In this document: positions 1-64,000 of the stretch, piece by piece | How the letters are laid out: every line of letters starts with the position of its first letter | How positions within the stretch are numbered: position 1 is the stretch's first letter | Virus record (IMG/VR): IMGVR_UViG_3300050821_009835 | Span: 124,001 to 188,000 of that record | Length of the DNA stretch: 64,000 nt | Reading direction: 5' to 3' (one strand) | Translations under genes and position numbers: made by a program | Notes under the pieces: generated by a model | What the model was told of the DNA's origin: nothing | Seen by the model: only the letters and a program-made list of their open reading frames with translations | The model's database searches: none

Positions 1-76
1 GGCAGTGGGCCGCAGTTGGGCGGTGCTCTGGAAGTAAGTGAGGGATAGGCTAATAACCTATCCCTCAATTTGTTGA

Positions 77-961
77 TTAAATGAGCGATAGAGCCGTTCC
101 GCATTGAGCGCAGAACTTCTTATCGCCCTTAGATTTCTTACCACAGGTTTGACAAGTTGACCTAGTTTTGACAGTGACAGCTTTCGCTACAGGTTCTCCA
201 CCTACCGCACCCCGCAGTTTAATCACGATGACTTCAGTTTGTTCGTGGCATGCGAAATCAGACGCATGGCAGAATTGCTGATTACTTTCGCTTCCCGGCA
301 CCGTAATACCGCTGTCATCAACGTTATCACCCCCAGACTGAGAGGAAGCATCTGCGGAATTGAACGCCATCATGTTGGTATTGCCATTTTGCATGGCACC
401 GATATTTCCAGAAGTCGCTGAGTAAGAAACGTTATCCGAAGATCCTACAAAGCCAGAAGTAGACTGCCCAAAGCCAAAAGACCCGCACCAGATTGGATCC
501 CATGGATAACCCCAAGGACGCGGATAATAAGGCCTGTTCCAAGGCCAATAATAATCATAGTAATCGTGATAGTGAGTCCGTGTAATATGAACATCCTGAG
601 TCGTAGCGACCTTTTCTGTCCTGTATTCAATACGAACCAGCCCATCGTCGGCCTTTAGCCCACGATGCTTTTCGATCTGCTTGGTACGAGGGATGAATTT
701 GAAGCGGTTACCCGATTGCAGATTTCCGTTGCGGATGTAACGTTCCAATTCAAGAGACTGATTCGGTCCGATGATAAGCCAAGTACCTTCGGTAGCATCT
801 TGTCCATCTACGAGAATTTTTACTTGAATGCGTTTAGAGTTGAGGTTCTTGAGTAGAATAGAATATTCTGAACCGAAGGGAATACTAACAGTGTTGTCGG
901 TGTCACGTAAGACTTGACCGCCAACTTTAATGCATGCAACTAACTTCTGAAAATACACCAT
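77..961 (-). CDS. Hypothetical phage protein with C-terminal zinc ribbon
   Basis: 294 aa ORF with AGGAG RBS; C-terminal CQTCG...FCAQCG. Confidence 0.6.
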   Translation of the reverse strand: MVYFQKLVACIKVGGQVLRDTDNTVSIPFGSEYSILLKNLNSKRIQVKILVDGQDATEGTWLIIGPNQSLELERYIRNGNLQSGNRFKFIPRTKQIEKHRGLKADDGLVRIEYRTEKVATTQDVHITRTHYHDYYDYYWPWNRPYYPRPWGYPWDPIWCGSFGFGQSTSGFVGSSDNVSYSATSGNIGAMQNGNTNMMAFNSADASSQSGGDNVDDSGITVPGSESNQQFCHASDFACHEQTEVIVIKLRGAVGGEPVAKAVTVKTRSTCQTCGKKSKGDKKFCAQCGTALSLI

Positions 962-1092
962 GGTGTTCTCCTTGTACAGGACGCACCCACTAGGACGTCC
1001 AGATTGAAAGTGGGTTGGATTTAACAGCTTGGCGGTTTTCTCTCCGCCATTAACTAAATACTAGAAGTTGTAGATTCGGGATAAATTAGCGA

Positions 1093-2730
1093 TCAGATTA
1101 GAAACACTTGAACTTGTAAATTGTTCAAACAAATGGTTACTGCAGCTGCACCTGTATTGATTAACTGGATCGCAAAGCCAAAATTGGAATCATTGATGAA
1201 TGTGCTTGTGACAATCCCACCCCAGTTGTCAGTTGGTCCTCCAATTACTTCTTTAAGAACTTGTGAGGTCCAGGGAGTGTTCAAAACTCTACTGGCATAA
1301 GAACCATAAGGGCCGTATAATTGTACGCTCTGAGTAAAGATTGTTCTGGAATTATCGGGATAACGGCTATAAAATTTCTGAAAAGAAATCTCTATCCCAG
1401 CTACAGTTTTGTTTGTGGGAATTTCAAAGTTAAAACCAGAGACAGGGATCGTTACAGAATCATTACCCGCCAAACCTATAACAACCCAGTTTGAAGAAAC
1501 CTCATCTGTTAGAGAATTTGAGATGTTGTTAAGACCGCGAACACTGGACAATGAGACAGACTGCTTCACTGCTGTGGATTTGTTTCCTGAATTTACCAGC
1601 ACTACAGAAGAGATAACTCCCTTCAAAACAGAAATCCCAGCAACATAAGCAGAAGTTGCCCCGGATTCCGTGGTTCCTGATCCAGAACTAATACCAATTG
1701 AAGCCCCAATCAAGACCCCCTTCGCACCCAGTTTTGCCGTATGGGTAATCCGACCAACAGCACTTCCTATTAGGATTCCTGGAGAATGAAGCAGAGCAGT
1801 TTCAGTAGCAAGCCCGGTAGAATTTCCGAGTAGTGCGCCCTTAGCTTTTAAGTCACTAAGGCAAAAAACAAAGCCTGTAATAGAGCCGCGAAGCCGCCCA
1901 GTATCCTGGGTGACACCAGTTACAGTTGAGGTAGCAATTAGAAAACTCGATAATTTACCGAGTGCCTTTATAAGAGCAGTTTCACTTGCCGCTCCCACTC
2001 CCACGCCCAGGAGCTTACCCGTAGAGCTCAGCAATCCGGTCATAGTAGTATGCCCGGAAGAATTTCCAAGCAAGCCCACCATGGCGACTAAATGACCAGC
2101 TAAAGTTGCGCGTCCAGTTGAACTCCCAATGAGGACTACTGTTCCTTTTAAAACACCAGATTCAGTTGCTCTAGCAGTCGAAGATCCTATCAGTACTCCA
2201 GCCGCCTTTACTGTTGCACTTCCTGAAGCGTGGCACGTCAGAGAAGCAACTAAGGTCGCCTTTCCACTAAGTAAAGCCGTCTGATATGTAGTAGCGGATA
2301 TACTTCCGGCCAAACTCCCCACTGCTTGAAGCAAACTGAATTCGGAAGCAGCTCCAGTTACTAAACCAGCAAGTAGACCTGTTAAAGTGAGTTGAGCCGT
2401 CGACTGGGCACTAGCGACTAAAGCGCCGACAAGTGTACCCGTTGCTAAAAGCACAGCAGATTCAGAAGCTAACCCAGCCGAAACACCAATACTCGAGCTG
2501 TATGCAACGATGTTAAACAACTGAATTGCAGGGAGAGAAATTACTGAGGCAGCCTTTTCTGCATAAATTACGGGTGCAGAAGAGGGAGGCTCAAGGACAA
2601 TAACAGAAGTGGTGTAAGCAGCAGGAACCAAAACTCTTCCAAGAAGAGTCAGAATGGGTGCAGTGGTTTGCCCCGCACTTAACGGGTACAGTATCGGGGT
2701 AGAGGCTGGATTCTCCAATACTATATTCAT
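1093..2730 (-). CDS. Gly/Ser/Ala-rich repeat protein, probable virion/decoration protein
   Basis: 545 aa with ~25-aa degenerate GxLxGxSxGxAT repeats plus a C-terminal beta domain (GFNFEIP...DNWGG...INDSNFGF). Confidence 0.55.
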   Translation of the reverse strand: MNIVLENPASTPILYPLSAGQTTAPILTLLGRVLVPAAYTTSVIVLEPPSSAPVIYAEKAASVISLPAIQLFNIVAYSSSIGVSAGLASESAVLLATGTLVGALVASAQSTAQLTLTGLLAGLVTGAASEFSLLQAVGSLAGSISATTYQTALLSGKATLVASLTCHASGSATVKAAGVLIGSSTARATESGVLKGTVVLIGSSTGRATLAGHLVAMVGLLGNSSGHTTMTGLLSSTGKLLGVGVGAASETALIKALGKLSSFLIATSTVTGVTQDTGRLRGSITGFVFCLSDLKAKGALLGNSTGLATETALLHSPGILIGSAVGRITHTAKLGAKGVLIGASIGISSGSGTTESGATSAYVAGISVLKGVISSVVLVNSGNKSTAVKQSVSLSSVRGLNNISNSLTDEVSSNWVVIGLAGNDSVTIPVSGFNFEIPTNKTVAGIEISFQKFYSRYPDNSRTIFTQSVQLYGPYGSYASRVLNTPWTSQVLKEVIGGPTDNWGGIVTSTFINDSNFGFAIQLINTGAAAVTICLNNLQVQVFLI

Positions 2731-2739
2731 GTATCCCCG

Positions 2740-3264
2740 TTAGAGTGAAGGTTGAAGTGTGTTTATAGTTACTCCAGCCAGATTTCCCGAAACAATTGTA
2801 GAGACCAGATAATGATTTTGACCAGAGTAAAAAGTGGGGCATTGATAGTTTCCGTTGCTATCTGATGTCGTCTGTCCCACCATCAAATCACTGGAAGTTA
2901 AATACGCCTTAATCACTGCTCCTCCAAGCGGATTGGAGTATTGATCAGTGCATGTTCCACGGAAGAAATAGGGGCGAAAGGTTCCGAGAGAATACGCCGG
3001 AGGGACCTCCCATACTCCTGAAAGTCCTGCGTTGTCCTCTCCCATGGTCACGAAGCCCTGGGTCATATCTCCTGCCGCCAAAGAAGAAGCATACCACAAT
3101 TCCAGCCATGGCACATACTGTTTAAACAACGTACCGAGATTACGTTGTTGATAGTTCCAATAGAACTGAGGACTGGCCAAATTGCCTCGTTCTTCGTCCC
3201 AAATAGTCAGTATGGAGTTCCAAGTACCCGCCCCCACTGTAGCAGAATTTAAAAAAGTTGACAT
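2740..3264 (-). CDS. Probable virion accessory protein with C-terminal prealbumin-like (carboxypeptidase-regulatory) domain
   Basis: 174 aa; GTCTDQYSNPLGGAVIKAY...TTSDSNGNY motif. Confidence 0.5.
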   Translation of the reverse strand: MSTFLNSATVGAGTWNSILTIWDEERGNLASPQFYWNYQQRNLGTLFKQYVPWLELWYASSLAAGDMTQGFVTMGEDNAGLSGVWEVPPAYSLGTFRPYFFRGTCTDQYSNPLGGAVIKAYLTSSDLMVGQTTSDSNGNYQCPTFYSGQNHYLVSTIVSGNLAGVTINTLQPSL

Positions 3265-3276
3265 TGATTCCTCAAT

Positions 3277-3492
3277 TTAGGCGGGGACTAGTACATCTTT
3301 GCCAGCTTGCAACTGTTGACGCTGATGATGATTTTCTACACACTCCCGTGCAGAATCGAGCATTGCCAGCGCATACATCTTATCATCAATGTTGCCCGCC
3401 ACACTCATCGAACCATCCCGACGACATCGTATACGTATCTCTGAAACGATGTCATCCTCACGCATTTCTCGAGCTTGTTCAGAAGTTATCAC
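3277..3492 (-). CDS. Hypothetical protein
   Basis: 71 aa ORF tightly packed in the operon. Confidence 0.5.
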   Translation of the reverse strand: MITSEQAREMREDDIVSEIRIRCRRDGSMSVAGNIDDKMYALAMLDSARECVENHHQRQQLQAGKDVLVPA

Positions 3493-3498
3493 TGTCGT

Positions 3499-3927
3499 TT
3501 ATTCATCCACCACGAACCAGAAGTTCATAGAAGCAGAGTTTGTGGCAAGGTTCCAAATCAAAATTCCTGCACTCGGGGCCAAAATAAGACCACGTGGGAA
3601 TGTCCAGATTACACCTGCTCCAGCGGTGGCAGGAAGACCAATCCTGCGGAAGAAGTTGGATGGAACAGTGGGTGCCACTGACCAGGCCACAGCGCACTTA
3701 GAGTTGCCAGCCGGATCGTTTGGATTTTCCTGCTGGACAGTGACAGGGGAAGTTTGCGTTTCCGTATTACCCGAACGACCAAGCCCGTAAGTAGAGGCCG
3801 TAGCAGTGATTAAGTTGATGCCAACTTCCATAATACGTGGAGCGTTGGCCGAAGAAGCCATAATATCGCCTGCAGCTGCTCCGGTTGTAGTTACAGTGGT
3901 GTTGAGAGAAAGAGAATAGATTGCCAT
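3499..3927 (-). CDS. Hypothetical, probable structural protein
   Basis: 142 aa, beta-rich composition, AAGGA RBS. Confidence 0.55.
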   Translation of the reverse strand: MAIYSLSLNTTVTTTGAAAGDIMASSANAPRIMEVGINLITATASTYGLGRSGNTETQTSPVTVQQENPNDPAGNSKCAVAWSVAPTVPSNFFRRIGLPATAGAGVIWTFPRGLILAPSAGILIWNLATNSASMNFWFVVDE

Positions 3928-3936
3928 AGTTGTCCT

Positions 3937-4407
3937 TTATGTTTCCGTAATTGTCAATTCATCAACTGCAAATGATGGGGTTATTCCATTGTTGACAGTT
4001 AACGAGCTTGTCAAAGCCCCAGAATAAAGTAGAGGTGTCGCTCCGCTAGATTCAAGCCCAATGCCAAAGTAAGTTTCTACTTCTGGTCCACTTGACGCTT
4101 GTGGGAAGGTAATTGCTGCTGCATTATTGATCGTTTGACCAGAGAGCGTCCAACCGGATGCTGAGCGAACAACCGCTTGGCGTGCATAACCTGTGTAGGC
4201 CGCCTCGCTAGTGCTTTGAGAATTTCCACCAGAGGCTCCCGGGTCCGCAGTATGCAGGCTAACGTACAAAGAGGTAGCCGGGGTCCCGCCACCATTTTGT
4301 GCTAGTGTAAAACCGGAGGTATTTAAAAGAGAAGAACCTCCGGTTGTTACGGCTTGAAAAATCAGGGCTAACAAGCCTGCTGAGTAATTCGTTGCTTTAC
4401 CTGCCAT
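3937..4407 (-). CDS. Phage tail-fibre-associated/structural protein
   Basis: YVSLHTADP...SEAAYTGYARQAV...ITFP motif typical of this small phage family. Confidence 0.6.
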   Translation of the reverse strand: MAGKATNYSAGLLALIFQAVTTGGSSLLNTSGFTLAQNGGGTPATSLYVSLHTADPGASGGNSQSTSEAAYTGYARQAVVRSASGWTLSGQTINNAAAITFPQASSGPEVETYFGIGLESSGATPLLYSGALTSSLTVNNGITPSFAVDELTITET

Positions 4408-4425
4408 AGGTTCTCCTGAAGTGCC

Positions 4426-5220
4426 CTAGTTAGCCACAAGTGCAAGATCAGCCTCGAGCTGTTTCAATACCAAAGGCCATGCGGTTGTAAAGTGATCTAG
4501 CCAGAAGTTGAAGAGCAAGGCGTGACTCTCGTCGCAATAAGTATTCCAGAACGCCCAAGTCATCTTCTGTAATTGACCCCATGTAATGCAAGTTGGGCCA
4601 ACAGAGTCATAGGCAGCAACGATAACGCTGTGGCCACCCCAGCTTCCTGGCTGGCTGTTAGCATCGGTTTTTGGGTCACCAACAACATCCCACACTCCTC
4701 CAACTTGTGACTGAGCTGAGACCGGCAATTGTAAACCAATGTCCACTATCCCAAAGGTTTGAACAGATTGCATAATGTGAAGTGTACTGTTTGGAGAAGG
4801 ATCAGCATAAGCGAACAGAGGGAACTTCTTCTTGTGTGGGTAGGGCTTTCTCTTATGCCCTAAACCATTCTTTCGAACATAATTAAGGACGTCAATGATA
4901 ACGCCCCCTTGATCGGTCGAAGGATCTCCCGGTACATAACCGCAGGCATGTTCATAAAGATTTAGAATCAAGACATCGGGGGGTGTAATTAAACCCACAG
5001 GCGTGTTCAGGGAAACGACCTGATCTCCATGGCCGATGGCGGCGCAAGTACAATTTCCAAGTGTGTCATTAAGCATCATACCCCAATTAGTGACATCACC
5101 AAACCAGCTCAAGCTGGGAGGGGGAGTAGGCAACCCGGCGAATAGTCTTTCAGCTTTGAGCGTTCTTTCATCCACTAGTGGAGCTTTCTTCCCTAATTTC
5201 AGCGTAGTTACATCGAGCAT
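4426..5220 (-). CDS. Papain-like (C1-type) cysteine peptidase
   Basis: LNDTLGNCTCAA catalytic-Cys motif, SWGGHSV His motif, TWG. Confidence 0.7.
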   Translation of the reverse strand: MLDVTTLKLGKKAPLVDERTLKAERLFAGLPTPPPSLSWFGDVTNWGMMLNDTLGNCTCAAIGHGDQVVSLNTPVGLITPPDVLILNLYEHACGYVPGDPSTDQGGVIIDVLNYVRKNGLGHKRKPYPHKKKFPLFAYADPSPNSTLHIMQSVQTFGIVDIGLQLPVSAQSQVGGVWDVVGDPKTDANSQPGSWGGHSVIVAAYDSVGPTCITWGQLQKMTWAFWNTYCDESHALLFNFWLDHFTTAWPLVLKQLEADLALVAN

Positions 5221-6719
5221 GATAAGACTCCTTTTGAAACCACTTTTGACACGTACTCTAAAGGGTACGGTATTTGGGGAATTGGCTTATCCAAGAAGCC
5301 AGAAAGGGCAGCCCAATGATCATTCCCCTCCATGTTCATGACTAACAAATCTTGTGGACGATCTTTAAAATATTCTAGAACTTCAATGTTATGACGGCGG
5401 TAGATTTCCAACATCACATCAGGATTAAAGTCTTTTTGGCCATATAATGCTGAATGAAGTTGGTTGCTGATAGGATAGATATCCCATAAATAGCGGGTTG
5501 GGTTATACCTTGGATCCCACAATCTCGAAATGCTCTTCAACCACTTCTCCTCATCACGAATTGTCAAAATGAATTTGGAGCCGGGGTAAGCTCGGTCCAA
5601 TTTCTGATAAAGAAGAGGAATCGGTAAATCGCAAAGAGAATACCAGCGTTCGAGTGTTTTTGAGCGATATCGCATGACCGTAAAATTGCCACAGGAACAT
5701 TTGCGAATTGTATCTTCAGTAGCACCATATTGCACTGAAGTTTTGCATTCACTATCTCCATGGTGGCCGTGAAAATGCGCGTTGTAATCATGACCACAAG
5801 TGCACAACGGGGAGGTCATCTCGTGCCAAATTAGCGGGGCTTCCCCATTCCCCCAGTGTAGGCTGTCAAATCCAAGAATCTGAAAAGCTTTGTGCAATGA
5901 ATTGGTGGCAGTTTTATGCATGCCAATGCCAAAAACTCTAGTGGGAACCGCTTTCAATTCGGTGGGATTGGAGCCAAAATTCTTAAACACTGTGCCGAGA
6001 CCAAATTTACCGAAATTAACTACGGTTTCAACGCGATTAGAAAGCACCCTGGCCTCATGCTTATTTTCATATTGGCGTGCGTGCGGATATTCTCTAAAGC
6101 GAACCTCGGAACTATGGGGAATTGTTTCCAAGTAGCGATTATCTATGTGTCGCATTGTGTAACCCATGCGCTCTAGGCGATAAATCAAATCCATGTCCTC
6201 TCCTCGCCAAGTAGAGAAGATTTCATCATAACCTCCAGCTTTAACAAAATCCTGCGCCCTAATAGCTAATCTACCCGCATATCCTCGAGCAGGACGAAGG
6301 GGGCCATGCGGAAGACTGTGAATCAAGGGGAAGTCAGGACAAAGGAAAATTCCAGATTCATTAAATTTTTCATTTATGAAACGAGCAAAGCCGTGGCCAG
6401 TGAAATTATCAGCATCAAGAGTCACTAGAATATCCGCACCTTCTAGGATACCCAGTCTTGCTGCTATGTTCTTTGCGTGAGCTACGTGAAAAGGTACATC
6501 TTCTCTGTAACTATAGACATTTAGATAGCCATTAAGAATTGTAAGTTCGTGAACAGTTTGAAGATATTCTAGAAGCCCGTCTTGACTATTGTAGTCCAGA
6601 AGAACGAATTTACAATTAGGATAATTAGCATTATCTGCTAAATTTCGAGGCAAGGTTTGTTTAATATGCTGAGCGCGACCTTTGCAGGTAATACAGAAAA
6701 CAATGCTTCTATCAATCAT
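5208..6719 (-). CDS. GT2/GT7-type glycosyltransferase fused to a sulfotransferase (Sulfotransfer_4-like)
   Basis: N-terminal CITCKGR, TLDADN, GGYDE..W.GEDMDL; C-terminal VFGIGMHKTATNSL PAPS loop and YPGSKFILTIRD. Confidence 0.8.
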   Translation of the reverse strand: MIDRSIVFCITCKGRAQHIKQTLPRNLADNANYPNCKFVLLDYNSQDGLLEYLQTVHELTILNGYLNVYSYREDVPFHVAHAKNIAARLGILEGADILVTLDADNFTGHGFARFINEKFNESGIFLCPDFPLIHSLPHGPLRPARGYAGRLAIRAQDFVKAGGYDEIFSTWRGEDMDLIYRLERMGYTMRHIDNRYLETIPHSSEVRFREYPHARQYENKHEARVLSNRVETVVNFGKFGLGTVFKNFGSNPTELKAVPTRVFGIGMHKTATNSLHKAFQILGFDSLHWGNGEAPLIWHEMTSPLCTCGHDYNAHFHGHHGDSECKTSVQYGATEDTIRKCSCGNFTVMRYRSKTLERWYSLCDLPIPLLYQKLDRAYPGSKFILTIRDEEKWLKSISRLWDPRYNPTRYLWDIYPISNQLHSALYGQKDFNPDVMLEIYRRHNIEVLEYFKDRPQDLLVMNMEGNDHWAALSGFLDKPIPQIPYPLEYVSKVVSKGVLSCSM

Positions 6720-6773
6720 GGACTATTCCTGTTTGGGTTTAATACTTGCCTAGCGTCGCCGTTAGGAAATAGA

Positions 6774-7457
6774 TCAATGTGATATCAAAAACTGCACATC
6801 TGCTGAATCTGCGTCAATCCAGATTGTTCCGTCAGTTTGTTGAAACAGGGCAGCTGAAGGAATCCAAACCTGAGCAAATTCACCTGAGGCTACCATATAT
6901 TGTCCTTCGCAAGAACTGCCCACCGTAGCTTGACGGCCTTGGGCATCGGGCGAAGAATGGAGAACGAAATAATGCGTGGAAGGAGTGGAAGAAACGCTTC
7001 CCGTACTTGGAGTTGAGGAATACGGTGCAAGATTGACAATGGCAGTAAAACCAGTTGAGGTCACGTTTAAAACCTGAAGGGTCAAACCACTGATAGGAGA
7101 AGATACAGGCGGGGAGGCCAATGTTACAACTGTCCCAAACGTGACGGTTTGACCGGCAACAAAGGGGGGATTTGCCAAAGTGACTGTCAAGACATTGGGA
7201 TTGACGATAATGATACCACCTAATCCAACAACCGAGCCTGAAACTGTGACGATGGCGACGTTAGTTAAAACACCGGATTCAGCTTTTGTATCAGCGTTGT
7301 AAACAAGTAGAAGATCTCGGCCTGTTGCTGTGAAATTGTTGAGGTTAACTGGGTCGGCAGAGACCAATTCACCTGTCCCATAAGCATCCAGTTGACCCTG
7401 GAGTGCGCCCGAACTGAGTAAAGTATTAAGCGAAGCTTGTAAAAGTGTGCGAGGCAT
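6774..7457 (-). CDS. Hypothetical, probable structural protein
   Basis: 227 aa, Thr/Val/Ser-rich, GGAGG RBS. Confidence 0.5.
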   Translation of the reverse strand: MPRTLLQASLNTLLSSGALQGQLDAYGTGELVSADPVNLNNFTATGRDLLLVYNADTKAESGVLTNVAIVTVSGSVVGLGGIIIVNPNVLTVTLANPPFVAGQTVTFGTVVTLASPPVSSPISGLTLQVLNVTSTGFTAIVNLAPYSSTPSTGSVSSTPSTHYFVLHSSPDAQGRQATVGSSCEGQYMVASGEFAQVWIPSAALFQQTDGTIWIDADSADVQFLISH

Positions 7458-7658
7458 GACGAGAATTGCCCTCCTATTCTAAAACAGGAAGGTGATTTTC
7501 GTTGGATTAACGGGGCTATTCTTTTCCTGAGGTTCAATGACTCTCATTCTGCACCTCATGAATCTGATGTATATTGTGAAAATCCTGACTGACACAAAAA
7601 GATAGAACAACCAAACAGATAGCAATGACAATCAAACAAATCGGTTCGACATTTCTAT

Positions 7659-7874
7659 TTATGCCCATTGCAACCACCAGAAAAACCACATCATAGATAT
7701 TCCAATGAAAATAATCCCAAGAGGAAAATTCATTAGCATAAATCCGAATGCTGTGATCGCCCATCCCAGAACAAATCCCCAAGCTCTAACGCTTTGATCT
7801 GGGAGATTTATTGCTGCCCACGCAAGAATGAAACTTGCGATGCTCCAAACCCTTATGCTGGGATCTAGTTTCAT
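7659..7874 (-). CDS. Small membrane protein
   Basis: 71 aa with 2-3 hydrophobic segments; ATGA overlap with the upstream gene. Confidence 0.5.
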   Translation of the reverse strand: MKLDPSIRVWSIASFILAWAAINLPDQSVRAWGFVLGWAITAFGFMLMNFPLGIIFIGISMMWFFWWLQWA

Positions 7875-8365
7875 GGCATCATATCTCTAATGTAGGCATA
7901 CAATGTATTAAACGGGATCCACCCCTTGTCGTGAGTAAGAAATCCCCAAGTGCGTTTCTTTGCCCCCGTGAACACCAAAGACCAGGCAGGGGCTTTTAAT
8001 TTCAAACGATGAAAATCGGTGGCCTTATGATAAATGATCGATCCTGGGCGCTTCCATTTCTCAGTCTGAAGAGAATCAGAATCGTCAGCCTCAGGATACT
8101 CACAAACCTCGGTATACCCTGTCTTTAAAATAATGGAGACGAAACTCCAGGGATGGTCGTGGCATGCACGTTCATAATCACTGCGAACAATATGGTGAAG
8201 GTAGATATGCGGGCGGTATTTTCCGCGATAGATGTAATACCTTCGTAGATAGAGGTCGTTGTAATTCTCTGTCCCATCTAAATTTACTCCCCAAATATCT
8301 TGATATGGGACTCCGAGACAACGTAAAATACGGTCACCTAACGTGTTGATGTCGGAGACTGGCAT
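7871..8365 (-). CDS. Cupin-fold protein
   Basis: HDHPWSFVSIILKTGYTE and FHRL cupin metal motifs. Confidence 0.6.
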   Translation of the reverse strand: MPVSDINTLGDRILRCLGVPYQDIWGVNLDGTENYNDLYLRRYYIYRGKYRPHIYLHHIVRSDYERACHDHPWSFVSIILKTGYTEVCEYPEADDSDSLQTEKWKRPGSIIYHKATDFHRLKLKAPAWSLVFTGAKKRTWGFLTHDKGWIPFNTLYAYIRDMMP

Positions 8366-8441
8366 TATCGTTGTAATACTGGGAATTTAAGAATACAGCA
8401 CAACAAGGTGAGAAAGGAATGCAGTAAGAATTTCTAGAGAT

Positions 8442-8520
8442 TGGTGGGACAGGTAGGATTCGAACCTACAACGCGCGCATCTTCGGTGCGCCGCTCTACC
8501 GAAATTGGAGCTACTGCCCC
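8442..8520 (-). tRNA. tRNA-Phe(GAA), C33 variant
   Basis: Full cloverleaf; anticodon loop CCGAAGA; encoded CCA. Confidence 0.85.
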
Positions 8521-8524
8521 TCAA

Positions 8525-8990
8525 AATACAGAACACATTTAGACGCCGACTGTGATGTCAGCGACGCTAACGAAACGAGTTATCAATTCACTCCGGACCC
8601 GAGTTTACCGGGGGTACCACTAACTTTTGATAGAAGTTAGAAACTAGAGGAGCGACCAACCAGGCTCGCCGCCACCACCACTCACTCTAAATCAACGACC
8701 GGGGAGTGAGACCCTTAAAATTCAGGACTATACTGCGACTGGCTACGCAGGATCGCGGGACATCTACCCGAGGGTACAGCATTATCGAGCGTCCTGAAAA
8801 CTTTAATTGGCAATCGGCCTCGTAATTTGCAATCCGAGGTAAACGCCGAACCTTGGACATATCGCAATCCGTGCAACCAGATTAGCGCGGTAGCGGTCTT
8901 CAGGCGAAGTATTGATCTTCGATCCGGGTGTGCTGCCCGGTTGCCAGCTGCACTGTAAACAAGCTCGACTGTATTAGAGCCGTGCATCGA
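8525..8990 (-). ncRNA. Candidate ~460-nt structured ncRNA, family unassigned
   Basis: No credible ORF; many perfect hairpins and a multibranch closed by TTCAGGAC/GTCCTGAA; flanked by tRNAs. Confidence 0.5.
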
Positions 8991-8996
8991 AGAAAT

Positions 8997-9069
8997 TGGG
9001 TGCGGTCGCCGGATTCGAACCGGAGTACGAGCTTATGAGGCTGCGTGTGGCCCATTCCACTTCCCCGCA
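8997..9069 (-). tRNA. Degenerate tRNA(CAT), probable pseudo-tRNA
   Basis: CTCATAA loop, TTCGAAT, CCA; mismatched acceptor and bulged anticodon stem. Confidence 0.55.
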
Positions 9070-9074
9070 TAAAT

Positions 9075-9290
9075 CTGGGAGACGCTAGGCGACTCCACTT
9101 ACAAGGCGCAAAGCGCCTCGCTAGATCTCTTTGCCGCTAGTCTTACACCAATCGCTTCTGGCCAGAAACGAATCCAGCGGCTCAAAGGAAGTGACTCACA
9201 ACGTTTCATCAGCTACAACTCCCAGCGTCTAGAACGCATTGACTGACGTTGTACCACTCCGTGCGCCGGGACCAACATACCCAGCTTTAC
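9075..9290 (-). ncRNA. Candidate structured ncRNA
   Basis: Non-coding inter-tRNA segment with stems ACAACGT/ACGTTGT, CGTTTCTG/CAGAAGCG, AGGCGC/GCGCCT. Confidence 0.35.
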
Positions 9291-9319
9291 TTTGAAAATC
9301 TTTCGGGTTCCGTTAAACA

Positions 9320-9396
9320 TGGTAGCGGGGGTGGGATTTGAACCCACGACCTGTTGATTATGAGCCAACCGAGCTGCCAGACTGCTCCACCCCGCA
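9320..9396 (-). tRNA. tRNA-Met(CAT), initiator-like body
   Basis: TGCGGGGTGGAGCAGTCTGG.. fMet-like 5' end, U1:U72 mismatch, CCA. Confidence 0.85.
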
Positions 9397-9398
9397 AA

Positions 9399-9743
9399 TT
9401 ATTCGTACCGGATCAAATACATCGACGGTGCAACGTCATGGACTTCTTGCTGCGATGGTCTTAGCTTCTGACCTTTGCGCTTGAACTCCACAAACAAAAC
9501 TTTACCATCTTTAATGGCAACACGATCGCATACAACCGTGGGTGAGAAGACTTTATACCCCTCTTCTCTCAGCTTCGCAGCCATTGCTTCTTCGGCGGCG
9601 AGTTGATTTCGTCTAGATTGGCTTCCCGTCTCAGACGTAAAAGGCTTCACAGGCTTGTTATGATTCTTCCCACGAAAAGCCTCTAAATTCCTACGTCCCG
9701 CTGCAATCCAAGCGGCGTTGCTTGAACCTTTTGTTGCTTTCAT
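9399..9743 (-). CDS. Free-standing PD-(D/E)XK (VRR-NUC-like) endonuclease
   Basis: CDRVAIKDGKVLFVEFK...LRPSQ motif; lies between tRNAs. Confidence 0.65.
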   Translation of the reverse strand: MKATKGSSNAAWIAAGRRNLEAFRGKNHNKPVKPFTSETGSQSRRNQLAAEEAMAAKLREEGYKVFSPTVVCDRVAIKDGKVLFVEFKRKGQKLRPSQQEVHDVAPSMYLIRYE

Positions 9744-9761
9744 CTCTATTCAATACTTAAT

Positions 9762-10061
9762 TCAATACTTAATAGTTTTGTCGTGTCGTCTAAATTCATT
9801 TTGTGACTCAGCCAATTTTCTGGCGTTACGACGCTTTCGTTTATCCGACAAATACTTAGCAGAGTGGCACATTCTACAGCCACAATTCAAATTGAATTTG
9901 GCGTACTTACCCCACTGCATTTCCGCCAACCATTTCCGATTAGACTCGCTGCCTATACTATACGAGCCACATGACCAAATTCGGGTAACAATGAACTTTC
10001 TACGAGAAATAATACCCTCTCGTACAGTCCGCCGCTCCTGACGGTTACTTGGATGATTCAT
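9762..10061 (-). CDS. Hypothetical basic protein
   Basis: 99 aa, AAGGAGG RBS, CGCRMCH motif. Confidence 0.5.
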   Translation of the reverse strand: MNHPSNRQERRTVREGIISRRKFIVTRIWSCGSYSIGSESNRKWLAEMQWGKYAKFNLNCGCRMCHSAKYLSDKRKRRNARKLAESQNEFRRHDKTIKY

Positions 10062-10230
10062 GACCTGCCTCCTTGAACGGCTACTATGCCGCTTGAGTAG
10101 TGTTAGCCATGAATCCTCCTTAGAAATTTGCCGAGTATCCGATACTGTGTTTGGGCAGTTAATCGCCTCTGCTTGCTTTGGCGCTATAGCCTCGGAAGGG
10201 TCCGCAGATTCTCGGCGTCCCTAACAAGTT

Positions 10231-10305
10231 TGGAGCCGCTAGAATGGTATGAACCATCCGACCCCCGGACTAAATGTCCGGTGCTCTACTCTGAGCTATA
10301 GCGGC
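10231..10305 (-). tRNA. Atypical tRNA-Lys(TTT)-like
   Basis: All four stems pair and CCA is encoded, but A33, D loop lacks GG, and T loop is 6 nt (TTCATA). Confidence 0.6.
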
Positions 10306-10324
10306 CTGTTTATATGAGTCCTTG

Positions 10325-10396
10325 TCAGACTCTCTTAATAAGCCATACGATCAAAACAATTACGATGATGGTTCCTAATACGCCTAAACCTAGCAT
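10325..10396 (-). CDS. 23-aa single-TM small protein (MLGLGVLGTIIVIVLIVWLIKRV)
   Basis: Strong AAGGAGG RBS, fully hydrophobic core; below the ORF-track cutoff. Confidence 0.55.
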   Translation of the reverse strand: MLGLGVLGTIIVIVLIVWLIKRV

Positions 10397-10446
10397 GTGA
10401 CCTCCTTATTACTGCATTACTGCACTACAGCGGTATACATGAGGTT

Positions 10447-10950
10447 CTAGAAGTTAAAATCATCGCTTAGATTCACTTCTTTACTCGGCGCGGACAATTC
10501 ATTAAGTAAGAGATTCTGAACTCCATTGCACTTTAGAATCGGTGTCCGATAAATTCCTTTGTTGCCCAAATATGACTGAAAACTTCCATTTCTAGGAGCT
10601 GAACTCGCAAAGGTTCGATCGAATTGCTCTTTGAACGGTACTCTTGGAGAATCCGCGAAAAGCGATGGACCCTCAAACTGGTGCTTCTGATATTCTTCCA
10701 AAGAACCGTACTTCTCTACTCCCGCTGCTACCTCTCCAGCTTCTTTCTCAAAGCCAACGAAGTTACCACTGACCGCAGCTGCGATTTTTACAGCTGAAAT
10801 ATCATCCATCGCGGCTTCGTCTTTATCAGCTGGATTTTCTGCCAGCCACAAATCTACAAATGTTAGTGGAGCATCTAATTCAGGGTGGAGATTATCGCCA
10901 TCACGCTTAACCCGTATACCTCGTGCTTCCACAGCAAATTTCATGGTCAA
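10447..10950 (-). CDS. Hypothetical protein
   Basis: 167 aa with AGGGAG RBS. Confidence 0.55.
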   Translation of the reverse strand: MTMKFAVEARGIRVKRDGDNLHPELDAPLTFVDLWLAENPADKDEAAMDDISAVKIAAAVSGNFVGFEKEAGEVAAGVEKYGSLEEYQKHQFEGPSLFADSPRVPFKEQFDRTFASSAPRNGSFQSYLGNKGIYRTPILKCNGVQNLLLNELSAPSKEVNLSDDFNF

Positions 10951-11027
10951 TCTCCCTGTGTATAGTACTCGGAATTGACCAAACCTTTTACCAGTTCCCT
11001 TTTACGTGTCCGTGCTCTGAGATATTT

Positions 11028-11104
11028 TGGTCGGGAATACAGGATTTTAACCTGTGACCCCTCGCGCCCAAGGCGAGTGCTCTAACAAGCTGAGCTAATT
11101 CCCG
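11028..11104 (-). tRNA. tRNA-Pro(TGG), atypical T loop
   Basis: C1-G72, A73, CCA; T loop TTAAAAT; D loop lacks GG. Confidence 0.75.
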
Positions 11105-11113
11105 AAATTTACG

Positions 11114-11246
11114 GAAGCCCTCGTGCACGTGATTCCTTTTCAGGCTGAACCGTGAAGTTCTAATCCGTAACACTTACAGATGGTCTGGGCATCTCCGCCC
11201 ATCGACATCGGCGCACTCTATTCTCTGCGAATATGTGCGGGACTTC
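11114..11246 (-). ncRNA. 6S-RNA-like long hairpin with central bubble
   Basis: Closing stem GAAGTCC/GGGCTTC, asymmetric central bubble containing a GAAC/GTTC mini-hairpin, apical TGGGC/GCCCA stem. Confidence 0.45.
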
Positions 11247-11253
11247 TCTACAA

Positions 11254-11332
11254 TGGTAGCAGCGGGTGGATTTGAACCACCGATCTTTCGGTTATGGGCC
11301 GACTGCACTAGGCCAGACTGTGCTACACTGCC
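11254..11332 (-). tRNA. tRNA-Met/Ile2(CAT), C33 variant
   Basis: Cloverleaf; loop CCCATAA; CCA. Confidence 0.8.
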
Positions 11333-11339
11333 AAAATTT

Positions 11340-11417
11340 TGGTCGGGACAGCCAGATTCGAACTGGCGACCTCACCCACCCCAAGGGTGCGCGCTGACCA
11401 GACTGCGCTATGTCCCG
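11340..11417 (-). tRNA. tRNA-Pro(GGG)
   Basis: Canonical cloverleaf; loop TTGGGGT; CCA. Confidence 0.92.
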
Positions 11418-11420
11418 AAA

Positions 11421-11539
11421 CGATGTTCCAATGTAGGCGTCCTCGACAGCCTCGTGAACCCTCGACTGGCGGGTCTTTCTTTCCGTACATCCAGCCTACC
11501 TTGCGGCAGCTGGTCGGCCCAGCGACTCATGGAACATCG
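11421..11539 (-). ncRNA. Candidate ~120-nt structured ncRNA
   Basis: Perfect 10-bp closing stem CGATGTTCCA/TGGAACATCG, inner TGGGC/GCCTA and CGAC-AGC/GCTGTCG stems, GCAA tetraloop hairpin. Confidence 0.45.
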
Positions 11540-11694
11540 GTACAACCAAACTTGTTTCCAGACTTCCACTGGATGTCGTTCACCTGTACGATCCTAGAAC
11601 GTCGCGATTTGTGCTACCACTTCCCGCAAGGACGATACTTGCGGGTGAATAATGCTTTCAGCCAATTCATACTGACTTGCGCCCTCCTTGGAGG

Positions 11695-12114
11695 CTAACA
11701 AAATCGTCTGCTGAAACACTCTATACAGTCATTCTGAAAACCACTCCTCGTACTTCTGTTCTTGTGGAATTTATCAACTGAAAGAAATGCTTGGTGACCA
11801 CTACACCAAGCCATATCTTTTGGTGCTTTGTCGTATTTTGAGTGCCAAGGAATTTTTCCTTTAACACCAGCAACGTAGTTGCAACGCCTATGGCTAAATG
11901 CAATGTTATCCAAATCCCAAAATAGCGCAGGATCTATATTCTGCCAAGGCTGCTTGTGTTCTGTACTCAATTCGTCTGCAGTTTCAATCCTCCTTTGGCA
12001 ATGGAAACATGTGTCTAATCCCGCCTTTTTCACGAGGGAGAACTTAATCTGCTTTTCTAAACGGCCACAAGCTGTACTAAACGAAAGACCTAATTGCTGT
12101 GATTTCCTGTCCAT
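11695..12114 (-). CDS. HNH homing endonuclease (start revised to MDRKS; the upstream part of the listed ORF is tRNA)
   Basis: CFHC...EHKQPW...NIAFSHRRCN HNH motif. Confidence 0.75.
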   Translation of the reverse strand: MDRKSQQLGLSFSTACGRLEKQIKFSLVKKAGLDTCFHCQRRIETADELSTEHKQPWQNIDPALFWDLDNIAFSHRRCNYVAGVKGKIPWHSKYDKAPKDMAWCSGHQAFLSVDKFHKNRSTRSGFQNDCIECFSRRFC

Positions 12115-12152
12115 ATTTAAGGGCAGGAAAAACGGTTTAGTCTCACACTTAT

Positions 12153-12226
12153 TGGTCTGGAAACCGGGATTTGAACCCGGACTACACCGCCCCGAACGGT
12201 GGGTGCTACCGTTATACCATTTCCAG
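12153..12226 (-). tRNA. tRNA-Pro(CGG)
   Basis: Loop TTCGGGG, C1-G72, A73, CCA; D arm resembles tRNA-Gln. Confidence 0.8.
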
Positions 12227-12227
12227 T

Positions 12228-12302
12228 TGGTCGGCGCGGCAGGGATCGAACCTGCGTGACCTCGCTCCCAAAGCGAGTGCCTGTCCTCTAGGCTACGCAC
12301 CG
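12228..12302 (-). tRNA. tRNA-Pro(TGG)
   Basis: Cloverleaf; loop TTTGGGA; CCA. Confidence 0.9.
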
Positions 12303-12309
12303 AAACAAG

Positions 12310-12700
12310 CCCGATGCCGAAGCAGAGCGGGTACAATCGAGGCTGATGTTTTGGAATTGCCTTACTTTACAGCGGCCTCGAGCCTAGCAGCACGAGGCGG
12401 ACTCTAGAGAACGAAGTCCATGCCCTCGTGCACGGTAGGCATGCACGGTCGAATCATCGTAAATGGTCGCATGATGTTCATAAAATGACGGCAGTGGGTA
12501 ATTCTCTGAACGCTACTGCCATACGTTCCCGAGGATGTAGACTATTGAGTAAAACTTGGGTCAAGCACCCACATCTATGCTCCCCACTCAGGTACAGCAA
12601 CAACCTATAACATCAACATTCCAACAACATCAACACAGGCACGGGTGCCGGGTGATGTTCCCTGCCTGCTATTCAATTACTTCGGAAGTCAGGAAATCGG
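12310..12700 (-). ncRNA. Candidate ~390-nt structured ncRNA
   Basis: No credible ORF; hairpins GGCAGT/ACTGCC, CGTGCA/TGCACG, GGACT/AGTCC, GCCTCG/CGAGGC; TGTTG-rich tract. Confidence 0.4.
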
Positions 12701-12709
12701 GTAGGAAAA

Positions 12710-13165
12710 CTAATTTTTATCCTTAACGTTGATATACCCACGGCATTTCTTACTTCTGCATGAACAAACAACCAGCTCAGCAGCCCAATCGAAATTATAG
12801 TCTACGGTCAACTCTTCGCCTTTCTTAATAGAGCGACGGGCGACATAGTAAACTCGATGTCCGTGAAACCTAACCGTCAAATTAGGATCACAGGAATGAT
12901 TGATAAACTCTGCACCGCTGCCACCCGTGCGTCCATCAATGAGCCAATACCAAGGATCACCAATCTGCCAAATGTAGATGAGATTTTCTTCTGGTGTATC
13001 CTCAAAAAGCTGCTTGGCCGCCTTTCGGTTATAAAGGACACCTGTATATTCGATGACGTATCGTCGTGCTGGAATTTTCTCTTCAGTAATGACCCCATAA
13101 CGATGGATAGGGGACTTGATTAGCTTAAGCCGAAACCAAGCATAGTCCTGATTGATCTTAGACAA
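12710..13165 (-). CDS. SET-domain protein-lysine methyltransferase with post-SET cysteines
   Basis: SPIHRYGV, FINHSCDPN, GEELTVDYN, CSCRSKKCRG. Confidence 0.9.
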   Translation of the reverse strand: MSKINQDYAWFRLKLIKSPIHRYGVITEEKIPARRYVIEYTGVLYNRKAAKQLFEDTPEENLIYIWQIGDPWYWLIDGRTGGSGAEFINHSCDPNLTVRFHGHRVYYVARRSIKKGEELTVDYNFDWAAELVVCSCRSKKCRGYINVKDKN

Positions 13166-13712
13166 TAAAACTCCTTCGCAACTCCATCAGGAGTTTGCCC
13201 AACCAATTTTGCCCCGGCGCTTCGCACTCAGGTCTTTCACCACAAACACAATTACCCCAGAAATTGTCATGCCAAGTGTTTCCCTCTACCAATTCAGCAG
13301 AAAACGAGGCCATTAGTTTCCGCTTGAGGATACTATACGTGAATTTTTGTTGGAGTAAGTCACGCATGATAGGGATGTTTACTTGAAACCAATCCTTCCT
13401 AACCCTGGACTTCATGTTGGCCGCCATGCGCTTGGCCTGTCCCGGTTTTAACCCCTCATAACGAAACCGTGCTCGGATTTCCGGGTCTAGGAACTTAGCA
13501 GCTTGGTAGGCATGTTCCGTAGAGTCATAGACCTCTTCCGTATATGTGGTACCAGGCACGGCATAATGAGTCATCCCACCCCAAACCAGAGTCTGGCCAC
13601 CCAGCCCAACTCTAGCAACAAACAGCTTGACCTTAACCGGGCCATAGAAATTAGAATAGACAAACCACGGGCCTTCAAAACGATCGATTAAAGTTGGGAG
13701 CTGTACTGTCAT
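13158..13712 (-). CDS. NADAR (YbiA-like) family protein
   Basis: SNFY, STEHAYQAAKF, QKF, LVEGNTWHDNFWG, GQNWLGKLLMELR. Confidence 0.9.
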   Translation of the reverse strand: MTVQLPTLIDRFEGPWFVYSNFYGPVKVKLFVARVGLGGQTLVWGGMTHYAVPGTTYTEEVYDSTEHAYQAAKFLDPEIRARFRYEGLKPGQAKRMAANMKSRVRKDWFQVNIPIMRDLLQQKFTYSILKRKLMASFSAELVEGNTWHDNFWGNCVCGERPECEAPGQNWLGKLLMELRRSFIV

Positions 13713-13951
13713 TTCAATTTCGCTGCGATAGCCTCGATTCCGAGACCCTTAAAGACAACTGGAATATCTTCCAAACCGTAATCCGCCATGCACCCAGCCA
13801 ATTCGCGCTCGGGAACTGATTCATGGTCATCAGCCGGACAGTATTGCCCACCATCCTCAGTGCTAGGATGATAGTCGAATCCATTCATTTTGATCTTGGG
13901 TTCGTTGGCGAGACAATAGTAACATTTAACCATTGATCCCAAACCTCGCAA
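13709..13951 (-). CDS. Hypothetical protein
   Basis: ATGA overlap with the NADAR gene. Confidence 0.45.
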   Translation of the reverse strand: MRGLGSMVKCYYCLANEPKIKMNGFDYHPSTEDGGQYCPADDHESVPERELAGCMADYGLEDIPVVFKGLGIEAIAAKLK

Positions 13952-14291
13952 CTTCTAAAAAACGAATGAGTTGTCCTAGAGGAAAATCTTCAACTCTCTT
14001 AGGATCGGCTACAGTTTCAAACCAATTTTCAGCAACCAGAGCTAGTTGGTGAAACCCGGTACGACACCCAGAGGGATTTGGCCAATCTGAATAAGCATAA
14101 TCGCAGTCTGTCCCAAAATGAAGCAGGCGATGCAGTCTATCAGACAGCAATTCAGTGCTGGTGAAGGCCTCCCGACGCTTTATCTCAACATTGAGTTCAG
14201 CAACCTCCATGGTAGCATTCGAAAATCGCGCCCGTAAAATCTCCATGGGCATTCCCTTCACAGAACCATAATACTCTGCTAGCTTATTCAT
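13926..14291 (-). CDS. Hypothetical protein
   Basis: 121 aa in the operon. Confidence 0.5.
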   Translation of the reverse strand: MNKLAEYYGSVKGMPMEILRARFSNATMEVAELNVEIKRREAFTSTELLSDRLHRLLHFGTDCDYAYSDWPNPSGCRTGFHQLALVAENWFETVADPKRVEDFPLGQLIRFLEVARFGING

Positions 14292-14586
14292 TGTGTTCTT
14301 TCTGTAACTCCTGAACGGCTTCAGCTAACTGGAGGAAAAGGCTATACAAACAGCCAATTTCATGACCGACATCCAAGTTGTCAGCATCCCAAACAATATG
14401 CTCAGGGTCAGCAAACAGTCGATGAGCCGAGTAAGCGCGGCGTTCACTACGATATTTGAGACACTCCAATCGCGATGTAGCTGAATCGATGGTGTGTTTT
14501 AGAGCTTTTGTATTAACTTGCACGAAATCTCCAATGAGAGGTTGGATTCCTACCATGAAAAGAGACCCAGAGTCTCGACCTCTCAT
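14284..14586 (-). CDS. Hypothetical protein
   Basis: 100 aa in the operon. Confidence 0.45.
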   Translation of the reverse strand: MRGRDSGSLFMVGIQPLIGDFVQVNTKALKHTIDSATSRLECLKYRSERRAYSAHRLFADPEHIVWDADNLDVGHEIGCLYSLFLQLAEAVQELQKEHNE

Positions 14587-14603
14587 TGATATTCTACTGA
14601 GGT

Positions 14604-14911
14604 TTAAGTTGATTCAGGTAATTTGGCAAGAACTTCATCCATTTTCGCGAGCAACTTTTCCATGCGCTCACGATCTAAGTCATTCTGCCGGTTATTAGAC
14701 ATCATGATCAGCGGATTCTGAAATGTGCTGATGATTGTTAAGATCCAATTGAGGAAAAGAAACGGGTAGGGATCAAAGGTTGTTTTGTGATAAAGATTTA
14801 CGAAGACCCAGAGGATGCTTGCCCCCCTCCGAACCATGCAATGAAAGGCCAGCTGCCACTAAACTCCGTAACGATGTCAGCCCACTTCTGAGCAAATGTA
14901 CGATTTTCCAA
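14604..14911 (-). pseudogene. DUF1003-like membrane protein split by a frameshift at a G6 run
   Basis: Upstream frame ..ADIVTEFSGSWPFIAWFGG joins downstream ASILWVFVN..FDPYPFLFLN..QNPLIMMSNNRQ. Confidence 0.65.
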
Positions 14912-15090
14912 TTCTCATAACCCTCCTTGGTTGAGATAGCCTCGCGGCTAACCGCTGTTACACTTACCGCTTTTAGAAAAGCTGAAGTGTCAATACTAAG
15001 AAATTAGCGAATTGAGAATTGGTGGGGGAAGTATCCCACTGTAAGGATGGAGTGCGATTCCACTATGCCTTGCCGAGTTTCCCTGAATTT

Positions 15091-15179
15091 TGGTACCGGG
15101 TAGGAGAGTCGAACTCCTAAAGAGCTTGCGCTCCACTAGGGCTTGAGCCTAGCGCGTTTTCCATTTCCGCCAACCCGGC
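15091..15179 (-). tRNA. tRNA-Leu(CAA)
   Basis: Class II cloverleaf; loop CTCAAGC; CCA. Confidence 0.88.
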
Positions 15180-15765
15180 AATAATTTGGTGTCTGTGAAT
15201 GACAGTTAGGGCACAAATATACCAGATTCTCACGCTGTTCATTGCCGTGATTCCCGTCTACGTGGTGAATCTCTAAAACCAATTCCCGATTACACCACCA
15301 ACTACTCAAACCACAGTATCCACAGACACTCCCCTGCTCACGTAAGACTCTACGGTACCTTTCCGCCCTCGGAGCCTTTTCCCAGGACGCCCCAGCTATC
15401 CTAGCTCTAACTGTGTCGTGCCCTCTGTGCCTTGTTTCTAAGGTAAAAGGAATTCTAACTTCTTTCGGAACCTCATCTTTACAGTGAAGAACGTGAGCAC
15501 AATACCCCTGTTTATCTTTTTTACGCCACCAACCCTTACAGTTTGAGCATTGATACTTATAGCGTCGAGGATCAAACCCAGTTTGAAACTGATTTCCTCC
15601 TATAGTACGCCCCTTCAAACTTAGAGCTATTTTAAGATTGATTTCTCCTCGATTTTCTCTTGTGCTAAAACCTCGAGCACATTTCTCTCCACAGAACCGT
15701 CCGCTCCCGTAGGAGCCGTCATGCGAACTTCCACAATTTTCACATTCTCTAAATGTGTCTGCCAT
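15136..15765 (-). CDS. HNH homing endonuclease whose 3' end overlaps tRNA-Leu(CAA)
   Basis: CGYCG..LEIHHVDGNHGN..NLVYLCPNCHSQT; N-terminal CENCG..GRFC..C zinc module. Confidence 0.85.
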   Translation of the reverse strand: MADTFRECENCGSSHDGSYGSGRFCGEKCARGFSTRENRGEINLKIALSLKGRTIGGNQFQTGFDPRRYKYQCSNCKGWWRKKDKQGYCAHVLHCKDEVPKEVRIPFTLETRHRGHDTVRARIAGASWEKAPRAERYRRVLREQGSVCGYCGLSSWWCNRELVLEIHHVDGNHGNEQRENLVYLCPNCHSQTPNYCRVGGNGKRARLKP

Positions 15766-15800
15766 ACTACCCTCTAATAGAGGATAGAAAGCTCAAACAT

Positions 15801-15884
15801 TGGTACCTGGTGAGGGATTTGAACCCTCAAACCTTTCGGTACGGGTTTCTAAAACCCGCGTGTATGCCGTTCCACCAACCAGGC
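15801..15884 (-). tRNA. tRNA-Leu(TAG)
   Basis: Class II cloverleaf; loop TTTAGAA; CCA. Confidence 0.9.
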
Positions 15885-15969
15885 AAATTCATTGAGACCT
15901 ACCCGGCATCCGTCGTTCGCTAACGCACGTTCCGGCACCCTTACGAGCGGCTTGACCCGGTCTCAAATT

Positions 15970-16055
15970 TGGTGCATCCGAGAGGAATCGAACCTCCACC
16001 CCATTGCTGGGACTGGCACCTCAAGCCAGCGCGGCTTCCTTTACGCCACGGGTGC
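15970..16055 (-). tRNA. tRNA-Leu(GAG)
   Basis: Class II cloverleaf; loop TTGAGGT; CCA. Confidence 0.88.
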
Positions 16056-16066
16056 AAACTTAAGTT

Positions 16067-16146
16067 TGGTGCGCAAGGTGGGCTTCGAACCCACAAATCC
16101 GCTGATTCTGAATCAACGAGGTATTCCAAATTCCCGTCACTTGCGC
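16067..16146 (-). tRNA. tRNA-Leu(CAG) lacking the long variable arm
   Basis: Loop TTCAGAA; Leu-like D loop; variable region only ~6 nt; CCA. Confidence 0.8.
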
Positions 16147-16159
16147 GAACATCTAAATC

Positions 16160-16249
16160 TGGTGGCGCATATAGGATTCGAACCTATTCAGGCCGCTAGG
16201 GCCACGAGTTTTACAGACTCGCGAGACTCTCCCACTTCCCCGATACGCC
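16160..16249 (-). tRNA. tRNA-Tyr(GTA)
   Basis: Class II cloverleaf; loop CTGTAAA; CCA. Confidence 0.88.
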
Positions 16250-16269
16250 ATATTCCGAACAATAAAAAT

Positions 16270-16288
16270 GCCGACCATTAAGGTCGGC
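16270..16288 (-). terminator. Intrinsic terminator at the upstream edge of tRNA cluster 1
   Basis: GCCGACC/GGTCGGC hairpin followed by ATTTTTATT. Confidence 0.55.
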
Positions 16289-16525
16289 TGCTTTCCTCTA
16301 ATCTACGTCTCTGTTATCCGACGCAGACCTCGGCGCAGCCGCTGGTAAGCAGTAAATATAGATACAAGTTGGCTGCGATATTCTTCATATTGATATAATA
16401 CTAGGAAGTTAAGAATTTCAGCTAAATTAGCGATTCCGCATATCGGCGCAGGACGGCGGCGAGTTTCGGTGGGTCTTTGCGAAGCTGGAAATTGTACCAG
16501 TCGTGCCACGAGTCCCAGTCCATGC

Positions 16526-16780
16526 TCATGAACGGCGCGAGCGAATCGCGCATGACATAGAATGCCTGAAGATGTTGACCGTAATAGTTTTTCTCGGACT
16601 GACCAGCCCGTCGCTCCTCATGGAGCTGAACGACTGGTCAAGTTGAACAACCGGGCGGCGGCGGATAGAACGGTCTGTACCCACCATTGTAGAAGCTATA
16701 GCGAGAGCCTCAGCTGCTGTGAGTTTAGGATCGGTTGCCGCTACATAAGGTTTGGGCGATTTGCGACGAGGAACTGCCAT
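16526..16780 (-). CDS. Hypothetical protein
   Basis: 84 aa in the operon. Confidence 0.45.
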   Translation of the reverse strand: MAVPRRKSPKPYVAATDPKLTAAEALAIASTMVGTDRSIRRRPVVQLDQSFSSMRSDGLVSPRKTITVNIFRHSMSCAIRSRRS

Positions 16781-16784
16781 TGGT

Positions 16785-17258
16785 CTAAACTACGGCGGGC
16801 AGGAGGGATTTGACTAATTGTTGACCTTCTGGGAGTAACGTCGTTTCGGCTACATCAAAAATTTCGGGAACGTGAACGATTAGCTTAGATTCATCTTTAT
16901 GGGGATCGTGTATTTTGACACCGTCCATATAGAAATGCTCGTCCAACTCATGCAACTCAAATCGTCGAAGCATGTTGTAAATTGCACGTCCATGCAAGTC
17001 CATGTCCATGTCTGCAAAAAGAGTTGGCCCAGGAAGACCCAAATCGATAAGATTACCTGTAACGGTATCCTTGACCTTGACCGTCAAAAAGATGAAAATT
17101 GAAGAATCATCACGGTATAAGTCCATCCTCTTGTAATCTTTTTGCAATGTCCAAGTGCAGTCTCTTTGCCGATACTCCATCCGTTCCAACAGATCTTTCA
17201 AGCGAGCTGCTAGGGGACTCACTTGATGGAGATGATCCGGCTCGCAAATCACTTTCAT
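16785..17258 (-). CDS. Hypothetical protein
   Basis: 157 aa. Confidence 0.5.
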   Translation of the reverse strand: MKVICEPDHLHQVSPLAARLKDLLERMEYRQRDCTWTLQKDYKRMDLYRDDSSIFIFLTVKVKDTVTGNLIDLGLPGPTLFADMDMDLHGRAIYNMLRRFELHELDEHFYMDGVKIHDPHKDESKLIVHVPEIFDVAETTLLPEGQQLVKSLLPAVV

Positions 17259-18393
17259 GCTGTTTGATACTGAATTTTCCCTTCAGACTGCGAATTCTAG
17301 CCGCTTCGATAGGGTTGGCAAGCTTGGCACAAATCTCAATCAATTCATCTGCAGATTCTAATTCTGTGACTGTTGGATTGACGGCTTCGTCTTCTGCGCG
17401 AACTCGGCTTCCTAATTGAATTTGCAAACAACCATACTGAGCTTGCAGTTTGCGCAGTATGTTAACCACGACCTGATTATCCTTATCCATCACCACCATT
17501 AGAGAATTCATACGGGGCAGAATAGTTAGGATCGATTTAGTTACATCAATAGCTCCAAAAATCTCATACACCAATTTACGAGCAAAGAGAACATCGTGCA
17601 AAATTTCTCCACCAGATTTAGAGACGAATGGATACTCAATTCCGTCTGCCCAAAACCAGGTTCCGCTCTTTTGGGTCTCAGCCGCGACATTAGGAAACCC
17701 CGGCCCGGTATCACGTCGTGCCATAAGTGGACTTGTGCCTGGCGACCAAATGAGATAGTAAACTTCGAGTTGAGATAAAACGCGCAAGTACTTATCTGCG
17801 CCCATGCCGAGCATGCTTACGTTGTTACTGTCCGCAAATGCAGGAGTTTTTCCCATCGGAGAAACACGGAAGCTGATTGCAGGCGTAAAGTTGGTGATAA
17901 TTTTAAGGGAACGAATGGTGCTGAGATACAAATTGAACGCATTTTCTTGCTGAGTCAACGGAATCTTTACCATCGTGTCTGCTGCACCGAGCGGGCGCTC
18001 TCCAGGTCGCAACAGAGTTGATTGCTTTTTCTTCCACTCTTTTTCAATTCTTTGGATTTCTTTTTGGGCATCGGCTGTTTGGTAAGCCATGCCATTGTAA
18101 TGCTGAAGGTTAAGTAGAATTTGACTGAAGATATTATAATCCAACAACGGGTGCAGCAATTTCAAAACACAATGGCGATCATATCCTGTCGGCTCAACCT
18201 TGACCGCTGGCCCTGCCTCCATCCAGCAGTCCCGAAACATGTGATAAAGTATAGCCTGCCAGTGATCTGTACGACTAAATGGGACATGAGAAAGCCGCTT
18301 CTCCCATTCTGCCCTCATCGTTTCTTCAGATTTCCAAACTTCTAATATCCGTTTTTTAAAACAATTCGCAACCTTCTGATAGATTTCTTGCAT
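17110..18393 (-). CDS. Hypothetical protein (C-terminus possibly extended by an indel)
   Basis: 427 aa; 149-nt overlap with the next gene. Confidence 0.55.
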   Translation of the reverse strand: MQEIYQKVANCFKKRILEVWKSEETMRAEWEKRLSHVPFSRTDHWQAILYHMFRDCWMEAGPAVKVEPTGYDRHCVLKLLHPLLDYNIFSQILLNLQHYNGMAYQTADAQKEIQRIEKEWKKKQSTLLRPGERPLGAADTMVKIPLTQQENAFNLYLSTIRSLKIITNFTPAISFRVSPMGKTPAFADSNNVSMLGMGADKYLRVLSQLEVYYLIWSPGTSPLMARRDTGPGFPNVAAETQKSGTWFWADGIEYPFVSKSGGEILHDVLFARKLVYEIFGAIDVTKSILTILPRMNSLMVVMDKDNQVVVNILRKLQAQYGCLQIQLGSRVRAEDEAVNPTVTELESADELIEICAKLANPIEAARIRSLKGKFSIKQHESDLRAGSSPSSESPSSSLERSVGTDGVSAKRLHLDIAKRLQEDGLIP

Positions 18394-18534
18394 CCGCGAC
18401 TCCCAACAATTCGTACAGTTTTCTTGTTATCCATAAGTGTCTTTGGTAATGACTTTGCAGGATTGAAGAAGTTATAGGCAAAACAGGAAAAGACTTGCAG
18501 CAAATCGGGCACACGTGGGTCGTCCTCGGCTTAA

Positions 18535-19236
18535 TCACAACCCTACTTTTCGCTGCCCTTTGATTGAAGATTTCCATGCTTCCCAGAGAGGAATCTTTTC
18601 CTTCATTCGTTTAATGACTGTTTCAATACTCACCGGGTAGAAATTGTTTGGATCCACACCGCAGTCCATAGACAACCACTGATATTGCGTATGATGACAA
18701 TGCGGGCAAGTATTGTCTTCTGGTAAGGCTCCGTGGCTATGCCCGTAGAGCTGCCAGACCCCTTTGTGGCTACCATGCCAGACACGCATAGAATAATGAC
18801 ACAACGTGATATGCGGCGTATCCCAGCCAGCAGGTTTAATTCGGATTAGATCTTTCATCCACACAAAACAATCAGGAATCTCAGCAGCCACCTGATCGTG
18901 ATTCCCGTAGATGAAGTAGAAATTTCCATTCATCTGATAACGAGTTTCTCGAGCCAATGCTGGCTTAACTTTGAGAAACATATCTCCTAATTCATAGACA
19001 AGATCGCCTTTTTCAACAACTTCATTATGATTGTCGATGATGCGCTTGTTCATGTCCCAGATGTTTGCAAACATGGGACGTGGAGGGGCTTCAGTCTGCA
19101 CCATTTTCGCTTGGCAGCATGAGGTGAGTCCGTCAGGTTCAGAAGTCTTAATAGGACGTTTACAGGCAACGCAACCGCGTTTTCCTCTTACCAACATCTC
19201 GTGAAACAGATGCTTGTCCCCCGAAAACCATATCAT
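18535..19236 (-). CDS. Calcineurin-like metallophosphoesterase
   Basis: WFSGDKHLFH, VYELGD, GNHD, LCHY, LYGHSHG. Confidence 0.85.
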   Translation of the reverse strand: MIWFSGDKHLFHEMLVRGKRGCVACKRPIKTSEPDGLTSCCQAKMVQTEAPPRPMFANIWDMNKRIIDNHNEVVEKGDLVYELGDMFLKVKPALARETRYQMNGNFYFIYGNHDQVAAEIPDCFVWMKDLIRIKPAGWDTPHITLCHYSMRVWHGSHKGVWQLYGHSHGALPEDNTCPHCHHTQYQWLSMDCGVDPNNFYPVSIETVIKRMKEKIPLWEAWKSSIKGQRKVGL

Positions 19237-19489
19237 CGGGATTCCTCGATTTACGTTCGCCATATTTGTCTAATACCTTTTCAAGCAATGAACGGGACAA
19301 AGGAGGAACATCCATAGCATCAGCAATACAGGCGTCCAAATGAAACAGGGCCATACCTGCACCTAACACTTTTCCCAATGCTGACTTACGATATTTTAAT
19401 TCGTAGATGCCAACAGAAAACATCGCCAAATGCCAGACGCTTTTATACGCACGCTCCGTTTGTAGATCTTTTCTCATGAGATTCTCCAA
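19160..19489 (-). CDS. Hypothetical membrane-associated protein
   Basis: 109 aa in the operon. Confidence 0.4.
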   Translation of the reverse strand: MENLMRKDLQTERAYKSVWHLAMFSVGIYELKYRKSALGKVLGAGMALFHLDACIADAMDVPPLSRSLLEKVLDKYGERKSRNPDDMVFGGQASVSRDVGKRKTRLRCL

Positions 19490-19621
19490 TAGAACGTTCC
19501 CAATCCTTGCGGAATGCTCGCTCTATAAAGAATCCATTCAGTCTTAAAACTACCACAACAAGCGCAATCAAAGCTAGAAACGCCAGAGAAGGCCAAGCAA
19601 GCGGAGACCAAGGATAGAATT

Positions 19622-20632
19622 TCATAAACCAGGGCACAGCTCCAAAGCAAGATCAAGTGTTGGTTTATCATCACCAGCTAACGCAATAAGCACATCGCGT
19701 GGCTCAGATGTAGCTACGTTGCTTACGGCTTCGTCCATAGACTGAAAGAAGTCCGTAATGTTCTCCAGTTTACCCACGGTCTCCATTCCTTTGTCTGCTG
19801 TACGAAATGCAACATCTAAAGGCTTTGTGGGAATGGGAACTTCTCGGGGACGATATGCACCTTTTTCCGTGAATCGAAGAACCGTAGCAACTACCGGGTG
19901 ACCGTCTTCGTCTGTAGGTAAAGCCGCCCGTGCTAGGGATCCTAGCTGAACATGGGTCACATTTCCCACTTCATTTATGCCAGCCCGGCTATGATCGTGG
20001 CCCCAAAGCAGAAAATCATAATCACAATCCGCAACCTCATTATACCCAATTTTAGTCGCCCCCCATAGTGAGCCGCGTTCACCAAGTGCCCCATATTGAT
20101 GAACGATTCCAACACGATACTTCGCCAGCGCGGTGCGGAGCGGAGCGTTTAGGATACGCTCAAGAGTTTTCAAACCATCATGTTCATACGGGAAGGCGTC
20201 GACTAATACCCCGAAAGTTTCTGTCTTATTTACAAAAAGAATGGACTGTTTAGTCAGGTCATGATACACCCCGGCTGCGATAAGAATTCCAAGAGGAGAA
20301 TCGGGTAGTGTGGACATTTTGTCCCACTGAATGTCATGATTTCCCACTGCCCCTATCACGACTCCCTCTGGAAAAGACCCGAATATTCGGGTAATTTTTT
20401 CAATCAAAGAACAGGAGTTTCCAGGATGTTTGGGCTGCTTATAATGGAAACAATCCCCTCCAAAAAGGGCCACTCCATCCACCTTAAAACAGAGGTCTTT
20501 AACAAAATTCACCTTATCTAGGATGGCTTGTTGGTAGTCGTCTCTTCTTCTCCCAATAGGAATGGCAGATAAATGAGCATCTGTGAAAAACACAAAATTT
20601 ATCTCATTCGATGGTAGGATTTTAACCAGCAT
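19622..20632 (-). CDS. SbcD/Mre11/gp47-like nuclease
   Basis: FFTDAHL, GGDCFH, GNHD, VHQ, GHDH, GSL motifs; same operon as the SbcC-like ATPase. Confidence 0.8.
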   Translation of the reverse strand: MLVKILPSNEINFVFFTDAHLSAIPIGRRRDDYQQAILDKVNFVKDLCFKVDGVALFGGDCFHYKQPKHPGNSCSLIEKITRIFGSFPEGVVIGAVGNHDIQWDKMSTLPDSPLGILIAAGVYHDLTKQSILFVNKTETFGVLVDAFPYEHDGLKTLERILNAPLRTALAKYRVGIVHQYGALGERGSLWGATKIGYNEVADCDYDFLLWGHDHSRAGINEVGNVTHVQLGSLARAALPTDEDGHPVVATVLRFTEKGAYRPREVPIPTKPLDVAFRTADKGMETVGKLENITDFFQSMDEAVSNVATSEPRDVLIALAGDDKPTLDLALELCPGL

Positions 20633-21054
20633 TAGACTGGAACATCTTCTGGCTCCGTGTTAGTCACGGTATAAGTCCCATCTTCTTCAGGAATAACAAA
20701 CCAGATAGGTAGGCCAAATTTCTCGGCAATCTTACGCTCTGCCTTTACACCAGTTGAAATTGAAAAGCCGGGAATAGTAAGAATCCACATTTCCGAGCAG
20801 CGAGAAAGGATGCATTCATCAAAATTTGCCCAGAACTCCCACTCAATAGGCAGAATACAACGTTCCGCGATCGGATGAGTATGAGCAATTGGAGAATAGA
20901 AATGGCGACCATCTTTGATATTATTCATCAGCCAACCCATACAGTCTACGGCCTTGTGGAATCTAACAGTCCACATCTCCTTATCTTTGTGAGTGTAGGG
21001 AGAAGCCAGATAGATCAGTTTACCAAAGAACTCTGGTTGTTGAGCGATATTCAT
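20632..21054 (-). CDS. DUF1937 / nucleoside deoxyribosyltransferase-like protein
   Basis: IYLASPYTH, YSPIAHTH, STGVKAE. Confidence 0.75.
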   Translation of the reverse strand: MNIAQQPEFFGKLIYLASPYTHKDKEMWTVRFHKAVDCMGWLMNNIKDGRHFYSPIAHTHPIAERCILPIEWEFWANFDECILSRCSEMWILTIPGFSISTGVKAERKIAEKFGLPIWFVIPEEDGTYTVTNTEPEDVPV

Positions 21055-21530
21055 TAGGCCTCTCTAGGTTTAGGCTTAATACTTCGAATGTGGCGAAACG
21101 CAACTCCTGCCTCCTGAAACATCTTCATCGCCTCTTTGTAATCTTCAGCGTATTTTTCGTTATTGAGATCCGGCATAAGCCCCACAAGATTTTTGATGCC
21201 ACACTGACAAAGAGCGGCGGCGCAAGGCCCACAGGGAAATCCGTGATCACCATTTAAATAAACAGTTCCACCCGTGAGAGAAATTCCAACACGTGAAGCA
21301 TTGAAGATAGCATTCTTTTCTGCGTGGATAGTCCAGATGTATTTTAATGGGCGTTCAGATCTTTCTTCAACTGTATCATCCACCCCACGCGGGAAACCAT
21401 TATAACCAACCGTAAGAATTTCTCGACTCGGGCCAATAATAACACAGCCAACTTTGGTGGTGTCTTTGCTCCAACTAGCAATCATCGCGGCCATGTCCAT
21501 CAACCGCTGATCCCAAAGACTCATCCCCAT
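21054..21530 (-). CDS. dCMP deaminase
   Basis: SKD.TKVGCVI, GYNGFPRG, IHAEKNAI, PCGPCA. Confidence 0.92.
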   Translation of the reverse strand: MGMSLWDQRLMDMAAMIASWSKDTTKVGCVIIGPSREILTVGYNGFPRGVDDTVEERSERPLKYIWTIHAEKNAIFNASRVGISLTGGTVYLNGDHGFPCGPCAAALCQCGIKNLVGLMPDLNNEKYAEDYKEAMKMFQEAGVAFRHIRSIKPKPREA

Positions 21531-21533
21531 AGG

Positions 21534-22103
21534 CTATTCCTTGGAGTCGAGCTTACCCGTGATAGCTGGGTCAGGCTCACCAACTGCGGCTGTACCAATA
21601 CCAGGAATGCCATCGTCCTTATGAATCGGATCCGGTGTGACAACCGTTTTTTGAAGAGCGGCCTTAATCTCTCTTTTGGTCGACTTCGGGTTAGAAAGAA
21701 CTTGCTGCGCCTCAACCGGGACGGCTACAGAAACATGTTCCAATACAGAGATTGGGGGAGATCCAGCGGGACTGAATTTTTCGCCACTATCAGGTTCATC
21801 AAGAATCTTTTTGGCAGCAGAAACTCCTTCTACAACTGAGGGCAGCATAGTGAGTGCGCTCTCCAACGAAGGGCTAGTAGCTTGCTGGGCCGCCAACCCG
21901 GCTGTAACTTGCTCAACTTCCTCTTTTATGTGGTTAATTTGGCTAATATGCTTGGCATATTCTTCTGCCAAATCCTGACCCCAATACGTATAAGGAAAGA
22001 GAACTTGGGAAACAACTCCCTGTTGGTGAATAACATTAACGATATATGTTCCGTCACCTTGCTTTTCAACGGTTACATCCTTGACCGGGAAAATCTTCGA
22101 CAT
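21534..22103 (-). CDS. Hypothetical protein
   Basis: 189 aa. Confidence 0.5.
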   Translation of the reverse strand: MSKIFPVKDVTVEKQGDGTYIVNVIHQQGVVSQVLFPYTYWGQDLAEEYAKHISQINHIKEEVEQVTAGLAAQQATSPSLESALTMLPSVVEGVSAAKKILDEPDSGEKFSPAGSPPISVLEHVSVAVPVEAQQVLSNPKSTKREIKAALQKTVVTPDPIHKDDGIPGIGTAAVGEPDPAITGKLDSKE

Positions 22104-22105
22104 AT

Positions 22106-22417
22106 TTATTTCTCCTGTAATGAATTGTACTCGGCGATTAATTCCTCGCCCGTTTTTAATTGTTCTTCCAAAGCGGTAACCTTTTCAGTTAATTGAGCCT
22201 GAATTTGTTGCGCCATAGTTTCAAGTTCTTCCGCCGAAAGGGCTTCTGGCTTTTCGATTCCTAATTCTCGCAACTTCTCTTGAGCATTCTCTAACTGACC
22301 TTCTTCACGCCCAATATCGCTGATGATCTGATCACGCTTGGTAGCGAAAATTTTGATCTGCTCTTGAACTTGCTTAAGATCCACAGATATGCTCCAACGG
22401 CTTCCCACACTTATCAC
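22106..22417 (-). CDS. Coiled-coil protein
   Basis: Heptad-rich, Glu/Gln/Lys composition. Confidence 0.5.
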   Translation of the reverse strand: MISVGSRWSISVDLKQVQEQIKIFATKRDQIISDIGREEGQLENAQEKLRELGIEKPEALSAEELETMAQQIQAQLTEKVTALEEQLKTGEELIAEYNSLQEK

Positions 22418-23537
22418 AGAGACCGTTTTTTGTACACAATTCCTTAAGGTCGGTCTCTAACTGAATGAGTTCGACTTTTTTATCCACGACTCTCCGAATT
22501 ACCTGTGCAGCTTGACCCGTGTGTTTAATACTAGCCTGCAAGCTAATCGCGGCAGAGAGAATACTTTCCATTTCTCCAACAACAGCATTCAGTTTCCTCG
22601 CAGCAGCTTGCTCGTGCAAAGCTTCTAACTTCCCGGCTAAACTCGCGGTCTCATTGATGACTTTAGCATTACGACTGAGGTTGACAATATTGTTCCAACG
22701 ATTGATGGTTGCCTCAAGTTGAACATCCATATCTCGCAGTCGGAGCATGCGAATCTGCGAATGGATGGTACTTCGGAGATATGCCACCATATCCTGCAAC
22801 CGTTCTGCCTCTAAGGTGTCAGGTATGAATAGGGACGCTTGCAATCGTCGCAGAGGAACGAGTCGAGTCTTAGTAGAGGAAAGTTCCCGAAACCAAAAGC
22901 CTATCGTCTCCAATGAGCGTAGTTTTGGTTCTAGGGCTTTAATCCCCTTGTCTACCAAAATTCCTTTTGTAAAAATCTGCTCTAGATTTTCACAACGTTC
23001 CTCAGAATCGCCAATCTGCTCAGCTAATGTTTTAGCCTCACTATTCTTTTGGGTAACAAAGAGATTGGCTTGTTTCTTACCGTATTCCAGTTTCTCCGTT
23101 GAAGAGAAGGCTCCAAGAATAGTGTTTAGCTCTGTTGGCCCAGCACCTTCCAACATGAACTGCTCGCCAAACTGCGAAGCAAAGATCGGGTCGATCTTAT
23201 ACTCACCAACTTGAACTTCTCCAGCATTAAGATCTTTAAGAGCATCAGGAATACCCTTAGCCAGACTGGTATATTCACCTTTGTCTGTGAGGTATTTTGT
23301 AGAGCTGTTGGCTTTACGAACAGCTTTAATTGTCTTCCCTTCGTGCTCAAGGGTAAGTTCAAGTTGGTCTGCCCCTATACGGACACGCTGTTCGGGAATT
23401 TCGTTACGAATAAGACCTTTGAGGGCGCGGAAGATGGCACTCTTACCCGCAAAGGACGGGCCAATCATAACTACAAAACCGTCTAAATTCAGGGAGAACT
23501 CAGGCCAGGCTTGGAAATTTTTACCAGAGAATTTCAT
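22374..23537 (-). CDS. SbcC/Rad50/gp46-like ATPase, N-terminal half ending at the zinc hook
   Basis: KNFQAW, Walker A GPSFAGKS, coiled coil, terminal CDKCG; no signature motif or Walker B. Confidence 0.75.
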   Translation of the reverse strand: MKFSGKNFQAWPEFSLNLDGFVVMIGPSFAGKSAIFRALKGLIRNEIPEQRVRIGADQLELTLEHEGKTIKAVRKANSSTKYLTDKGEYTSLAKGIPDALKDLNAGEVQVGEYKIDPIFASQFGEQFMLEGAGPTELNTILGAFSSTEKLEYGKKQANLFVTQKNSEAKTLAEQIGDSEERCENLEQIFTKGILVDKGIKALEPKLRSLETIGFWFRELSSTKTRLVPLRRLQASLFIPDTLEAERLQDMVAYLRSTIHSQIRMLRLRDMDVQLEATINRWNNIVNLSRNAKVINETASLAGKLEALHEQAAARKLNAVVGEMESILSAAISLQASIKHTGQAAQVIRRVVDKKVELIQLETDLKELCTKNGLCDKCGKPLEHICGS

Positions 23538-24043
23538 GAACTAAGAGGATTGCACCCCGGCGCTTCATTACGAAGTGCTTTAGTTTCTGGTCCCGGCAGC
23601 AGACAACCGTGTTGATTGGACAAATCGTTAAATGTCTTCAAACCCCCACCCAAGATAGGAAATTCACTAGATGAAACACCAGCCAATCGCTCAATATCGC
23701 TCGGGCGACCATAGATCATCAGTGCCCGAACAATCAAAGAAGCAACTTTAATCATACGGATGCGAACTGAGCCGCCATCCGGGGTAAAGTTGCTCATTGC
23801 TAGAGGAATTTCATCCCAATATTTCTTGGCAAAAACCCACCAATCACCTAAGGAGAAAGGGGAACCTGCTGGGCCTGTGGTTCCGGCATGGACATCCTGG
23901 TCTTTTACACCTTCGATAAGAGAAATCTTACGTTTGCCATCCTTACCGCCCCAACCCTTAGAATATTCTCCCTCCTTGCGGATGCAGTCAATCACTTCCT
24001 CAAAGGTCAGCCCGGTACCTAGTCCATTACGTGCTTCACTCAT
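23534..24043 (-). CDS. Hypothetical helical protein, possible MazG-like fold; paralog of 26536-27003
   Basis: Shared blocks FAKKYWDEI, FTPDGG.VRIR.IKV, GRPSDIERLAG.SSSEFPIL.GGLK. Confidence 0.55.
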   Translation of the reverse strand: MSEARNGLGTGLTFEEVIDCIRKEGEYSKGWGGKDGKRKISLIEGVKDQDVHAGTTGPAGSPFSLGDWWVFAKKYWDEIPLAMSNFTPDGGSVRIRMIKVASLIVRALMIYGRPSDIERLAGVSSSEFPILGGGLKTFNDLSNQHGCLLPGPETKALRNEAPGCNPLSS

Positions 24044-24051
24044 AACTCCTC

Positions 24052-24330
24052 CTAACTTTGTGTTCTTTGAAATGGAAACGAAAACGAGGGGCAGCCGCAG
24101 AGATGACCGTAAAGGTCGAGACTTATTTCTGCTCCGTCCAAATCTGTAATCTCATCATTCGAGCAGACACAGTGCGAAGTTAGGCATGAATCTTTTTCAG
24201 CTTGTGTTTGGTGATAATGCCATTTACCATACGGTTCACCAGCCCAACAACTAATTTGAGCGTCAAATTCGTCGACATCACAAACACTGCGACGCCCTTC
24301 TAATGCGACTTGGTCTTCTATCGTTGGCAT
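24052..24330 (-). CDS. Small Cys/His-rich hypothetical protein
   Basis: 92 aa in the operon. Confidence 0.45.
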   Translation of the reverse strand: MPTIEDQVALEGRRSVCDVDEFDAQISCWAGEPYGKWHYHQTQAEKDSCLTSHCVCSNDEITDLDGAEISLDLYGHLCGCPSFSFPFQRTQS

Positions 24331-25685
24331 TATTCCTCTATTTCGAAAGCTTTACTGATGGTGAGTGATTCTTCAGCCTCGTCAAACCCTTTGGTGGATT
24401 CATCACCATCCAAATACGCACGCTCTTCTCCCGATGGTGCCTCGCTTACAAATCTAGTGGACTGATCGTTATCAATTGCTTCTCCAACCAATACACTTAG
24501 CTTGCTAAGCACTTCTGGATTCTCATCAATGACAAGATCCTGAATAGCTTCTTCTTTGGACTTATAAGTAGCAATAGCATCATCAACCGAAGTCCCTACG
24601 TACCAAAGTTTTCTAGGACTATAATCAATCAAGCCATACTGACGGGCCAATTCGCGGATGCTTAAATTTTCATCCTGACCCGGGATCTTGCCGACACCTG
24701 TAGGTCGAATCCAGATGAATCCCTGACGATAGCCTCCCCCGCCAACTTTATTCTTTAAAGTGCGGACGCGCATGCGTTGTACCACTTCAAGATCCTTAGT
24801 TTCAGGAGTAGCGGGTTCAAGGATGAAATCGTCTTTGGTGCCCGAACCGTATAAATCAACAGGTCCTGGCTTAAAACTCTTCATAACTTTGACATTTTCA
24901 ATCATGATGGCAGGAGTGAAACGGCAAATCCAGCCGCCTGGTAGAGTGTAGGGCATGTTGGCAAAGGTTGGGTATTTCTGCGCATTCTTAGCGTCATTGC
25001 CATCCTCAATACGATCCCGGATTTGATTCGTGATCATTAAAAGACAGTTAAACTCTGCTAAATGAGGAAGCATGTTATCATAGAATTTTGTCATGACGCG
25101 AGGATGAACCGCCATGTCTGCTTTAAAAGCCTTTCCAGACAAAATGTCACTCATCGCAACCTTACTCTTCATACGTGGGATAGAATCACAGACGAATAAA
25201 CGAACGCCTGCTGTCATCAAACGTATCATGTCCTGCTGACAATCTTCAACAGAGTCCGGCTGCTTGAAAAACAGCATGTTGGGCGATACGTCTACTCCCA
25301 TCTCCCGTAGATAGTTTATAGTACCAGTTCGTTCAAAATCATAAACTGAAACAGGTTCTTTGGTGAACCTCTGGAAATTACAAAGCATTTTGTAGATGCT
25401 GGTAGATTTAGCGGTTCCGTCCTTTCCATGAACCTGCGTAACACGACCACGAAATCCCATGCCGCGTAAACGTAAAACGTGGTCGTAAACAAGCATACCA
25501 TAGGGAACAAGTTCTTCCACATCATCCGACTTCAGCACCTTATAATCGTCGTCCAACTCACCACGAGCCTTTAGCAGTGCTTCGCGACGTTCAGCAGCCG
25601 TCCAATCCCGAGGATGCTTAACTTTCTCTTTCTTAACCGCAACAGTCTTCTTTGCAGCTGCTTTCTTCTCTTTCGTTTCTGCCAT
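24330..25685 (-). CDS. recA: RecA/UvsX-like recombinase
   Basis: GRVTQVHGKDGTAKST Walker A, DFER, FVCDSIP Walker B, ITNQIRD, TLPGG, KNKVG. Confidence 0.85.
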   Translation of the reverse strand: MAETKEKKAAAKKTVAVKKEKVKHPRDWTAAERREALLKARGELDDDYKVLKSDDVEELVPYGMLVYDHVLRLRGMGFRGRVTQVHGKDGTAKSTSIYKMLCNFQRFTKEPVSVYDFERTGTINYLREMGVDVSPNMLFFKQPDSVEDCQQDMIRLMTAGVRLFVCDSIPRMKSKVAMSDILSGKAFKADMAVHPRVMTKFYDNMLPHLAEFNCLLMITNQIRDRIEDGNDAKNAQKYPTFANMPYTLPGGWICRFTPAIMIENVKVMKSFKPGPVDLYGSGTKDDFILEPATPETKDLEVVQRMRVRTLKNKVGGGGYRQGFIWIRPTGVGKIPGQDENLSIRELARQYGLIDYSPRKLWYVGTSVDDAIATYKSKEEAIQDLVIDENPEVLSKLSVLVGEAIDNDQSTRFVSEAPSGEERAYLDGDESTKGFDEAEESLTISKAFEIEE

Positions 25686-25699
25686 GGAGCGTTCCCTCT

Positions 25700-26530
25700 C
25701 TAAACTGGATAATCAAAACGACTCAGAACTTTCTTGGGTTGAGCCGCATCGCGGACACAAATCGTAAAATTCTGCTTCTGGTAACTGTAGTAATACTCGG
25801 GTCTCTGCCCGGTTGTATGAAGTAATCCTTTGGTTGTGACACGAACATTACGGCCCTTACCGCGCTCTACAGGTGCGGCATCACAAAGTGTCTGAAGATA
25901 CTTAGGCTGGACCTCTTCGGGCATTCCGAGAAGAACACTACAAGCAGCCCGTGCTACCATTGTAAGCATGACTGCATCACAGGCATCCCCATCAAGATTT
26001 GGGAAACGTGCTTTATCAAGAAAAGTGTAGGCTTGTTTGATGTTTTCCCCTTTGTTATTGCCCTTAGTGTACAAACCCATCAATGAACGGAGTGTACTAG
26101 CATTGATGGTTAGAATTTTAATCTGTTGGAAGCGATTAGCTAAATCCCCATCTGAAAAGATGTGCTCATGAAACACTGCATTTACTCGATTAAGAAAATC
26201 TTCTCCGGGAGTGGGGGCTTCCATGACAACCATAAGACCCATTGATACAAGCTGGGGGGCACAAAAAGGAAGGGAAACTCGATCTAACATTTGCTTCAAG
26301 TACATAGCCATCAATTTGGCGCGAAGCCAAACGGGGTTCTTAGTTTCCTGGGGCTTACAAGATCCAACATCCAACCATTTAGCGGTTGAGGTTCCTGATA
26401 CATCCTCGCTGGGACTAACGTGCATGAAAGCGTAACCCGTGCAAGAAAGTGACGGGTCGAGCCCCATGATGAGCCAGTGATTGACATCAGTCACCGCAGG
26501 CGGGATGTTTAGAACAGCAGGCTTAGGCAT
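25700..26530 (-). CDS. RuvC-like Holliday junction resolvase
   Basis: MGLDPSLSCTGYA, VVMEAP, DGDACDAV catalytic motifs. Confidence 0.8.
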   Translation of the reverse strand: MPKPAVLNIPPAVTDVNHWLIMGLDPSLSCTGYAFMHVSPSEDVSGTSTAKWLDVGSCKPQETKNPVWLRAKLMAMYLKQMLDRVSLPFCAPQLVSMGLMVVMEAPTPGEDFLNRVNAVFHEHIFSDGDLANRFQQIKILTINASTLRSLMGLYTKGNNKGENIKQAYTFLDKARFPNLDGDACDAVMLTMVARAACSVLLGMPEEVQPKYLQTLCDAAPVERGKGRNVRVTTKGLLHTTGQRPEYYYSYQKQNFTICVRDAAQPKKVLSRFDYPV

Positions 26531-26535
26531 CGCGA

Positions 26536-27003
26536 CTATTTCAATGGGTTACAGTTCGGGCTTTCGTTTCTCAGACTTTTAGTTAAGGCAGATGGGATCA
26601 AACATCCTTCTTCGCTGGATAAAGCATCGAATATTTTCAACCCGCCGCTAAGAATAGGAAATTCGCTAGATGACTTTCCAGCCAAACGCTCGATATCGCT
26701 TGGTCGCCCGTGAACCATTAATGCTCGAGTTAGCAAATTCAAAACTTTGATTATACGGATGCGCACTGCCCCGCCATCTGGTGTAAAGCTAGTCATTGCT
26801 GCGTCAATTTCGTCCCAATACTTTTTAGCAAAAGTTTTGAAATCCGCAATCGAGTAAGGTTGGCCAACCAACGGTTCCAGAGAATGAACATCGTTGTCTT
26901 CCACTCCCTCTACCTTAGAAATCTTTCGTGAGCCTTTGGCCCAACCTTGTGAGTACTGCATTTCTTTCTGGATACACTTCACTGCCTGTTCAAAGGTAAG
27001 CAT
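26536..27003 (-). CDS. Hypothetical helical protein; paralog of 23534-24043
   Basis: Long near-identical blocks shared with the paralog. Confidence 0.55.
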   Translation of the reverse strand: MLTFEQAVKCIQKEMQYSQGWAKGSRKISKVEGVEDNDVHSLEPLVGQPYSIADFKTFAKKYWDEIDAAMTSFTPDGGAVRIRIIKVLNLLTRALMVHGRPSDIERLAGKSSSEFPILSGGLKIFDALSSEEGCLIPSALTKSLRNESPNCNPLK

Positions 27004-27139
27004 GTTTTCTCCTTAACAAAAATTGTAAACTAACGGGATAAGAGCCCATTTCCTCCCAGCAAATGTACCAACCCCATTACACCTAACAAGAAAATCAAAG
27101 TTAACACTCCAATGTAGACGACGTGCCTCGGTTCGATAT

Positions 27140-27880
27140 TCACTTATTCTCCTTGATAATCGTAATGGGAAACCCAGCCTCAGCTACTTCTTTCTCCAGA
27201 AAGCACTCCTTTAAACTTTGTGCCCAAATCTTCTTGCCGGTTGGGTTACGTGGGTCCTCTTGCCAACGATAGCCTCGAGCCTTAGCAAGCTCTCGATCAT
27301 CATAACTAACAAGAGCTTCCACCATTACACTGGGCTGTTTTGCGAGGAAGATGACTCGTTCAAGATCGTAGTTGTCCAGAACCTTGAGCATGGTCATTAC
27401 ATCGAATACCGCTCTGTGGGGAAATGGGTTAAGAAATTGATGGTCCGCCGCCATATAAACCAGCTTGCGGCTCATTTTATGTTCTAATTCACCCAACTCA
27501 ATGTCAGTGTTAGTGTCGATCCAAGTCTTATTCAGATCCGGATCATAGCCGTATCGAGCGCACCAAGCATTGAAGAAGATTCGATCAAAGCGTGTACCAT
27601 TATGGAAACACGCATAATCGGCCATCTGGTACCAAAGGAGGAATTGCTTCAGGGCTCGTTCGTCTTCATAGCCGTACTTTTCGCACAATTCCGGTGTAAT
27701 GCCGTTAATTTTAGCTGTAATAGGGTCCCATTCACAACCAGCCCATGGCTTGACAAGATAACCCATCACTTTTATGGGTGCATGTAGTTCAGTCTCCCAA
27801 AGAACCATGCCAACTTCTGTTATAGCATTCTTTTCTGGAGAAAGGCCGTTGGCCTCGAAGTCACCACCTAAGAGCAGCAT
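27140..27880 (-). CDS. DnaQ/DEDDh 3'-5' exonuclease
   Basis: DFEANG, HNGTRFD, IDT, HRAVFDV. Confidence 0.85.
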   Translation of the reverse strand: MLLLGGDFEANGLSPEKNAITEVGMVLWETELHAPIKVMGYLVKPWAGCEWDPITAKINGITPELCEKYGYEDERALKQFLLWYQMADYACFHNGTRFDRIFFNAWCARYGYDPDLNKTWIDTNTDIELGELEHKMSRKLVYMAADHQFLNPFPHRAVFDVMTMLKVLDNYDLERVIFLAKQPSVMVEALVSYDDRELAKARGYRWQEDPRNPTGKKIWAQSLKECFLEKEVAEAGFPITIIKENK

Positions 27881-28260
27881 ATGGGAATCTGTAACCCCAG
27901 TTCCCGCTTCAACTTAGTCTTGGCTTTATACTGTTCGAGAGGTTTAAGTCGATTCTTAGCCATCTTCTTATCGACAGCGTCCTGCGCGCTAAACCCGCGC
28001 TCCTCGGCGTATGTCCACAAGTTGAGTTGGATGTCCGCGACTTCACCTTCGTCAGCTTCAACCGGGGTCCCAGCTGCTGCGCGACGTTCAGCCTGACCAA
28101 CCGATAGGTTGACGGCAGATTGAATTTTTTCTTTGGAAAGGCCAGCGGTTAAACCAAGTTCAACCGCTTCCTCGATGATGGCAAGCGCACGGCCTTGAGG
28201 CCCGGACCATTCTGGGAATGTCTCAGAAACCCATGCGTGAACTGATTTTTGAGTTTCCAT
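27868..28260 (-). CDS. MazG-like nucleotide pyrophosphohydrolase
   Basis: IIEEAVEL ... GEVADIQLNL ... VDKKMAKNR. Confidence 0.7.
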   Translation of the reverse strand: METQKSVHAWVSETFPEWSGPQGRALAIIEEAVELGLTAGLSKEKIQSAVNLSVGQAERRAAAGTPVEADEGEVADIQLNLWTYAEERGFSAQDAVDKKMAKNRLKPLEQYKAKTKLKRELGLQIPICCS

Positions 28261-28275
28261 TAAAGTGAGTTTCCA

Positions 28276-29169
28276 TTAAAGTGCATCGATATTTCCTAAT
28301 TCTGCCTCTTCCGAAGTCTCAGCAGATGCTCCCGACAAAGCCGCCTTCAACTCGAGTAACGTGACTTGCTTACCCAGCTTGGCTCGTAACTTCTTACCAT
28401 CTAAATACGGTTTGATGGCCTCAAGAACAGCTTCCTGCACCTTCGGGTCAGAACGCCACCGCGCCTTACCTGCCAAAGCGTAGTTGTAGCCACCACCCGT
28501 TTCAGCATTTTTCCACGCGAAAGTAAAGTCAATATCATAAACGGTCGGACTGTCCGTGGACCAAGGACGTGCGATTTCCTCGGGAGGCAAACCACTCAAA
28601 GTCTGGAATCCCTGACGAGATAGCTTGACCCACTTAATATCAAACTGAACAGGATCCTTATATCTCGTCTTCCCGTCTTCTCCTTTAACAGTCGCATACT
28701 TACCGTCCTTGGCGACGTTAGTGTAGTGAACGGCTAAACAAGCGATGGCCAACTCAGCAGGTTCCTTACAATCAGTGCAGCAAATGGCCTCTTCAGTGAT
28801 ATTGCCGTGCTTATCACGAACAGAATGACAAGCAAAGGTGCCCTTCCCCTTGATCCAATGAGAGTAGCCTTTCTTCGGCTTCACACTGACAAGAATAGGA
28901 AGACCCGTCGCGTCTCCGATAATACTAGCACGAACTTTGTCAGTCGTACCCTTTGGCGGCAGGAGTTTACGAAGGCCAGTCTCCTTCATAAGTTCTTCAT
29001 CGCCGAATTCTACATCTTCTACAACGCCTTTCACGGGTGCTGAACTCTCAACTTCTTCTCCAGCATCGGCCACTTCGGTGGCTGGTTGAGGAGCAGGTGT
29101 CTCTACGGCAGGTTTAGTCGGTACAATTCCCGCCAATTCATCTGTAACTTCTTCAACAAACTTAGCCAT
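28276..29169 (-). CDS. Probable single-stranded DNA-binding protein (gp32-like)
   Basis: Aromatic OB-like core with Cys/His ligands and acidic tail EEAELGNIDAL; replication-gene context. Confidence 0.6.
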   Translation of the reverse strand: MAKFVEEVTDELAGIVPTKPAVETPAPQPATEVADAGEEVESSAPVKGVVEDVEFGDEELMKETGLRKLLPPKGTTDKVRASIIGDATGLPILVSVKPKKGYSHWIKGKGTFACHSVRDKHGNITEEAICCTDCKEPAELAIACLAVHYTNVAKDGKYATVKGEDGKTRYKDPVQFDIKWVKLSRQGFQTLSGLPPEEIARPWSTDSPTVYDIDFTFAWKNAETGGGYNYALAGKARWRSDPKVQEAVLEAIKPYLDGKKLRAKLGKQVTLLELKAALSGASAETSEEAELGNIDAL

Positions 29170-29524
29170 TTTGATTCTCCTTTACTTCTTCCGCTTTGCG
29201 GAGTCTTCCCAACGTTACAAATTTAATTTTACGCTTGTCTTTAGTGAGCGAAACAACGTAGTCACCTTTTTCGTCTCTGCTAAAAGGAATCTTTCGAAGG
29301 ATCCCTGGCCGATGATGAACTCTTAGTTTTGCGAAACTGTTCAATTTCAAACTGAAGTTGTCGATGCCAATGTTATCCAGCAGAACTTCTTCAATGCCGG
29401 AAATTACAGTGGCAAGAATAGCTTCAGTTTCTTTTTTGGTTAAAGATTTATCTCCAATAACCGGGGGTAGTATCTTTTGAAGATGTGTGATCAGTTGCCC
29501 GCGACCTTTGATCTTGTCAGCCAT
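29162..29524 (-). CDS. HU/IHF-like DNA-binding protein
   Basis: Helical N-terminus, LKLNSFAKLRV...R..PF arm, IKFVTL. Confidence 0.7.
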   Translation of the reverse strand: MADKIKGRGQLITHLQKILPPVIGDKSLTKKETEAILATVISGIEEVLLDNIGIDNFSLKLNSFAKLRVHHRPGILRKIPFSRDEKGDYVVSLTKDKRKIKFVTLGRLRKAEEVKENQNG

Positions 29525-29531
29525 TGTTTCC

Positions 29532-30323
29532 TTAACAATAGATACTACTGTTTCTTAGTGCTTGAGCTGTTCCATGCCAAATGTTAGTGATTTTAAGAGT
29601 GCATAGAAGTGGGTTATATCTCAGAATTCGCCATTTATTCAGCTCTAAAATAGACGCTCGCAAACGATTCAACTCTAGAGAACGGCTAATGTCCTTGAGT
29701 ACTTTAAACTTACTGGGACGCACTCCAAACTTATGCGCAGCTTCCTCATCCTCGTCTTTCGCATAGACAAGTGCAATGCAATCTCGATAGAGAGTGTTTA
29801 ACCTGTACTGAGGATCCACGTTCACTGGAAGCCAATCTTTTGATGACCAAGGCTCCGGCCATGGCTTAAAGGGTTCTGGAGTAAGGCCAGTAAGCAACCA
29901 AACAGATTCCCACACGGCAGCAGTTATGTCCAAAATCGGTTCCTTGATGAGTTCGTCAGCGAAAGCAGCAATTTCTGTAGGTGTCTTTTTAATCCCTAGA
30001 ATTGACGCAGCATGACGAACTACAGCATAAAGACCCGAGCTTCCTTTAACGAGTGGGGAGATAGAAAATAAGTCAATCATTCTACGAACTTGTGGTGAAA
30101 ATTCTAGATTCCAAGAATGCTCTACTTGATAAAGAAACGATTCTTGGTTCCCCAGGACATCTTCATCCCGAACAATATCCTTGAACTGAATAGGAAGACC
30201 TAAGAATTTTGCGGCAAACTGCTCCTGAACTGGATCATAACCAATAAGAATATTGTGCTTTTTTATAGTTTTCTGATCAAGCAAGGCGGGAGTAGACGGG
30301 TAGGAGGTTTCTTTGACGCCCAT
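29532..30323 (-). CDS. Hypothetical protein (possible replication accessory)
   Basis: 263 aa in the replication operon. Confidence 0.5.
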   Translation of the reverse strand: MGVKETSYPSTPALLDQKTIKKHNILIGYDPVQEQFAAKFLGLPIQFKDIVRDEDVLGNQESFLYQVEHSWNLEFSPQVRRMIDLFSISPLVKGSSGLYAVVRHAASILGIKKTPTEIAAFADELIKEPILDITAAVWESVWLLTGLTPEPFKPWPEPWSSKDWLPVNVDPQYRLNTLYRDCIALVYAKDEDEEAAHKFGVRPSKFKVLKDISRSLELNRLRASILELNKWRILRYNPLLCTLKITNIWHGTAQALRNSSIYC

Positions 30324-30324
30324 G

Positions 30325-30960
30325 TTATGCTGATACTAAAGGGGAAGGAAGTACCTCATAATTACTGCCTTTAGTCTTCCATGTATAAAATGAACCGGCA
30401 GGGCAGCCGCAATCCCTTACTCGGTACTCTGTACCACAACCAGCACAACACTCCACCTTTTCGGGATCCAGAATATCTTTCATGAATAGATTGAAAGTCT
30501 GATAGCGAGTAACGGGCTGAATTGCTCTAAGGTGACTAAGCCGGGTATCGTACTTCCCTCCATGCTTAAACGCGCCTACATCTTGTAAATGAACAAAGAT
30601 ACTGCTGATAACATCCTTTTTATCTTCTTCTTCCGGGCCAATAACAATACATTTCTTACCCCAAGCCAACGCCGCGCCAAATTCAGCAATGCGCGTGTTA
30701 CGTTCCATGGGGATACCTGGATCAAAGAGAATCAAAGTATCTGCACTAGCAATATTGAAGAGATCACGCTCAGAAAAATTTTGACATTCAGAATGTAGAG
30801 AAGTGTAGATGAGGGTTTTGTTATCTGAAGAAGTGAACTGTTGCTTCTGATGAAGCCATTCAGCAGTAATGGTGTACCCAATAGCTGCTAATCGGTCAGC
30901 ATATCCAAGAATGCGTCCCTGCCAAGAAAACGGGCCTGCCGGGTAGATGTTCTTCATCAC
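30325..30960 (-). CDS. Nucleoside 2-deoxyribosyltransferase-like protein
   Basis: IYPAGPF, D...I..AD.LI, AEFGAALAWGK. Confidence 0.7.
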   Translation of the reverse strand: MMKNIYPAGPFSWQGRILGYADRLAAIGYTITAEWLHQKQQFTSSDNKTLIYTSLHSECQNFSERDLFNIASADTLILFDPGIPMERNTRIAEFGAALAWGKKCIVIGPEEEDKKDVISSIFVHLQDVGAFKHGGKYDTRLSHLRAIQPVTRYQTFNLFMKDILDPEKVECCAGCGTEYRVRDCGCPAGSFYTWKTKGSNYEVLPSPLVSA

Positions 30961-30979
30961 GATTTAATACTGTTTATTC

Positions 30980-31294
30980 CTATGCACCTTGGAAAATAGC
31001 GATGATATAAAACAACACACCAACAGCAAGAGCGGTCTTCAATACTCTGCTAGAAAATTTTCTTGCGGTGTCAAAAGCGAGCATTCCCACCAGAATCATC
31101 ACAAGCAAAACACAACACGCTGCCCAATTACTCACCAAAAGTGGTAAAGCATTCACAAAATAGATTTTAGCTTGCACCGGGTGGTAGAAACACCAAGCAG
31201 TGATGAGGAAAGGCATTGCAAGCAGCCACAGGAAAAGAATGACTGTGTCTACAAGAAAATCTCCAATCCAACTTAGAATGTCTAGAATTTTCAT
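30980..31294 (-). CDS. Membrane protein
   Basis: Three hydrophobic segments. Confidence 0.5.
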   Translation of the reverse strand: MKILDILSWIGDFLVDTVILFLWLLAMPFLITAWCFYHPVQAKIYFVNALPLLVSNWAACCVLLVMILVGMLAFDTARKFSSRVLKTALAVGVLFYIIAIFQGA

Positions 31295-31327
31295 GGATCC
31301 TCTACCTAGAGTCTACGTATTTAACGA

Positions 31328-32083
31328 TTATTTCGGGTAGCTCGTTGATTCTGTAGGTTTTTCATTTTGGAACCGCTTATGTGCTTCCGCCACTAGAGAA
31401 ATGTACTTTTGAGCATCCTTCAAATGCAGCATCACTCGCCTTCCCAAAGAGGTTAGAGAATACACCTCTTCTTCGTGAGTATCCATTATCCCATAGCAGA
31501 CACTAACGAGACAGAATGCTTCAACCAATTGACGTAGGAGATTGCTTTTAAAAGCTATCTGCTGTTCTGGCGAAATTGGTTTCCCGGATTTATCAGTCAG
31601 CTCTATTTTAACCGCTGCCGAAAGCGAATCGACCATGTACTCATGTTTGGGATCATTCAGCTCACAGAGAAGCACAAGATAAAGAGTTCTCAATGCAGTC
31701 TCAAATGTACCCTGAAGCTGTCGAACCTGCTCTAAGATCAACTCTCCAACGAGGAGAGCCACCCCAAACGTTGCCCCCCACTTTATGGCAAGGTCTGGTG
31801 TATTCGGCATGAGATTAAATTCTGTCATGGTTGGATACATAGCATATTTTTCAAGCAAAAGAGATTCAGCCTTCATAATTGTAAAAACCTTTTCCTTTTG
31901 CTTTTCTTCAGGTTCATCTTCAATAGCCTGTAAATTTTCATTGCTGGCGATCTTAGCGAGTTCCTCAGCAGTCTGGCGAGTACAGAGCTTCTGCCGAAGT
32001 AAGACCTTCTTGAGATCCTCAATGGTGCGGATATTGATTAGCGGGATAGAAGCTGGTTGTGGAGAAGGGCGGCGAAGATTCAT
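31328..32083 (-). CDS. Hypothetical protein, possible C-terminal winged helix
   Basis: YSLTSLGRRV motif. Confidence 0.5.
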   Translation of the reverse strand: MNLRRPSPQPASIPLINIRTIEDLKKVLLRQKLCTRQTAEELAKIASNENLQAIEDEPEEKQKEKVFTIMKAESLLLEKYAMYPTMTEFNLMPNTPDLAIKWGATFGVALLVGELILEQVRQLQGTFETALRTLYLVLLCELNDPKHEYMVDSLSAAVKIELTDKSGKPISPEQQIAFKSNLLRQLVEAFCLVSVCYGIMDTHEEEVYSLTSLGRRVMLHLKDAQKYISLVAEAHKRFQNEKPTESTSYPK

Positions 32084-32095
32084 GCTTTCTATTAC

Positions 32096-32374
32096 TTAGA
32101 TTTTAACTTGGAGCATGCGAGTGAGGTAAACAACAAGGGGACGAAGATTATCGAAAGTCTCTGAAGGGCGAGTGCCAACCTGAGCCACAAAGAAATCTCC
32201 GGCATAGATATCGGCTATCCAATTCCAATCATTTGTTTTCCCCATCGCACGCCAAGCAGGAACGTCTTTCAACGAGCGACGCCAGGCATAGGTGATCCCG
32301 GTATCGGTAGGAATCAGCTTCTCCAACGTAGCATTGAAGACTTTGATGTCTTTTGGTTTAGGAAAACGCAGCAT
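32096..32374 (-). CDS. Hypothetical protein
   Basis: MLRFPKP start adjacent to the upstream stop. Confidence 0.45.
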   Translation of the reverse strand: MLRFPKPKDIKVFNATLEKLIPTDTGITYAWRRSLKDVPAWRAMGKTNDWNWIADIYAGDFFVAQVGTRPSETFDNLRPLVVYLTRMLQVKI

Positions 32375-32376
32375 TG

Positions 32377-32570
32377 CTATTCCCAATACAGCCGATATTG
32401 GGTGCCGTAAATCTCATTCAATTTTTTGAAATAGGCATCCGTTTTGATTTTGCACATCCATCCATCGCCCTTGCAAACAACACCCTCCCAGACCGAGTAA
32501 TCTCCACGACGAACGGCATCAATAAACGGTTGATTATTCCTTTGAATCTGTCTATTGAATAAAACTACGC
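32377..32570 (-). pseudogene. Start-less C-terminal remnant of an RNA-ligase-like nucleotidyltransferase
   Basis: Frame reads NQPFIDAVRRGDYSVWEGVVCKGDGWMCKIKTDAYFKKL...YWE*; no start codon after the upstream TGA. Confidence 0.5.
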
Positions 32571-32575
32571 CTCAT

Positions 32576-34330
32576 TTAAACCTTTGCCTTTGGGCGCAGG
32601 AATTGAATCGAATCCGTCCACCATTTCGGCAACACATACTGGTTCTTGGTGAGGAAAAACTCAAAAGCTGAGTCTAAGATATATGTATGACTCTTATCAG
32701 TTTTTGATCGTACAGTTCGGCCCGTGGCTTGCACCATTGCAAGTGCTGTCAACCACTGATAATATGCCGGGTCTCGCTCCAAACGAGCTTTCTGATAAAC
32801 ATCCAGGGCTGGGTACATTACTTTACAGATTATCGCGAACCGACCTAGATCATCTTTAAGATCCAATCCTTCACCCATTGAAGGGGACATAAGCACCGTG
32901 GGTTCCAAACTTTCCATGTGCCGCACTATAGCAGCTTCACGGTTCCCTTGCTCCGAATTATGGGTAATAATTCTAGGACCAAATCCTCGAGAAGTCAAAT
33001 ATTCCACAAGGTAATTCGTGATCTTGTAGCTATGGGTATGGATGATGCCCTTCTTCCCTGCGTATTTAGTCAACAACTGAACAACACCATCCGCCATATG
33101 AGGCATCGTTTGTTCGATGAACTTCTGTGACATTGATCCGCAAGGCCAGAAGAAGATTGGGCGATTCTCCAGCGGGAATTCACTGCCTAGCTTCACGATC
33201 GTGGCTTCTTCTTTAGAGATGCCCAAATTGCGCATGACGGTTGTGAAGTCGAGAATCGTCGCGCTCATCATCAGAATCTTGTTTGCTTTGCTGAAAAGAA
33301 CCTCATCCGCAAACAACGTCGCGGTCAACGGTTTAATGGTGAGATTACCCGATTCCTTGCTGTTCTTATCCGTGTTGGTCCAGCATAGCCAATTACTCGG
33401 ATCATTACTGTTGATGAAGCGATTCAGGCGGCAAGTGTACTTATCATACGAATCGAGTTTCTTAGCATACTTAATGGCTTCATCTCGATTGCCTGAAAGT
33501 TTGGCTTCTTCAAGAAGATCTTCCAGCTTTTGCATGTAAGTTACTAGAGCAGGGCGAAATGCACTGACTAACCATTCATAAGTTTTGGCATTCTCACCCG
33601 GCTTGATAAAAGGCATCGGACCAGCACCGACTTCCTCATTACGCTTGCGAGTGATGACAGTATCAGTGAAGCCTAAGACTTGTGATTCAACATTATGCCC
33701 TTCATCCAGCACCAGCATTTCTCGAGTACCCAGCTGCCCAGCATATTGCGTCTCATTCAGGAAATAGGCGAAATTCATCGTACCAACGCCAGAACTCAGC
33801 ATTGTTCTTTTCGCGTATCTGTAAGGGCAACTCTCACAAACCGTCCGCTCATCACCCTGCTTTGCAGAATTGTTGAGAAGGGCACCCGTATCACAATCAG
33901 TATCGTGATCGCTACACCAATAGTTTGACTTGCCTTTAAGTTCTACCAGACCCATTTCTTCAAAATCTGACATGTATTGTGCAGTTAGAGATTTTTGCGG
34001 GGATAAAATATACCCGCCAACTCGATGTTTATCCCCACCATAGCACGGTTTGGTCTTTGCCCATGACGCGGCAGCAATTGCCAGTCCGGATTTTCCTGTG
34101 CCTGTTGGAGCCTCTATGATTACGAACTTCTTTTCTTGCTCATAGGATTTTTCAACGGCAGAAAGGGAAGCATCTTGTGAAGGGCGAACAGCCTCAAAAG
34201 GGAAGTGGTCACGCAGATTGGGCGAGAAGTTGGTTTGGATGTTCATCCGCTTCTTGCCACTAGAAAGTTTTGGTGTCGATTCGAGTTGAACCAGCGGGTT
34301 ATTGACGGTTGCCATCTTCTCTCCACTCAT
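32576..34330 (-). CDS. DinG/YoaA/XPD-family Fe-S helicase
   Basis: EAPTGTGKS, GKSNYWC..C..CPY, LDEGHN, MSATI, GLDLKDD..R, QATGRTVRS. Confidence 0.92.
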   Translation of the reverse strand: MSGEKMATVNNPLVQLESTPKLSSGKKRMNIQTNFSPNLRDHFPFEAVRPSQDASLSAVEKSYEQEKKFVIIEAPTGTGKSGLAIAAASWAKTKPCYGGDKHRVGGYILSPQKSLTAQYMSDFEEMGLVELKGKSNYWCSDHDTDCDTGALLNNSAKQGDERTVCESCPYRYAKRTMLSSGVGTMNFAYFLNETQYAGQLGTREMLVLDEGHNVESQVLGFTDTVITRKRNEEVGAGPMPFIKPGENAKTYEWLVSAFRPALVTYMQKLEDLLEEAKLSGNRDEAIKYAKKLDSYDKYTCRLNRFINSNDPSNWLCWTNTDKNSKESGNLTIKPLTATLFADEVLFSKANKILMMSATILDFTTVMRNLGISKEEATIVKLGSEFPLENRPIFFWPCGSMSQKFIEQTMPHMADGVVQLLTKYAGKKGIIHTHSYKITNYLVEYLTSRGFGPRIITHNSEQGNREAAIVRHMESLEPTVLMSPSMGEGLDLKDDLGRFAIICKVMYPALDVYQKARLERDPAYYQWLTALAMVQATGRTVRSKTDKSHTYILDSAFEFFLTKNQYVLPKWWTDSIQFLRPKAKV

Positions 34331-34357
34331 ATTATACGGTTGGGGCGAGAGGATCAG

Positions 34358-34597
34358 CTAAATCTGCTCTTGACGTTCAACTGAACAACGAATTGGTGGC
34401 AGCTGCCCAAAAGTCTTTAATGTTAAGTACAGATACCCAGTTAAAAATAAGAGGAATCGCTCGCGTAGAGTCAATCGCCATTTGGTTTCCACGTAAGGCC
34501 CGATAATATTTGCTGGAAGTGTTAAATACTGTGGTTGACTCTTAGCTATTTCAACAAAACGTGCGTTCACACGAAGTTCTGGTTTAATGGGTTTCAT
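34358..34597 (-). CDS. Hypothetical protein
   Basis: AKSQPQYLTLPA motif; ATGA overlap. Confidence 0.5.
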   Translation of the reverse strand: MKPIKPELRVNARFVEIAKSQPQYLTLPANIIGPYVETKWRLTLRERFLLFLTGYLYLTLKTFGQLPPIRCSVERQEQI

Positions 34598-35259
34598 AGT
34601 ATCGCTCTAAAACAATCACTTGTGCAACTGTAACGTTGCAAGGCTTCCTTCTTACAAATACTAAGTTCTTCGTCATGAAGAAACTCCAAAATGTTTTCCG
34701 CAATATCCCAAATCTTCGCACGAAACTGATTATCCTTCATTCCAGAGAGATTTGCACAATACAACTGGAGCCTGCCTATGTGGTGTTCGCAAAAATCACG
34801 AGGCAGGCCACTATATACTTCCACCCCGCACTTTCGAAGAAGAAGAATAGCATCCTCCAATCTTTGCTGAGGCGCATCAATGTGATTATAGATACAGCAA
34901 AGTTTAAACCATAATTTCTGGCGAGTAGAAAGATCATCCCATTTTGGTGCTGCTCGAACTGCTAGTGCAACAAGGATGTCCGCCTCCATTTGCTCAACCC
35001 GAAGGAAATTCAAGCACCCTTGAATTTCCTCTGGTTCCATACTGAGAAAACGTTCGCGACGACGTTCTTTTTCTTCTCGTATCAGACGAGACGAGCAAGC
35101 AGCTTCGCCTGCTTCGCCTACACAGCACAAAACTAATTCTTGATAAGGAATTGAAGGAAGGCTGGTTTCATCAAACCTTTTACCGTGAGCGATTAAATCA
35201 TCACGTAGAAGATAAAAATTCTGCCTCGGGGTTCCCAGGTTCTCTATTTCGATTTTCAT
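34594..35259 (-). CDS. Hypothetical protein
   Basis: 221 aa. Confidence 0.5.
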   Translation of the reverse strand: MKIEIENLGTPRQNFYLLRDDLIAHGKRFDETSLPSIPYQELVLCCVGEAGEAACSSRLIREEKERRRERFLSMEPEEIQGCLNFLRVEQMEADILVALAVRAAPKWDDLSTRQKLWFKLCCIYNHIDAPQQRLEDAILLLRKCGVEVYSGLPRDFCEHHIGRLQLYCANLSGMKDNQFRAKIWDIAENILEFLHDEELSICKKEALQRYSCTSDCFRAIL

Positions 35260-35356
35260 GCGTCACACGCCCAGCCCCAAGGCATGCCTTGCAAAGTTGG
35301 TCATGAATCTCACCATCTCCATCACAGGCTGGGCAAATATCGTCTTCAGGAAGCAT
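35201..35356 (-). CDS. Small DnaJ-type zinc-finger protein
   Basis: CPACDGDG...CKACLGAG. Confidence 0.5.
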   Translation of the reverse strand: MLPEDDICPACDGDGEIHDQLCKACLGAGRVTHENRNREPGNPEAEFLSST

Positions 35357-35624
35357 TAGGAATTCGAGGTTCAAATTCGAGTGTGTCCAAATTAAGCTGC
35401 CAAACAGCAACATCAATGGCTAAGTCTTTCACCAATCCAGAAATCCAGTCTCGAAAACTCGCATCTGCTGTTCGCGCATGCGTTGTAGCATTCTGAAATT
35501 GAATTTGAGAATTGAGTTGTTGCCACTGTAGTTCCCGAGTTTTATATTTTTGAAAAACATCGAGAGTGGGTTTTACAGGTGGAGAAGACTTTGGAGACGC
35601 CGATTCTATTACTTCCGTTGCCAT
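35346..35624 (-). CDS. Hypothetical protein
   Basis: 92 aa; preceded by the AGTATTGA motif. Confidence 0.5.
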   Translation of the reverse strand: MATEVIESASPKSSPPVKPTLDVFQKYKTRELQWQQLNSQIQFQNATTHARTADASFRDWISGLVKDLAIDVAVWQLNLDTLEFEPRIPNAS

Positions 35625-35659
35625 AACGTTTCAATACTTGATTGCATAACGTTTCAATA

Positions 35660-36331
35660 TCAATTTGCCAAACCTACTATTTGCCAAGTAGTGGATCCAT
35701 CAGACTCTAAAACTACACACTGACCCTGGTTGGTTAAAACATAGGAAGTCATGGAGAAAGCCGCCCCTATAAATTGCCCGGCTACGGGGTTCAAGGAAGC
35801 ACCCCCTCCTGTGGTTGCTGTCAAAATCGCTTTGATGGTCTGGCCTTGGTATAAAGTAGCATCAGGTAGCTGAATTGGTGCATTCCCAGAAGCGCCGACT
35901 GAAATTTTCACTAAAGTCTTAAAGTTGGTTCCTCCAGCAGCCACAGTACCTCCAGAAGCCGTGAAAGTCTGTACGCTATCCCCCATATTTGCCCAAGCAG
36001 CAGCTGTAGAACTCGTGGCCACAAGTACCTGCCCTGAACTTGGCGGGGTGCTGCTAATTTGTACCCCGTAAATCTTATTGGCATTGATGATACCCGAACC
36101 AGAGAATGTTAAATTGGCCCCACTGCCCACTACCATTAAAGCACTGGTATTAGTACCACTAAGGAGATTCTCAAATCCAGCGGCGGCTCCCGCCGAAAAG
36201 AAACTTGGATCCAAAGTTCCATCGCTGTTTGTCACAATAGGAACACCTGGAGCGGCAGGGCTTGTAGCTGCACCCTCAACAAGATCATAGAAGAAGGTTT
36301 GCTGGTTAAGAATTAGAAGAATTGTGGCCAT
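35660..36331 (-). CDS. Probable virion/fibre protein
   Basis: Gly/Ser/Thr-rich; PSSGQVLVATSSTAAAW fibre-like motif. Confidence 0.55.
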   Translation of the reverse strand: MATILLILNQQTFFYDLVEGAATSPAAPGVPIVTNSDGTLDPSFFSAGAAAGFENLLSGTNTSALMVVGSGANLTFSGSGIINANKIYGVQISSTPPSSGQVLVATSSTAAAWANMGDSVQTFTASGGTVAAGGTNFKTLVKISVGASGNAPIQLPDATLYQGQTIKAILTATTGGGASLNPVAGQFIGAAFSMTSYVLTNQGQCVVLESDGSTTWQIVGLAN

Positions 36332-36365
36332 TGGTCCTTTTCAAGCTCGATAATGCTTCTAAAAG

Positions 36366-38777
36366 TCAGTTGATTGTTCCATTGTTTAGTATAGCATTGT
36401 TGATAGTAACCACAGGACTCCCACCCGAGGATACCCCAGTTCCAGTCAATGGCAGCAAATCCGGAGAGGATGCTGCGTTCGAAGCTACGTTCACGTTCGC
36501 CGAGTAAGAAATTGCGCTGGTCGGCGTAAACGTAACCACAATATTACAGGACGCACTGGCAGCCAGTGTTGAACTGCAAGTTCCCGCACCCGTCAGCGTG
36601 TAAGCCGCCGCCCCGGTACCCGTCAGCGAGATGACGATACTGCTCAGCGTCGCCGTTCCGGTATTCGTAAGAACTATCGTCTGCGGACTGCTAGTGGTAG
36701 TTACCGCTTGATTGCCGAAGGCCAGGCTAGATGGGCTATAACTAGTTGCTGGAGCTGGTGCCGTACCCTGAAATGGGTGAGGATAAGTAAATCCACTGCC
36801 CCAAGTGGGGGAACATGTATTCGGGAAAAAGTCCGTCCCAGAAATTAAGTACGGGGCGTCCGCCGCGTTCGGTACATTGATGATCGAACCAGTCAACCCG
36901 GAAATTGTATTGTTACATGCATAGATAGGAGCGGATACCTGACCCGGCCCATATCCCGGTTGATCCCTGAACGGCTTCGTGCCGTTCGTATTATCTACAT
37001 ATCGAGTACAGGTGCCCCCGCTCACGCATTGAGTCTCGTTATCGGTGGACAGAAACTTTTGCGGGCTAGATGTAGCCACCACGCCTCCTGCGTTCGCCCA
37101 GGCGCTCCCGTTGTCAATTGTAAGATCAACGAAGCACGTGCCGAAAAGTGTTCCCGCTCCCAATCCCGCCCCAGCAGTGAATTGAAAACTTGTAGCGTTG
37201 CTGGCCGTCACCGACCAAAGACCGTTGTAACCACTCGGCGTAATATCCATGCAAGCTACATTGTTTGTTCCCGTGCCAGGATTCAGCGTACTAGTGATCG
37301 TGACGGTTGTCGAAGACTCGCTCGCTGCCGTCACCGGGATTGGGGTAGAAATCGTCTGGTTGAAGGGGTTGGGACGGCTTCCTCCACTCGTAAACGCTTT
37401 AACGGCCTTGTAATTATAGGTTCCGGAATTGTTAGAGGTGGGACCGATTACTGCGTCCGCTGCGTAGGCATTGCTGGCTTGCCAGTCGGAAGCACCAAGA
37501 GTATTTTGAACTCCGTCAATTCCATTCACTTCCCAATTAAGATCAGGTCCTCCCGTGCCTAGTCTAGCAGCGTCAGTGGGTTGGTCTACTCGATAGATCG
37601 CTAATGGGCAAGGACTCCAGCCTCCACCACCGCTATTAAGGAACGTGTTATTCTCTAAAATCCCCGTACCACTACGCCAGTTGCACAGGATGATCGAACT
37701 GGCACTAGGATTGTCCCAAGTAAGGCTATACAGTTCTAATCCGATTGTGCCTCGCGTTTCGCCGCTGTCGTACCCGTGCCCACCCGCAATGAAAGAACCG
37801 ATACCATATGAGTAGCGTAAAGCGAGACTGCCCCCTGTATAAAAATCAGCGACTCCTTCAGTCCCGTTCGTGGCGAAGTAAAAGAAACTGTCTTCGACGT
37901 ACTGTTCATTCTCCGTACCCACGGGATTAGGAAGCAGCCAATTAGAGAATCCATCCGTACCGAAGTCTCCGTAAATTTCAAATGGTGCCGTAGGCGGCCC
38001 TGCCGACGAGTCCTGGTACAGAAGGTGATCACTCAAGCCATTCATGTCCAAAATTGCAAACAGTCGAGGATCGGCGTTCGGAGACTTGATGTGGATATGA
38101 TCGATACGGTAACCGAGAGTTCCTACGGCTCCTACAAGTTGAAGGAGGCCGTTTGAGTACGCAGAATTAGGAGTTAGCGTCATTCCAGTCAGCCGTACAA
38201 ATGCCGTATTGGCTGCTCCTGTGATGTTCAATGTTTGCACACCACTTGCGGCCAATGTCAAATTGGTATTGTCCGTAACGATCATCGGGACTACATAGTT
38301 AGCCCCTGAGAGAGTGGGCACAGTACCCGTAGTGATAAGCGTGGTAGGAGAACTGACTGAAGAAATTGTATAGGGTTTGCCAGCTACGTAAACGGTGCCC
38401 GTCCAGCCCGTATTGAACATCGTACCAGAGACATAAGTAACGGTCGTTCCACTGCTATTCACAGTGCCAGAGCCAGAAATACCCCCGGAACTTGCACCGC
38501 AACCGAATTGACAGGTGTTTGCTCCTTCAATAGTGAGCGCAGGATTGTTTGTACCTGTAAAGGCGGGACAGCCCGTTGGGGGACTTGCGGTAATCCCAGT
38601 ACCTAAAGAAGTAGCCGAACAGCTAGGAATCTTGACTATCGTATTGCATGCGGAAACTGAGTTCAACGCCGTCTGTATATCCGAAGCTGAACACGAATTC
38701 GCGTTAATAATCGTCTGCGCACTCGCCCCAAGGACAAGCAAGAGCAGCAAGATAGCAGCGAGGAAAATTTTCTTCAT
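36366..38777 (-). CDS. Secreted beta-rich protein with C-terminal ASH/Hydin-type Ig (choice-of-anchor D) domain
   Basis: Signal peptide MKKIFLAAILLLLLVLGASA/Q; SPSSLAFGNQAV...LTNTG...SC.I.VTFTP. Confidence 0.7.
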   Translation of the reverse strand: MKKIFLAAILLLLLVLGASAQTIINANSCSASDIQTALNSVSACNTIVKIPSCSATSLGTGITASPPTGCPAFTGTNNPALTIEGANTCQFGCGASSGGISGSGTVNSSGTTVTYVSGTMFNTGWTGTVYVAGKPYTISSVSSPTTLITTGTVPTLSGANYVVPMIVTDNTNLTLAASGVQTLNITGAANTAFVRLTGMTLTPNSAYSNGLLQLVGAVGTLGYRIDHIHIKSPNADPRLFAILDMNGLSDHLLYQDSSAGPPTAPFEIYGDFGTDGFSNWLLPNPVGTENEQYVEDSFFYFATNGTEGVADFYTGGSLALRYSYGIGSFIAGGHGYDSGETRGTIGLELYSLTWDNPSASSIILCNWRSGTGILENNTFLNSGGGGWSPCPLAIYRVDQPTDAARLGTGGPDLNWEVNGIDGVQNTLGASDWQASNAYAADAVIGPTSNNSGTYNYKAVKAFTSGGSRPNPFNQTISTPIPVTAASESSTTVTITSTLNPGTGTNNVACMDITPSGYNGLWSVTASNATSFQFTAGAGLGAGTLFGTCFVDLTIDNGSAWANAGGVVATSSPQKFLSTDNETQCVSGGTCTRYVDNTNGTKPFRDQPGYGPGQVSAPIYACNNTISGLTGSIINVPNAADAPYLISGTDFFPNTCSPTWGSGFTYPHPFQGTAPAPATSYSPSSLAFGNQAVTTTSSPQTIVLTNTGTATLSSIVISLTGTGAAAYTLTGAGTCSSTLAASASCNIVVTFTPTSAISYSANVNVASNAASSPDLLPLTGTGVSSGGSPVVTINNAILNNGTIN

Positions 38778-39148
38778 TCACAACTCCAGGTGAACGTATC
38801 GTGGCACTCGACCGTCAAACCGTGAGATGTGCCTAAATCTTGACTCGGTTTAATGTCAAACGCTCCGCCGTCCGAACAAGATTGTTTTCCATCCCGTACC
38901 ATCGGGTGGCTATCGTGTCGCTGAATAAACCCACACCCATTTGACGCTTTAAAGTAGATTGAACTTCTGATTCCCACAACAGAACGAGGAGTGGCTGCTG
39001 TACGGCACTCTGAAATAGTCAATTCATTACCGTGGCGGGCATAGCAAGTGCGCTCGCTGAGCACGGTTTCTCCCTCAGCAATTCCCGCTACTTTGTTCTG
39101 GGCTGCCGCCGCGAGACAAAAGAGAAGAACGCACAAGAAACGCTTCAT
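38774..39148 (-). CDS. Secreted Cys-rich protein
   Basis: Signal peptide MKRFLCVLLFCLAAAA/Q; ATGA overlap. Confidence 0.55.
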   Translation of the reverse strand: MKRFLCVLLFCLAAAAQNKVAGIAEGETVLSERTCYARHGNELTISECRTAATPRSVVGIRSSIYFKASNGCGFIQRHDSHPMVRDGKQSCSDGGAFDIKPSQDLGTSHGLTVECHDTFTWSCE

Positions 39149-39825
39149 TGCACCGACCCCGCTGACCAAGTATTAAGCTGATTGACAGTCGAACCTGACC
39201 CAGAATCAACATCAATTCCAGGGTTTCCTGTAGTGTAAGTTGTGTCCGTTGCAGTCGGCGAAAGAGCCACACCATTCACTTTTAAAGTCAATACACTCCC
39301 CTTAATTTGCAGATTAACGATATCACCGAGTGCTGGCGTTTGAGAATAGGTTTGGAGAGTCGTAAACCCACCTGGTTGATCTGATCTCTGAATATAATAA
39401 GTGGTTGAACTTATGTGTGTTTCCGCCCCTCCACAATATCCCGTTAAATGACCACTGCTTCCAGCTGCGCGAACACATACCATAGTTGTATTAGAACCTG
39501 AAATCGTGCCGAGCGTTGCCTGAGCAAACTGATTATTAGTCCAGGTAAATCCTGTCCGATCATCACAAGAAGCAAACCCAGCAACACCACCATTTGGCGT
39601 AGAGATTTTACCATCGTTACAGGCGCTACTATAAGGCGAATTCTCCCAATTAGCATTGTAAGTATGCAGATTCGTTGCAGCCGTACCACTGAACGTATCC
39701 GTATCGAGTATCGTTTGACCACCAGCCGGAGGCTGAGGTTCAAGAAGCCCAGGCATTACCCCCTGGGCATAAGCAGAAATCGAAAGAATAATAATTAGAA
39801 ATAGGCGGGTTAGTTGTTTGTCCAT
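39145..39825 (-). CDS. Secreted beta-sandwich protein (start revised to MDKQL)
   Basis: Signal peptide ..FLIIILSISAYA/Q. Confidence 0.6.
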   Translation of the reverse strand: MDKQLTRLFLIIILSISAYAQGVMPGLLEPQPPAGGQTILDTDTFSGTAATNLHTYNANWENSPYSSACNDGKISTPNGGVAGFASCDDRTGFTWTNNQFAQATLGTISGSNTTMVCVRAAGSSGHLTGYCGGAETHISSTTYYIQRSDQPGGFTTLQTYSQTPALGDIVNLQIKGSVLTLKVNGVALSPTATDTTYTTGNPGIDVDSGSGSTVNQLNTWSAGSVQ

Positions 39826-41471
39826 GCTGTCGTCGCTCCTGCTCCAATGGCTTCCCAAGTGGTGGAATCTGTATCTTGTACGCAGAGGAAATCCCCTGCA
39901 CTTCCAGGTGATACCAAGCCAGTGGCTGAACCCGCAGTACCCGCTATCCCCTTGTAGTACATCGTCACACCCGTGGTAGGAACAAACGAAACAGCGTGAG
40001 CTACAGTGTGGTAATTCCCCACACAAATCGCCGCACCAGAACCCGTAGGCACAGGTAAATCAACGACATAAGCTCCAGAGGTGTTGTTATAAATAACCTG
40101 ATTCTGAAGAGTAGCACTAAACGGCGACCCAGTAGTCTTCACGAATTTACAACCTAATCCCGTGTATGCTGTGGTTGCTATGGTGGCAGAATTATCACAA
40201 GCTGACGGAGCGGCATTTGGGGCTTTAAACAGCGTAGACCCATTCACCTGAAAATCTGCAATGTCTACGCTCGTCCCCGAGGGGTTATTGAAGATTGCAC
40301 CCACCGTAGACGTGCTCCCGGAAGTCGCAGTCACCTGAGTAAACGCGCCAGTGCTCGGAGTCGTTCCGCCGATAGCTCCAGGACTAGGGAAGGATGACGT
40401 AGACGCACCCAGCGCGACGGAAGTCCCAGCAATGTTGATTGTTGAGTTCGCTAAAGCGGCATTTGGCACTGAACCAAAACTAGGATCAGCACCAGTATTG
40501 CCAAGGAGCACTGTGTTTGTCGTTCCCACAGCCGTACCTCCAAGCTGTGTTGTGGTGCCCTCATTTAATGTAACACCATGAGCAGTGCTAACGCTATTAA
40601 CATTAACAGAACCACCCAGTGAAGTGGATTGTCCTTGCACAGTAATGGAAGAATTAGAAAGAGCCGCATTCGCGACTGTTCCGAAACTTGGATCTGCCCC
40701 CGTATTTCCAAGCAAAACGGTATTATTTGTACCGACTGCCGTTCCTCCCAATTGAGTTGCCGCTCCTTCATTCAAAGCGACACCATGAGCAGTCGTCACG
40801 CTGTTGATGTTGACCGATCCACCCAGTGAAGTAGACTGCCCTTGAACTGTTATCGAGGAGTTAGTTAAAGAGCCATTACCAATATTCGTAAGTGTGTTGC
40901 TCGCCCCACTGATCGTCTTATTCGTTAATGTCTGAATGTCCGACGTACCAACTACTGTTCCCGCAGGTGCCGCTACGCTCCCTACTACACCCGTTGCCGT
41001 GGTTACTGTAACCAATCCAGTAGAAAGTGCTCCTGGTAGCAAGAATCCCGCAGCAGAATGTAAGTCCAAAATGCCACTCCCTCCTGCTGTGATCGTGTGA
41101 CCAGAAAAAGTAAAATCACCCACGCAGCCAAAGACTCCGGCATTATCATACTGAAGAGATGATCCTGTCGTCGTGCAAGGTGTCCCGCTGACGGATACCC
41201 AGGAGGGTACGCCAGTGCTAGTCTCTTGGAGGACTCTAGTTCCCGAAGTGTTTCCAGGCAAAAGCGCCCAAAAAGTGCATTGTCCGGATGAAAAAGTTGC
41301 GCAATAAACCAAGTCCCCCGATTCCAATGCCGGGGGGAACAGATTTATACGGTCCTGTGCCGCTGTTTGCCCCCCAGTACCACCCTGAGGAATGCGAAGA
41401 ACAGTTTGCGCAAATGCAGAGAGTGAGAGCATTAATACTAAAGCGGCGAGGAATTTTGTGACGTTGCGCAT
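39810..41471 (-). CDS. Tail-fibre-like repeat protein with signal peptide
   Basis: MRNVTKFLAALVLMLSLSAFA/Q; LRIPQGGTG, QTLTNKTISGASNTLTNI, duplicated ~69-aa unit. Confidence 0.65.
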   Translation of the reverse strand: MRNVTKFLAALVLMLSLSAFAQTVLRIPQGGTGGQTAAQDRINLFPPALESGDLVYCATFSSGQCTFWALLPGNTSGTRVLQETSTGVPSWVSVSGTPCTTTGSSLQYDNAGVFGCVGDFTFSGHTITAGGSGILDLHSAAGFLLPGALSTGLVTVTTATGVVGSVAAPAGTVVGTSDIQTLTNKTISGASNTLTNIGNGSLTNSSITVQGQSTSLGGSVNINSVTTAHGVALNEGAATQLGGTAVGTNNTVLLGNTGADPSFGTVANAALSNSSITVQGQSTSLGGSVNVNSVSTAHGVTLNEGTTTQLGGTAVGTTNTVLLGNTGADPSFGSVPNAALANSTINIAGTSVALGASTSSFPSPGAIGGTTPSTGAFTQVTATSGSTSTVGAIFNNPSGTSVDIADFQVNGSTLFKAPNAAPSACDNSATIATTAYTGLGCKFVKTTGSPFSATLQNQVIYNNTSGAYVVDLPVPTGSGAAICVGNYHTVAHAVSFVPTTGVTMYYKGIAGTAGSATGLVSPGSAGDFLCVQDTDSTTWEAIGAGATTAWTNN

Positions 41472-41482
41472 AATAGTCCTTT

Positions 41483-41932
41483 TTAAAATCTGTACCAGGC
41501 GGCTAGATCAGATCCCAGTACAGGAGCAGTAAAAATGGCGATGGTAGAACCTGAAAGAGTAAAATCAATTCCTGAACTCAACACTTGCCCATTCTCAACA
41601 AGAATTAGGCTGGCGGCGGGGTTCGGAATATGGGCTAGAGTAAAAGTTGCATTAAAGCCATCAATAACACCTGCCGGGGTTTCCGCATCAGAAAAATTTG
41701 GAACATTTCCGCCAGACTGTCCACTATTGGAAATGAAGCCTAAAGAAATATTTGATCCGGATATGGCTGAAACTGCAAGCAAATCCCCAACATTGTATGG
41801 AGCGGCATTTGGCAACTGAATGAAGAGGTCACCGCCCAATGGTTGTGCGCCAATAGCCACCTGACCCACTAAAGAACCTGTGGCGATAAAATACCCATTA
41901 ATCAGTTGATATTGTGGCGTTTGCCAGCTCAT
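41483..41932 (-). CDS. Probable virion structural protein
   Basis: ETPAGVIDGFNATFTLAHIP..NGQVL..GIDFTLSGSTI motif. Confidence 0.6.
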   Translation of the reverse strand: MSWQTPQYQLINGYFIATGSLVGQVAIGAQPLGGDLFIQLPNAAPYNVGDLLAVSAISGSNISLGFISNSGQSGGNVPNFSDAETPAGVIDGFNATFTLAHIPNPAASLILVENGQVLSSGIDFTLSGSTIAIFTAPVLGSDLAAWYRF

Positions 41933-42024
41933 AGATGTTTTGCCTTTAGATTTCTGACCTTGAAATGCTTCTATCTATTATGGAAGCCAGAAAGTCAACC
42001 TATTTATTTTTGGAAGCCAGAAAG

Positions 42025-42735
42025 TCAATCTGTTCTTGCGGGCCATTGAACCCTATGGTGTTTCTTTTCTAACAGCTCGGGAAAATCTTTGTCGGCGTCT
42101 GTATCCACGCTAATGTTACCCTGGGGTTTCGGGGTTTTGTTCCCATCCATGCCTGGGCCGCCTGTATCCCATTGAGCCTTTTGATCTGCATTCGTACCAA
42201 CCCCCTCCTGAATTTCCCCACTTTGATCGTATCCATAACCTGTTTTTACGAGAAACACAGCCCTTTTTCGCTTACCTTCCATTGTCAAAGCTTCCAACAT
42301 GCTGTGAAGTTTGGACAAAGCATAAGACTGATAGAAGGATGCTGTGGTGAAATCACCAGCCTTGGCATACAACTCGGCTACCTGGGCATCGTGACCAGCT
42401 CGTTCGGTTGTTTTGTACAAATCAATGCGGCCCGAACGTTGGGCGAAGATGTCTCTCAATCCCATAAGCAACTCTTCTAGTTTCGGTTCAGTTCGTTCGT
42501 ACAGGATCTTCTGTTGTTCTGATGTGCTAAATGGAAGAGAATTCCAGAGGCCAGAAACATTATTATAAGTATCACGGAGATAATTTACGTCCTGAGGCCA
42601 AGTGGCTCCTGATTGCAGAAGTTCGTTGGTGAATTGAGGCTTGACCTTGAGAGAAGGAAACGAGGCACCCGCGAGTTTGGGGATGGAAGGCCGTCTCCGC
42701 GCTGCTTCTTGCAATGTCTCTAATGGGATTGGCAT
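42025..42735 (-). CDS. Hypothetical protein
   Basis: Likely start MPIPLE. Confidence 0.5.
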   Translation of the reverse strand: MPIPLETLQEAARRRPSIPKLAGASFPSLKVKPQFTNELLQSGATWPQDVNYLRDTYNNVSGLWNSLPFSTSEQQKILYERTEPKLEELLMGLRDIFAQRSGRIDLYKTTERAGHDAQVAELYAKAGDFTTASFYQSYALSKLHSMLEALTMEGKRKRAVFLVKTGYGYDQSGEIQEGVGTNADQKAQWDTGGPGMDGNKTPKPQGNISVDTDADKDFPELLEKKHHRVQWPARTD

Positions 42736-42923
42736 GAAACCCTCTACTAAACTTCGTAAATTGGGTTTCCACGCTACCAAAACCACTTACATGAAGACAT
42801 TTCTTCAGAGGTGCCTATAGAAGGGCGCTAGAGTTGCATTTCAAGTTCGGACTCTTGTCCGAACAAGGTCCATATGAGACGACTATCGCGGTAGTCGTTC
42901 CATGAGACTCAGAAAGCCAGGAT

Positions 42924-43515
42924 TTAGTTCCTGGCTTTCGATTTTTGAGGAAGTGCGTACTTCTTCCAAACTTGAGTGTCTAAATCTTTCGCTGACATTC
43001 GTCGTTTCTTGGCTTCTGCTATAAACACTTGCTCTAATTCAAGATAGTGTTTACCGCTAGGAGTTGTAACCGGAGCCTTATAACCCTGGGCACGGAGCCA
43101 TTTCAGAACATGAGTATCCAACGGGACACAAGCTGTCTCTGGTTTATAATAAAGCATAATCATACGAGCGGTCTTTGGCCCGATGCCCTTCACTGTCTCT
43201 AATTCTGCTACCGTCGTGTTTAGCGGATCCTTAATTTTATGTACAACCTCGTTCATAGCACGAGCAATTCGCGTATACTGGCCCATGCGATGTGCTCTTA
43301 ACCGCCATTCGAGCATTCCTTTGGTTGACAAGGTGCTGAATGCGCTGGAATGGGGTTTGGATGTAAGGAGGAAAGGAGGGCAGTCCGTAGAGAAATTTCT
43401 CTACTTTGACTGCTGTAGCATCAGCAGGCTTGTTGCAAACACAGATTCCAAAAATTATCCACTCTTCTAGACGCTGGCGATCCCAAGGTTGAGTTAGATC
43501 GTAAGGATCGATCAC
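42924..43515 (-). pseudogene. HhH-GPD/OGG-like DNA glycosylase split by a 1-nt frameshift near 43320
   Basis: N-part MIDP..EEWIIFGICV..PFQRIQHLVNQ continues in another frame as GMLEWRLRAHRMGQY..VKGIGPKTA..LDTHVLKWL. Confidence 0.65.
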
Positions 43516-43793
43516 ACTCCCTCCACATAAGGATCCTCTAATCTTGGTGAATCATGGAGAGGATTAGTGTCACCAGGACGAGGGATTGCCATACCGCCTA
43601 CAACAATCGGAACGAGTCCCATCTCTTCTTCGGTTTTACCGTCATACCCGCCGTAGAACTGATCCGCAGTCTCATTTTCGTAAAATGGAGATATGCGCGT
43701 GAAGCCGCGTTTCTTAGCGGATTGACCTCTGTAGAAAGCGACTCGTGGTTCAATGTATTGCATTTTAATTGATACTAGATGTCCAATATCCAA
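43512..43793 (-). CDS. Hypothetical protein
   Basis: AFYRGQSAKKRG..SPF motif. Confidence 0.45.
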   Translation of the reverse strand: MDIGHLVSIKMQYIEPRVAFYRGQSAKKRGFTRISPFYENETADQFYGGYDGKTEEEMGLVPIVVGGMAIPRPGDTNPLHDSPRLEDPYVEGV

Positions 43794-44416
43794 GGTTTAT
43801 TTACGGGACGATAGGCTTCATCCACAGCCGCTGCGTTGTAGAAAGCGGTATCCCCATATTGCCGCTTACCATATCCTCCATGGATGTGGCCAAATACATG
43901 AATTTTCGGTTTAGTGCGTTCTACCGCTGTTATCAATTCTGCACAACCCACATGCTCAGACCCAAGATGAGCAGCGGCTTGGTCCAAGATTCCCATAGGA
44001 GGGCCATGAGTAACCAATATATCGAGGCCGGAAGGTATCAAATCCCAGTATTTATGGAGCTGGCCTCGAGTGACGTTGAATGCCCAAGAATAGAACCATG
44101 GTTGCCACGGACTCCCATAGAATTTCAAGCCCATGATTTCAATCCCGCTATCTTCTAAATAAACGATGTTCGGATAATCGGCCTTGAGCAGTTCGATTGC
44201 CTGTTTCTTCTGCCTTTCAAAAAGCCAATCATGATTACCCGCAATAACTATCTTATGAGAATGAGGAAGAGATTGAAGCCATTTACTAACCATGGTAACT
44301 TCTGATACGCGCCCACTCAGGGTAAGATCACCCGAATGGACAAGAATATCCCCATCTGGAACCTATACTTTATCATGAAAATTATGGGTATCAGAAATTA
44401 AGATTAAACGAGGCAT
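43775..44416 (-). CDS. Metallophosphoesterase (239FB/MPPED-like) with an in-frame TAG at 44363-44365
   Basis: MPRLILISDTHN..KV*VPDGDILVHSGD..GNHD..THGPP..FGHIH, all in one frame. Confidence 0.8.
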
Positions 44417-44474
44417 TACTCTTGTATACTTCAAAGGGAGAGAACTTCCTGATTTCTGTTAATGGAGGATTCTT

Positions 44475-45134
44475 ATGTTTATTGATTCGAATATCCAATC
44501 CGCCCCCGGCTGGGGATCTCACGTACAATCTGACGGCTCAGATGTGGGTGGCTGGGATCCAGCAGTATACACCATTGATCAAACTTTTCCGCCCAGCTGC
44601 CGATTTTTTCTTCAAGGTACAAAAAAGCAGGGGTCACTCCCCACAGTAGACTGGTACATTGCGCGCCCAGTACAGGCCAATACCGGCAATCTACAATTAA
44701 ACTTCAGTCTAACGCCAAATACAAATTTGCTTAACAACTATCTGTTCGAAACTGATTGTAAGTTATCGATAGACGAATACACCTACAATTTTTCGTTGCA
44801 GGTGCTTGTGGGAAGTTGGAAATTAGAGATTTCCAATCAAAAAGGCGATTGGGTAGATACTGGATTTACAGTCCCACCTTTCGTTCCTGGTGTTGCAACG
44901 CAGTACGAATTGGTCTACCGTTTTAATACAACAACCAAACTCTATTCTATTCTAACAGCTTCCATTGGTGGACAAGCATTTGAAATCCCTTCTTCATTGG
45001 GAAATCTAACCGCCATCAAAACTGGATGGACTGACACCTTGATTCAGATGCAACGTTCCTTAACGGAAGAAGCAGGGGACGCTAATCAAAGCGCAAGCGA
45101 CCAACTAGATGCTTGCGAATTGATTTGGAGTTGA
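44475..45134 (+). CDS. Hypothetical beta-sandwich (lectin-like) protein on the opposite strand
   Basis: 219 aa, GGAGG RBS, aromatic/beta-rich. Confidence 0.55.
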   Translation: MFIDSNIQSAPGWGSHVQSDGSDVGGWDPAVYTIDQTFPPSCRFFLQGTKKQGSLPTVDWYIARPVQANTGNLQLNFSLTPNTNLLNNYLFETDCKLSIDEYTYNFSLQVLVGSWKLEISNQKGDWVDTGFTVPPFVPGVATQYELVYRFNTTTKLYSILTASIGGQAFEIPSSLGNLTAIKTGWTDTLIQMQRSLTEEAGDANQSASDQLDACELIWS

Positions 45135-45141
45135 CCGAATT

Positions 45142-45215
45142 TGGCGGCTATACCGGGGCTCGAACCCGGTTCTGCTGATTGAGAATCAACAATCCTACCC
45201 ATAGACGATATAGCC
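45142..45215 (-). tRNA. tRNA-Glu(CTC)
   Basis: Cloverleaf; loop TTCTCAA; G73; CCA. Confidence 0.85.
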
Positions 45216-45219
45216 GAGA

Positions 45220-45295
45220 TGGTGGCATACAGGGGAGTCGAACCCCTCATCATCTGGGTGAAGGCCAGAGGACCAAACCGATAGTCGGGTATGCC
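45220..45295 (-). tRNA. tRNA-Glu(TTC), C33 variant
   Basis: Loop CCTTCAC; CCA. Confidence 0.75.
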
Positions 45296-45329
45296 AAAAC
45301 TAACTTGTTTGTGAGCTAACAGTACAAAC

Positions 45330-45405
45330 TGGTGGAGACGGCGAGATTCGAACTCGCGGCCTCATCGTTGCGAACGATGCGCTCTCCCAACTGAGCTACA
45401 TCCCC
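45330..45405 (-). tRNA. tRNA-Ala(CGC)
   Basis: G3:U70; loop TTCGCAA; CCA. Confidence 0.92.
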
Positions 45406-45412
45406 CAAATTT

Positions 45413-45486
45413 TGGTGCTCCGTAAGCGAATCGAACGCTTGCTTTCTGCATGTCGAACAGACGCTCTACCACTGAGCTAACAGAGC
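45413..45486 (-). tRNA. tRNA-Val(GAC), C33 variant
   Basis: Loop TCGACAT; CCA. Confidence 0.85.
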
Positions 45487-45488
45487 TT

Positions 45489-45959
45489 TTACTTCGTAAC
45501 CGGGACTACCTGAGAAGGGATCACCACTTCTGTCCCTGGTACAGTCGATCCGCCTGTTTGGGGTGGAGTCGCTGTAGTAATGGTCGTACTCGTTGTCCCC
45601 GTACTGGTGGAGGGTGCTGGACTCGGAGCATCCGGGCTCATTGTCTTCAATAATGCGCCAAATGCTGAACCAAATGCACCTGTATCAAACGTCAAACCAT
45701 TCAGAGCAATCCCGTTATCCGAAGCAATTGTCCCGTTTTGGATCAACTGCACCACCGTGTAGTACATGTGCTCGGCACGATAAAAAAAGAATACAGAAGC
45801 GACTGCTAGAATTATGATGTTCCCGCCACGAGAATTCGTAATCGTAGCAAAATCCTGCCACACTCCTACGGAGGGGAGCTTCCCCTGATACCACATTACC
45901 ATGAAGGAGAGATATACTACAATCACTCCCGCCCACATTTCCCAAGTTATCGTCACCAT
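45489..45959 (-). CDS. Multi-pass membrane protein with Thr/Pro tail (holin-like?)
   Basis: Three hydrophobic segments; GAGG RBS. Confidence 0.55.
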   Translation of the reverse strand: MVTITWEMWAGVIVVYLSFMVMWYQGKLPSVGVWQDFATITNSRGGNIIILAVASVFFFYRAEHMYYTVVQLIQNGTIASDNGIALNGLTFDTGAFGSAFGALLKTMSPDAPSPAPSTSTGTTSTTITTATPPQTGGSTVPGTEVVIPSQVVPVTK

Positions 45960-45993
45960 TTCGCACCTCTACTATCGAGGCTCGAAAGTCAAA

Positions 45994-46800
45994 TCAATCG
46001 TAGAGTCTCCAAAGTTTTTCTACTGGCAACCCAGTTACCGAAGCCACTTCTGAAAACGTGGGCTGCAATTCTTTTTCAAAAAGAAATTGTACTTGAGGAC
46101 ATTGCTGCTGCTTAGCACTCGTTCTTGCAGAAGGCCAGCCCTTGATTTCTACCAAATTTCCATCTACTAAAAAATCCGGGTAGAAATTGTATCGCACTCC
46201 CTCAAACTCGTAAGATAATGGCCGCCAATTTCTTTCTACTTTCTTTCCTAGCTGCAACGAATGAATGAGATAGGCACATTCCCAGGTGGACTGTACAAAC
46301 ATACCATGGTAGTATCCTGATTTACTACGGCCTCCACCTTCCCGTATTCCACCGCAGCGACCTTCAGCCTTTGCTTTGGCTAAACCTTCTTCATTGTGCA
46401 ATTTTCTACACGAAAGACAAACTGTCCAATTCCTAGGTATTTCTTGCCCACAAGCACAACGTTTAGGAGGCTTAGGAGGTAATAAAGAAACCCTATCATG
46501 GTGAGCCTGAGATATCCTTCTGCGAGTTGTTAACAAACACGGTCTTGTATTCGAACAAGACACAGAACAAGTTAACCCCTTACGTCTAGAAAATTGTTTT
46601 GGGGTGCATTCCAACAAAAACTGCTTTCCACAAACAACGCACTGAACCGGGTAAAGAACCTTTCGTTTGTTTTTCTTTGCCACTGCCAAATTCAAGGCTA
46701 CTCTGTCTGGACGTTTGAAGCAATTACGTATGTGCGCTCCCCAACTTCGCCCATCCTTAGGAAATCCTTCCCTACTTAGTCCACAGTACTGACAAGTCAT
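45994..46800 (-). CDS. TnsA-like PD-(D/E)XK homing endonuclease
   Basis: QSTWE, FYPDFLVDGNLVEIKGW; N-terminal zinc modules. Confidence 0.75.
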   Translation of the reverse strand: MTCQYCGLSREGFPKDGRSWGAHIRNCFKRPDRVALNLAVAKKNKRKVLYPVQCVVCGKQFLLECTPKQFSRRKGLTCSVSCSNTRPCLLTTRRRISQAHHDRVSLLPPKPPKRCACGQEIPRNWTVCLSCRKLHNEEGLAKAKAEGRCGGIREGGGRSKSGYYHGMFVQSTWECAYLIHSLQLGKKVERNWRPLSYEFEGVRYNFYPDFLVDGNLVEIKGWPSARTSAKQQQCPQVQFLFEKELQPTFSEVASVTGLPVEKLWRLYD

Positions 46801-46863
46801 TGGTTTACAACCTCTATAATCAACTCAGATAGTTGTAAATCAAGACTCAACAGTCGCTTATTT

Positions 46864-46942
46864 TGGAGCGGAAGATCAGATTTGAACTGACGAAATGCTG
46901 CGTTGGAAGCGCAGTGCCTTAACCAGACTTGGCGACTCCCGC
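46864..46942 (-). tRNA. tRNA-Gly(TCC)
   Basis: Loop CTTCCAA; U73; CCA. Confidence 0.9.
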
Positions 46943-46951
46943 AAAACATTC

Positions 46952-47325
46952 GCGCTGAACCTATAGCCAGGATTTTGTCGTGGACGACCATTCCTCTAGG
47001 CCACCCGTTACCGTGTGGCTCAAGCTCTCTACCCGCTGATTCCCCACTTCTTACGAAGTGAACGGGCCGGATCAGCCCTGCTCAGCCTATTTGAGATTGC
47101 TCCACGTGGAGATTGCCCGTTTCACCCTATGCTATGGCTGCGAGCCCCTCCCGCATTTAATCCCCAGTCGAGGGAACCAAGTCACAGACTCGTCTCTGTT
47201 GCTCTAATCGTCATTACGCCTTTCAGCGTAACGCTAGGGAGTTACCCTACACGCCATCCTGTGGAGTCCTGAACTTCCTCGGTAAGCAATTCCATCCTGC
47301 TTAACGCGATCGTCCAGTTCAACGC
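46952..47325 (-). ncRNA. rnpB: RNase P RNA, A-type-like, lacking P13/P14
   Basis: GAGGAAGTTCAGG (CR-I), ACAGAGAC (CR-II), GGGTGAAAC (CR-III), CTCCACGTGGAGCAA, AGAGGAAT (CR-IV), ACAAAATCCTGGCTA (CR-V); P1 GCGTTGAACT/GGTTCAGCGC. Confidence 0.92.
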
Positions 47326-47363
47326 AAATTTCAAAGATCTAAACCAAAGTTGCCTGAGCAACT

Positions 47364-47600
47364 TTAATTTTGGTGGAGAACACGGGATTCGAACCCGTCT
47401 GTATTCCGCATTGCAAGTGCAGCGGCCACTCCCAGCAGTCCCGATCCCCCTAACCCCCTTAATCGTTCAATCTCATTGGCAGCTTCTTCAAGTAAATCAG
47501 CCAATCTATCAGGCTTCCCTTCTTGCACGCTCTTCCGTGTAGAAATCTGACGTCTTATCTCAGCTCGCTTGCGTAATCTCTCAATGAGATCTTCGTTCAT
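47364..47600 (-). CDS. Conserved-type phage hypothetical protein whose frame runs through a tRNA-Ala
   Basis: ERLRKRAEIRRQI..RKSVQEGKPDR.ADLLEEAA.EIE motif. Confidence 0.55.
   Translation of the reverse strand: MNEDLIERLRKRAEIRRQISTRKSVQEGKPDRLADLLEEAANEIERLRGLGGSGLLGVAAALAMRNTDGFESRVLHQN
47371..47449 (-). tRNA. Atypical tRNA-Ala(TGC)
   Basis: G3:U70; loop CTTGCAA; CCA; weak D arm; G8. Confidence 0.7.
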
Positions 47601-47604
47601 AAAT

Positions 47605-47680
47605 TGGTGGAGCTAGTCGGGTTTGAACCGACGGCCTCTTTCATGCCATGAAAGCGATCTCCCAACTGATCTATAGCCCC
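47605..47680 (-). tRNA. tRNA-Ala(GGC)
   Basis: GGGGCTA 5' end, G3:U70; loop ATGGCAT; CCA. Confidence 0.9.
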
Positions 47681-47683
47681 AAA

Positions 47684-47854
47684 CTCGAGGGGTCTCGGGG
47701 ATTTCACGAAACGTTCCAGCCGTCGCTGTCTATCCCAGACCCTGAAAGCCCTAACGTGCACCTACTGGGACTCTGCTCTGCCGCTGAGCTACACCCCTGT
47801 CGGGATGGTTGGATTCGAACCAACGACCTGAGTCCGATCGATGCACAGGCTTTC
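47684..47854 (-). ncRNA. Circularly permuted tRNA-like (YrlA/Y-RNA-like) RNA, copy 1, with 3' extension
   Basis: Order: long stem, T arm (GTTGG TTCGAAT CCAAC), loop-closed acceptor stem, D arm (GCTC AGCGGCA GAGC), long stem. Confidence 0.75.
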
Positions 47855-47858
47855 GAAA

Positions 47859-47937
47859 TGGAGATGAAGGCAGGATTTGAACCTGCGATTACAGAGGTTG
47901 CAGCTCTGCCCCTTTAGCCAGACTTGGGTACTTCATC
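47859..47937 (-). tRNA. tRNA-Cys(GCA)
   Basis: Loop CTGCAAC; U73; CCA. Confidence 0.9.
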
Positions 47938-48579
47938 ATAAAGTCGTACGAAATCTTGTCCGTACTTGCCAGAAACATGATCCAAAATACCCTGCATCTG
48001 TTCCCACATTAGAAGATGAATCTTCCTGCTTCCAACGGCATCCAGTTTTCTCTACAAGATATCCTTGTCCACTACAAAACCCTTAATCTCTACTAAACTC
48101 CCATCCGCCAACTTGAAATCCGGTGTGTAGAAATGAACCACTTCATTACGGTCTAAGTAACCGAATCTTTCCCGATTTCTTTCAAAAGGAACACCGTGTT
48201 CCAATTGATAAATTACCCAAGCAAGTTCCCAAGAAGAGTCGCACCAAATTCCTTGATATCGGCCTTTAATGCCTCGCCCACCTCCCTGGTTGCCCAATCC
48301 TAATCGCTTCCTAGTATCACCAATCTTTTTCTTAGTTTCTTCGGACGGCGGTCCTGCTTTACTCCCGGTTCTAGCCCTTGCTGCTGCTTCTACTAAAGCC
48401 CGAACCTTTTCGTTTTCTATAGTCAACCCCTTATTCCAAGGTATCGTGCGTTCAGCTGGCTTAAAACTTACTCCTTTGCCATGCATCCTCCAAATGTGAC
48501 TTGTTAAGCCAAATAAGGACATTTCTTTCCGGCAAATAAAACAGCAAACAAAACCACCCTTAGAGCCTGTTGTTGGCAT
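47914..48579 (-). CDS. TnsA-like PD-(D/E)XK homing endonuclease with an in-frame TAG at 48052-48054
   Basis: CDSSWE..YTPDF..LVEIKGF; frame continues 46 codons past the TAG (..YGQDFVRLYDE) to a TAA inside tRNA-Cys. Confidence 0.75.
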
Positions 48580-48613
48580 AACTCCCTCTAAATAAGAGTA
48601 GGAAGTTTAAAAC

Positions 48614-48646
48614 CAGCTCTGTGCCTTACCACTTGGCCAACGGTCC
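48614..48646 (-). pseudogene. Orphan 5' half of a tRNA (Cys-like), truncated at the anticodon
   Basis: GGACCGTTGGCCAAGTGGTAAGGCACAGAGCTG followed directly by the endonuclease leader. Confidence 0.65.
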
Positions 48647-48659
48647 ATCTAAACTTTTT

Positions 48660-48734
48660 TGGCGGTGACGACGAGAGTCGAACTCGCATCCTACTCCGTG
48701 ACAGGGAGGCACTCTACCATTAAGCTACGTCACC
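48660..48734 (-). tRNA. tRNA-Asp(GTC)
   Basis: Loop CTGTCAC; G73; CCA. Confidence 0.9.
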
Positions 48735-48744
48735 GCATAAAACT

Positions 48745-48818
48745 TGGAGCGGGATAGGGTAATCGAAACCCTTTCTCCGGTCTGGCAGACCAGGGCACAC
48801 CCAATGTACCAATCCCGC
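48745..48818 (-). tRNA. tRNA-Gly(GCC)
   Basis: Loop CTGCCAG; U73; CCA. Confidence 0.88.
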
Positions 48819-48874
48819 TTTAAACGATGCGAATCTATACGCTCAAGACGTTCGTCGCGCCTAAATCTAAATTT

Positions 48875-48951
48875 TGGTACAGGGTGAGGGACTCGAACCC
48901 CCGACATTCTCCTTGTAAGGAAGACGCTTCTACCAACTGAGCTAACCCTGT
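48875..48951 (-). tRNA. tRNA-Val(TAC)
   Basis: Loop CTTACAA; CCA. Confidence 0.9.
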
Positions 48952-49177
48952 ACATTCTATCGTAAAATAGAAAAGACGCCATTAACAGGCGTCCTCGTTT
49001 TACGATTCGGATGTCTTGTTTTACTCTCCGAATCCCTCCGAGGACACTTGCCCCTCCGCCGCGACGCAGCATTCAGCTGCAGTACCGCTATCTCGCACGA
49101 AAGTGTTATTGGTCGTCATGTTATAATAATACCTAGGTATTTGGAAAATCGGGTATAACTAGTGAAATAAAAACTAA

Positions 49178-49203
49178 AGGCCCGAATCTTCTTCTTCGGG
49201 CCT
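49178..49203 (-). terminator. Intrinsic terminator
   Basis: AGGCCCGAA/TTCGGGCCT hairpin followed by TTAGTTTTTATTT. Confidence 0.7.
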
Positions 49204-49239
49204 TCTACTGCCGATGCCGTCGATCGTTACAGGACAACA

Positions 49240-49275
49240 TTAAAAGTTGAAAGGAACCATGATGGTTTTTCGCAT
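49240..49275 (-). CDS. 11-aa small ORF (MRKTIMVPFNF)
   Basis: Strong AAGGAGG RBS; sits between the large ncRNA and the terminator. Confidence 0.4.
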   Translation of the reverse strand: MRKTIMVPFNF

Positions 49276-49715
49276 AGTTATTGTCCTCCTTTTCTTAAAT
49301 TGCACAAAATTCGATCCCCAGCGAGGCCTATGGTATCCCCGCTTCTTTAAAGAGAGCCAACACCCTCCTCCGTTATTGTAGTCCTCCGGTGTTGGCCTTG
49401 GGCGGAGATCTCTGCCCCGTCGTCGACCGGGTTGGCTCCCTCCGCCTCAATTCACTCGGGTGCATCCTACTTCCAGCGGCAATTTGGTTCCGTTTTAGAC
49501 CTAAAGACTTCTTAGGAATCCAGTTTCGGCAGCACCCGCGCTTTTGCGTTTACATCGTACGCTGTGGACGTGTACCTGACCCGCTCCGACCCGAACGTGG
49601 CCGAACGATCGTTGGCAAACGGCGGCTAACGCTTCCCACAGCTAAACTTAATCCAGGAACGCCCTCCTGCGCTCAACAAGGCAGTTATGCACTATACACC
49701 GTGTTCCCGAACCCT

Positions 49716-49791
49716 TGGTGGAGGATGCAGGGATCGAACCTGCGACCTATTGCTTGCAAAGCAATCGCTCTCCCAACTGAGCTAATCCCCC
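49716..49791 (-). tRNA. tRNA-Ala(TGC)
   Basis: Canonical; G3:U70; loop TTTGCAA; CCA. Confidence 0.93.
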
Positions 49792-49887
49792 GACAGCAGC
49801 GTGTCCGAATACCGCGTTGCTCTGCGTTCACAGACTTCGATTCCGACTCGCACCTGACCTCCGGGTAACTTCCCTCATAGTACTCAG

Positions 49888-49938
49888 AAAGTACAGAAAA
49901 TACAAAAGTACAGAAAATACAAAAGTACAGAAAATACA
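49888..49938. repeat. Three exact tandem copies of the 17-nt unit AAAGTACAGAAAATACA
   Basis: Read directly from the sequence. Confidence 0.9.
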
Positions 49939-50314
49939 TCGGCTACAGTAACCCTGCACGTTGAACTATTGCCAGTTAGACTTCGGGACGTTGCCACCGT
50001 CGCACCTATGATGCTTCGGGTTATGCGGGTCATGACTCCCGTGGCAGTGGGTTTTAGCCCTAACCAACCGTGCACAGTATGCAGCCGAATCTTAAGCCTT
50101 AGAAGAACGCGGCGGGAAACTTCCTAGGCAAGTCCCGCCGCATCTCTATCCGTTTCTCCGCCAGGACTGCGCGAGTACTCGGGCTGCTCGTTGCGCGTAT
50201 ACTCAGCGCGATTACCTCTGGATGACCGCTCTGGTGGTCCTGCGTTGCTCTTCGTTACTAGCTGTTAGGCCTCACGGGTGCTGCCCGCTCTGGTCCTCCT
50301 GCGCTTCATCCAAA

Positions 50315-50487
50315 CTCGAGAGGTCTAGGGGATTTCACGATAGTTCCAGCCGTCGCTGTCTATCCCAGACCCTGGAGCTGTCAACGCATCGTCTACTGAG
50401 GTCTGCTCTTCCATTGCGCTACATCCCCTTAACGGAGAAGGAGGGAATCGAACCCCCGACCTGACCTTATCGACGATACTCTGCTCC
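50315..50487 (-). ncRNA. Circularly permuted tRNA-like (YrlA/Y-RNA-like) RNA, copy 2, with 3' extension
   Basis: T arm GGGGG TTCGATT CCCTC; acceptor-like stem closed by GTTAA; D arm GCGC AATGGAA GAGC; compensatory stem changes versus copy 1. Confidence 0.75.
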
Positions 50488-50494
50488 AAACTTA

Positions 50495-50810
50495 TGAAGC
50501 GATTCCTGTTGGTACTTGGTAGCTATCGAGTCTACCCTAAGCACGAATCGACCAAACCAACGCGATACCACACGGCAATCTTTGCTGCTGGCTCCCATGA
50601 TTAACGACCTTTGGGTATTAGTATCCGGAACGGTCGTCTTACATAACCTTGACGGTCGTCTTACATAACCTTGACGGATCTGCCAGCAATTCTTTGCGAG
50701 GTAGGCAATGCATTTGTACAGCCAACCAGTCCTCGACTTCTGAGCTTCGTAGTCATCCGAAGACGCTTACCGTTTCCGGCCTGTCTCCGGTTCACTCACT
50801 CAGCTTCTAT
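50495..50810 (-). ncRNA. Candidate ~315-nt structured ncRNA
   Basis: Ends GAAGC/GCTTC; stems CTGAG/CTCAG, TGCTGGC/GCCAGCA, GATTC/GAATC, GGTAG/CTACC; GAAA and TTCG tetraloops. Confidence 0.5.
50630..50673. repeat. Two exact tandem copies of the 22-nt unit ACGGTCGTCTTACATAACCTTG
   Basis: Read directly from the sequence. Confidence 0.9.
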
Positions 50811-50819
50811 GTTTAGATA

Positions 50820-51101
50820 CTACGGGGCTGCAATAGAAATCGGGTAGTCAATATTCTGACACCGAATTCCCAAAAGAATTTCACCCCAATACAACTCACA
50901 TTTCCCGCAAAGCTCGCGTACCTTTAGCCAAGGTCGTTGACCATTCATGGCTTCCACGAAATCTCCAGTACAAAGCCCATACTTTTTCTCATTATCATTG
51001 GGTTCATCAATATAGCATTCGTGCTTTGGCGTTGTTGGGCTGGAGGAATCTTTAATGAGGCAGTGCGTTGGATGCGAAGTTGAAATTTTTGAATGTTTCA
51101 T
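50820..51101 (-). CDS. Hypothetical Cys-rich protein
   Basis: ATGA overlap with the upstream gene. Confidence 0.45.
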   Translation of the reverse strand: MKHSKISTSHPTHCLIKDSSSPTTPKHECYIDEPNDNEKKYGLCTGDFVEAMNGQRPWLKVRELCGKCELYWGEILLGIRCQNIDYPISIAAP

Positions 51102-51358
51102 TGTGCTCCCTGGGGCGACCCAATAGTTTTGACGACTCGCGGCTTAATCTGTTCATACAGCTGAGTCATCTGTTGGAAATCCCGGGCAGCATTCAACATC
51201 GTTTGTTGAGTTGCGTACACGGCATACATAAACTCACAACGAGCGCATGCTCCTTTGACACCACCGCGCCCTTCTTTTTCTGGGTTATATCGCGTATGTT
51301 TGTCGCAATGAATCTTAACTCGACTGTTCATCTTCAACCTTGTTCTTATGTTTAACAT
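51098..51358 (-). CDS. Hypothetical protein
   Basis: AGGAGG RBS; C.KH..YNP...G...C.RC motif. Confidence 0.5.
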   Translation of the reverse strand: MLNIRTRLKMNSRVKIHCDKHTRYNPEKEGRGGVKGACARCEFMYAVYATQQTMLNAARDFQQMTQLYEQIKPRVVKTIGSPQGAQ

Positions 51359-51373
51359 CTCCCCTCCTAAAAG

Positions 51374-51400
51374 TTACGGCCTCGATATTCGAGGCCGTTA
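51374..51400 (-). terminator. Intrinsic terminator
   Basis: ACGGCCTCGA/TCGAGGCCGT hairpin plus U run. Confidence 0.65.
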
Positions 51401-51513
51401 TTTGGTTATTGTTGGTTTCTTAGGCCGTAGCCTTTACTGCTGCGCACCGTCCTGCGAGACATCCTCTCAGATTGTACGGCGTCTTGTTGTTCACTCCGGC
51501 ACAGCAACGAGTT

Positions 51514-52437
51514 TCAGCTATTGACTTCTGCCAAGCAACCGTACTTCAACGGCTGTAGAGTCCAATTTTCGATCTTTGCCTTGTTGATCTGGATGTCTTG
51601 CTTCACTGTGCTTAATTCAAACTCTAGGCGCGACTGACGATTGGCAATCTCCTGATTGAATTCGTATTGATTGGCTTCTTTGGTAAAGGTCTTGGTGTAG
51701 CCCACGCGCTTGCCGTTCTCCCACTTTTGGCACTGTACGTCCACGCTGACTAACGACGGTAGCGTCTTAAGAGCCGCAACAATTCCTTTGCGATGTGATT
51801 CAAGTACAGGAGCAAAGGCGATGTTAGCCTCGTTAGAAAGTTCGTACGGCTTATATTCGACTCCGAAACATTTTCCCACACGATATCCAGCATGATTATA
51901 ATCGGACATCTGATAACCATGCATCACCATTCTAGTGGCGACATCCAACTTCTGGCGGCGAGCGCAAATCGCGCAGATGCCTGTGTTAAAGTTTTCAGCA
52001 ATCAAGTCCGCTTCTGACTTCTCAACTGGGCGGCGACCCTTCACAACAAAGGGCTTTATAGCTTTGATCAGTTTGCCAATCTCGACCACTTCCCGCAAGA
52101 ATTCCATGTATTCGAGGATGAGAGGGTTGCCAAAGCCGTGCTGTTTCTCTAGATTGCGGAGAACTTTGGGGGCGCTAGTGGTATTCATGTAACAAGAGAC
52201 ATCATAACGCGGATCATTCGAATCCCAAGTAACGGCAGACGATCGTTTCTGGACGTAGAAAGGCTCTGCGTAAGAGTTGGTAGCGTCATCTATGCTTCTG
52301 CTGATGACGTATTTTGCATCCTCAACTTGAACGTTCCAGATCTTTTGTGCAGCGAGGCCTGCTTCGAGGACAGCAATCTGCTCTTGAAATCGAGGAGCTT
52401 TGTTTCCAAGAGCCGCGAAGATCTTGGGTGTGTTCAT
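51514..52437 (-). CDS. Hypothetical protein
   Basis: 307 aa; GICAIC..HGYQ..G.CFG motif; TTTACC-N17-TAGAAT promoter just upstream of the ATG. Confidence 0.6.
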   Translation of the reverse strand: MNTPKIFAALGNKAPRFQEQIAVLEAGLAAQKIWNVQVEDAKYVISRSIDDATNSYAEPFYVQKRSSAVTWDSNDPRYDVSCYMNTTSAPKVLRNLEKQHGFGNPLILEYMEFLREVVEIGKLIKAIKPFVVKGRRPVEKSEADLIAENFNTGICAICARRQKLDVATRMVMHGYQMSDYNHAGYRVGKCFGVEYKPYELSNEANIAFAPVLESHRKGIVAALKTLPSLVSVDVQCQKWENGKRVGYTKTFTKEANQYEFNQEIANRQSRLEFELSTVKQDIQINKAKIENWTLQPLKYGCLAEVNS

Positions 52438-52482
52438 GTAGTTATTCTACGGCACTTACAAAGAATTCGGGTAAAGGATCGC

Positions 52483-53109
52483 CTAGTTCATCAGTTTTCG
52501 TTCTGCTTCAATAGTTTTCAGTAATTTCGCTGATTCTGACACAACTCCTACTCGCTTTTCAAATTCCGGAACTTCCATTAAGAATCCCACCATCGGTTTA
52601 TCTTGGTCTAAAACTTGCCCCAAAAGACCTCGCAGTGTAAAATCCCAACCCGTAAGAAGATGTTCGTTAGTAAAACGACGATGATCATCAACAATAGGAA
52701 TTTGACCCGGTGCGAGGTACCAAATAAAGTCATATTTACGAGCCTGTTCCCACAATGAAATTACAGTAGTCCCAAACTCTAAAGGTGACATAAGTTCCGG
52801 GTGCGGGGCACAAACATGGTAGAAGTAGTTTATGAGATCCAATGGGGTTTCATCCCCAATAAAATCAGGGAGCAAACTTTCCATTTCAAGACGCACGGAT
52901 ACATACACTCGTTCAAAATTGACATGCTCTTCGGGAGTCATATTGGGAAAGAATTTTGTATGTGGTATTTGGCCTAGTTGCTCCATACGAGCGAACACGG
53001 CTGCGTGAACATCAGTATCGATAATGGCTGGAATTTTCAAGGCCTCGGATACAGCCTTGGTGAGTGTGGATTTTCCAACACCGCTTACACCCGCTATGCC
53101 AATCTTCAT
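52483..53109 (-). CDS. P-loop nucleotide kinase (AAA_28/NadR-like)
   Basis: GIAGVSGVGKSTL, DETPLD, DDHRRF. Confidence 0.7.
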   Translation of the reverse strand: MKIGIAGVSGVGKSTLTKAVSEALKIPAIIDTDVHAAVFARMEQLGQIPHTKFFPNMTPEEHVNFERVYVSVRLEMESLLPDFIGDETPLDLINYFYHVCAPHPELMSPLEFGTTVISLWEQARKYDFIWYLAPGQIPIVDDHRRFTNEHLLTGWDFTLRGLLGQVLDQDKPMVGFLMEVPEFEKRVGVVSESAKLLKTIEAERKLMN

Positions 53110-53378
53110 CCTAATTTAATCCTCCCATTGTTGGGCAGAGTTGAAGGAATCTCTCCGGGCTGAGCAACGAGGATAGAAGGGACCTCAACTTCAATGGTGT
53201 TAAGGCGAGTTACACGCATGCCGAATTCCGTCGGCTCGATAAATCCAGCTTGCATAAACGTGCTAACGAGTCTGTTAATGGCTGCTTGAACTGCTGCTGG
53301 ATCTGATGATACATCGTATGACTTGGTGATCTCTCGACCGTCGAAGGTCACCATTTTTAAAATCAATTTGTACTCCAT
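53106..53378 (-). CDS. Hypothetical protein
   Basis: 90 aa. Confidence 0.45.
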   Translation of the reverse strand: MEYKLILKMVTFDGREITKSYDVSSDPAAVQAAINRLVSTFMQAGFIEPTEFGMRVTRLNTIEVEVPSILVAQPGEIPSTLPNNGRIKLG

Positions 53379-53387
53379 AAATCAATC

Positions 53388-55391
53388 CTAAGGTTTGTCC
53401 GTAATCATTAGTCGGACATCCGTCTTTTTCATTATTGCCCACGGCCTCTGACCCTCGTCATAAGCGACAGCAGCAACAGTACCAAAATCTGCGAGCTCGC
53501 ATACTCCCCCAGCAGAGCAAGCCAATTCTTTGGCTGAAGTCGTGCTATCTTCCTTTTCAAATTCTGGAAGCCGAGACCAATCAAGGGTTGGAAATTCCGA
53601 CACTCTCTTTTGATACTCTCCCTCTGAAATTTCTGCGTAGGGTGGTTGCCGATAAATTGTTTCTGAATATGGGAGGAAACTTACGCCACCGATTTCTTCA
53701 AAGTGTTCGTAAACCCAGGCAGCCACTTGTATCCATTCATGCTGCTTAACATAAATTGTTGTGGAGGGATTATGTTCGCACCAATGACGTAGATACGTCA
53801 AATATAGTTCAAGTTGCTGAACAGCCGTTCTGGTTCCACGCTTTAAGCTGTTCTTTGGAGATTCTAAAGGGAAGTAGAAGACGTCCACATCATTCGGCTT
53901 AGTAACGTCCGGCTCACTAGGTACACCTGAAGCTTTTAAGAATTGACCCAAGGGATCTTTACGATCACCTCTTACGGCTCGCAAGATGTAATCCGACCAA
54001 CGGTCATGAATACCCGAAGAACTTCCGCAAAGCTGGCTTACTGTTCCCGAAGGTTTTGTACATGTAATTGCAACAGAAACATTAATGCCCAACCGCTTGG
54101 CCCAATCCTTACAGACAGTTAGTGCATACTCGCGAAGCTCGTCTAGGAGTGTCTCTAATTCGGGGCCGTTCGTACTTAAGAGTACATTATCGGCAATGCC
54201 GGTTAGAGACACTCCAAGCAATCGTTCTTCCTCGGCATTCTTCTGCCAAATCTTGCGAAGATAGCGGAAGTCAGTCAAGGTCGATTGCAAGCAGCCAAGA
54301 ATGACTGCGTGGCGAATCTTGTGTTTTAAAGTTTGTTTAGTATCTTCAGGGCGGGCAACGACTTCAGTTAAGTTGCACAATCCACAAGGCCGAAGGTAGA
54401 TTTCTGCGCATGGGTTTACTCCAAAGTTAATACCCTTGTATTTACGTCTACCAGTTTTCTTGGCTTGATGAACTGCGGCTTCTCGATTAAAAATACCTCG
54501 CTCGCCTGCTTTGCTCTCCACGAGCGTGAGCCATTCACGCATGAAGATTTCAACCTCAGGTTTTTCCGTATAAGCAACAGAATTGTTACTCAACGCGCGA
54601 TGAGGTGAATCGATCCACCATTTTCCATTTTTCGCATTACGCATACGATCATCTGAAAGATTAGAAAGAGATAAAAGAGCACTCCGCCGAACCCCACCAG
54701 AAACTGCACAATCGGCAATCGTACACATGAGATCGTGACACTCTAAGGAGTTGAGTTTTCTGCCAGCAGCATTCTGAAAAAGATTAACAGCAAAACGGAA
54801 GCAACGTTCCAACGGTTCCGGGCCGGATGCGCGGCCACCGAAGGTCTTCAAGACAGCACCCGCAGGACGCAAAGCACTGGTATCCCACTTAGGAATAAGA
54901 CCACCGTACAGCAAAGATATTAGCTGCCGCAGTGAAGTAGCCCACCCGATTTTACTGTCCATGACTTTGATAACAGTGTTCGTTGGATAGAAAGTTTCTG
55001 CAATAGTTGGCATTAATCCAACAAATTGCCGTTCAACTGAAAACCCCACCCCCACACCGCACATACTCAGATACAGAGTCTCATCGAATGCTCGTGGGTC
55101 GTCCACAATTACAAAAGAGCAGTTGAAGCCAGCCACTTGATCTTTTTCCAGTGCCGGGCCAGCCGTCATCAAAGCACGCATAGAGGGCATGACTTCAAGA
55201 TTAAGAATAGCTTTTTCTAGTTCCGCCGAAGTTTTTTCACGCCCGTCTTCGGGGATTCTTGGGGTAAAAAATTCACTGTAACGATGAACAGTTTCGTCCC
55301 AGTTTTCTCTGCGATTTTCTTTTGGAAGCCAGCGTGCGTAGCGGCTTTTGTGTATGAATTGTTGAAAAGGCGACATCTTGGTACTAGACAT
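53388..55391 (-). CDS. nrdJ: Class II (adenosylcobalamin-dependent) ribonucleotide reductase
   Basis: PSMRALMTAG, FNCSF, VSGGVRRSA, NPCAEI..CNLTE, KPSGTVSQL, C-terminal CSAGGVCE. Confidence 0.92.
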   Translation of the reverse strand: MSSTKMSPFQQFIHKSRYARWLPKENRRENWDETVHRYSEFFTPRIPEDGREKTSAELEKAILNLEVMPSMRALMTAGPALEKDQVAGFNCSFVIVDDPRAFDETLYLSMCGVGVGFSVERQFVGLMPTIAETFYPTNTVIKVMDSKIGWATSLRQLISLLYGGLIPKWDTSALRPAGAVLKTFGGRASGPEPLERCFRFAVNLFQNAAGRKLNSLECHDLMCTIADCAVSGGVRRSALLSLSNLSDDRMRNAKNGKWWIDSPHRALSNNSVAYTEKPEVEIFMREWLTLVESKAGERGIFNREAAVHQAKKTGRRKYKGINFGVNPCAEIYLRPCGLCNLTEVVARPEDTKQTLKHKIRHAVILGCLQSTLTDFRYLRKIWQKNAEEERLLGVSLTGIADNVLLSTNGPELETLLDELREYALTVCKDWAKRLGINVSVAITCTKPSGTVSQLCGSSSGIHDRWSDYILRAVRGDRKDPLGQFLKASGVPSEPDVTKPNDVDVFYFPLESPKNSLKRGTRTAVQQLELYLTYLRHWCEHNPSTTIYVKQHEWIQVAAWVYEHFEEIGGVSFLPYSETIYRQPPYAEISEGEYQKRVSEFPTLDWSRLPEFEKEDSTTSAKELACSAGGVCELADFGTVAAVAYDEGQRPWAIMKKTDVRLMITDKP

Positions 55392-55575
55392 GAAGACTGA
55401 TCCTTGCGAAATGAAACTTAACAGCGGTTTGAGCAACAACCTGGGTCAGAAATTTATGGGAAAAATTCATTAGCGAAAAATTGAACATGGTGACTTAATA
55501 CTGTGTTTACGATGGTTTGCGGGGTATTATTAAAATCCCGAAAAGTTCTAATTTTTCGGTAAAACACTGACATTC

Positions 55576-56037
55576 TTAGTAAGGCCGCCAACGATGTTGT
55601 CTACCTGTAATTTCGGAAAGAGGCACCGGGCCGTGTTTTAGTCTTTCCTCGATAGACAACTTGCCCCCGGTTTGCTTAGTCAAAATCTCTTCCATTTCTT
55701 TTCGTCGTTTCTGGGTCCAAAACTGGCCCATCATAGTGTCGATAGAGTTAACAAGATTGCAAGGCAACTGGAGAATTTTACGCCAAAACGGATCGTCTGT
55801 TTGTTTTGCCCACTCCAAAGATTCGGAGATATCTGGGTAAGCATATTTTTTCAAAATAGGGAAAAGTTCATCCGCCCAAAGTTCCAGGGCACCTTCGGTG
55901 CCAAATCTTCGAGGGCAGCCAAGAAATGACCAAAAACGGGCTGCTAATTTCTTAGCTGCTTCCGGGGTTGGTTTTAAAACCACCACCACTGGCTTAACGG
56001 CGCTCATTGTCCTACTTCCTGCATAATATCCTGCCAA
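55576..56037 (-). CDS. Hypothetical replication-associated protein
   Basis: Directly downstream of the initiator-like gene. Confidence 0.45.
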   Translation of the reverse strand: MAGYYAGSRTMSAVKPVVVVLKPTPEAAKKLAARFWSFLGCPRRFGTEGALELWADELFPILKKYAYPDISESLEWAKQTDDPFWRKILQLPCNLVNSIDTMMGQFWTQKRRKEMEEILTKQTGGKLSIEERLKHGPVPLSEITGRQHRWRPY

Positions 56038-56594
56038 TCTGAACTCAGTTCATTTTCCGTTTTGCTTCCGCGTGCCGCTGGCTCTTCTGTTCTGTTTGGA
56101 ACGTCTGGTATATCTGGTACTTCTGGAATAGGCCGCCTTTCCGTATCACCATCCGCCGCTCTTCCGCCGCCTTTCCGTATCACCATCCGCCGCTCTTCCG
56201 TATCACCATCCGTATCACCATCCGTTTTTTCCTCATAAAATGGAACGCACTTACTCCCGTTCTTCCAAGCGTTTAGCCGCTTATTGCTCAGTTTTCCACC
56301 TTGAGGTTCAAACTTGTTAATTAGTATGTTGTAACCCTTGTGTGTGCCATCGCCTTTTCGATAATTTATATATTTGTTTTCTCTAAGACGAGTTAGCGAC
56401 CGTTGAATTGACTGTTTCAGACGGGGGTTGTCAAAACCGTAGGCAATACCAAGTGCGGACCCGTGATAGATGCCCGTAGCCCAATTACACTCGTAGTGTA
56501 GGTACAGATAAATGCCTAAATCTTGGGGGGAAATTTTACCCTGTTTGATGTGCTCGCGTAGGCCATTGCGAAGTCTTGCAAATCCATCGTTCAT
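56004..56594 (-). CDS. Replication-initiator-like winged-helix protein
   Basis: N-terminal FARL..GIYLYL..W..G..SLTRLRENKYI wHTH followed by a repeat linker; next to the DnaB-like helicase. Confidence 0.6.
   Translation of the reverse strand: MNDGFARLRNGLREHIKQGKISPQDLGIYLYLHYECNWATGIYHGSALGIAYGFDNPRLKQSIQRSLTRLRENKYINYRKGDGTHKGYNILINKFEPQGGKLSNKRLNAWKNGSKCVPFYEEKTDGDTDGDTEERRMVIRKGGGRAADGDTERRPIPEVPDIPDVPNRTEEPAARGSKTENELSSDWQDIMQEVGQ
56132..56224. repeat. Iteron-like repeats (4 x TCCGTATCACCA, including an exact 34-nt duplication)
   Basis: 12-mer at 56140, 56174, 56197, 56209; 34-mer at 56132-56165 and 56166-56199. Confidence 0.8.
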
Positions 56595-58096
56595 TTTATA
56601 CTCTCGAGAGTAGCCAATGCTGGATCGTAATCGGAAGGTGGCTTAATGTCGGATACTTTAGCTCTAGAACCACCAACCCAACCATTAGGCGACATCTTTG
56701 CTAGAAAAGGGTCAAAGCCCACGCCGTCGCGATCTTTAGGGCAGGAGAACATTACATCGTAACAACCTTGTGGGTCCTGTCCTTTGTTGAATACTCCCAC
56801 GATGAAAGTCATACTACGGCCTAACTCTTTTTCATTGTTGATGGCGCTGGGTTTATACACACCGTCCTGTTCTTCTTTCGCTGCCCGGTTCAACCCCTCT
56901 TCATTAACTTGTACAGGAGAAATTATACACATCCCTCGTCCACCGTCAAAGACCATGCCAAATTGACGGATATCTTTGATCATCGCACTCATCTTAGATC
57001 GTTGATCATCGGTATTTCTAGAGGGCGGTTCGAGCAACTGAATATAATCGAGCAAGACTGCATCCAAAGGAGCCACTAAGTCTTCGGTTTCAATTAGAGT
57101 TTTAATGTGCTCCCAAGAAGCAACACTGGGTTTTCTAATGGTAAGTCTTCCTTCTATGGTTTCTTTAAAATCTTGAGCAACTTCAATCCACATACGAAGT
57201 AAATCGGTTGTAAGCTGCTTCTTTCTTTTTTTAGCATAAGTTAAGGCTTCATATTTTCCACCAAATTTTGGGTTGTTAGCGTGCAGAAAAATAAATTTGT
57301 CACGTTCAACCGTTTGGCTATTTTCAACGGAAATGTGAAGTACGTTTCTTCCCGCCGCAGCCATGTTATACAACATAAAACGACTTACAGTGGATTTCCC
57401 GCTGCCTAAGTACCCAAGAATGCCAATAAAATCCTGGCGTTCTAGGTAGAAGTCGCTGAATCCACATTCTAATTGGGGGATACTCAATGATTGTTGGTAT
57501 TCTTCAGGACCAAGATGAGCTTCTGTTTGCACCACTATGGGCTTGAGAGTATTGCTGGCATCCACCAGAAGTCCTTCTTCTAATTCGTGCACTAAATATT
57601 TGAGTGCATCACGAGGACCAGACATTTTCTTGTTGCGCTGACCCATGAAATTCATTTCGATGCTGCCCAAATTAATGCCGTTAGTCAATTTTAGAACGTT
57701 GGTGATCCGACGCATTTCCCAATCTGTACACCAGTCTTTGAGGACCACAGCAAGATCTGCTGGGTCATGAATAGTAAGATCGGTTTGGCTTCGATAATCT
57801 TTTTTAAGAGCATCCAGCAATTCATCATTTTTTTCAGTAGATTTAACTTCTTCAAGGAGAATTTCGTAGCTAGGGAGTGTGCCTGTTTCTTGCGCAGTTT
57901 TCCATAAGGCAGCAAGGAGGTCAAATTGTACATCGTCAGCGGCGGCAATTCGTTTAAGAATGACGTAATAGTCATTCATCCAGGACCAAACATTGGCCGA
58001 ACGAATTTGTTCTTCCGAAGAATTTCCGTGGCGAAGAAGGGAGTGAAAAAGACGCCACCAGTTGAAAACAGGGTCTGGCTTCTTAGTCGGAGGCAC
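56591..58096 (-). CDS. DnaB-like (SF4) replicative helicase
   Basis: GYLGSGKS Walker A, ISVEN, VLLDYIQL Walker B, SPVQVN, KDRDG. Confidence 0.85.
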   Translation of the reverse strand: MPPTKKPDPVFNWWRLFHSLLRHGNSSEEQIRSANVWSWMNDYYVILKRIAAADDVQFDLLAALWKTAQETGTLPSYEILLEEVKSTEKNDELLDALKKDYRSQTDLTIHDPADLAVVLKDWCTDWEMRRITNVLKLTNGINLGSIEMNFMGQRNKKMSGPRDALKYLVHELEEGLLVDASNTLKPIVVQTEAHLGPEEYQQSLSIPQLECGFSDFYLERQDFIGILGYLGSGKSTVSRFMLYNMAAAGRNVLHISVENSQTVERDKFIFLHANNPKFGGKYEALTYAKKRKKQLTTDLLRMWIEVAQDFKETIEGRLTIRKPSVASWEHIKTLIETEDLVAPLDAVLLDYIQLLEPPSRNTDDQRSKMSAMIKDIRQFGMVFDGGRGMCIISPVQVNEEGLNRAAKEEQDGVYKPSAINNEKELGRSMTFIVGVFNKGQDPQGCYDVMFSCPKDRDGVGFDPFLAKMSPNGWVGGSRAKVSDIKPPSDYDPALATLESIK

Positions 58097-58196
58097 TATA
58101 TACCTCCGATAAAACGAATGTTTATCATGTAGTATTCCTTAAACAAAGAGAGCAAGGCCCTCCAGTGGAGTAGATAATACCGCTTTTTCCCGTATC

Positions 58197-59312
58197 ATGC
58201 TATATACCATGAATGACAGCATTTTCAGAATACAGTCCATCGACCGTAATTTGATCCATTGGGAAGACCATCTTCTGGATCTCAGTCCTTGCGAAAAAAT
58301 TGGTGGCATGTGGTTTAAACGAGAGGATTTCTTTGCCCCTTTAGGATTTGGTGGTATCAATGGCAGCAAACTCCGTGTTTGCATTTGGCTAATTAACGAA
58401 GCACTCAAGCAAGGGGCCAAGGGGGTTTCGCATGGTGCTGTGATAGGTTCCCCTCAACATCCCATGGTAGCTTGTATTGCTGCTCATTACAATGTTCCAG
58501 TGATTGATTGTATTGGTACTAAGAAACCACTTGAACACGAAACTTTAGCGACGGCTGCATGGATGGGGGCAGAATTCCGTTCGTTTAATCCGGGCTTTGC
58601 AGCTACATTAAACAGCAAGGCCGAACAGATTGCAAAAGAACTTAGATATTTCCATTTAGAAACTAACATCACTGTAGATCAGGAGAAGAATCCTGCGGCT
58701 CGGGTGGAAGCATTTCACAAGGTCGGCAGTGTGCAGGTCCAAAATATTCCTGATCACATTGAGAACATCATCGTGCCAGCGGGTAGTTGCAACAGTGTGA
58801 CCTCTGTCTTATACGGGATTGCCCAATATCGCCCCAAGAATCTCCAGAATGTTATCCTCATGGGCATTGGTTCTTGCGGTAGTTCTGATCCGACTTACAT
58901 CCATCGTCGTCTGCAAATTATCGAAGGAGTAAGTGGAGTAAACTCTCAGGACATGTTTGGTTGGTTCCTGAACTACAAACACAACAATCCTAGCCAAAGC
59001 GCGGCCACTTGGCCTCGTAAATTCTCACCTATCTACACATTAACCCATTATGATGTAAATGGGGGCTGTGGACAGTGTAAGAAGTGCGAAGGAGGGTATT
59101 GCACCTACAACGATCTGATGCCCTATCGATTTAATGATCTGGATTTTCACCCGAGGTATGAGGGTAAGATGATGTGTTTCATGGGAGATCATCTATCCGA
59201 ATTCCAACAGTATCTCAATGACAAGACACTCTTCTGGATTGTTGGATCTAAGCCATCTGCGGCAGCGATGGCTCCGGTATTGAAGGAGAAATTTGGGGAT
59301 TTTTATGAGTGA
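58197..59312 (+). CDS. PLP-dependent enzyme (fold type II, ACC-deaminase-like) of the DNA hypermodification cassette
   Basis: WFKRED..GGINGSKLR PLP lysine, GSPQ, VPAGSCNS, FHPRYEGK, LFWIVG. Confidence 0.8.
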   Translation: MLYTMNDSIFRIQSIDRNLIHWEDHLLDLSPCEKIGGMWFKREDFFAPLGFGGINGSKLRVCIWLINEALKQGAKGVSHGAVIGSPQHPMVACIAAHYNVPVIDCIGTKKPLEHETLATAAWMGAEFRSFNPGFAATLNSKAEQIAKELRYFHLETNITVDQEKNPAARVEAFHKVGSVQVQNIPDHIENIIVPAGSCNSVTSVLYGIAQYRPKNLQNVILMGIGSCGSSDPTYIHRRLQIIEGVSGVNSQDMFGWFLNYKHNNPSQSAATWPRKFSPIYTLTHYDVNGGCGQCKKCEGGYCTYNDLMPYRFNDLDFHPRYEGKMMCFMGDHLSEFQQYLNDKTLFWIVGSKPSAAAMAPVLKEKFGDFYE

Positions 59313-60525
59313 TCTTTTCTACAGCCCGTTCGATCAAGAAGTCATAGGGCTTGACAAAATACTCGTGTGTTCAGCAGATCATACGACTCCAGGCCGCTAT
59401 TGTGAACTTTTGGGCTTGTTTGAACAACAGGATCTTAAAGAGGGCATGGATTTTCGCAAGCCGGAATTCCGAAGGGAAGTATTTCTACGTTTCTACGAGT
59501 TCTGCCTGAAGTATCGGCTGCACGCCGGGGCTAGTCTACCCTACATGACGTTCCCGTTCTTGAGCAAAGAAATTGGTTGGGGGCGGGAGGAGTTGCTGTG
59601 GTTCGTTTTCATCAACGGGAACACTCAACATCCGTTGACTTCTTGGGTTATTTTCAATCAGTTCCCTGACTTTGCTAATCTAGATATCCCGGCTCTGGAT
59701 GCTTGGTACAACAAGGAATGGCCTCGTCTTGAATTTGACACAGATCGTCGACACCAGAAACGCGATTTTATCAAATCGGTTACTCGCTATAAGGAACTCT
59801 GTGGATGTAGAGATCAAGCGTGGCTTTTTCACAACCAAATAGTAAGCGACGACCCACTTGAGAATTTTCAAGTTGTATGGGATATGGTGCGTAAGGATTT
59901 CTATTCTTTTGGTCGTATGAGTACGTTTTCTTATCTTGAGTACCTGCGTATCGCTCGGCTGAACATTGAGCCGAACTCTTTGTTTCTAGAAGACATATCC
60001 GGGAGTAAATCGCTTCGTAATGGTTTGGCAAAAGTATTGGGCCGGGATGACCTCGATTGGGGTGGCCCGGATAACCCTACAGGGTTCGAAGGAAAGTATA
60101 CTCCTCAGATGATGGATTGGTTGAAAAAAGAAGGTGCCATCCTTCTTGAGGAAGCTAAGAAAAGATTCAAAGGCCGGGATTTCGCTCAGGATGTGACTTA
60201 TTTTACGCTGGAATCGGAGTTCTGTACTTACAAGGGCTGGCATCGCTTAAATCGGCGTTACCCTGGAGTTTATGCTGATATTTTTCATGGAAGAATTAAG
60301 AAAGCCGAGGCCCGTTGGCCCGAAGAGGATTTTTCGGTCTTTTGGAAGATGCGTCAGCAAATGTTGCCTCAGTATTTGCGTCTTGAGGATAGTCCTGGGG
60401 ATCCTGGTTTAAAGCCTGAGAAACAAAATCACTACCGAGAAACTGGGCAGGTTATCATGATGTTGGACTGGTCCTGTTTTAAGAATGATTTTAACGATAG
60501 AATTTTGAGTATTGAAGCAACATGA
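59293..60525 (+). CDS. Amino acid:DNA transferase (aGPT-pyrophosphorylase clade 2-like)
   Basis: W..F..GNTQ, FDTDRR, FGRMSTFSYLE, SGSKS.RNGL, FTLES..C.YK, RRYPG.Y.D; flanked by a PLP enzyme and a kinase. Confidence 0.75.
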   Translation: MGIFMSDLFYSPFDQEVIGLDKILVCSADHTTPGRYCELLGLFEQQDLKEGMDFRKPEFRREVFLRFYEFCLKYRLHAGASLPYMTFPFLSKEIGWGREELLWFVFINGNTQHPLTSWVIFNQFPDFANLDIPALDAWYNKEWPRLEFDTDRRHQKRDFIKSVTRYKELCGCRDQAWLFHNQIVSDDPLENFQVVWDMVRKDFYSFGRMSTFSYLEYLRIARLNIEPNSLFLEDISGSKSLRNGLAKVLGRDDLDWGGPDNPTGFEGKYTPQMMDWLKKEGAILLEEAKKRFKGRDFAQDVTYFTLESEFCTYKGWHRLNRRYPGVYADIFHGRIKKAEARWPEEDFSVFWKMRQQMLPQYLRLEDSPGDPGLKPEKQNHYRETGQVIMMLDWSCFKNDFNDRILSIEAT

Positions 60526-61169
60526 AATGCCTTATAACTATCCTCGGGGCGGGGGCATCGGGTAAGTCCACGCTAACTCGTGCGTTGTGTGGTTCTGGAG
60601 GAAAAGAAGAAGTTGTCTTCTACAATGTAGAAGGCAAGGCAGAAAAAGCTAAATTTGTCCTCTTTCCAAACGGCGCTGCGATAGCGGGGAACCTACAAAG
60701 CACCTCTGATTCTGTCAGCAGTATGGAAGCCCGTTCTTTACTAATCCAGGATTTGCTTAAACGTCCAGATGTTCAATTCGTGGTCACAGATGGTGTTCGT
60801 TCGAGTAAGAAATGGGATGTAGACTGGGTACAGGAGAAGTTGGACTGCGCCGTTGTCTATGTGTATTTGGATATCCCCCTGGAAGAGAATCTTCGACGTT
60901 TAGTGGCAAGAAGAGCAGCCAAGGGTAAAACGGAGATGAATCCGAAGACGTACGAGAACATGTTGGCATTCCGCGAGCGAGCTGCCTTTGTTTGGAAATC
61001 TGCCATTGATACTTACAAACGTCAGCCTGTTAAGTTTATCAAATTGATTGAGGGCCAGACTGTTCAGGATTGGACTCGTGAAGTTAAGCGAACCATTTCG
61101 CAAATGTTTGACTCTGAAGATCAACGTGCGAAAAGAGCGCAGCACTTTAAAAACAGCACTAGTTATTAG
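60522..61169 (+). CDS. P-loop kinase, probable 5hmU DNA kinase
   Basis: ILGAGASGKST, VTDG, YLDIPLEE.L.R..ARR; cassette context. Confidence 0.7.
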   Translation: MKCLITILGAGASGKSTLTRALCGSGGKEEVVFYNVEGKAEKAKFVLFPNGAAIAGNLQSTSDSVSSMEARSLLIQDLLKRPDVQFVVTDGVRSSKKWDVDWVQEKLDCAVVYVYLDIPLEENLRRLVARRAAKGKTEMNPKTYENMLAFRERAAFVWKSAIDTYKRQPVKFIKLIEGQTVQDWTREVKRTISQMFDSEDQRAKRAQHFKNSTSY

Positions 61170-61200
61170 CAGTAAATTAGAACTTTTAAACAGGAGAAAC

Positions 61201-62451
61201 ATGAAGCGATTTGCGTTAATGGTACTAACTTCTCTCGTCCTTTCACTCTGTGCTTTTGCTACATCCTCGGATACAGTAGAAGTCAATTTTGCCCGCTGTG
61301 ACACCGACAATTACGGGATGATGCCTTACTTTGGTAACAAAATATCTTTGGCTACAATCGGGGCATTTGCTAATGAGACATTTGGAACTATCGTCAATGG
61401 TGGTGGTTCAATTGGCAATTGTAACCCAGGCTTTAATCAGTTTGGCAGCGGAGTGGTATTTGAGTTCGTACCCCCTGCGAACTACTCTGTTCTAACAACT
61501 TTTGCAGGAGGCGATGGTTTTTACCCACAGACAAATGTAGTCCAAGATTCTACCGGGACTATATGGGGAACTTTAACCCGAACTGGGGCCAACGGCGGTG
61601 AGATATTCTATCTCAAGTATTCCAGCGGTGTTTGGAATTTAACCGAACCGTATAATAACGTAAGTGGGCCTCCAAAGGGAGACATCGTTCTCTCTTCGTG
61701 TGGTTCAGACCAGTGTCTCACTGGTACTACAGACCAAGGCGGGGCTAACGGTAACGGTGAGATTTGGCAGTATGACATAACAAACCCCAACTTTACCGAC
61801 GTCTATGATTTGAAAGCGGTCAGTGGTGGGGTGTACCCTGACGGTAACAGCATTCTTGGAGGCTTGGCGTTAGGGAGTTCCGGGGTGTTCTACGGGGTTG
61901 CGTCAGGCGGTGGTGCTTATGGGCAAGGAGTGATATTCTCTTGGAGTCCAACATCTGGGTATACTGTTCTCTACAATTTCTGCCCCGCAGGAGGAAATTG
62001 TGTTGATGGTGCTGTTCCATACGGTGCCCCTTTCATCGACAGCATGGGAACTTTATATGGAACCACTGGAGGTGGGGGAGATTCCGATAGCGACGGTGTT
62101 ATCTATCAGTATGTTCCTGGCGGTTTTCTAACCGTGCTTCACACTTTCGGTAATTCCGATGGTAAGCAACCTGTAGGTGAATTGGTATCATCCGGAACCA
62201 AGTTGTGGGGTACTACAACTTACGGCGGTGCTCACTCTTGTGGAGTAGTATTCTCGTACTCTGGAACTACATACACTGATGTGTATGACTTCCAGGGCGG
62301 AACTACTGATGGGTGTAATACTTATGCTCCCATCACTTTTGACGGTGGCAGTATGTATACCATGACCAACAGAGGCGGAAACAACGGCGGTTCAATGGCA
62401 CCCGGTTGTTCCAGAAGTGGGTGCGGAGTCTTGGTAAAGATAAACCCTTAG
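61201..62451 (+). CDS. Secreted GloVer (Gloeo_Verruco)-repeat beta-propeller protein
   Basis: Signal peptide MKRFALMVLTSLVLSLCAFA; repeated G.LYGTT..GG....G.IF and T.LY.F....DG..P.G units. Confidence 0.8.
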   Translation: MKRFALMVLTSLVLSLCAFATSSDTVEVNFARCDTDNYGMMPYFGNKISLATIGAFANETFGTIVNGGGSIGNCNPGFNQFGSGVVFEFVPPANYSVLTTFAGGDGFYPQTNVVQDSTGTIWGTLTRTGANGGEIFYLKYSSGVWNLTEPYNNVSGPPKGDIVLSSCGSDQCLTGTTDQGGANGNGEIWQYDITNPNFTDVYDLKAVSGGVYPDGNSILGGLALGSSGVFYGVASGGGAYGQGVIFSWSPTSGYTVLYNFCPAGGNCVDGAVPYGAPFIDSMGTLYGTTGGGGDSDSDGVIYQYVPGGFLTVLHTFGNSDGKQPVGELVSSGTKLWGTTTYGGAHSCGVVFSYSGTTYTDVYDFQGGTTDGCNTYAPITFDGGSMYTMTNRGGNNGGSMAPGCSRSGCGVLVKINP

Positions 62452-62473
62452 ACGTTAATAATTTAGATTAACC

Positions 62474-62496
62474 GGGGCACCTTTAAAAGGTGCCCC
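62474..62496. terminator. Bidirectional terminator between convergent genes
   Basis: GGGGCACCT/AGGTGCCCC hairpin flanked by A/T runs. Confidence 0.7.
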
Positions 62497-62503
62497 ATTT
62501 GTT

Positions 62504-63121
62504 TTACGAGACAGTTGGGGAAGAACTGCCAGGTAGGGGTCCAAATTTAGGTTTGGCCTTTTGTTTTGCTCTAATCTTTTCTATCACTGTCCAGGCTCTA
62601 GCTAGTTCTGCTTCTCCAGCTTCATTCATCTCTAACTTTTGGGCATTGCATAAAGCTGAAAGTGTGACCATGACGCCACCAACCTCTTGGAATTTTTCTC
62701 CCACAGGGCGATTAAAGACATAGTCCACTAATTTGTGCGCTTCTTCTTGAGTTGTTCCACAGGCCTGAACAAGTTCTAGGGCTTCCTCAAGGAATCTGTG
62801 ATTACGTTCCACTTTATCGGTTGCAATCTCTTTGCCGAAGCAAGCATACAACCAATCGCGAACTCTGTTTTGGTAAGATTGTTTCTGAATTGACATGACC
62901 ACAAAATTACTGGGCTGCATGGCTTGACAGGACGCGGCTATGTAGGGTACGCTGAGGAGGATCTCTCGTCCAGAATAGAGTTTTGTTGTGGGATCCCATT
63001 CTCTGAGTAATAATTCATCACCAACTTGGTACCCACGGTCGTTTTTGCGTACCTCGAAAGTTTTGGTACCGGATAAGATAGTGGTGAAATAGATAGGCCA
63101 GCATTTCAATTCATGTTTCAT
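62504..63121 (-). CDS. ASCH/DUF3850 domain fused to a MazG-like NTP-pyrophosphatase domain
   Basis: HELKCWP.YF...SGTKTFEVRKNDRGYQVGD.L.LREWD plus RFLEEALELVQ...QEVGGVMVTL. Confidence 0.75.
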   Translation of the reverse strand: MKHELKCWPIYFTTILSGTKTFEVRKNDRGYQVGDELLLREWDPTTKLYSGREILLSVPYIAASCQAMQPSNFVVMSIQKQSYQNRVRDWLYACFGKEIATDKVERNHRFLEEALELVQACGTTQEEAHKLVDYVFNRPVGEKFQEVGGVMVTLSALCNAQKLEMNEAGEAELARAWTVIEKIRAKQKAKPKFGPLPGSSSPTVS

Positions 63122-63161
63122 CCTGTTTAATACTCAGGTATTTAGACACCGCTAGTGAATC

Positions 63162-63674
63162 TTGGACTTACGGCTGTCAGCAACAGGTTGTATGGATGAA
63201 CTATTTGAAGTAAAACTCCTTAATTACACCTTTCGTTTCAAAAGACTTACATGGCGAGAGGAGTTTCTTATCAAATTTCCCAAAGGGAAGGATCAAACAA
63301 GGGTGTATCTTTCTCATGCACTTAAAGAAGTATCTGGCCTTTCGGTAGAAACGATTGAAGAAGCCACACGTATTTTGGAGGCTCTTCCATCAGCCATTTC
63401 TAGTCGAGTTTTTCGTATCTATAAAGGACAGATTCAACCCAATCAGAGATTTGAAACGGCAGCTTTGTACAAAGCCCCAGAACCCAATAAGTTCCGGGTG
63501 TTGCTACAAGACGATGAGACTGAGAAAGACGAACTTGCTGAGCGGGCGCGCATACGACTGGAACAGCAATTTGGTCATCGTGAAGTTGCCGCAGCCACGG
63601 CAGTAGATCTTCAGATTTTAAAGGCTTCTAAATTACGTGGAGCCATTAAGGCAAGTCCAGAAAATGTCTCTTAA
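63162..63674 (+). CDS. Hypothetical protein
   Basis: 170 aa. Confidence 0.5.
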   Translation: MDLRLSATGCMDELFEVKLLNYTFRFKRLTWREEFLIKFPKGKDQTRVYLSHALKEVSGLSVETIEEATRILEALPSAISSRVFRIYKGQIQPNQRFETAALYKAPEPNKFRVLLQDDETEKDELAERARIRLEQQFGHREVAAATAVDLQILKASKLRGAIKASPENVS

Positions 63675-64000
63675 AACCGAACCCGCTAAGACTGACTCCC
63701 AGGTTTTTGGCGCTGGGGTTAAGCTTCTTCGACCGCGTAATCAGAAGGAGAAGAACGCATTGAGTGTCTCTGGGGTAGATCTGATGCGTAAGATTAGCGA
63801 AGGTGTAGTTCCACAAGCTTCTACTGCGCAAATTTTAGAAGTGCGAACGGTGATCTCCAAAAATTGCGAAGAGTTGATTGAACAAGGAGCGCGTATTCGC
63901 CCGTTAATGTCGGGCAATAAACAGATTGGTTGGGTTCGAGGCTTGCACATTGTAGAACGGAAGCTTTTGCAAAGATGGATTTTTGATACCAATGAATTTC
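63664..64000 (+). CDS. Partial hypothetical protein running off the window
   Basis: MSLKTEP.. open to the window end; overlaps the previous stop. Confidence 0.45.
   Translation, partial: MSLKTEPAKTDSQVFGAGVKLLRPRNQKEKNALSVSGVDLMRKISEGVVPQASTAQILEVRTVISKNCEELIEQGARIRPLMSGNKQIGWVRGLHIVERKLLQRWIFDTNEF

What the first reader, a model, noticed from the sequence alone, without database searches (positions are those of the whole stretch)
8525..8990. ~460-nt highly structured non-coding island between tRNA-Met and tRNA-Phe
Seen: no credible ORF; serial hairpins, several with 7-nt loops (CCGGG/CCCGG, CGAAG/CTTCG, CTAACTT/AAGTTAG), plus CCTCG/CGAGG, CTCACTC/GAGTGAG and a multibranch closed by TTCAGGAC/GTCCTGAA. 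It shares the 11-mer GAGTGAATTGA with the 3' part of the 1 kb element near 49450. Inference: a second large ncRNA.
Basis: partly seen in the sequence, partly recalled or inferred. Interest (0 to 1): 0.6.

Follow-up and report, generated by a model that had tools for sequence, protein, structure and literature searches.

The report
Composite tRNA-Phe leader with wcaG-like hairpins
The "460-nt structured island" is not one large RNA but a patchwork leader in a soil jumbo phage's tRNA operon: a poorly conserved spacer, a divergent copy of the cyanophage wcaG double hairpin, and a small conserved reading frame plus hairpin just before tRNA-Phe.

Summary
The window lies in a 265-kb IMG/VR jumbo-phage record. 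All nearby genes and tRNAs are on the minus strand.

The listed hairpins exist, but the island folds no better than shuffled sequence (z -0.7 whole, -0.3 and -1.1 for its halves). Only its two 7-bp hairpins exceed chance.

Those two hairpins (8606-8722, minus) match Rfam wcaG at 29.7 bits, below the cut-off of 42. A 463-kb phage has an equal-scoring match in the same position, between tRNA-Met and tRNA-Phe.

A pattern taken from the hairpin finds at least 119 viral loci, with strong covariation. They include canonical wcaG RNAs and five phage tmRNAs that contain the hairpin.

Next to tRNA-Phe lies a leader (8521-8594) with an SD, a 15-codon UUG reading frame holding one Phe codon, and a stable hairpin. 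Eleven of twelve relatives keep an ATG frame of 17-22 codons ending in TAA.

The upstream ~200 nt (8791-8997) shows no conservation apart from one hairpin. No metatranscriptome contig covers it, whereas one covers 8446-8789.

The shared 11-mer is chance. The bordering "tRNA-Met" is a degenerate tRNA-like element.

Verdict: real non-coding elements, but a modular tRNA-Phe leader rather than a second large ncRNA.

The parts
8997..9069 (-). Degenerate tRNA-Met-like element with a CUCAUAA anticodon loop, a GGUUCGAAUCC T-arm and an encoded CCA.
   Evidence: ARAGORN at default settings and the Rfam tRNA model do not call it. ARAGORN at -ps80 calls it, with 2 acceptor and 2 anticodon-stem mismatches and a 4-bp T stem. 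It is 74% identical to a counterpart in relative L137, and a similar element is present in L142.
8791..8996 (-). Variable spacer. It contains the CCGGG (8940-8924), CGAAG (8921-8905) and CCUCG (8839-8818) hairpins.
   Evidence: It has no significant similarity to any relative. The one exception is the hairpin CAACCGGGCA(GC)ACACCCGGAU in L142, scoring 17.5 against 10.7 +/- 1.5 for shuffles, with a shuffle maximum of 17.5. The fold z-score is -1.13. No metatranscriptome contig covers it, and there is no Rfam hit.
8723..8790 (-).
   Evidence: The metatranscriptome contig covers 8446-8789 with 0 mismatches. Patchy similarity to L142 (GCUCGAU..., AUCCUGC..., UAAGGGUCUCACUCC) was seen by eye in alignment A2.
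8606..8722 (-). wcaG-like tandem hairpin RNA. Hairpin 1 is 8714-8672 (CUCACUC/GAGUGAG, 16-nt loop, 3' flank GUGGUGG). The linker hairpin is 8670-8649. Hairpin 2 is 8645-8616 (UAGUUUC-CUAACUU-CUAUCAA-AAGUUAG-UGGU).
   Evidence: Rfam RF01761 scores 29.7 bits, with E 0.0025 for the 1.15-kb scan and 1.4e-4 per genome, below the gathering score of 42. It is 78% identical to L142. The 463-kb phage G001 has a syntenic match of 29.6 bits. Across 31 distinct hairpin sequences, 97.7% of cells are paired and 5 of 7 pairs show compensatory changes. These are the only hairpins of 7 bp or more in the island.
8539..8594 (-). tRNA-Phe leader. SD GGAG is at 8594-8591. A UUG-initiated mini-frame runs 8586-8539 (translated with table 11 as LITRFVSVADITVGV*, the initiator UUG presumably read as Met) and holds one Phe codon. 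A stable hairpin at 8567-8542 overlaps its 3' half and UAA stop.
   Evidence: Eleven of twelve relatives carry an ATG frame of 17-22 codons, with F just 5' of a hairpin and TAA 6-22 nt before tRNA-Phe. Blastn identity to L142 is 71-81%. The metatranscriptome contig covers it.
8442..8520 (-). tRNA-Phe (GAA), the gene this leader precedes.
   Evidence: ARAGORN. Rfam tRNA model, 50.9 bits.

Best explanation
The island is the modular 5' leader and spacer of the last tRNA gene (tRNA-Phe) in a minus-strand tRNA operon of a soil jumbo phage. It is not one large ncRNA.

Reading 5' to 3' on the minus strand, the pieces are:
1. A degenerate tRNA-Met-like element (9069-8997).
2. About 200 nt of fast-evolving spacer (8996-8791).
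3. A divergent wcaG-type double hairpin (8722-8606).
4. An SD, a 15-codon mini-frame with one Phe codon, and a stable hairpin that spans the end of the frame and its stop, 18 nt before tRNA-Phe (8594-8521).

Shown: the pieces themselves, their conservation and synteny, covariation of the hairpin unit, conservation of the reading frame, and presence in a metatranscriptome.

Inferred mechanism: RNA from about 8790 downstream is made together with tRNA-Phe as one precursor. Ribosomes translating the mini-frame open the leader hairpin. Ribosome dwell time at the Phe codon would then couple read-through or processing of the downstream tRNA-Phe to the supply of charged tRNA-Phe, in an attenuator-like way. 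The wcaG-type hairpins act upstream as a cis RNA module, either a protein- or RNA-binding element or a stabilising one. The same module is seen inside phage tmRNAs and in front of terminators.
For: Context: the window is G000:124001-188000 of a 264,912-base virus record, with 24 tRNAs in the window, all on the minus strand.

wcaG-like hairpins:
- RF01761 matches 8606-8718(-) over the full model at 29.7 bits. It is the only such match in the genome.
- Megaphage G001 has a 29.6-bit match in the same place, between tRNA-Met x2 and tRNA-Phe x2.
- Relatives reached through the neighbouring 164-aa protein (L132, L134, L136, L139, L142) also have a hairpin of this type upstream of tRNA-Phe.
- L142 is 78% identical over hairpin 1 and the linker, with covarying stems in hairpin 2 and the linker.
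- The pattern AGTTTC-N6-CTRTMAA-N6-GTGGT finds at least 119 viral loci. In 109 of 122 hits the unconstrained positions form a perfect stem.
- Covariation score is 0.688 against 0.189 +/- 0.029 for shuffles.
- Hits include canonical wcaG RNAs at 98, 95, 81 and 47 bits. Five Rfam-confirmed tmRNAs contain the hairpin (ARAGORN).

Leader:
- In-frame ATG...F...hairpin...TAA mini-frames occur in L142, L137, L132, L134, L139, G001, L168, L186, L217, L231 and L254 (L207 duplicates L168). The F-to-stop distance takes five different lengths (6, 7, 9, 10 or 12 intervening codons), always a multiple of three.
- Hairpin z-scores range from -1.7 to -5.4.
- No such leader precedes the other 23 tRNAs of the window.

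Expression: a soil metatranscriptome contig of 344 nt with 0 mismatches covers 8446-8789. Nothing covers 8790-9179.
Against: - The wcaG match is below Rfam's gathering score. Hairpin 1 has a 16-nt loop and GGGUC in place of GUUUC.
- Thermodynamic folding of the leader block is unremarkable (z -0.30).
- The window's own mini-frame starts with UUG, not ATG, and one relative (L136) has no in-frame stop.
- The conserved UGUUUA and UAAAC nucleotides also pair with each other. RNA-level selection could therefore explain part of the apparent peptide conservation, and CAAC-CGA is conserved across different frames.
- There is only one Phe codon here (two in three relatives), and no alternative antiterminator structure was identified.
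- The hairpin is not followed by a canonical U-tract in the window.
- No sigma-70-like promoter was found near 8790.
- The RNA evidence is Logan contigs. These cannot show strand, ends or a single transcript, and DNA carry-over cannot be excluded.
- Only one reasonably close relative (L142) is available to judge 8723-8997.
Confidence: 0.6

Rival explanations
1. One reading: one large (~460 nt) highly structured ncRNA, comparable to GOLLD or ROOL RNAs that sit beside tRNAs in phages.
For: The location is a phage tRNA array. Many hairpins are visible. There is no long ORF. Relatives also carry long non-coding stretches at the same place, including a conserved ~300-nt element in L132, L139 and L137.
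Against: The fold is no better than shuffles and hairpin counts are at chance. There is no Rfam hit to any large ncRNA at E <= 10. The 8791-8997 half is not conserved even in the nearest relative. RNA contig coverage stops at 8789. The relatives' conserved element is absent from this genome.
Confidence: 0.07
2. The wcaG-like element is a metabolite-sensing riboswitch, as proposed for canonical wcaG. It would control the downstream unit: the mini-frame, tRNA-Phe and the genes beyond, including the glycosyltransferase-sulfotransferase at 5208-6719.
For: Canonical wcaG is a riboswitch candidate associated with exopolysaccharide genes (PMC2864571). Here it lies 5' of a reading frame, and a GT2/sulfotransferase gene lies 2 kb downstream on the same strand.
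Against: The same hairpin unit occurs singly, inside five tmRNAs. In 86 of 118 loci it starts exactly at a UAG stop codon and sits in front of an intrinsic terminator. These are not 5'-UTR aptamer contexts. The unit is a plain 7-bp hairpin with a 7-nt loop, with no evident ligand pocket. Copy number ranges from one to four.
Confidence: 0.1
3. This is only processing spacer. The hairpins are incidental or serve merely as RNase landmarks between tRNAs, and neither the mini-frame nor the wcaG match has a specific function.
For: Inter-tRNA spacers in phage arrays are variable. Thermodynamic signals are absent. The wcaG score is sub-threshold.
Against: The hairpin occupies the same position before tRNA-Phe in distant phages. 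Covariation is strong. Start, frame and TAA stop are conserved in 11 relatives whose hairpins differ in length. No such leader sits before the other tRNAs.
Confidence: 0.12
4. The stretch is a divergent or permuted tmRNA. The tRNA-like piece would lie upstream and an mRNA-like piece with the wcaG-type hairpin downstream.
For: The hairpin unit lies inside five phage tmRNAs. A T-arm plus CCA element sits upstream at 9069-8997. The genome has no detected tmRNA.
Against: ARAGORN, which also searches for permuted tmRNA, and the Rfam tmRNA models find nothing here. The tRNA-like element pairs with its own 5' strand. It has U1-A72 and a CAU anticodon loop, and no G3-U70. No tag frame ending in a typical ...AA stop was found by eye.
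Confidence: 0.03

Closest known systems
wcaG RNA motif (Rfam RF01761; Weinberg et al. 2010, PMC2864571), an orphan riboswitch candidate of T4-like cyanophages
   Same: Two hairpins separated by a small linker hairpin. Each stem is followed by GUGG(U/C)G. Hairpin 2 is preceded by GUUUC and carries the CU(A/G)U(A/C)AA 7-nt loop. The match spans the full model. A pattern derived from the window's hairpin retrieves canonical wcaG RNAs scoring 81-98 bits. Those in turn match 77 Synechococcus phage records.
   Different: The score is 29.7 bits, below the cut-off of 42. Hairpin 1 has a 16-nt loop and a GGGUC 5' flank, and the linker is longer. The host is a soil jumbo phage, not a marine cyanophage. 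The position is inside a tRNA operon, upstream of a mini-frame and tRNA-Phe, rather than in the 5' UTR of an exopolysaccharide or high-light gene.
Phage T4 species 1 and species 2 RNAs (rnaC, rnaD), small stable RNAs in the T4 tRNA cluster
   Same: Non-tRNA RNAs encoded within a phage tRNA array. rnaC ends in a tRNA-like T-arm, as does the degenerate element at 9069-8997.
   Different: Reading the T4 sequences showed no sequence similarity and no wcaG-type hairpin. Their function is also unknown.
Leader-peptide attenuators of amino-acid operons (my recollection of the E. coli pheA and pheST leaders)
   Same: A short translated frame containing the codon of the amino acid concerned. It overlaps a stable hairpin immediately upstream of a gene of the same amino-acid system.
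   Different: There are only one or two Phe codons instead of a run. No alternative antiterminator pairing was identified, and the U-tract is weak or absent in the window. The controlled gene is a tRNA, not an enzyme or synthetase.
GOLLD and ROOL large ncRNAs, found near tRNAs in phages and prophages (my recollection)
   Same: The genomic setting beside phage tRNA genes.
   Different: There is no Rfam match at E <= 10, no above-chance structure, and no conservation over the full length.
Phage-encoded tmRNA (RF00023)
   Same: The hairpin unit (UAGUUUC-stem-CURUMAA-stem-GUGGUGGAG) is shared with five metagenomic phage tmRNAs. There it lies after the tag frame, where I recall pseudoknots 2-4 normally sit.
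   Different: The locus has no tRNA-like domain with alanine identity, no tag frame, and no ARAGORN or Rfam tmRNA call.

Membership tests
wcaG RNA (RF01761) | Covariance-model score at or above the curated gathering score of 42 bits | tested here: not met
   29.7 bits over model positions 1-98. E is 0.0025 for the 1.15-kb scan and 1.4e-4 per genome. It is absent from the gathering-threshold scan of the window.
wcaG RNA (RF01761) | Two hairpins, each with a 5' (G)UUUC flank and a 3' GUGG(U/C)G flank, joined by a short linker | tested here: met
   Hairpin 2 is UAGUUUC...GUGGUA. Hairpin 1 is GGGUC...GUGGUGG, so its 5' flank deviates. A linker hairpin lies at 8670-8649.
wcaG RNA (RF01761) | Stems supported by covariation | tested here: met
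   For the hairpin-2 unit across 31 distinct sequences, 97.7% of cells are paired against 72.4 +/- 2.0, and 5 of 7 pairs have compensatory changes. Hairpin 1's stem is identical in L142, so it is uninformative.
wcaG RNA (RF01761) | Position in the 5' UTR of exopolysaccharide or high-light genes of marine cyanophages | tested here: not met
   Here it lies in a soil jumbo phage tRNA operon, upstream of a mini-frame and tRNA-Phe. A GT2/sulfotransferase gene lies 2 kb downstream.
Large phage ncRNAs (GOLLD, ROOL and similar) | A match to the family model, and structure or conservation over several hundred nt | tested here: not met
   No Rfam hit at E <= 10. z-scores run from -0.3 to -1.1. 8791-8997 is not conserved.
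tmRNA | A tRNA-like domain with an alanine-type acceptor, plus a tag reading frame | tested here: not met
   No ARAGORN or Rfam tmRNA call. The upstream tRNA-like element has U1-A72 and no G3-U70.
Leader-peptide attenuator | A short conserved translatable frame containing the regulatory codon | tested here: met
   Eleven of twelve relatives have ATG frames of 17-22 codons, each with a Phe codon next to the hairpin and a TAA stop. The window has SD plus UUG plus 15 codons.
Leader-peptide attenuator | A terminator hairpin with a U-tract, and a mutually exclusive antiterminator | tested here: inconclusive
   A stable hairpin is present in all (z -1.7 to -5.4). The tail is U/G-rich in relatives, but the terminator scan does not call it in the window. 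No alternative pairing was identified.
Leader-peptide attenuator | Translation of the leader, and a response to Phe-tRNA supply | not testable with these tools
   This needs ribosome profiling or a coupled in vitro transcription-translation assay.

The most novel reading that the evidence does not exclude
The wcaG hairpin may not be a metabolite riboswitch. It may instead be a translation- or tRNA-linked RNA module of phages.

The same unit:
- is built into phage tmRNAs;
- abuts tRNA 3' ends in tRNA arrays;
- in most loci begins exactly at a UAG stop codon, just before an intrinsic terminator;
- carries an anticodon-loop-like CU-RUM-AA loop;
- has a 3' flank UGGUGGAG that is the exact complement of CUCCACCA, which I recall as the 3' end of tmRNA and tRNA-Ala.

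In this phage the module is combined with a Phe-codon mini-frame and hairpin. Together they could form an autoregulatory attenuator that tunes phage tRNA-Phe production to the charging state of tRNA-Phe in the infected cell.
Probability: 0.15. Interest if true: 0.75.

Novelty: new variant of a known kind. Interest (0 to 1): 0.45.

Why it matters
wcaG has been an orphan riboswitch candidate since 2010.

This work finds a divergent copy at a conserved position before tRNA-Phe in soil jumbo phages. It also finds the same hairpin unit inside phage tmRNAs, next to tRNAs, and at stop codons in front of terminators. Together these argue that the unit is a general phage RNA module tied to tRNA, tmRNA or transcript 3' ends, rather than a ligand sensor of exopolysaccharide genes. 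That gives concrete partners to test.

The frame-conserved mini-ORF and hairpin in front of tRNA-Phe would, if translated, be a rare case of a tRNA gene placed under leader-peptide control.

For the scan itself, the result is mainly corrective. Visible serial hairpins in a GC-balanced spacer are at chance level. The 'second large ncRNA' dissolves into smaller parts.

Tried and rejected
- **Rfam, all 4227 families, E <= 10, over 8300-9450.** Only tRNAs and the sub-threshold wcaG match. No GOLLD, ROOL, tmRNA, group I intron, T-box or RNase P.
- **tmRNA, including permuted forms.** ARAGORN and Rfam are negative. The genome has 29 tRNAs and no tmRNA.
- **BLAST of 8400-9450 against 50,697 phage records.** Only tRNA-Met hits.
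- **Pairwise alignment of the island with the syntenic stretch of G001.** Nothing alignable outside the hairpin.
- **Smith-Waterman of 8723-9000 against six relatives, with shuffles.** Only one short hairpin in L142 stands out.
- **Metagenome scan for the window-type hairpin 1.** It returned only the same phage, 100% identical, on a 340-kb contig.
- **A conserved ~300-nt element shared by relatives L132, L139 and L137.** It is absent from this genome.
- **T4 rnaC and rnaD as homologues.** No similarity on reading the sequences.
- **The 11-mer link to 49450.** Chance.
- **The 90-aa ORF.** No homologues.
- **A common promoter or leader motif before the other tRNAs.** None seen.
- **Sigma-70 promoter or terminator scan of 8300-9500.** At chance level. 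No minus-strand promoter near 8790.
- **Structure-blind MAFFT plus RNAalifold on the leaders.** It recovered only 3 pairs, because the hairpins differ in length. Per-sequence folds were used instead.
- **Pfam and PHROGs on the ORFs that end at the hairpin's UAG in other phages.** No family.
- **BLAST of a hairpin-bearing tmRNA (L088) against cultured phages.** No match.
- **Literature searches for wcaG with tmRNA, or for leader peptides before phage tRNA genes.** Nothing relevant.

Full report
**Setting.** The window is bases 124001-188000 of a 264,912-base IMG/VR virus record, estimated 78% complete. An identical stretch lies on a 340-kb soil metagenome contig, so this is a soil jumbo phage. 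The window carries 24 tRNA genes, all on the minus strand. It also carries a class A RNase P RNA. All neighbouring ORFs run on the minus strand, so I read the island on that strand.

**Checking the observation.**
- The stretch is not unusually structured. The MFE z-score against dinucleotide shuffles is -0.70 on the minus strand and -1.58 on the plus strand.
- For the two halves it is -0.30 (8521-8790) and -1.13 (8791-8997).
- Perfect local hairpins of 5 bp or more number 6, against 4.5 +/- 2.3 in shuffles.
- Only hairpins of 7 bp or more are enriched (2 against 0.29 +/- 0.54). Those two are CUCACUC/GAGUGAG and CUAACUU/AAGUUAG.
- The 90-aa ORF at 8715-8987(-) has no Pfam match and no homologue. 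It was not called as a gene in the source record.
- The 'tRNA-Met' used as the upper border (8997-9069) is a degenerate tRNA-like element that only a relaxed ARAGORN run calls. It is nevertheless 74% identical to a counterpart in relative L137.
- The 11-mer shared with 49447-49457 is real but not meaningful. Twenty-four of the island's 11-mers recur elsewhere in the window. The best local alignment between the two elements is at shuffle level.

**The two long hairpins are a wcaG-like element.**
- A permissive Rfam scan gives one non-tRNA match: wcaG (RF01761) at 8606-8718(-), full model, 29.7 bits. The gathering score is 42. E is 0.0025 for that scan and 1.4e-4 per genome. The alignment puts the two 7-bp hairpins on the model's two hairpins, each followed by GUGG.
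- A 463-kb phage (G001) has a 29.6-bit match. I reached G001 through a distant homologue of the neighbouring 164-aa protein. Its match lies between two tRNA-Met and two tRNA-Phe genes, the same position as in the window.
- I derived a pattern from the two sequences, AGTTTC-N6-CTRTMAA-N6-GTGGT, and scanned IMG/VR. In 109 of 122 hits the six free positions on each side form a perfect stem.
- On 31 distinct sequences, 97.7% of cells pair, against 72.4 +/- 2.0 in shuffles. Five of seven pairs show compensatory changes.
- Among the hits, Rfam confirms canonical wcaG RNAs at 98, 95, 81 and 47 bits. Two of them lie beside tRNAs. The canonical type matches 77 Synechococcus phage records.
- The window's element therefore belongs to the wcaG hairpin lineage. 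It is a divergent variant that fails the curated threshold, in a new host type and a new context.

**Where else the hairpin unit occurs** (seen in passing, but relevant to function).
- In five loci an Rfam-confirmed tmRNA contains the unit: L049, L070, L088, L095 and L124. It sits after the tag frame, where I recall pseudoknots normally lie.
- In 20 of 119 loci a tRNA lies within 1.5 kb on the same strand, sometimes directly abutting.
- In 86 of 118 loci the U-AG at the unit's 5' edge is the stop codon of an upstream ORF of at least 40 codons. These ORFs fall into four unrelated clusters, two of them large. The unit is then followed by GGAG, a small hairpin and an intrinsic terminator.
- Copy number runs from one to four.
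- These contexts fit poorly with a ligand-sensing 5'-UTR aptamer. They fit better with a general RNA module that binds a partner or stabilises or marks RNA ends.
- The 3' flank UGGUGGAG is conserved in more than 107 of 119 loci. It is complementary to CUCCACCA, which I recall as the 3' end of tmRNA and tRNA-Ala. That is an idea, not a result.

**Relatives and the extent of conservation.**
- The 164-aa protein downstream of tRNA-Phe has homologues at 60-76% identity. Their contigs (L132, L134, L136, L137, L139, L142) all carry tRNA-Phe upstream of the gene, and all except L135 carry two copies.
- L142 is the nearest informative relative. Window 8722-8641 aligns at 78%, and 8581-8442 at 71%.
- Window 8723-9000 shows nothing significant in any relative, apart from one short hairpin in L142.
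- In L132, L134, L136 and L139 a single hairpin unit is followed by a terminator. In L132, L134 and L139 that terminator is followed by a TATAAT/TATTAT-type promoter, and then the tRNA-Phe leader.
- The stretch between the upstream tRNA and the hairpin differs from phage to phage. Some relatives hold another conserved ~300-nt element or small ORFs there. This genome lacks that element.

**The tRNA-Phe leader.**
- The 60-75 nt before tRNA-Phe are conserved across all these phages. Five more were found with a second pattern scan: L168 (with its duplicate L207), L186, L217 (a 456-kb record), L231 and L254.
- Eleven of twelve relatives have an ATG-initiated frame of 17-22 codons. It contains a Phe codon immediately 5' of a stable hairpin and always ends in TAA, 6-22 nt before the tRNA. 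The peptides include MMHLLQLDLFSVADITVGS, MKLFASTRFTSANVTVGL and MNCISYNLDLFTSRESGL.
- The F-to-stop distance takes five different lengths, all multiples of three. The N-termini differ. The hairpin sequences covary, with z from -1.7 to -5.4.
- In the window the frame is GGAG-N4-UUG plus 14 further codons. The translation reads LITRFVSVADITVGV*, with the initiator UUG presumably read as Met. It runs 8586-8539, and the hairpin is at 8567-8542.
- The Phe codon is kept despite an indel relative to L142.
- Caveats: the UGUUUA and UAAAC blocks pair with each other, so RNA-level selection may explain part of the conservation. One relative (L136) lacks the stop. The window uses UUG. No canonical U-tract follows the hairpin here.
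- No such leader precedes the other 23 tRNAs of the window.

**Expression.**
- A soil metatranscriptome holds a 344-nt contig identical to 8446-8789. That covers tRNA-Phe, the leader, the wcaG-like element and about 70 nt upstream.
- Neither RNA run has a contig on 8790-9179.
- Several neighbouring genes are covered patchily.
- Contigs cannot show strand, ends or a single transcript, and DNA carry-over is possible. Still, the covered part is the tRNA-proximal part of the island, where the conservation lies.

**Conclusion.** The island is a modular leader, not a second large ncRNA. It has three parts:
1. About 200 nt of fast-evolving spacer after a degenerate tRNA-like element.
2. A divergent wcaG-type double hairpin.
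3. A frame-conserved mini-ORF and hairpin leader of tRNA-Phe.

My most likely mechanism is inferred, not shown. The 8790-to-8442 RNA is a tRNA-Phe precursor. Translation of the mini-frame, which depends on Phe decoding, opens the leader hairpin. That modulates read-through or processing of tRNA-Phe. The wcaG-type hairpins serve as an upstream cis module that binds a partner or stabilises the RNA.

Identity of the parts: confidence about 0.75. The attenuator-like mechanism: about 0.25.

**Novelty.** A new variant and context of a known motif, plus a possibly new tRNA leader. Interest is moderate.

Noticed in passing
window 46948-47325 (-): A full-length bacterial class A RNase P RNA (170 bits) sits inside the phage's tRNA array, directly upstream of tRNA-Gly (46864-46942). 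A phage-encoded RNase P RNA is unusual.
   Followed up: no
window 47742-47853 (-) and 50371-50487 (-): Sub-threshold matches to YrlA (Y RNA-like, RF02553) at 44.6 and 30.6 bits, against a cut-off of 69. Both lie among the tRNAs. Relatives L132 and L134 give similar weak hits.
   Followed up: no
window 8997-9069 (-); L137:1847-1922; L142:~596-675: A degenerate tRNA-Met-like element (CUCAUAA loop, ...CCGCA(A/C)CCA end) is conserved at 74% identity in L137. The helices that are damaged differ between phages: the anticodon stem here, the T-loop in L137. It may be a functional tRNA-like RNA rather than a dead pseudogene.
   Followed up: partly
L049, L070 (=L080), L088, L095, L124: Five metagenomic phage tmRNAs, confirmed by Rfam and ARAGORN, contain the wcaG-type hairpin unit after the tag frame's stop. 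I found no report of this in the paper library.
   Followed up: partly
86 of 118 viral loci, e.g. L013:4487-4516(-), L020:912-941(-), L023:6094-6123(+): The single hairpin unit begins exactly at the UAG stop codon of an upstream ORF. These ORFs form four unrelated clusters with no Pfam or PHROG match. The unit is followed by GGAG, a small hairpin and an intrinsic terminator, which is a 3'-UTR architecture rather than a 5' UTR.
   Followed up: partly
all pattern loci: The conserved 3' flank UGGUGGAG of the hairpin unit is the exact complement of CUCCACCA, which I recall as the 3' terminus of tmRNA and tRNA-Ala. The 7-nt loop CU-RUM-AA has the form of an anticodon loop. No test was possible.
   Followed up: no
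L132:4299-4607, L139:1746-2056, part of L137: Relatives share a GC-rich ~300-nt non-coding element (79% identity between L132 and L139). It lies between tRNAs, upstream of the hairpin unit. L132 gives no Rfam match at E <= 1, and the element is absent from this window's genome.
   Followed up: partly
L132:3748-3824, L134:2728-2803, L139:1314-1466: Related jumbo phages encode tRNAs with a CUA anticodon, which ARAGORN labels 'tRNA-Pyl'. These are amber suppressors. None is present among the 29 tRNAs of this genome.
   Followed up: no
window 48952-49715 (-): The '1 kb element near 49450' is a 760-nt tRNA-free gap between tRNA-Ala and tRNA-Val. It has no Rfam match at E <= 5 and no significant similarity to the island.
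   Followed up: partly
window 5208-6719 (-): A 503-aa protein that combines a glycosyltransferase family 2/7C region with a Sulfotransfer_4 domain. It lies 2 kb downstream of the wcaG-like element on the same strand. Canonical wcaG RNAs are linked to polysaccharide genes.
   Followed up: no
L132, L134 and L139, just upstream of the mini-frame: In these relatives a TATAAT (TATTAT in L139) -10 box lies 4-6 nt before the ATG of the mini-frame. The tRNA-Phe transcript may therefore begin as a leaderless mRNA.
   Followed up: no

What the first reader, a model, noticed from the sequence alone, without database searches (positions are those of the whole stretch)
36366..41471. Four consecutive fibre/adhesin-like genes all carry Sec signal peptides ending A/Q
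Seen: N-termini MKKIFLAAILLLLLVLGASA-Q, MKRFLCVLLFCLAAAA-Q, MDKQLTRLFLIIILSISAYA-Q and MRNVTKFLAALVLMLSLSAFA-Q. The last has clear tail-fibre-type motifs and the first an ASH/Hydin Ig domain. Established: tail fibres normally assemble in the cytoplasm without signal peptides; Gln at +1 can be cyclised to pyroglutamate. Inference: an exported module that remodels the infected cell surface or is added to virions outside the cytoplasm.
Basis: partly seen in the sequence, partly recalled or inferred. Interest (0 to 1): 0.6.

Follow-up and report, generated by a model that had tools for sequence, protein, structure and literature searches.

The report
Phage operon of exported fibre-like proteins
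A giant soil phage carries four back-to-back genes (a tail-fibre look-alike, a sugar-binding lectin, a small cysteine-rich protein and a large enzyme-like protein) that all have classic export signals, so they most likely work on the infected cell's sugar coat and not as parts of the virus particle.

Summary
Four overlapping minus-strand genes (A 553 aa, B 226 aa, C 124 aa, D 803 aa) each start with a canonical Sec/signal-peptidase-I leader ending AxA|Q. Independent JGI gene calls give the same starts. The window lies in a jumbo soil phage assembled as 265 kb and 340 kb.

The A|Q ending is the "Q-rule" of signal-peptidase-I substrates, so it reflects the host. Nine of about eleven leaders in this phage obey it.

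Export is supported independently:
- The mature proteins have even cysteine counts (8, 4, 6, 16). The leaderless fibre-like proteins of the same phage have 0-2.
- B's and D's families, and relatives of A's N-terminus, almost always carry leaders.
- D ends in a choice-of-anchor D domain.

What the proteins are:
- A has tail-fibre repeats but lacks the N-terminal virion-attachment domain.
- B folds as a ConA-like lectin/glucanase.
- D belongs to a large uncharacterised family. In Acidobacteriota genomes its members sit in exopolysaccharide/O-antigen gene clusters.

The order fibre, then B, then D-like or beta-helix gene recurs in other contigs. Some roughly 60-kb phage contigs carry up to six consecutive leader-bearing genes.

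Best reading: an exported module that binds and probably cuts host surface polysaccharide. Nothing supports addition to virions. The host is probably Acidobacteriota, unproven.

The parts
39810..41471 (-). Gene A, 553 aa: exported tail-fibre-like protein. The leader is residues 1-21 (41409-41471). A Cys-containing N-terminal region follows. Residues about 120-360 (40392-41114) are fibre repeats, including two near-identical 69-aa repeats at about 201-338. The C-terminal domain has no detected relatives.
   Evidence: ORF and sequence. phrog_6002 virion structural protein, E 1.8e-12. 232 fibre-like relatives in IMG/VR; none of the best 80 has a leader. Of 14 relatives of the N-terminal 175 residues, 12 carry leaders and 11 have Q at +1. 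8 Cys in the mature protein.
39145..39825 (-). Gene B, 226 aa: exported ConA-like lectin/glucanase beta-sandwich. The leader is residues 1-20 (39766-39825).
   Evidence: AlphaFold model with pLDDT 75.5 and pTM 0.75. Foldseek PDB matches: CBM66, mycobacteriophage Douge baseplate/central fibre, galectins, GH16, PL7. BFVD matches: tail fibre and minor tail proteins. A family of 10 relatives, mostly with leaders. B-like genes always lie after a fibre-like gene.
38774..39148 (-). Gene C, 124 aa: small exported orphan with 6 Cys in a 108-aa mature part. The leader is residues 1-16 (39101-39148).
   Evidence: ORF. No Pfam, PHROG, NCBIfam or PDB match. No usable Atlas relatives; the Atlas model has pLDDT 0.48. 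Absent from the syntenic module in L090.
36366..38777 (-). Gene D, 803 aa: exported protein with a leader (residues 1-20, 38718-38777), a core of an uncharacterised family that is probably a beta-helix glycanase (residues 21-676, 36750-38717), and a choice-of-anchor D Ig-like domain (residues 672-770, 36468-36764).
   Evidence: NF012200 at 63.9 bits, above its cut-off. The core profile finds 3373 proteins, nearly all with leaders. Relatives lie in EPS/O-antigen clusters. Full-length relative in L090, E 5e-61. Beta-helix neighbours in the Atlas are a lead only. 16 Cys in the mature protein.
41483..41932 (-). Gene U, 149 aa, no leader, no Cys. It is a paralogue of the Ig-like repeats of a virion structural/tail-fibre protein at genome 32033-33022. 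It forms the upstream border of the island.
   Evidence: blastp 52-57% identity, E 1e-22. PHROG hits of the paralogue: virion structural and tail fibre.
35660..36331 (-). Gene E, 223 aa, no leader, 1 Cys. It is fibre-like and a weak paralogue of the virion structural protein at genome 30697-32040. It forms the downstream border of the island.
   Evidence: blastp 33% identity over 91 aa, E 1e-6. The paralogue hits phrog_1645, virion structural.

Best explanation
A-D are a translationally coupled operon of a jumbo soil phage. Its products are sent across the host inner membrane by the host Sec system and cut by host signal peptidase I, which exposes Gln.

Outside the cytoplasm they act on the host's surface or exopolysaccharide:
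- D is a phage copy of a secreted protein that bacteria encode inside EPS/O-antigen gene clusters. It probably cuts or trims the polymer.
- B is a lectin-type binder or glucanase.
- A is a fibre-shaped binder built from tail-fibre repeats but lacking the virion anchor.
- C is an accessory protein of unknown role.

The likely benefit is removal or remodelling of the polysaccharide layer around the infected cell. That would ease release and spread of progeny, and would destroy or mask receptors.

Shown: the leaders, the operon structure, the folds and families, the recurrence of the gene order in other contigs, and the genomic contexts.
Inferred: actual export, cleavage and pyroglutamate formation, the enzymatic activity of D, the polysaccharide target, and the benefit to the phage.
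For: - Canonical leaders and overlapping genes, with the same starts in JGI's gene calls.
- Even Cys counts (8, 4, 6, 16) in the mature proteins, against 0-2 Cys in the leaderless fibre-like proteins of the same phage.
- A lacks the N-terminal attachment domain present in all 80 canonical relatives examined.
- B has a ConA-like lectin/glucanase fold.
- The D core family has 3373 members and nearly all top members carry leaders.
- Bacterial D-family genes lie beside GT2, Wzy_C, SIS, Asn-synthase and GDP-sugar genes.
- D's mature N-terminus closely matches Acidobacteriaceae members that also follow A|Q.
- D carries a choice-of-anchor D domain.
- The order fibre, B, then D-like or beta-helix gene recurs in L090, L094 and L095.
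- The phage also carries many glycan-synthesis genes.
- Identical small contigs of the module occur in a soil metatranscriptome.
- Q-rule literature: PMC5837995, PMC10653852. Q-rule leader genes have been noted in P. gingivalis phages (PMC10367356).
Against: - No SignalP run and no experiment.
- D's fold is unverified. The model failed (pLDDT 35.7), there is no Pfam or PDB match, and the Atlas neighbours score below 0.9.
- No catalytic residues are assigned.
- In roughly 60-kb phage contigs, runs of leader-bearing genes occupy the place where tail fibres normally lie, and I saw no other fibre genes in the 22 kb inspected. That keeps a virion role open.
- The RNA-library signal could be DNA carry-over.
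- The host is not identified.
Confidence: 0.55

Rival explanations
1. Receptor masking or superinfection exclusion. The exported fibre-like and lectin-like proteins bind the phage's own receptor from the periplasm or the cell surface. That would block further phage adsorption and stop progeny being lost on debris, as small leader-bearing proteins encoded next to receptor-binding genes do in T5 (Llp) and phi80/N15 (Cor). No polysaccharide cleavage would be needed.
For: - The module sits between U and E, paralogues of two adjacent virion fibre genes.
- B-like genes always follow a fibre gene.
- A and B have receptor-binding-type architectures.
- The Llp/Cor comparison is from my own knowledge and was not tested here.
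Against: - D's relatives lie in EPS clusters, and its family has many invariant Asp/Glu/His/Arg residues. Both point to an enzyme.
- A's C-terminal domain shows no similarity to any other protein of this phage.
- Known exclusion proteins are small, not 550-800 aa.
Confidence: 0.15
2. A, B and D are true virion fibres or spikes. Either the leader has another role (for example temporary membrane tethering), or the exported proteins join particles at or after lysis.
For: - A's central repeats are homologous to virion fibres.
- B's fold is common at the tips of tail fibres.
- In L125/L127 six consecutive leader-bearing genes lie between leaderless genes that I take to be internal-virion genes and the lysis cassette. 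In L123 several leader-bearing genes lie beside pectate-lyase-like genes.
Against: - A has no N-terminal attachment domain.
- The AxA|Q sites look cleavable.
- Even Cys counts contrast with near-zero Cys in the leaderless fibre proteins.
- D's family is chiefly a bacterial secreted family.
- This phage has a separate leaderless fibre cluster.
- Tailed phages assemble in the cytoplasm (established knowledge).
Confidence: 0.12
3. The module is a recently captured block of host surface-protein genes (a moron). It would benefit the host or have no role in lytic infection, for example in adhesion or biofilm formation.
For: D's closest genomic relatives are bacterial, from Acidobacteriota. The choice-of-anchor D domain is a bacterial surface-protein domain.
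Against: - The gene order recurs in several unrelated phage-like contigs.
- A is built from phage fibre repeats.
- B-like and A-like proteins were found close to the query only on phage-like or short metagenome contigs. Sampled Acidobacteriota genomes gave only weak B matches.
- The module's GC content (0.49-0.51) is close to the rest of the phage.
Confidence: 0.1
4. The leaders are chance hydrophobic N-termini or wrong start codons, and the proteins are cytoplasmic.
For: Only a home-made predictor was used. A relaxed version of it misplaces cleavage sites.
Against: - Four of four have n-, h- and c-regions with AxA|Q.
- JGI's gene calls give the same starts.
- Homologues from other contigs keep the leader.
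Confidence: 0.03

Closest known systems
Q-rule signal-peptidase-I substrates (Bochtler et al. 2018, PMC5837995; Szczesniak et al. 2023, PMC10653852)
   Same: The leader ends in a small residue followed by Gln at +1. That Gln is expected to be cyclised to pyroglutamate, which stabilises extracytoplasmic proteins. All four genes obey the rule, as do about nine of eleven leaders in the phage.
   Different: The rule was described for Bacteroidota. Here the best host candidate is Acidobacteriota. Many Acidobacteriaceae D-family members also follow A|Q, and one sampled genome shows it in about half of its leader-like N-termini (a crude measure). No pyroglutamate was shown. The phage record encodes no glutaminyl cyclase.
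Leader-bearing Q-rule genes of unknown function in Porphyromonas gingivalis phages (PMC10367356)
   Same: These are phage genes adapted to the host's Sec/SPI pathway with Gln at +1. The authors proposed that they modify the host envelope.
   Different: Those are scattered genes of unknown fold in temperate phages of roughly 30-50 kb. Here the genes form a four-gene coupled operon with assignable folds (fibre, lectin, Ig plus enzyme-like core) in a jumbo soil phage, and the gene order recurs in other phage-like contigs.
Phage tail fibres and tailspike depolymerases
   Same: A shares fibre repeats with hundreds of phage fibres. B's fold occurs in tail-fibre tips. Beta-helix (L095) or D-like (L090) genes follow in the syntenic loci.
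   Different: Canonical fibres have an N-terminal virion-attachment domain and no leader. A, B and D have leaders, paired cysteines and no anchor.
Secreted glycanases encoded inside bacterial exopolysaccharide operons (for example PslG, PelA, AlgL, BcsZ; named from my own knowledge)
   Same: Bacterial D-family genes are leader-bearing and lie among GT2, Wzy_C and sugar-nucleotide genes.
   Different: There is no sequence or proven fold relationship to those enzymes, and no activity is shown. The D core is an uncharacterised family absent from Pfam and PDB.
Leader-bearing genes embedded in tail-fibre regions: T5 Llp, phi80/N15 Cor, lambda Lom and Bor (from my own knowledge)
   Same: Exported proteins are encoded next to receptor-binding genes, and they act on the infected or lysogenic cell's envelope.
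   Different: Those are single small lipoproteins or outer-membrane proteins. Here there are four large soluble-type SPI substrates with fibre, lectin and enzyme-like architectures. No homology exists.

Membership tests
Sec / signal peptidase I substrate | Positively charged n-region, uncharged hydrophobic h-region of about 10-14 residues, small residues at -3 and -1, and no lipobox Cys at +1 | tested here: met
   All four leaders fit: A ends A-F-A|Q, B A-Y-A|Q, C A-A-A|Q, D A-S-A|Q. The rule-based scan scores them among the best in the genome.
Sec / signal peptidase I substrate | Positive call by a trained predictor (SignalP) or experimental cleavage | not testable with these tools
   No SignalP and no proteomics were available.
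Q-rule substrates | Gln at +1 after the cleavage site in most SPI substrates of the organism | tested here: met
   Four of four in the module. About nine of eleven plausible leaders in the 265-kb record.
Q-rule substrates | The host belongs to a Q-rule lineage and has a glutaminyl cyclase; the N-terminus is pyroglutamate | tested here: inconclusive
   The host is unknown. Acidobacteriaceae D-family members follow A|Q. A crude scan gives about half for one Acidobacteriota genome and few for another. Cyclase presence did not track this. The phage has no cyclase.
Phage tail fibre | Fibre shaft repeats homologous to known fibres | tested here: met
   phrog_6002, E 1.8e-12. 232 relatives in IMG/VR, 35-88% identity over residues about 120-360.
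Phage tail fibre | N-terminal domain that attaches the fibre to the virion, and no export signal | tested here: not met
   None of the 80 best relatives has a leader, and most begin with a conserved leaderless N-terminal domain. A begins with a leader followed by an unrelated Cys-containing region.
Phage tail fibre | Trimeric assembly and presence in particles | not tested
Concanavalin A-like lectin/glucanase fold (B) | Beta-sandwich jelly roll matching solved lectins, CBMs or glucanases | tested here: met
   Model pLDDT 75.5. Foldseek probability 1.00 to CBM66 (E 7.6e-6), galectins, GH16 and PL7, and to phage tail proteins.
Concanavalin A-like lectin/glucanase fold (B) | Sugar binding or cleavage | not testable with these tools
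   This needs biochemistry.
Choice-of-anchor D domain proteins (D C-terminus) | Match to NF012200 above the curated cut-off | tested here: met
   63.9 bits against a cut-off of 45, residues 672-770. 69.3 bits in the genome search.
Right-handed beta-helix polysaccharide lyase/hydrolase (D core) | Match to beta-helix families, or a confident beta-helix model | tested here: inconclusive
   No Pfam or PDB hit, even with a 35-sequence profile. The model failed. hhalign to two beta-helix-type neighbours matches only the N-terminal cap. The Atlas feature neighbours are beta-helix clusters but score 0.78-0.84.
Type IX secretion cargo | C-terminal sorting domain | tested here: not met
   The NCBIfam scan of A-D at E<=0.1 returned only NF012200.

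The most novel reading that the evidence does not exclude
A broad, undescribed group of soil phages, probably infecting Acidobacteriota, routes a whole set of tail-fibre-, lectin- and spike-like proteins through the host Sec pathway, in runs of up to six consecutive genes. In that case receptor-binding-type proteins would work as free extracellular or periplasmic agents, or would be loaded onto particles after export. The Q-rule would then extend beyond Bacteroidota to Acidobacteriota and their phages.
Probability: 0.2. Interest if true: 0.8.

Novelty: new variant of a known kind. Interest (0 to 1): 0.6.

Why it matters
Phage fibres and depolymerases are thought of as parts of the particle, or as soluble by-products released at lysis. 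An operon that actively exports fibre-like, lectin-like and EPS-cluster-type proteins before lysis would be a different way for a phage to handle the thick polysaccharide layers of soil bacteria.

The finding also has practical uses:
- The leader's +1 residue gives a sequence-only clue to the host.
- It points to a large uncharacterised family (more than 3000 members) of probable polysaccharide-active secreted proteins.
- It shows that the Q-rule may apply outside Bacteroidota.

All of these can be tested with standard expression, fractionation and proteomics.

Tried and rejected
- Structure of D. The model from a 3-sequence alignment failed (pLDDT 35.7). Both prediction jobs were then spent, so the deeper alignment A5 could not be folded and A was not modelled as a trimer.
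- A-B binding. Complex prediction on the A C-terminal domain with mature B gave no verdict. This is not evidence either way.
- Scans that found nothing:
  - blastn of the module against GenBank phages.
  - IMG/VR scans with D, with the neighbouring helicase and with the B family.
  - The first GTDB scan with D plus P0003.
  - A 35-sequence alignment was too diverse to seed a scan.
- PDB sequence searches for A-D and the D profile gave nothing significant. Pfam on 35 D-family members gave nothing shared.
- hhalign of the D profile against two neighbouring beta-helix-type proteins matched only the leader and N-terminal cap.
- No close relatives of D or B appeared in samples of 301 and 401 Acidobacteriota species genomes (5 and 6 weak hits). 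One of the weak hits is in G025, an unpublished genome.
- No T9SS sorting domain. No phage glutaminyl cyclase or signal peptidase.
- Promoter and terminator scans were at shuffle level. TRF did not pick up A's repeats at the DNA level.
- A relaxed leader heuristic misplaced cleavage sites, so its +1 statistics were discarded.
- Rejected idea: that Gln at +1 proves a Bacteroidota host. Shine-Dalgarno-like motifs precede 44% of the phage's genes, and D's relatives are Acidobacteriota-dominated with no Bacteroidota among the 79 listed.

Full report
**Where the window lies.** The window is bases 124001-188000 of a 264,912-bp IMG/VR virus record (linear, CheckV completeness 78%). The same phage also occurs on a 340,335-bp contig. 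The window holds 24 tRNA genes. It also holds replication and nucleotide-metabolism genes: a helicase, a RecA-like protein, a ribonucleotide reductase, a DnaB-like protein and an amino-acid:DNA transferase. GC content is about 0.46. This is a jumbo phage. Public runs that hold the stretch are soil metagenomes.

**The observation.** Four consecutive minus-strand genes are present exactly as described:
- A, 39810-41471, 553 aa.
- B, 39145-39825, 226 aa.
- C, 38774-39148, 124 aa.
- D, 36366-38777, 803 aa.

They overlap by 16, 4 and 4 nt, so they are probably translationally coupled. JGI's own gene calls on this contig give the same four lengths. Each protein begins with a net-positive n-region, an uncharged hydrophobic stretch of about 10-14 residues and an AxA motif followed by Gln. 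This is the canonical Sec/signal-peptidase-I pattern and not a lipoprotein box. My rule-based scan finds only about 10-12 such N-termini among the ORFs of the 265-kb record. Four in a row is therefore a real cluster. SignalP was not available.

**Why A|Q.** Gln at +1 is the published Q-rule. In Bacteroidota most signal-peptidase-I substrates expose Gln, which is cyclised to pyroglutamate and stabilises extracytoplasmic proteins (PMC5837995; PMC10653852). Outside that phylum the frequency varies widely. Leader-bearing Q-rule genes have already been noted in P. gingivalis phages (PMC10367356). In this phage, read by eye, about nine of eleven plausible leaders end in A|Q. The feature is therefore genome-wide and reflects the host's export machinery. 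The record encodes no glutaminyl cyclase and no signal peptidase of its own.

**Independent support for export.**
- The mature proteins have 8, 4, 6 and 16 cysteines, all even numbers. The leaderless fibre-like proteins of the same phage (U, E and the cluster at genome 26.5-33 kb) have 0-2. This fits disulfide formation outside the cytoplasm.
- B's and D's families, and relatives of A's N-terminus, are leader-bearing elsewhere too.
- D ends in a choice-of-anchor D domain (NF012200, 63.9 bits against a cut-off of 45). This domain is typical of bacterial surface proteins. The ASH/HYDIN Pfam hits to the same stretch are below threshold.

**Protein A.** Residues about 120-360 match phrog_6002 and 232 fibre-like ORFs in IMG/VR. 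They include two nearly identical 69-aa repeats. None of the 80 best relatives has a leader; most begin with a conserved N-terminal domain that I take to be the virion-attachment part. A has a leader and an unrelated Cys-containing region instead. When the first 175 residues are used as the query, 12 of the 14 relatives found carry leaders, and 11 of them have Gln at +1. They lie on phage contigs of about 52-66 kb.

**Protein B.** With an 11-sequence alignment the model is usable (pLDDT 75.5, pTM 0.75). It is a concanavalin-A-like beta-sandwich. The best solved matches are CBM66, the baseplate/central-fibre protein of mycobacteriophage Douge, galectins, GH16 glucanases and PL7 lyases. Among viral models it matches tail fibre and minor tail proteins. 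Its ten relatives are all about 210-236 aa and most have leaders.

**Protein C.** It is a small orphan with six cysteines. No relatives were found. It is absent from the syntenic locus L090.

**Protein D.**
- The core (residues 21-676) has no Pfam or PDB match.
- A profile of D plus two relatives finds 3373 proteins at E<=0.001, 221 of them at E<=1e-30. Nearly all top members start with a leader.
- A 35-sequence alignment shows invariant Asp, Glu, His and Arg residues: D250, E295, D311, R321, H334, D337, R342, R368, R396, R604 and D605. This suggests an active site.
- Among GTDB species genomes the relatives are dominated by Acidobacteriota MAGs, with some Verrucomicrobiota and Binatota. No Bacteroidota appear among the 79 listed.
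- Many Acidobacteriaceae members have the same A|Q junction and almost the same mature N-terminus as phage D.
- In those genomes, and on the contig of the closest metagenomic relative P0003, the gene lies among GT2 glycosyltransferases, a Wzy_C-family membrane protein, SIS, asparagine synthase and GDP-sugar enzymes.
- Exopolysaccharide operons commonly include a secreted glycanase (my own knowledge). I therefore read the D core as a polysaccharide-active enzyme, probably a right-handed beta-helix.
- The fold is not shown. My model failed because I folded it before the deep alignment was available. The Atlas neighbours are beta-helix clusters but score below 0.9. hhalign against two neighbouring beta-helix-type proteins matched only the N-terminal cap.

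**The module recurs.**
- L090 (7.2 kb) has, in order, a 731-aa fibre-like gene with a leader and Gln at +1, a B-like gene with a leader, and a full-length D relative with a leader and the choice-of-anchor D domain (E 5e-61).
- L094 and L095 have a fibre-like gene, then a B-like gene, then a leader-bearing protein. In L095 that protein is a Pfam Beta_helix protein (63 bits).
- L091 has a tail fibre whose C-terminus looks to me like a chaperone domain, then a B-like gene with a leader, then small membrane proteins.
- In the 58.5-kb contig L125/L127, six consecutive genes (677, 278, 1120, 155, 573 and 486 aa) have leaders, four of them with Gln at +1. They lie directly upstream of a lysis cassette. 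The genes before them have no leaders.
- L123, L128 and L129 show similar runs that include D-like or pectate-lyase-like genes.

**Setting inside this phage.** The module is flanked by U (41483-41932) and E (35660-36331). Both lack leaders and both are paralogues of two adjacent virion structural genes at genome 30.7-33.0 kb. The phage therefore has a separate, leaderless fibre cluster, and the exported genes sit inside a partial second copy of it. Next to that cluster, and also in the window, the phage carries many glycan genes: two GT2, two GT6, GDP-mannose dehydratase, epimerases, a C-methyltransferase and a sulfotransferase-glycosyltransferase fusion. This fits a phage that invests in host surface polysaccharide.

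**Host.** The host is not settled. Several observations point to Acidobacteriota (Terriglobia-like):
- The sample is soil.
- D's relatives are Acidobacteriota-dominated, with matching leader and mature N-terminus.
- Shine-Dalgarno-like motifs precede 44% of genes against a 13% background. That is unusual for Bacteroidota (my own knowledge).
- In my crude scan one Acidobacteriota genome has A|Q in about half of its leader-like N-termini.

Several observations argue against:
- The phage GC (0.46) is lower than that of those genomes (0.53-0.60).
- Close relatives of B and D were not found in samples of 301 and 401 Acidobacteriota species genomes.
- Another sampled genome shows few A|Q sites.

Bacteroidota remains possible.

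**Expression.** A soil metatranscriptome run holds 14 small contigs identical to parts of A, B, the C/D junction, the 3' part of D, and E. This is compatible with transcription in the field, but DNA in the RNA library cannot be excluded.

**Verdict.** The leaders and the Gln are explained by host Sec/SPI export under the Q-rule. The proteins are best read as an exported, polysaccharide-directed module built from tail-fibre-type parts and a host-type EPS-cluster protein. I put this at 0.55. The narrower receptor-masking reading gets 0.15, a true virion role 0.12, and passive host-derived cargo 0.10. Addition to virions outside the cytoplasm has no support here. The runs of leader-bearing genes at the tail-fibre position of smaller phages keep that question open, and they are the most interesting lead.

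Noticed in passing
window 8442-16249 and 45142-49791: 24 tRNA genes lie in two arrays on the minus strand, including four tRNA-Pro, four tRNA-Leu and four tRNA-Ala. A large tRNA set could offset a codon-usage gap between a GC 0.46 phage and a higher-GC host.
   Followed up: no
window 59293-60525 (+): A 410-aa protein matches amino acid:DNA transferase (PF18724, 68 bits). This suggests hypermodified DNA bases in this phage.
   Followed up: no
window 5208-6719 (-): A 503-aa fusion of a glycosyltransferase-like N-terminus with a sulfotransferase domain (PF17784, 108 bits). A phage-encoded sulfotransferase is unusual and may modify glycans.
   Followed up: no
G000:C1:11107-26569 (outside the window; L084, L085): A glycan-synthesis island lies directly beside the leaderless fibre cluster. 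It contains two GT2, two GT6, GDP-mannose 4,6-dehydratase, two to three epimerases/reductases and a C-methyltransferase.
   Followed up: partly
G000:C1:226-5115, 5284-5700, 65613-66092, 209745-211316, 237650-238462; window 61048-62451: Six further leader-bearing genes. Five end A|Q, including a 1629-aa protein with 34 Cys at the contig start. The one in the window starts at an internal Met and ends AFA|T. None has an informative Pfam or PHROG hit.
   Followed up: partly
L125/L127 (58,519-bp Logan contig) and L123 (62,955 bp): In roughly 60-kb phage contigs, up to six consecutive large genes at the tail-fibre position have Sec-type leaders with Gln at +1, just upstream of a holin-like / lysozyme / lipoprotein lysis cassette. 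I found no description of this in the paper library.
   Followed up: partly
whole G000 record: AGGAG/GGAGG-type motifs lie 5-20 nt upstream of 44% of the predicted starts, against 13% at random positions. This bears on the host phylum.
   Followed up: partly
G160, G260, G001 (Acidobacteriota genomes): Presence of a type I glutaminyl cyclase (PF05096) did not track my crude A|Q frequency. G160 has a clear cyclase but few A|Q sites. G260 has many A|Q sites but only a marginal match. G001 has none. This is unexplained. A type II cyclase was not searched for.
   Followed up: partly
window 35622-35665: A 23-bp unit repeated twice (86% match) lies just downstream of gene E, at the 3' edge of the island.
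   Followed up: no
L090:2-1480 (-): A GroEL-like chaperonin gene lies immediately upstream of the syntenic exported module in a 7.2-kb contig. It may be phage-encoded.
   Followed up: no

Follow-up and report, generated by a model that had tools for sequence, protein, structure and literature searches.

Can a phage carry its own copy of the ribozyme that matures tRNA 5' ends, and if so, is the P13/P14-less architecture of that RNA an invention of the phage? These questions are raised by a locus in a 64,000-nucleotide stretch of DNA (hereafter the window; positions 124,001 to 188,000 of the IMG/VR virus record IMGVR_UViG_3300050821_009835). A preliminary description based on sequence alone had recognized an RNase P RNA at 46952-47325, inside a tRNA cluster, with all five conserved regions, a long P12, an extended P16/P17, a GTAA-looped P18, and no P13/P14. 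It was proposed there that the phage carries a streamlined tRNA-maturation ribozyme, perhaps suited to atypical tRNAs or to permuted/embedded RNAs, which uses the host's RnpA protein. As described below, what had been observed in the sequence is confirmed, whereas its interpretation is only partly supported: the phage does carry an expressed RNase P RNA and the use of host RnpA is consistent with the data but inferred, while the reading of the P13/P14 loss as phage streamlining or adaptation is not supported.

Identity and structure of the RNA

A scan of the whole window against Rfam 15 returned a single RNase P hit, RNaseP_bact_a (RF00010), on the minus strand from 47325 to 46948. The score of 170.3 bits is well above the gathering score of 100 (E 3.3e-53), and the match covers model positions 1-367 of 367. 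The span of 46952-47325 given previously corresponds exactly to the two outer ends of helix P1. In the alignment, GGGUGAAA is joined directly to CGGGCAAUCUCC, and the 43 model positions of P13/P14 are replaced by 0 nt, so that of the S-domain helices P7-P12 are present and P13/P14 are absent. All conserved regions align. The features are as follows, where the RNA position equals 47326 minus the window coordinate:

46948-47325 (-), RNase P RNA gene, bacterial type A, 378 nt
47315-47325 (-), 5' strand of P1 (RNA 1-11), pairing with 46952-46963 (RNA 363-374), with compensatory changes across the phage clade described below
47267-47280 (-), CR-I, GAGGAAGUUCAGGA, in which the 5' strand of P4 is RNA 51-59 with the bulged U54 at 47272
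47235-47249 (-), P8 hairpin (RNA 77-91), 5 of whose 6 pairs covary
47210-47234 (-), P9, extended by a 10-nt insertion (RNA 92-116)
47126-47188 (-), expanded P12 (RNA 138-200, about 63 nt), where the closest relatives have only a 14-nt mini-hairpin
47113-47127 (-), junction GGGUGAAA|CGGGCAA, where P13/P14 would be, with the break between 47120 and 47119
47035-47086 (-), P16/P17 region (RNA 240-291) with a 19-nt insertion and an extra GUAA-capped hairpin at 47046-47061, which is shared only with two clade members (L104 and L058, see below)
47030-47034 (-), J16/15 GGGUA, holding the GGU motif that pairs with the tRNA 3'-CCA in type-A RNase P
47000-47019 (-), P18 with its GUAA tetraloop at 47008-47011 and covarying pairs
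46963-46978 (-), CR-V, ACAAAAUCCUGGCUAU, in which the 3' strand of P4 is RNA 354-361 (46965-46972)
47371-47449 (-), upstream tRNA-Ala(UGC), 45 nt before the 5' end of the RNase P RNA
46864-46942 (-), downstream tRNA-Gly(UCC), whose 5' end lies 9 nt after the end of P1 and 5 nt after the end of the Rfam match
45994-46800 (-), 268-aa ORF downstream of tRNA-Gly with a weak endonuclease-like match (PHROG 29037, E 9.5e-4), probably part of the same transcript

The catalytic core is conserved. Of 95 alignment columns that are at least 97% invariant in 71 bacterial RNase P RNAs, this RNA differs at three, two of which (U53 at 47273 and G359 at 46967) turn the otherwise invariant G-C pair beside the bulged U of P4 into U.G. 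This pair is G-C in all 71 bacterial RNAs sampled, U.G in 7 of the 13 members of the phage clade, and also changed in a few RNAs of other viral clades; the change might lower or alter catalysis. Overall, 4 of the 8 P4 pairs differ from the bacterial consensus, all of them compensated, and the geometry of 3 bp, a bulged U, and 5 bp is kept. The role of the GGU motif is established for E. coli M1 RNA.

Genomic context

The RNA lies in a same-strand tRNA array; the window holds 24 minus-strand tRNA genes and the whole record 29. Of the 29 phage tRNAs, 28 are ordinary ARAGORN calls with an encoded CCA. Four tRNAs called by ARAGORN (Ala-UGC at 47371-47449, Glu-UUC at 45220-45295, Leu-CAG at 16067-16146, and Leu-CAA at 15091-15179, all on the minus strand) are not reported by Rfam at the gathering score, and several tRNAs are 79 nt long with the anticodon at position 36-37. 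ORFs interspersed among the tRNA genes (45994-46800 and 48052-48579, both on the minus strand) have weak endonuclease matches (PHROG 29037, PHROG 945, and Pfam Phage_endo_I) and may be homing-endonuclease-like insertions in the array. A promoter and terminator scan around the gene gave chance-level counts and no convincing promoter of its own.

The record is a 264,912-bp virus contig rated 78% complete by CheckV. PHROG searches identified structural genes (portal, tail sheath, baseplate wedge, tail protein, and a virion structural protein) as well as replication and nucleotide genes (DNA polymerase, helicases, a UvsX-like recombinase, and a ribonucleotide reductase), which characterizes it as a tailed-phage genome. 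The Pfam families Terminase_6N, Phage_sheath_1, and Gp23 gave no hit in the record (for Gp23, the control also matched nowhere), which is usual for diverged huge phages. The record holds one RNase P RNA and no match to RnpA (PF00825). Because the record is incomplete, an rnpA gene could lie in the missing part, although related phages of 463, 456, and 332 kb rated 100% complete also lack one. The conserved flanking ORFs at 42025-42786 and 51514-52437, considered as possible phage-encoded protein cofactors, have no Pfam match and only phage-only hypothetical neighbours in the ESM Atlas.

Expression

The sequence is present in a soil metagenome (X1) and in three soil metatranscriptomes (X2, X3, and X5) from different samples and studies. 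Across 44300-50200, the DNA run is flat at a depth of 24-25, whereas the RNA runs contain contigs with 0 mismatches at 46319-47272 (X2, depth 570), 47000-47310 (X3, depth 141), and 46952-47317 (X5, depth 14.8), the rest of the stretch being at 0-11. The RNA is thus found at 10-50 times the depth of its flanks, a local excess that DNA carry-over cannot produce. The X5 contig matches the predicted RNA almost end to end. The X2 contig is continuous across the RNase P RNA, tRNA-Gly, and 480 nt of the next phage ORF, which fits one polycistronic transcript. It should be noted that the depth of these Logan contigs is a mean over each contig and carries no strand, so that the exact transcript ends and the orientation are not shown. 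Other abundant RNA contigs in the same three runs (depth 43-258) match the conserved P13/P14-less junction (47109-47127) and the J11/12 flank (47187-47213) exactly but carry a different, shorter P12 (joints at 47125-47188). Other P13/P14-less RNase P RNAs, from phages or Burkholderiales, are therefore abundant in the same soils.

A family of RNase P RNAs in related phages

IMG/VR was scanned with two motifs, a degenerate CR-I motif and the P13/P14-less junction GTGAAACGNNCAAYCTC, and the loci were screened with nhmmer and Rfam. A search for the exact 23-nt CR-I sequence of this RNA found no match, although the record itself may be masked in that collection. Together with this record, the scans give at least 34 viral contigs in which an RNase P RNA lies inside a same-strand tRNA array (retrieved loci are labelled L plus a number). 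Of these, 31 lack P13/P14; all 30 besides this record have a same-strand tRNA within 1 kb, and 26 have three or more. The remaining three retain P13/P14, namely L019:8153-8517 (-), L026:536-887 (+), and L004:2968-3382 (-), on contigs of 363, 190, and 7 kb, respectively. They group apart from the clade of the window, which suggests independent acquisitions. Nine further P13/P14-containing hits sit on small contigs with no same-strand tRNA and look like bacterial fragments.

An alignment of 114 near-full RNAs (MAFFT E-INS-i) was trimmed to 306 columns for the trees. In both FastTree and IQ-TREE, this RNA falls in an all-viral clade of 13 (UFBoot 96), whose other members are L081 (76% identity to this RNA), L047 and L070 (72%), L008 (71%, on a 463-kb contig), L071 (332 kb), L104 (224 kb), L058, L052 (456 kb), L112, L015, L074, and L107. 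Eight further members were confirmed by Rfam at 139-189 bits. In 8 of the 13, including this RNA, tRNA-Gly(UCC) follows within 3-7 nt and tRNA-Cys or tRNA-Ala precedes. The loci also share flanking proteins with this phage, namely the ribonucleotide reductase at 69-71% identity in three loci and ORFs of 307 and 236 aa at 32-67% (30-71% over the flanking proteins as a whole). These observations show that the carriers are related phages that inherited the gene vertically. The nodes that would link the viral clade to a bacterial donor are weak (UFBoot 62), so that no donor is claimed.

The fold is under selection. RNAalifold on 12 clade RNAs predicts 67 pairs, 40 of which have double compensatory changes, falling in P1, P4, P5/P7, P8, P15, P16, and P18; 5 of the 8 pairs of P4 covary (alignment columns 486-493 with 84-92). 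Of the pair cells, 94% are canonical, against 31-42% when the 3' partners are slid by 1-3 columns and at most 79% in 300 column shuffles. With slid partners, only 8-16 pairs show double changes (not counted for the shuffles). CGGGU in J16/15 is invariant in 12 of 12 clade members.

Absence of P13/P14

All 13 members of the phage clade lack P13/P14, so that the loss is old. In the alignment, 102 of the 114 RNAs have 2-3 nt at the junction and 12 have 44-46 nt. The junction motif also hit more than 120 bacterial contigs, about 80 of which are true RNase P RNAs. Most belong to Burkholderiales (Polaromonas, Hydrogenophaga, Variovorax, Acidovorax, Curvibacter, Roseateles, Rubrivivax, Aquabacterium, Limnohabitans, Sutterella, and Usitatibacter). 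A few come from bacteria far from this order, namely Omnitrophota (L127, L183, and L185), Alphaproteobacteria (L168, L173, L182, and L191), a Muribaculaceae genome (L234, record OZ246409.1, 717 kb), and a Planctomycetia genome (L235), which suggests repeated loss or transfer. In five Burkholderiales genomes (Diaphorobacter, Hylemonella, Curvibacter, Variovorax, and Simplicispira), the P13/P14-less RNA is the only RF00010 match, at 181-210 bits. A type-A RNA without these arms therefore supports cellular life, and P13/P14 is not a defining feature of the type in practice. Lui et al. (2021) state that missing P13, P14, and P18 is not uncommon in bacteria (PMC8172020).

The preliminary description had named a P13/P14-less norm in the host lineage as the finding that would speak against its reading. 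Although the lineages compared here are those of the phage clade and of the bacteria hit by the motif rather than that of an identified host, the spirit of this condition, that such RNAs are a lineage norm and not a special deletion, is fulfilled. Moreover, at 378 nt, the RNA is not streamlined but as long as typical type-A RNAs, because P9, P12, and P16/P17 are expanded. Real reduction does occur in other phage clades. L013:5399-5667 (-) (269 nt) and L028:2590-2867 (-) (278 nt) lack P12, P13, and P14 (80 model positions replaced by 12 nt) as well as P18, yet still score 136-143 bits and sit inside arrays of 20-27 tRNAs. L095:9823-10153 (+) and L038:1605-1878 (-) lack P13/P14 and P18. Loss of P12 has been called highly unusual (PMC8172020).

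Proposed function and alternative explanations

The best explanation, which we hold with high confidence, is that this is a functional, phage-encoded bacterial type-A RNase P RNA acting on tRNA precursors. In this view, it is transcribed as part of the polycistronic tRNA array of the phage, excised from the array transcript, and accumulates as a stable RNA. It most likely binds the host's RnpA to form a holoenzyme that removes the 5' leaders of the phage's own tRNA precursors, which would secure or increase tRNA-maturation capacity when the phage floods the cell with precursors or when host RNA synthesis is shut down. Its 3' end is probably released when RNase P cleaves at the 5' end of the adjoining tRNA-Gly(UCC). 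The analysis itself establishes the identity of the RNA, the conservation of its fold, its expression, the phage context, and the clade with its synteny, whereas catalysis, the RnpA partner, the substrates, and the 3'-end mechanism are inferred, and less confidence is placed in the specific partner and the 3'-end mechanism than in the general function. Compatibility with the host's RnpA is assumed; bacterial RnpA proteins are interchangeable between species (PMC4919922).

Of the alternatives, a phage-specific streamlining that adapts the ribozyme to unusual phage tRNAs survives best but remains unlikely. In the CR-I scan, which did not depend on P13/P14 status, at least 6 of the 9 RNase P RNAs found inside viral tRNA arrays lack P13/P14, and the L013 and L028 RNAs are truly reduced. 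On the other hand, the length of this RNA, the occurrence of the same junction throughout the clade and as the chromosomal norm in many Burkholderiales, and the ordinary, CCA-encoding phage tRNAs speak against it.

It is similarly unlikely that the RNA is functional but mainly serves to sequester or re-target host RnpA during host takeover or to process non-tRNA phage transcripts. In the absence of a phage RnpA, the RNA must compete with host P RNA for the protein, its abundance in the metatranscriptomes is comparable to that of other RNase P RNAs there, and its P4 sequence is unusual. However, the conserved catalytic core, the GGU motif, and the invariable placement inside tRNA arrays point to tRNA substrates, and a mere decoy would not need P4 and P15 to be conserved.

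A decaying relic of a captured host rnpB is very unlikely: the deviations in P4 and a bit score (170) below that of typical bacterial RNAs (200-330) would fit, but the covariation across 12 relatives, the conserved synteny, the high RNA levels, and the 92 of 95 retained invariant columns do not. An assembly chimera or bacterial contamination, although metagenomic contigs can be chimeric and nine hits on small contigs do look bacterial, is dismissed as very improbable by the flat DNA depth in contigs that join the RNA to phage sequence, the X2 RNA contig linking it to tRNA-Gly and a phage ORF, and twelve independent contigs from other samples that share the arrangement and the flanking phage proteins.

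Relation to known RNase P RNAs and phage RNA genes

[quoted passage not shown] The chromosomal rnpB of Burkholderiales (e.g., Diaphorobacter, Variovorax, Hylemonella, Polaromonas, and Hydrogenophaga) has the same junction, GUGAAACGNNCAAYCUC, and gives the best bacterial identities to the phage RNA, at 62-67% over 306 conserved columns. These are, however, GC-rich chromosomal housekeeping genes that do not fall inside the viral clade, and the bacterial sample was chosen by the junction motif and is therefore biased. Archaeal type-A and bacterial type-B RNAs also lack P13/P14 (PMC4919922). Archaeal type A additionally lacks P18, which is present here, while type B has P5.1, P10.1, and P15.1 and lacks P16/P17, which are present and extended here; judged by P18, by P16/P17, and by the best match within the Rfam clan, which is bact_a, the RNA belongs to neither.

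The translation-related RNA genes of large phages, i.e., tRNA arrays and tmRNA, occupy the same genomic niche, whereas RNase P RNA is a trans-acting, multiple-turnover ribozyme. In two viral contigs, a tmRNA gene lies a few hundred nucleotides upstream of the RNase P RNA (L107:11520-11873 (-) and L038:2261-2579 (-)), so that some phages cluster tRNAs, tmRNA, and RNase P RNA together. No paper describing a phage- or virus-encoded RNase P RNA was found in full-text literature searches, which did not cover most subscription journals and thus provide absence of evidence only. The 50,697 GenBank phage records contain no annotated one: blastn of this RNA found no match, and two other phage RNase P RNAs gave only unannotated metagenomic hits. 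Among the latter, the 'Bacteriophage sp.' records MT836823.1:3970-4301 and MT835553.1:23882-24190 from human faeces hold sequences 72-75% identical to L026. The RNA thus belongs to a known family and its helix content is a known natural variant; what seems new is the carrier.

Implications

It is possible, although tentative, that RNase P ribozyme genes are a widespread, so far undescribed class of auxiliary genes in large phages, always embedded in tRNA arrays and maintained for long periods in several independent viral lineages. Those lineages would explore sequence and structure space that cellular RNase P does not, including a U.G pair beside the catalytic P4 bulge and natural forms of about 270 nt lacking P12, P13, P14, and P18, and they might work with host RnpA, with an unknown phage protein, or as RNA alone. 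The phage clades form a natural series of reduced and altered type-A RNAs that can test which S-domain helices and P4 identities are really needed and how freely RnpA pairs with foreign P RNAs. For annotation, RNase P RNA on a contig should no longer be read as proof of cellular origin.

RNase P is regarded as a universal cellular housekeeping ribozyme. The gene described here is an old, vertically inherited feature of a lineage of huge tailed soil phages, and the absence of P13/P14 is inherited within that lineage and is a variant that bacteria also live with. It adds a trans-acting catalytic RNA, its activity being inferred, to the phage translation toolkit of tRNAs, tmRNA, aminoacyl-tRNA synthetases, and ribosomal proteins, and a conserved, expressed phage copy suggests that tRNA 5' maturation can limit, or is contested during, infection by tRNA-rich huge phages.
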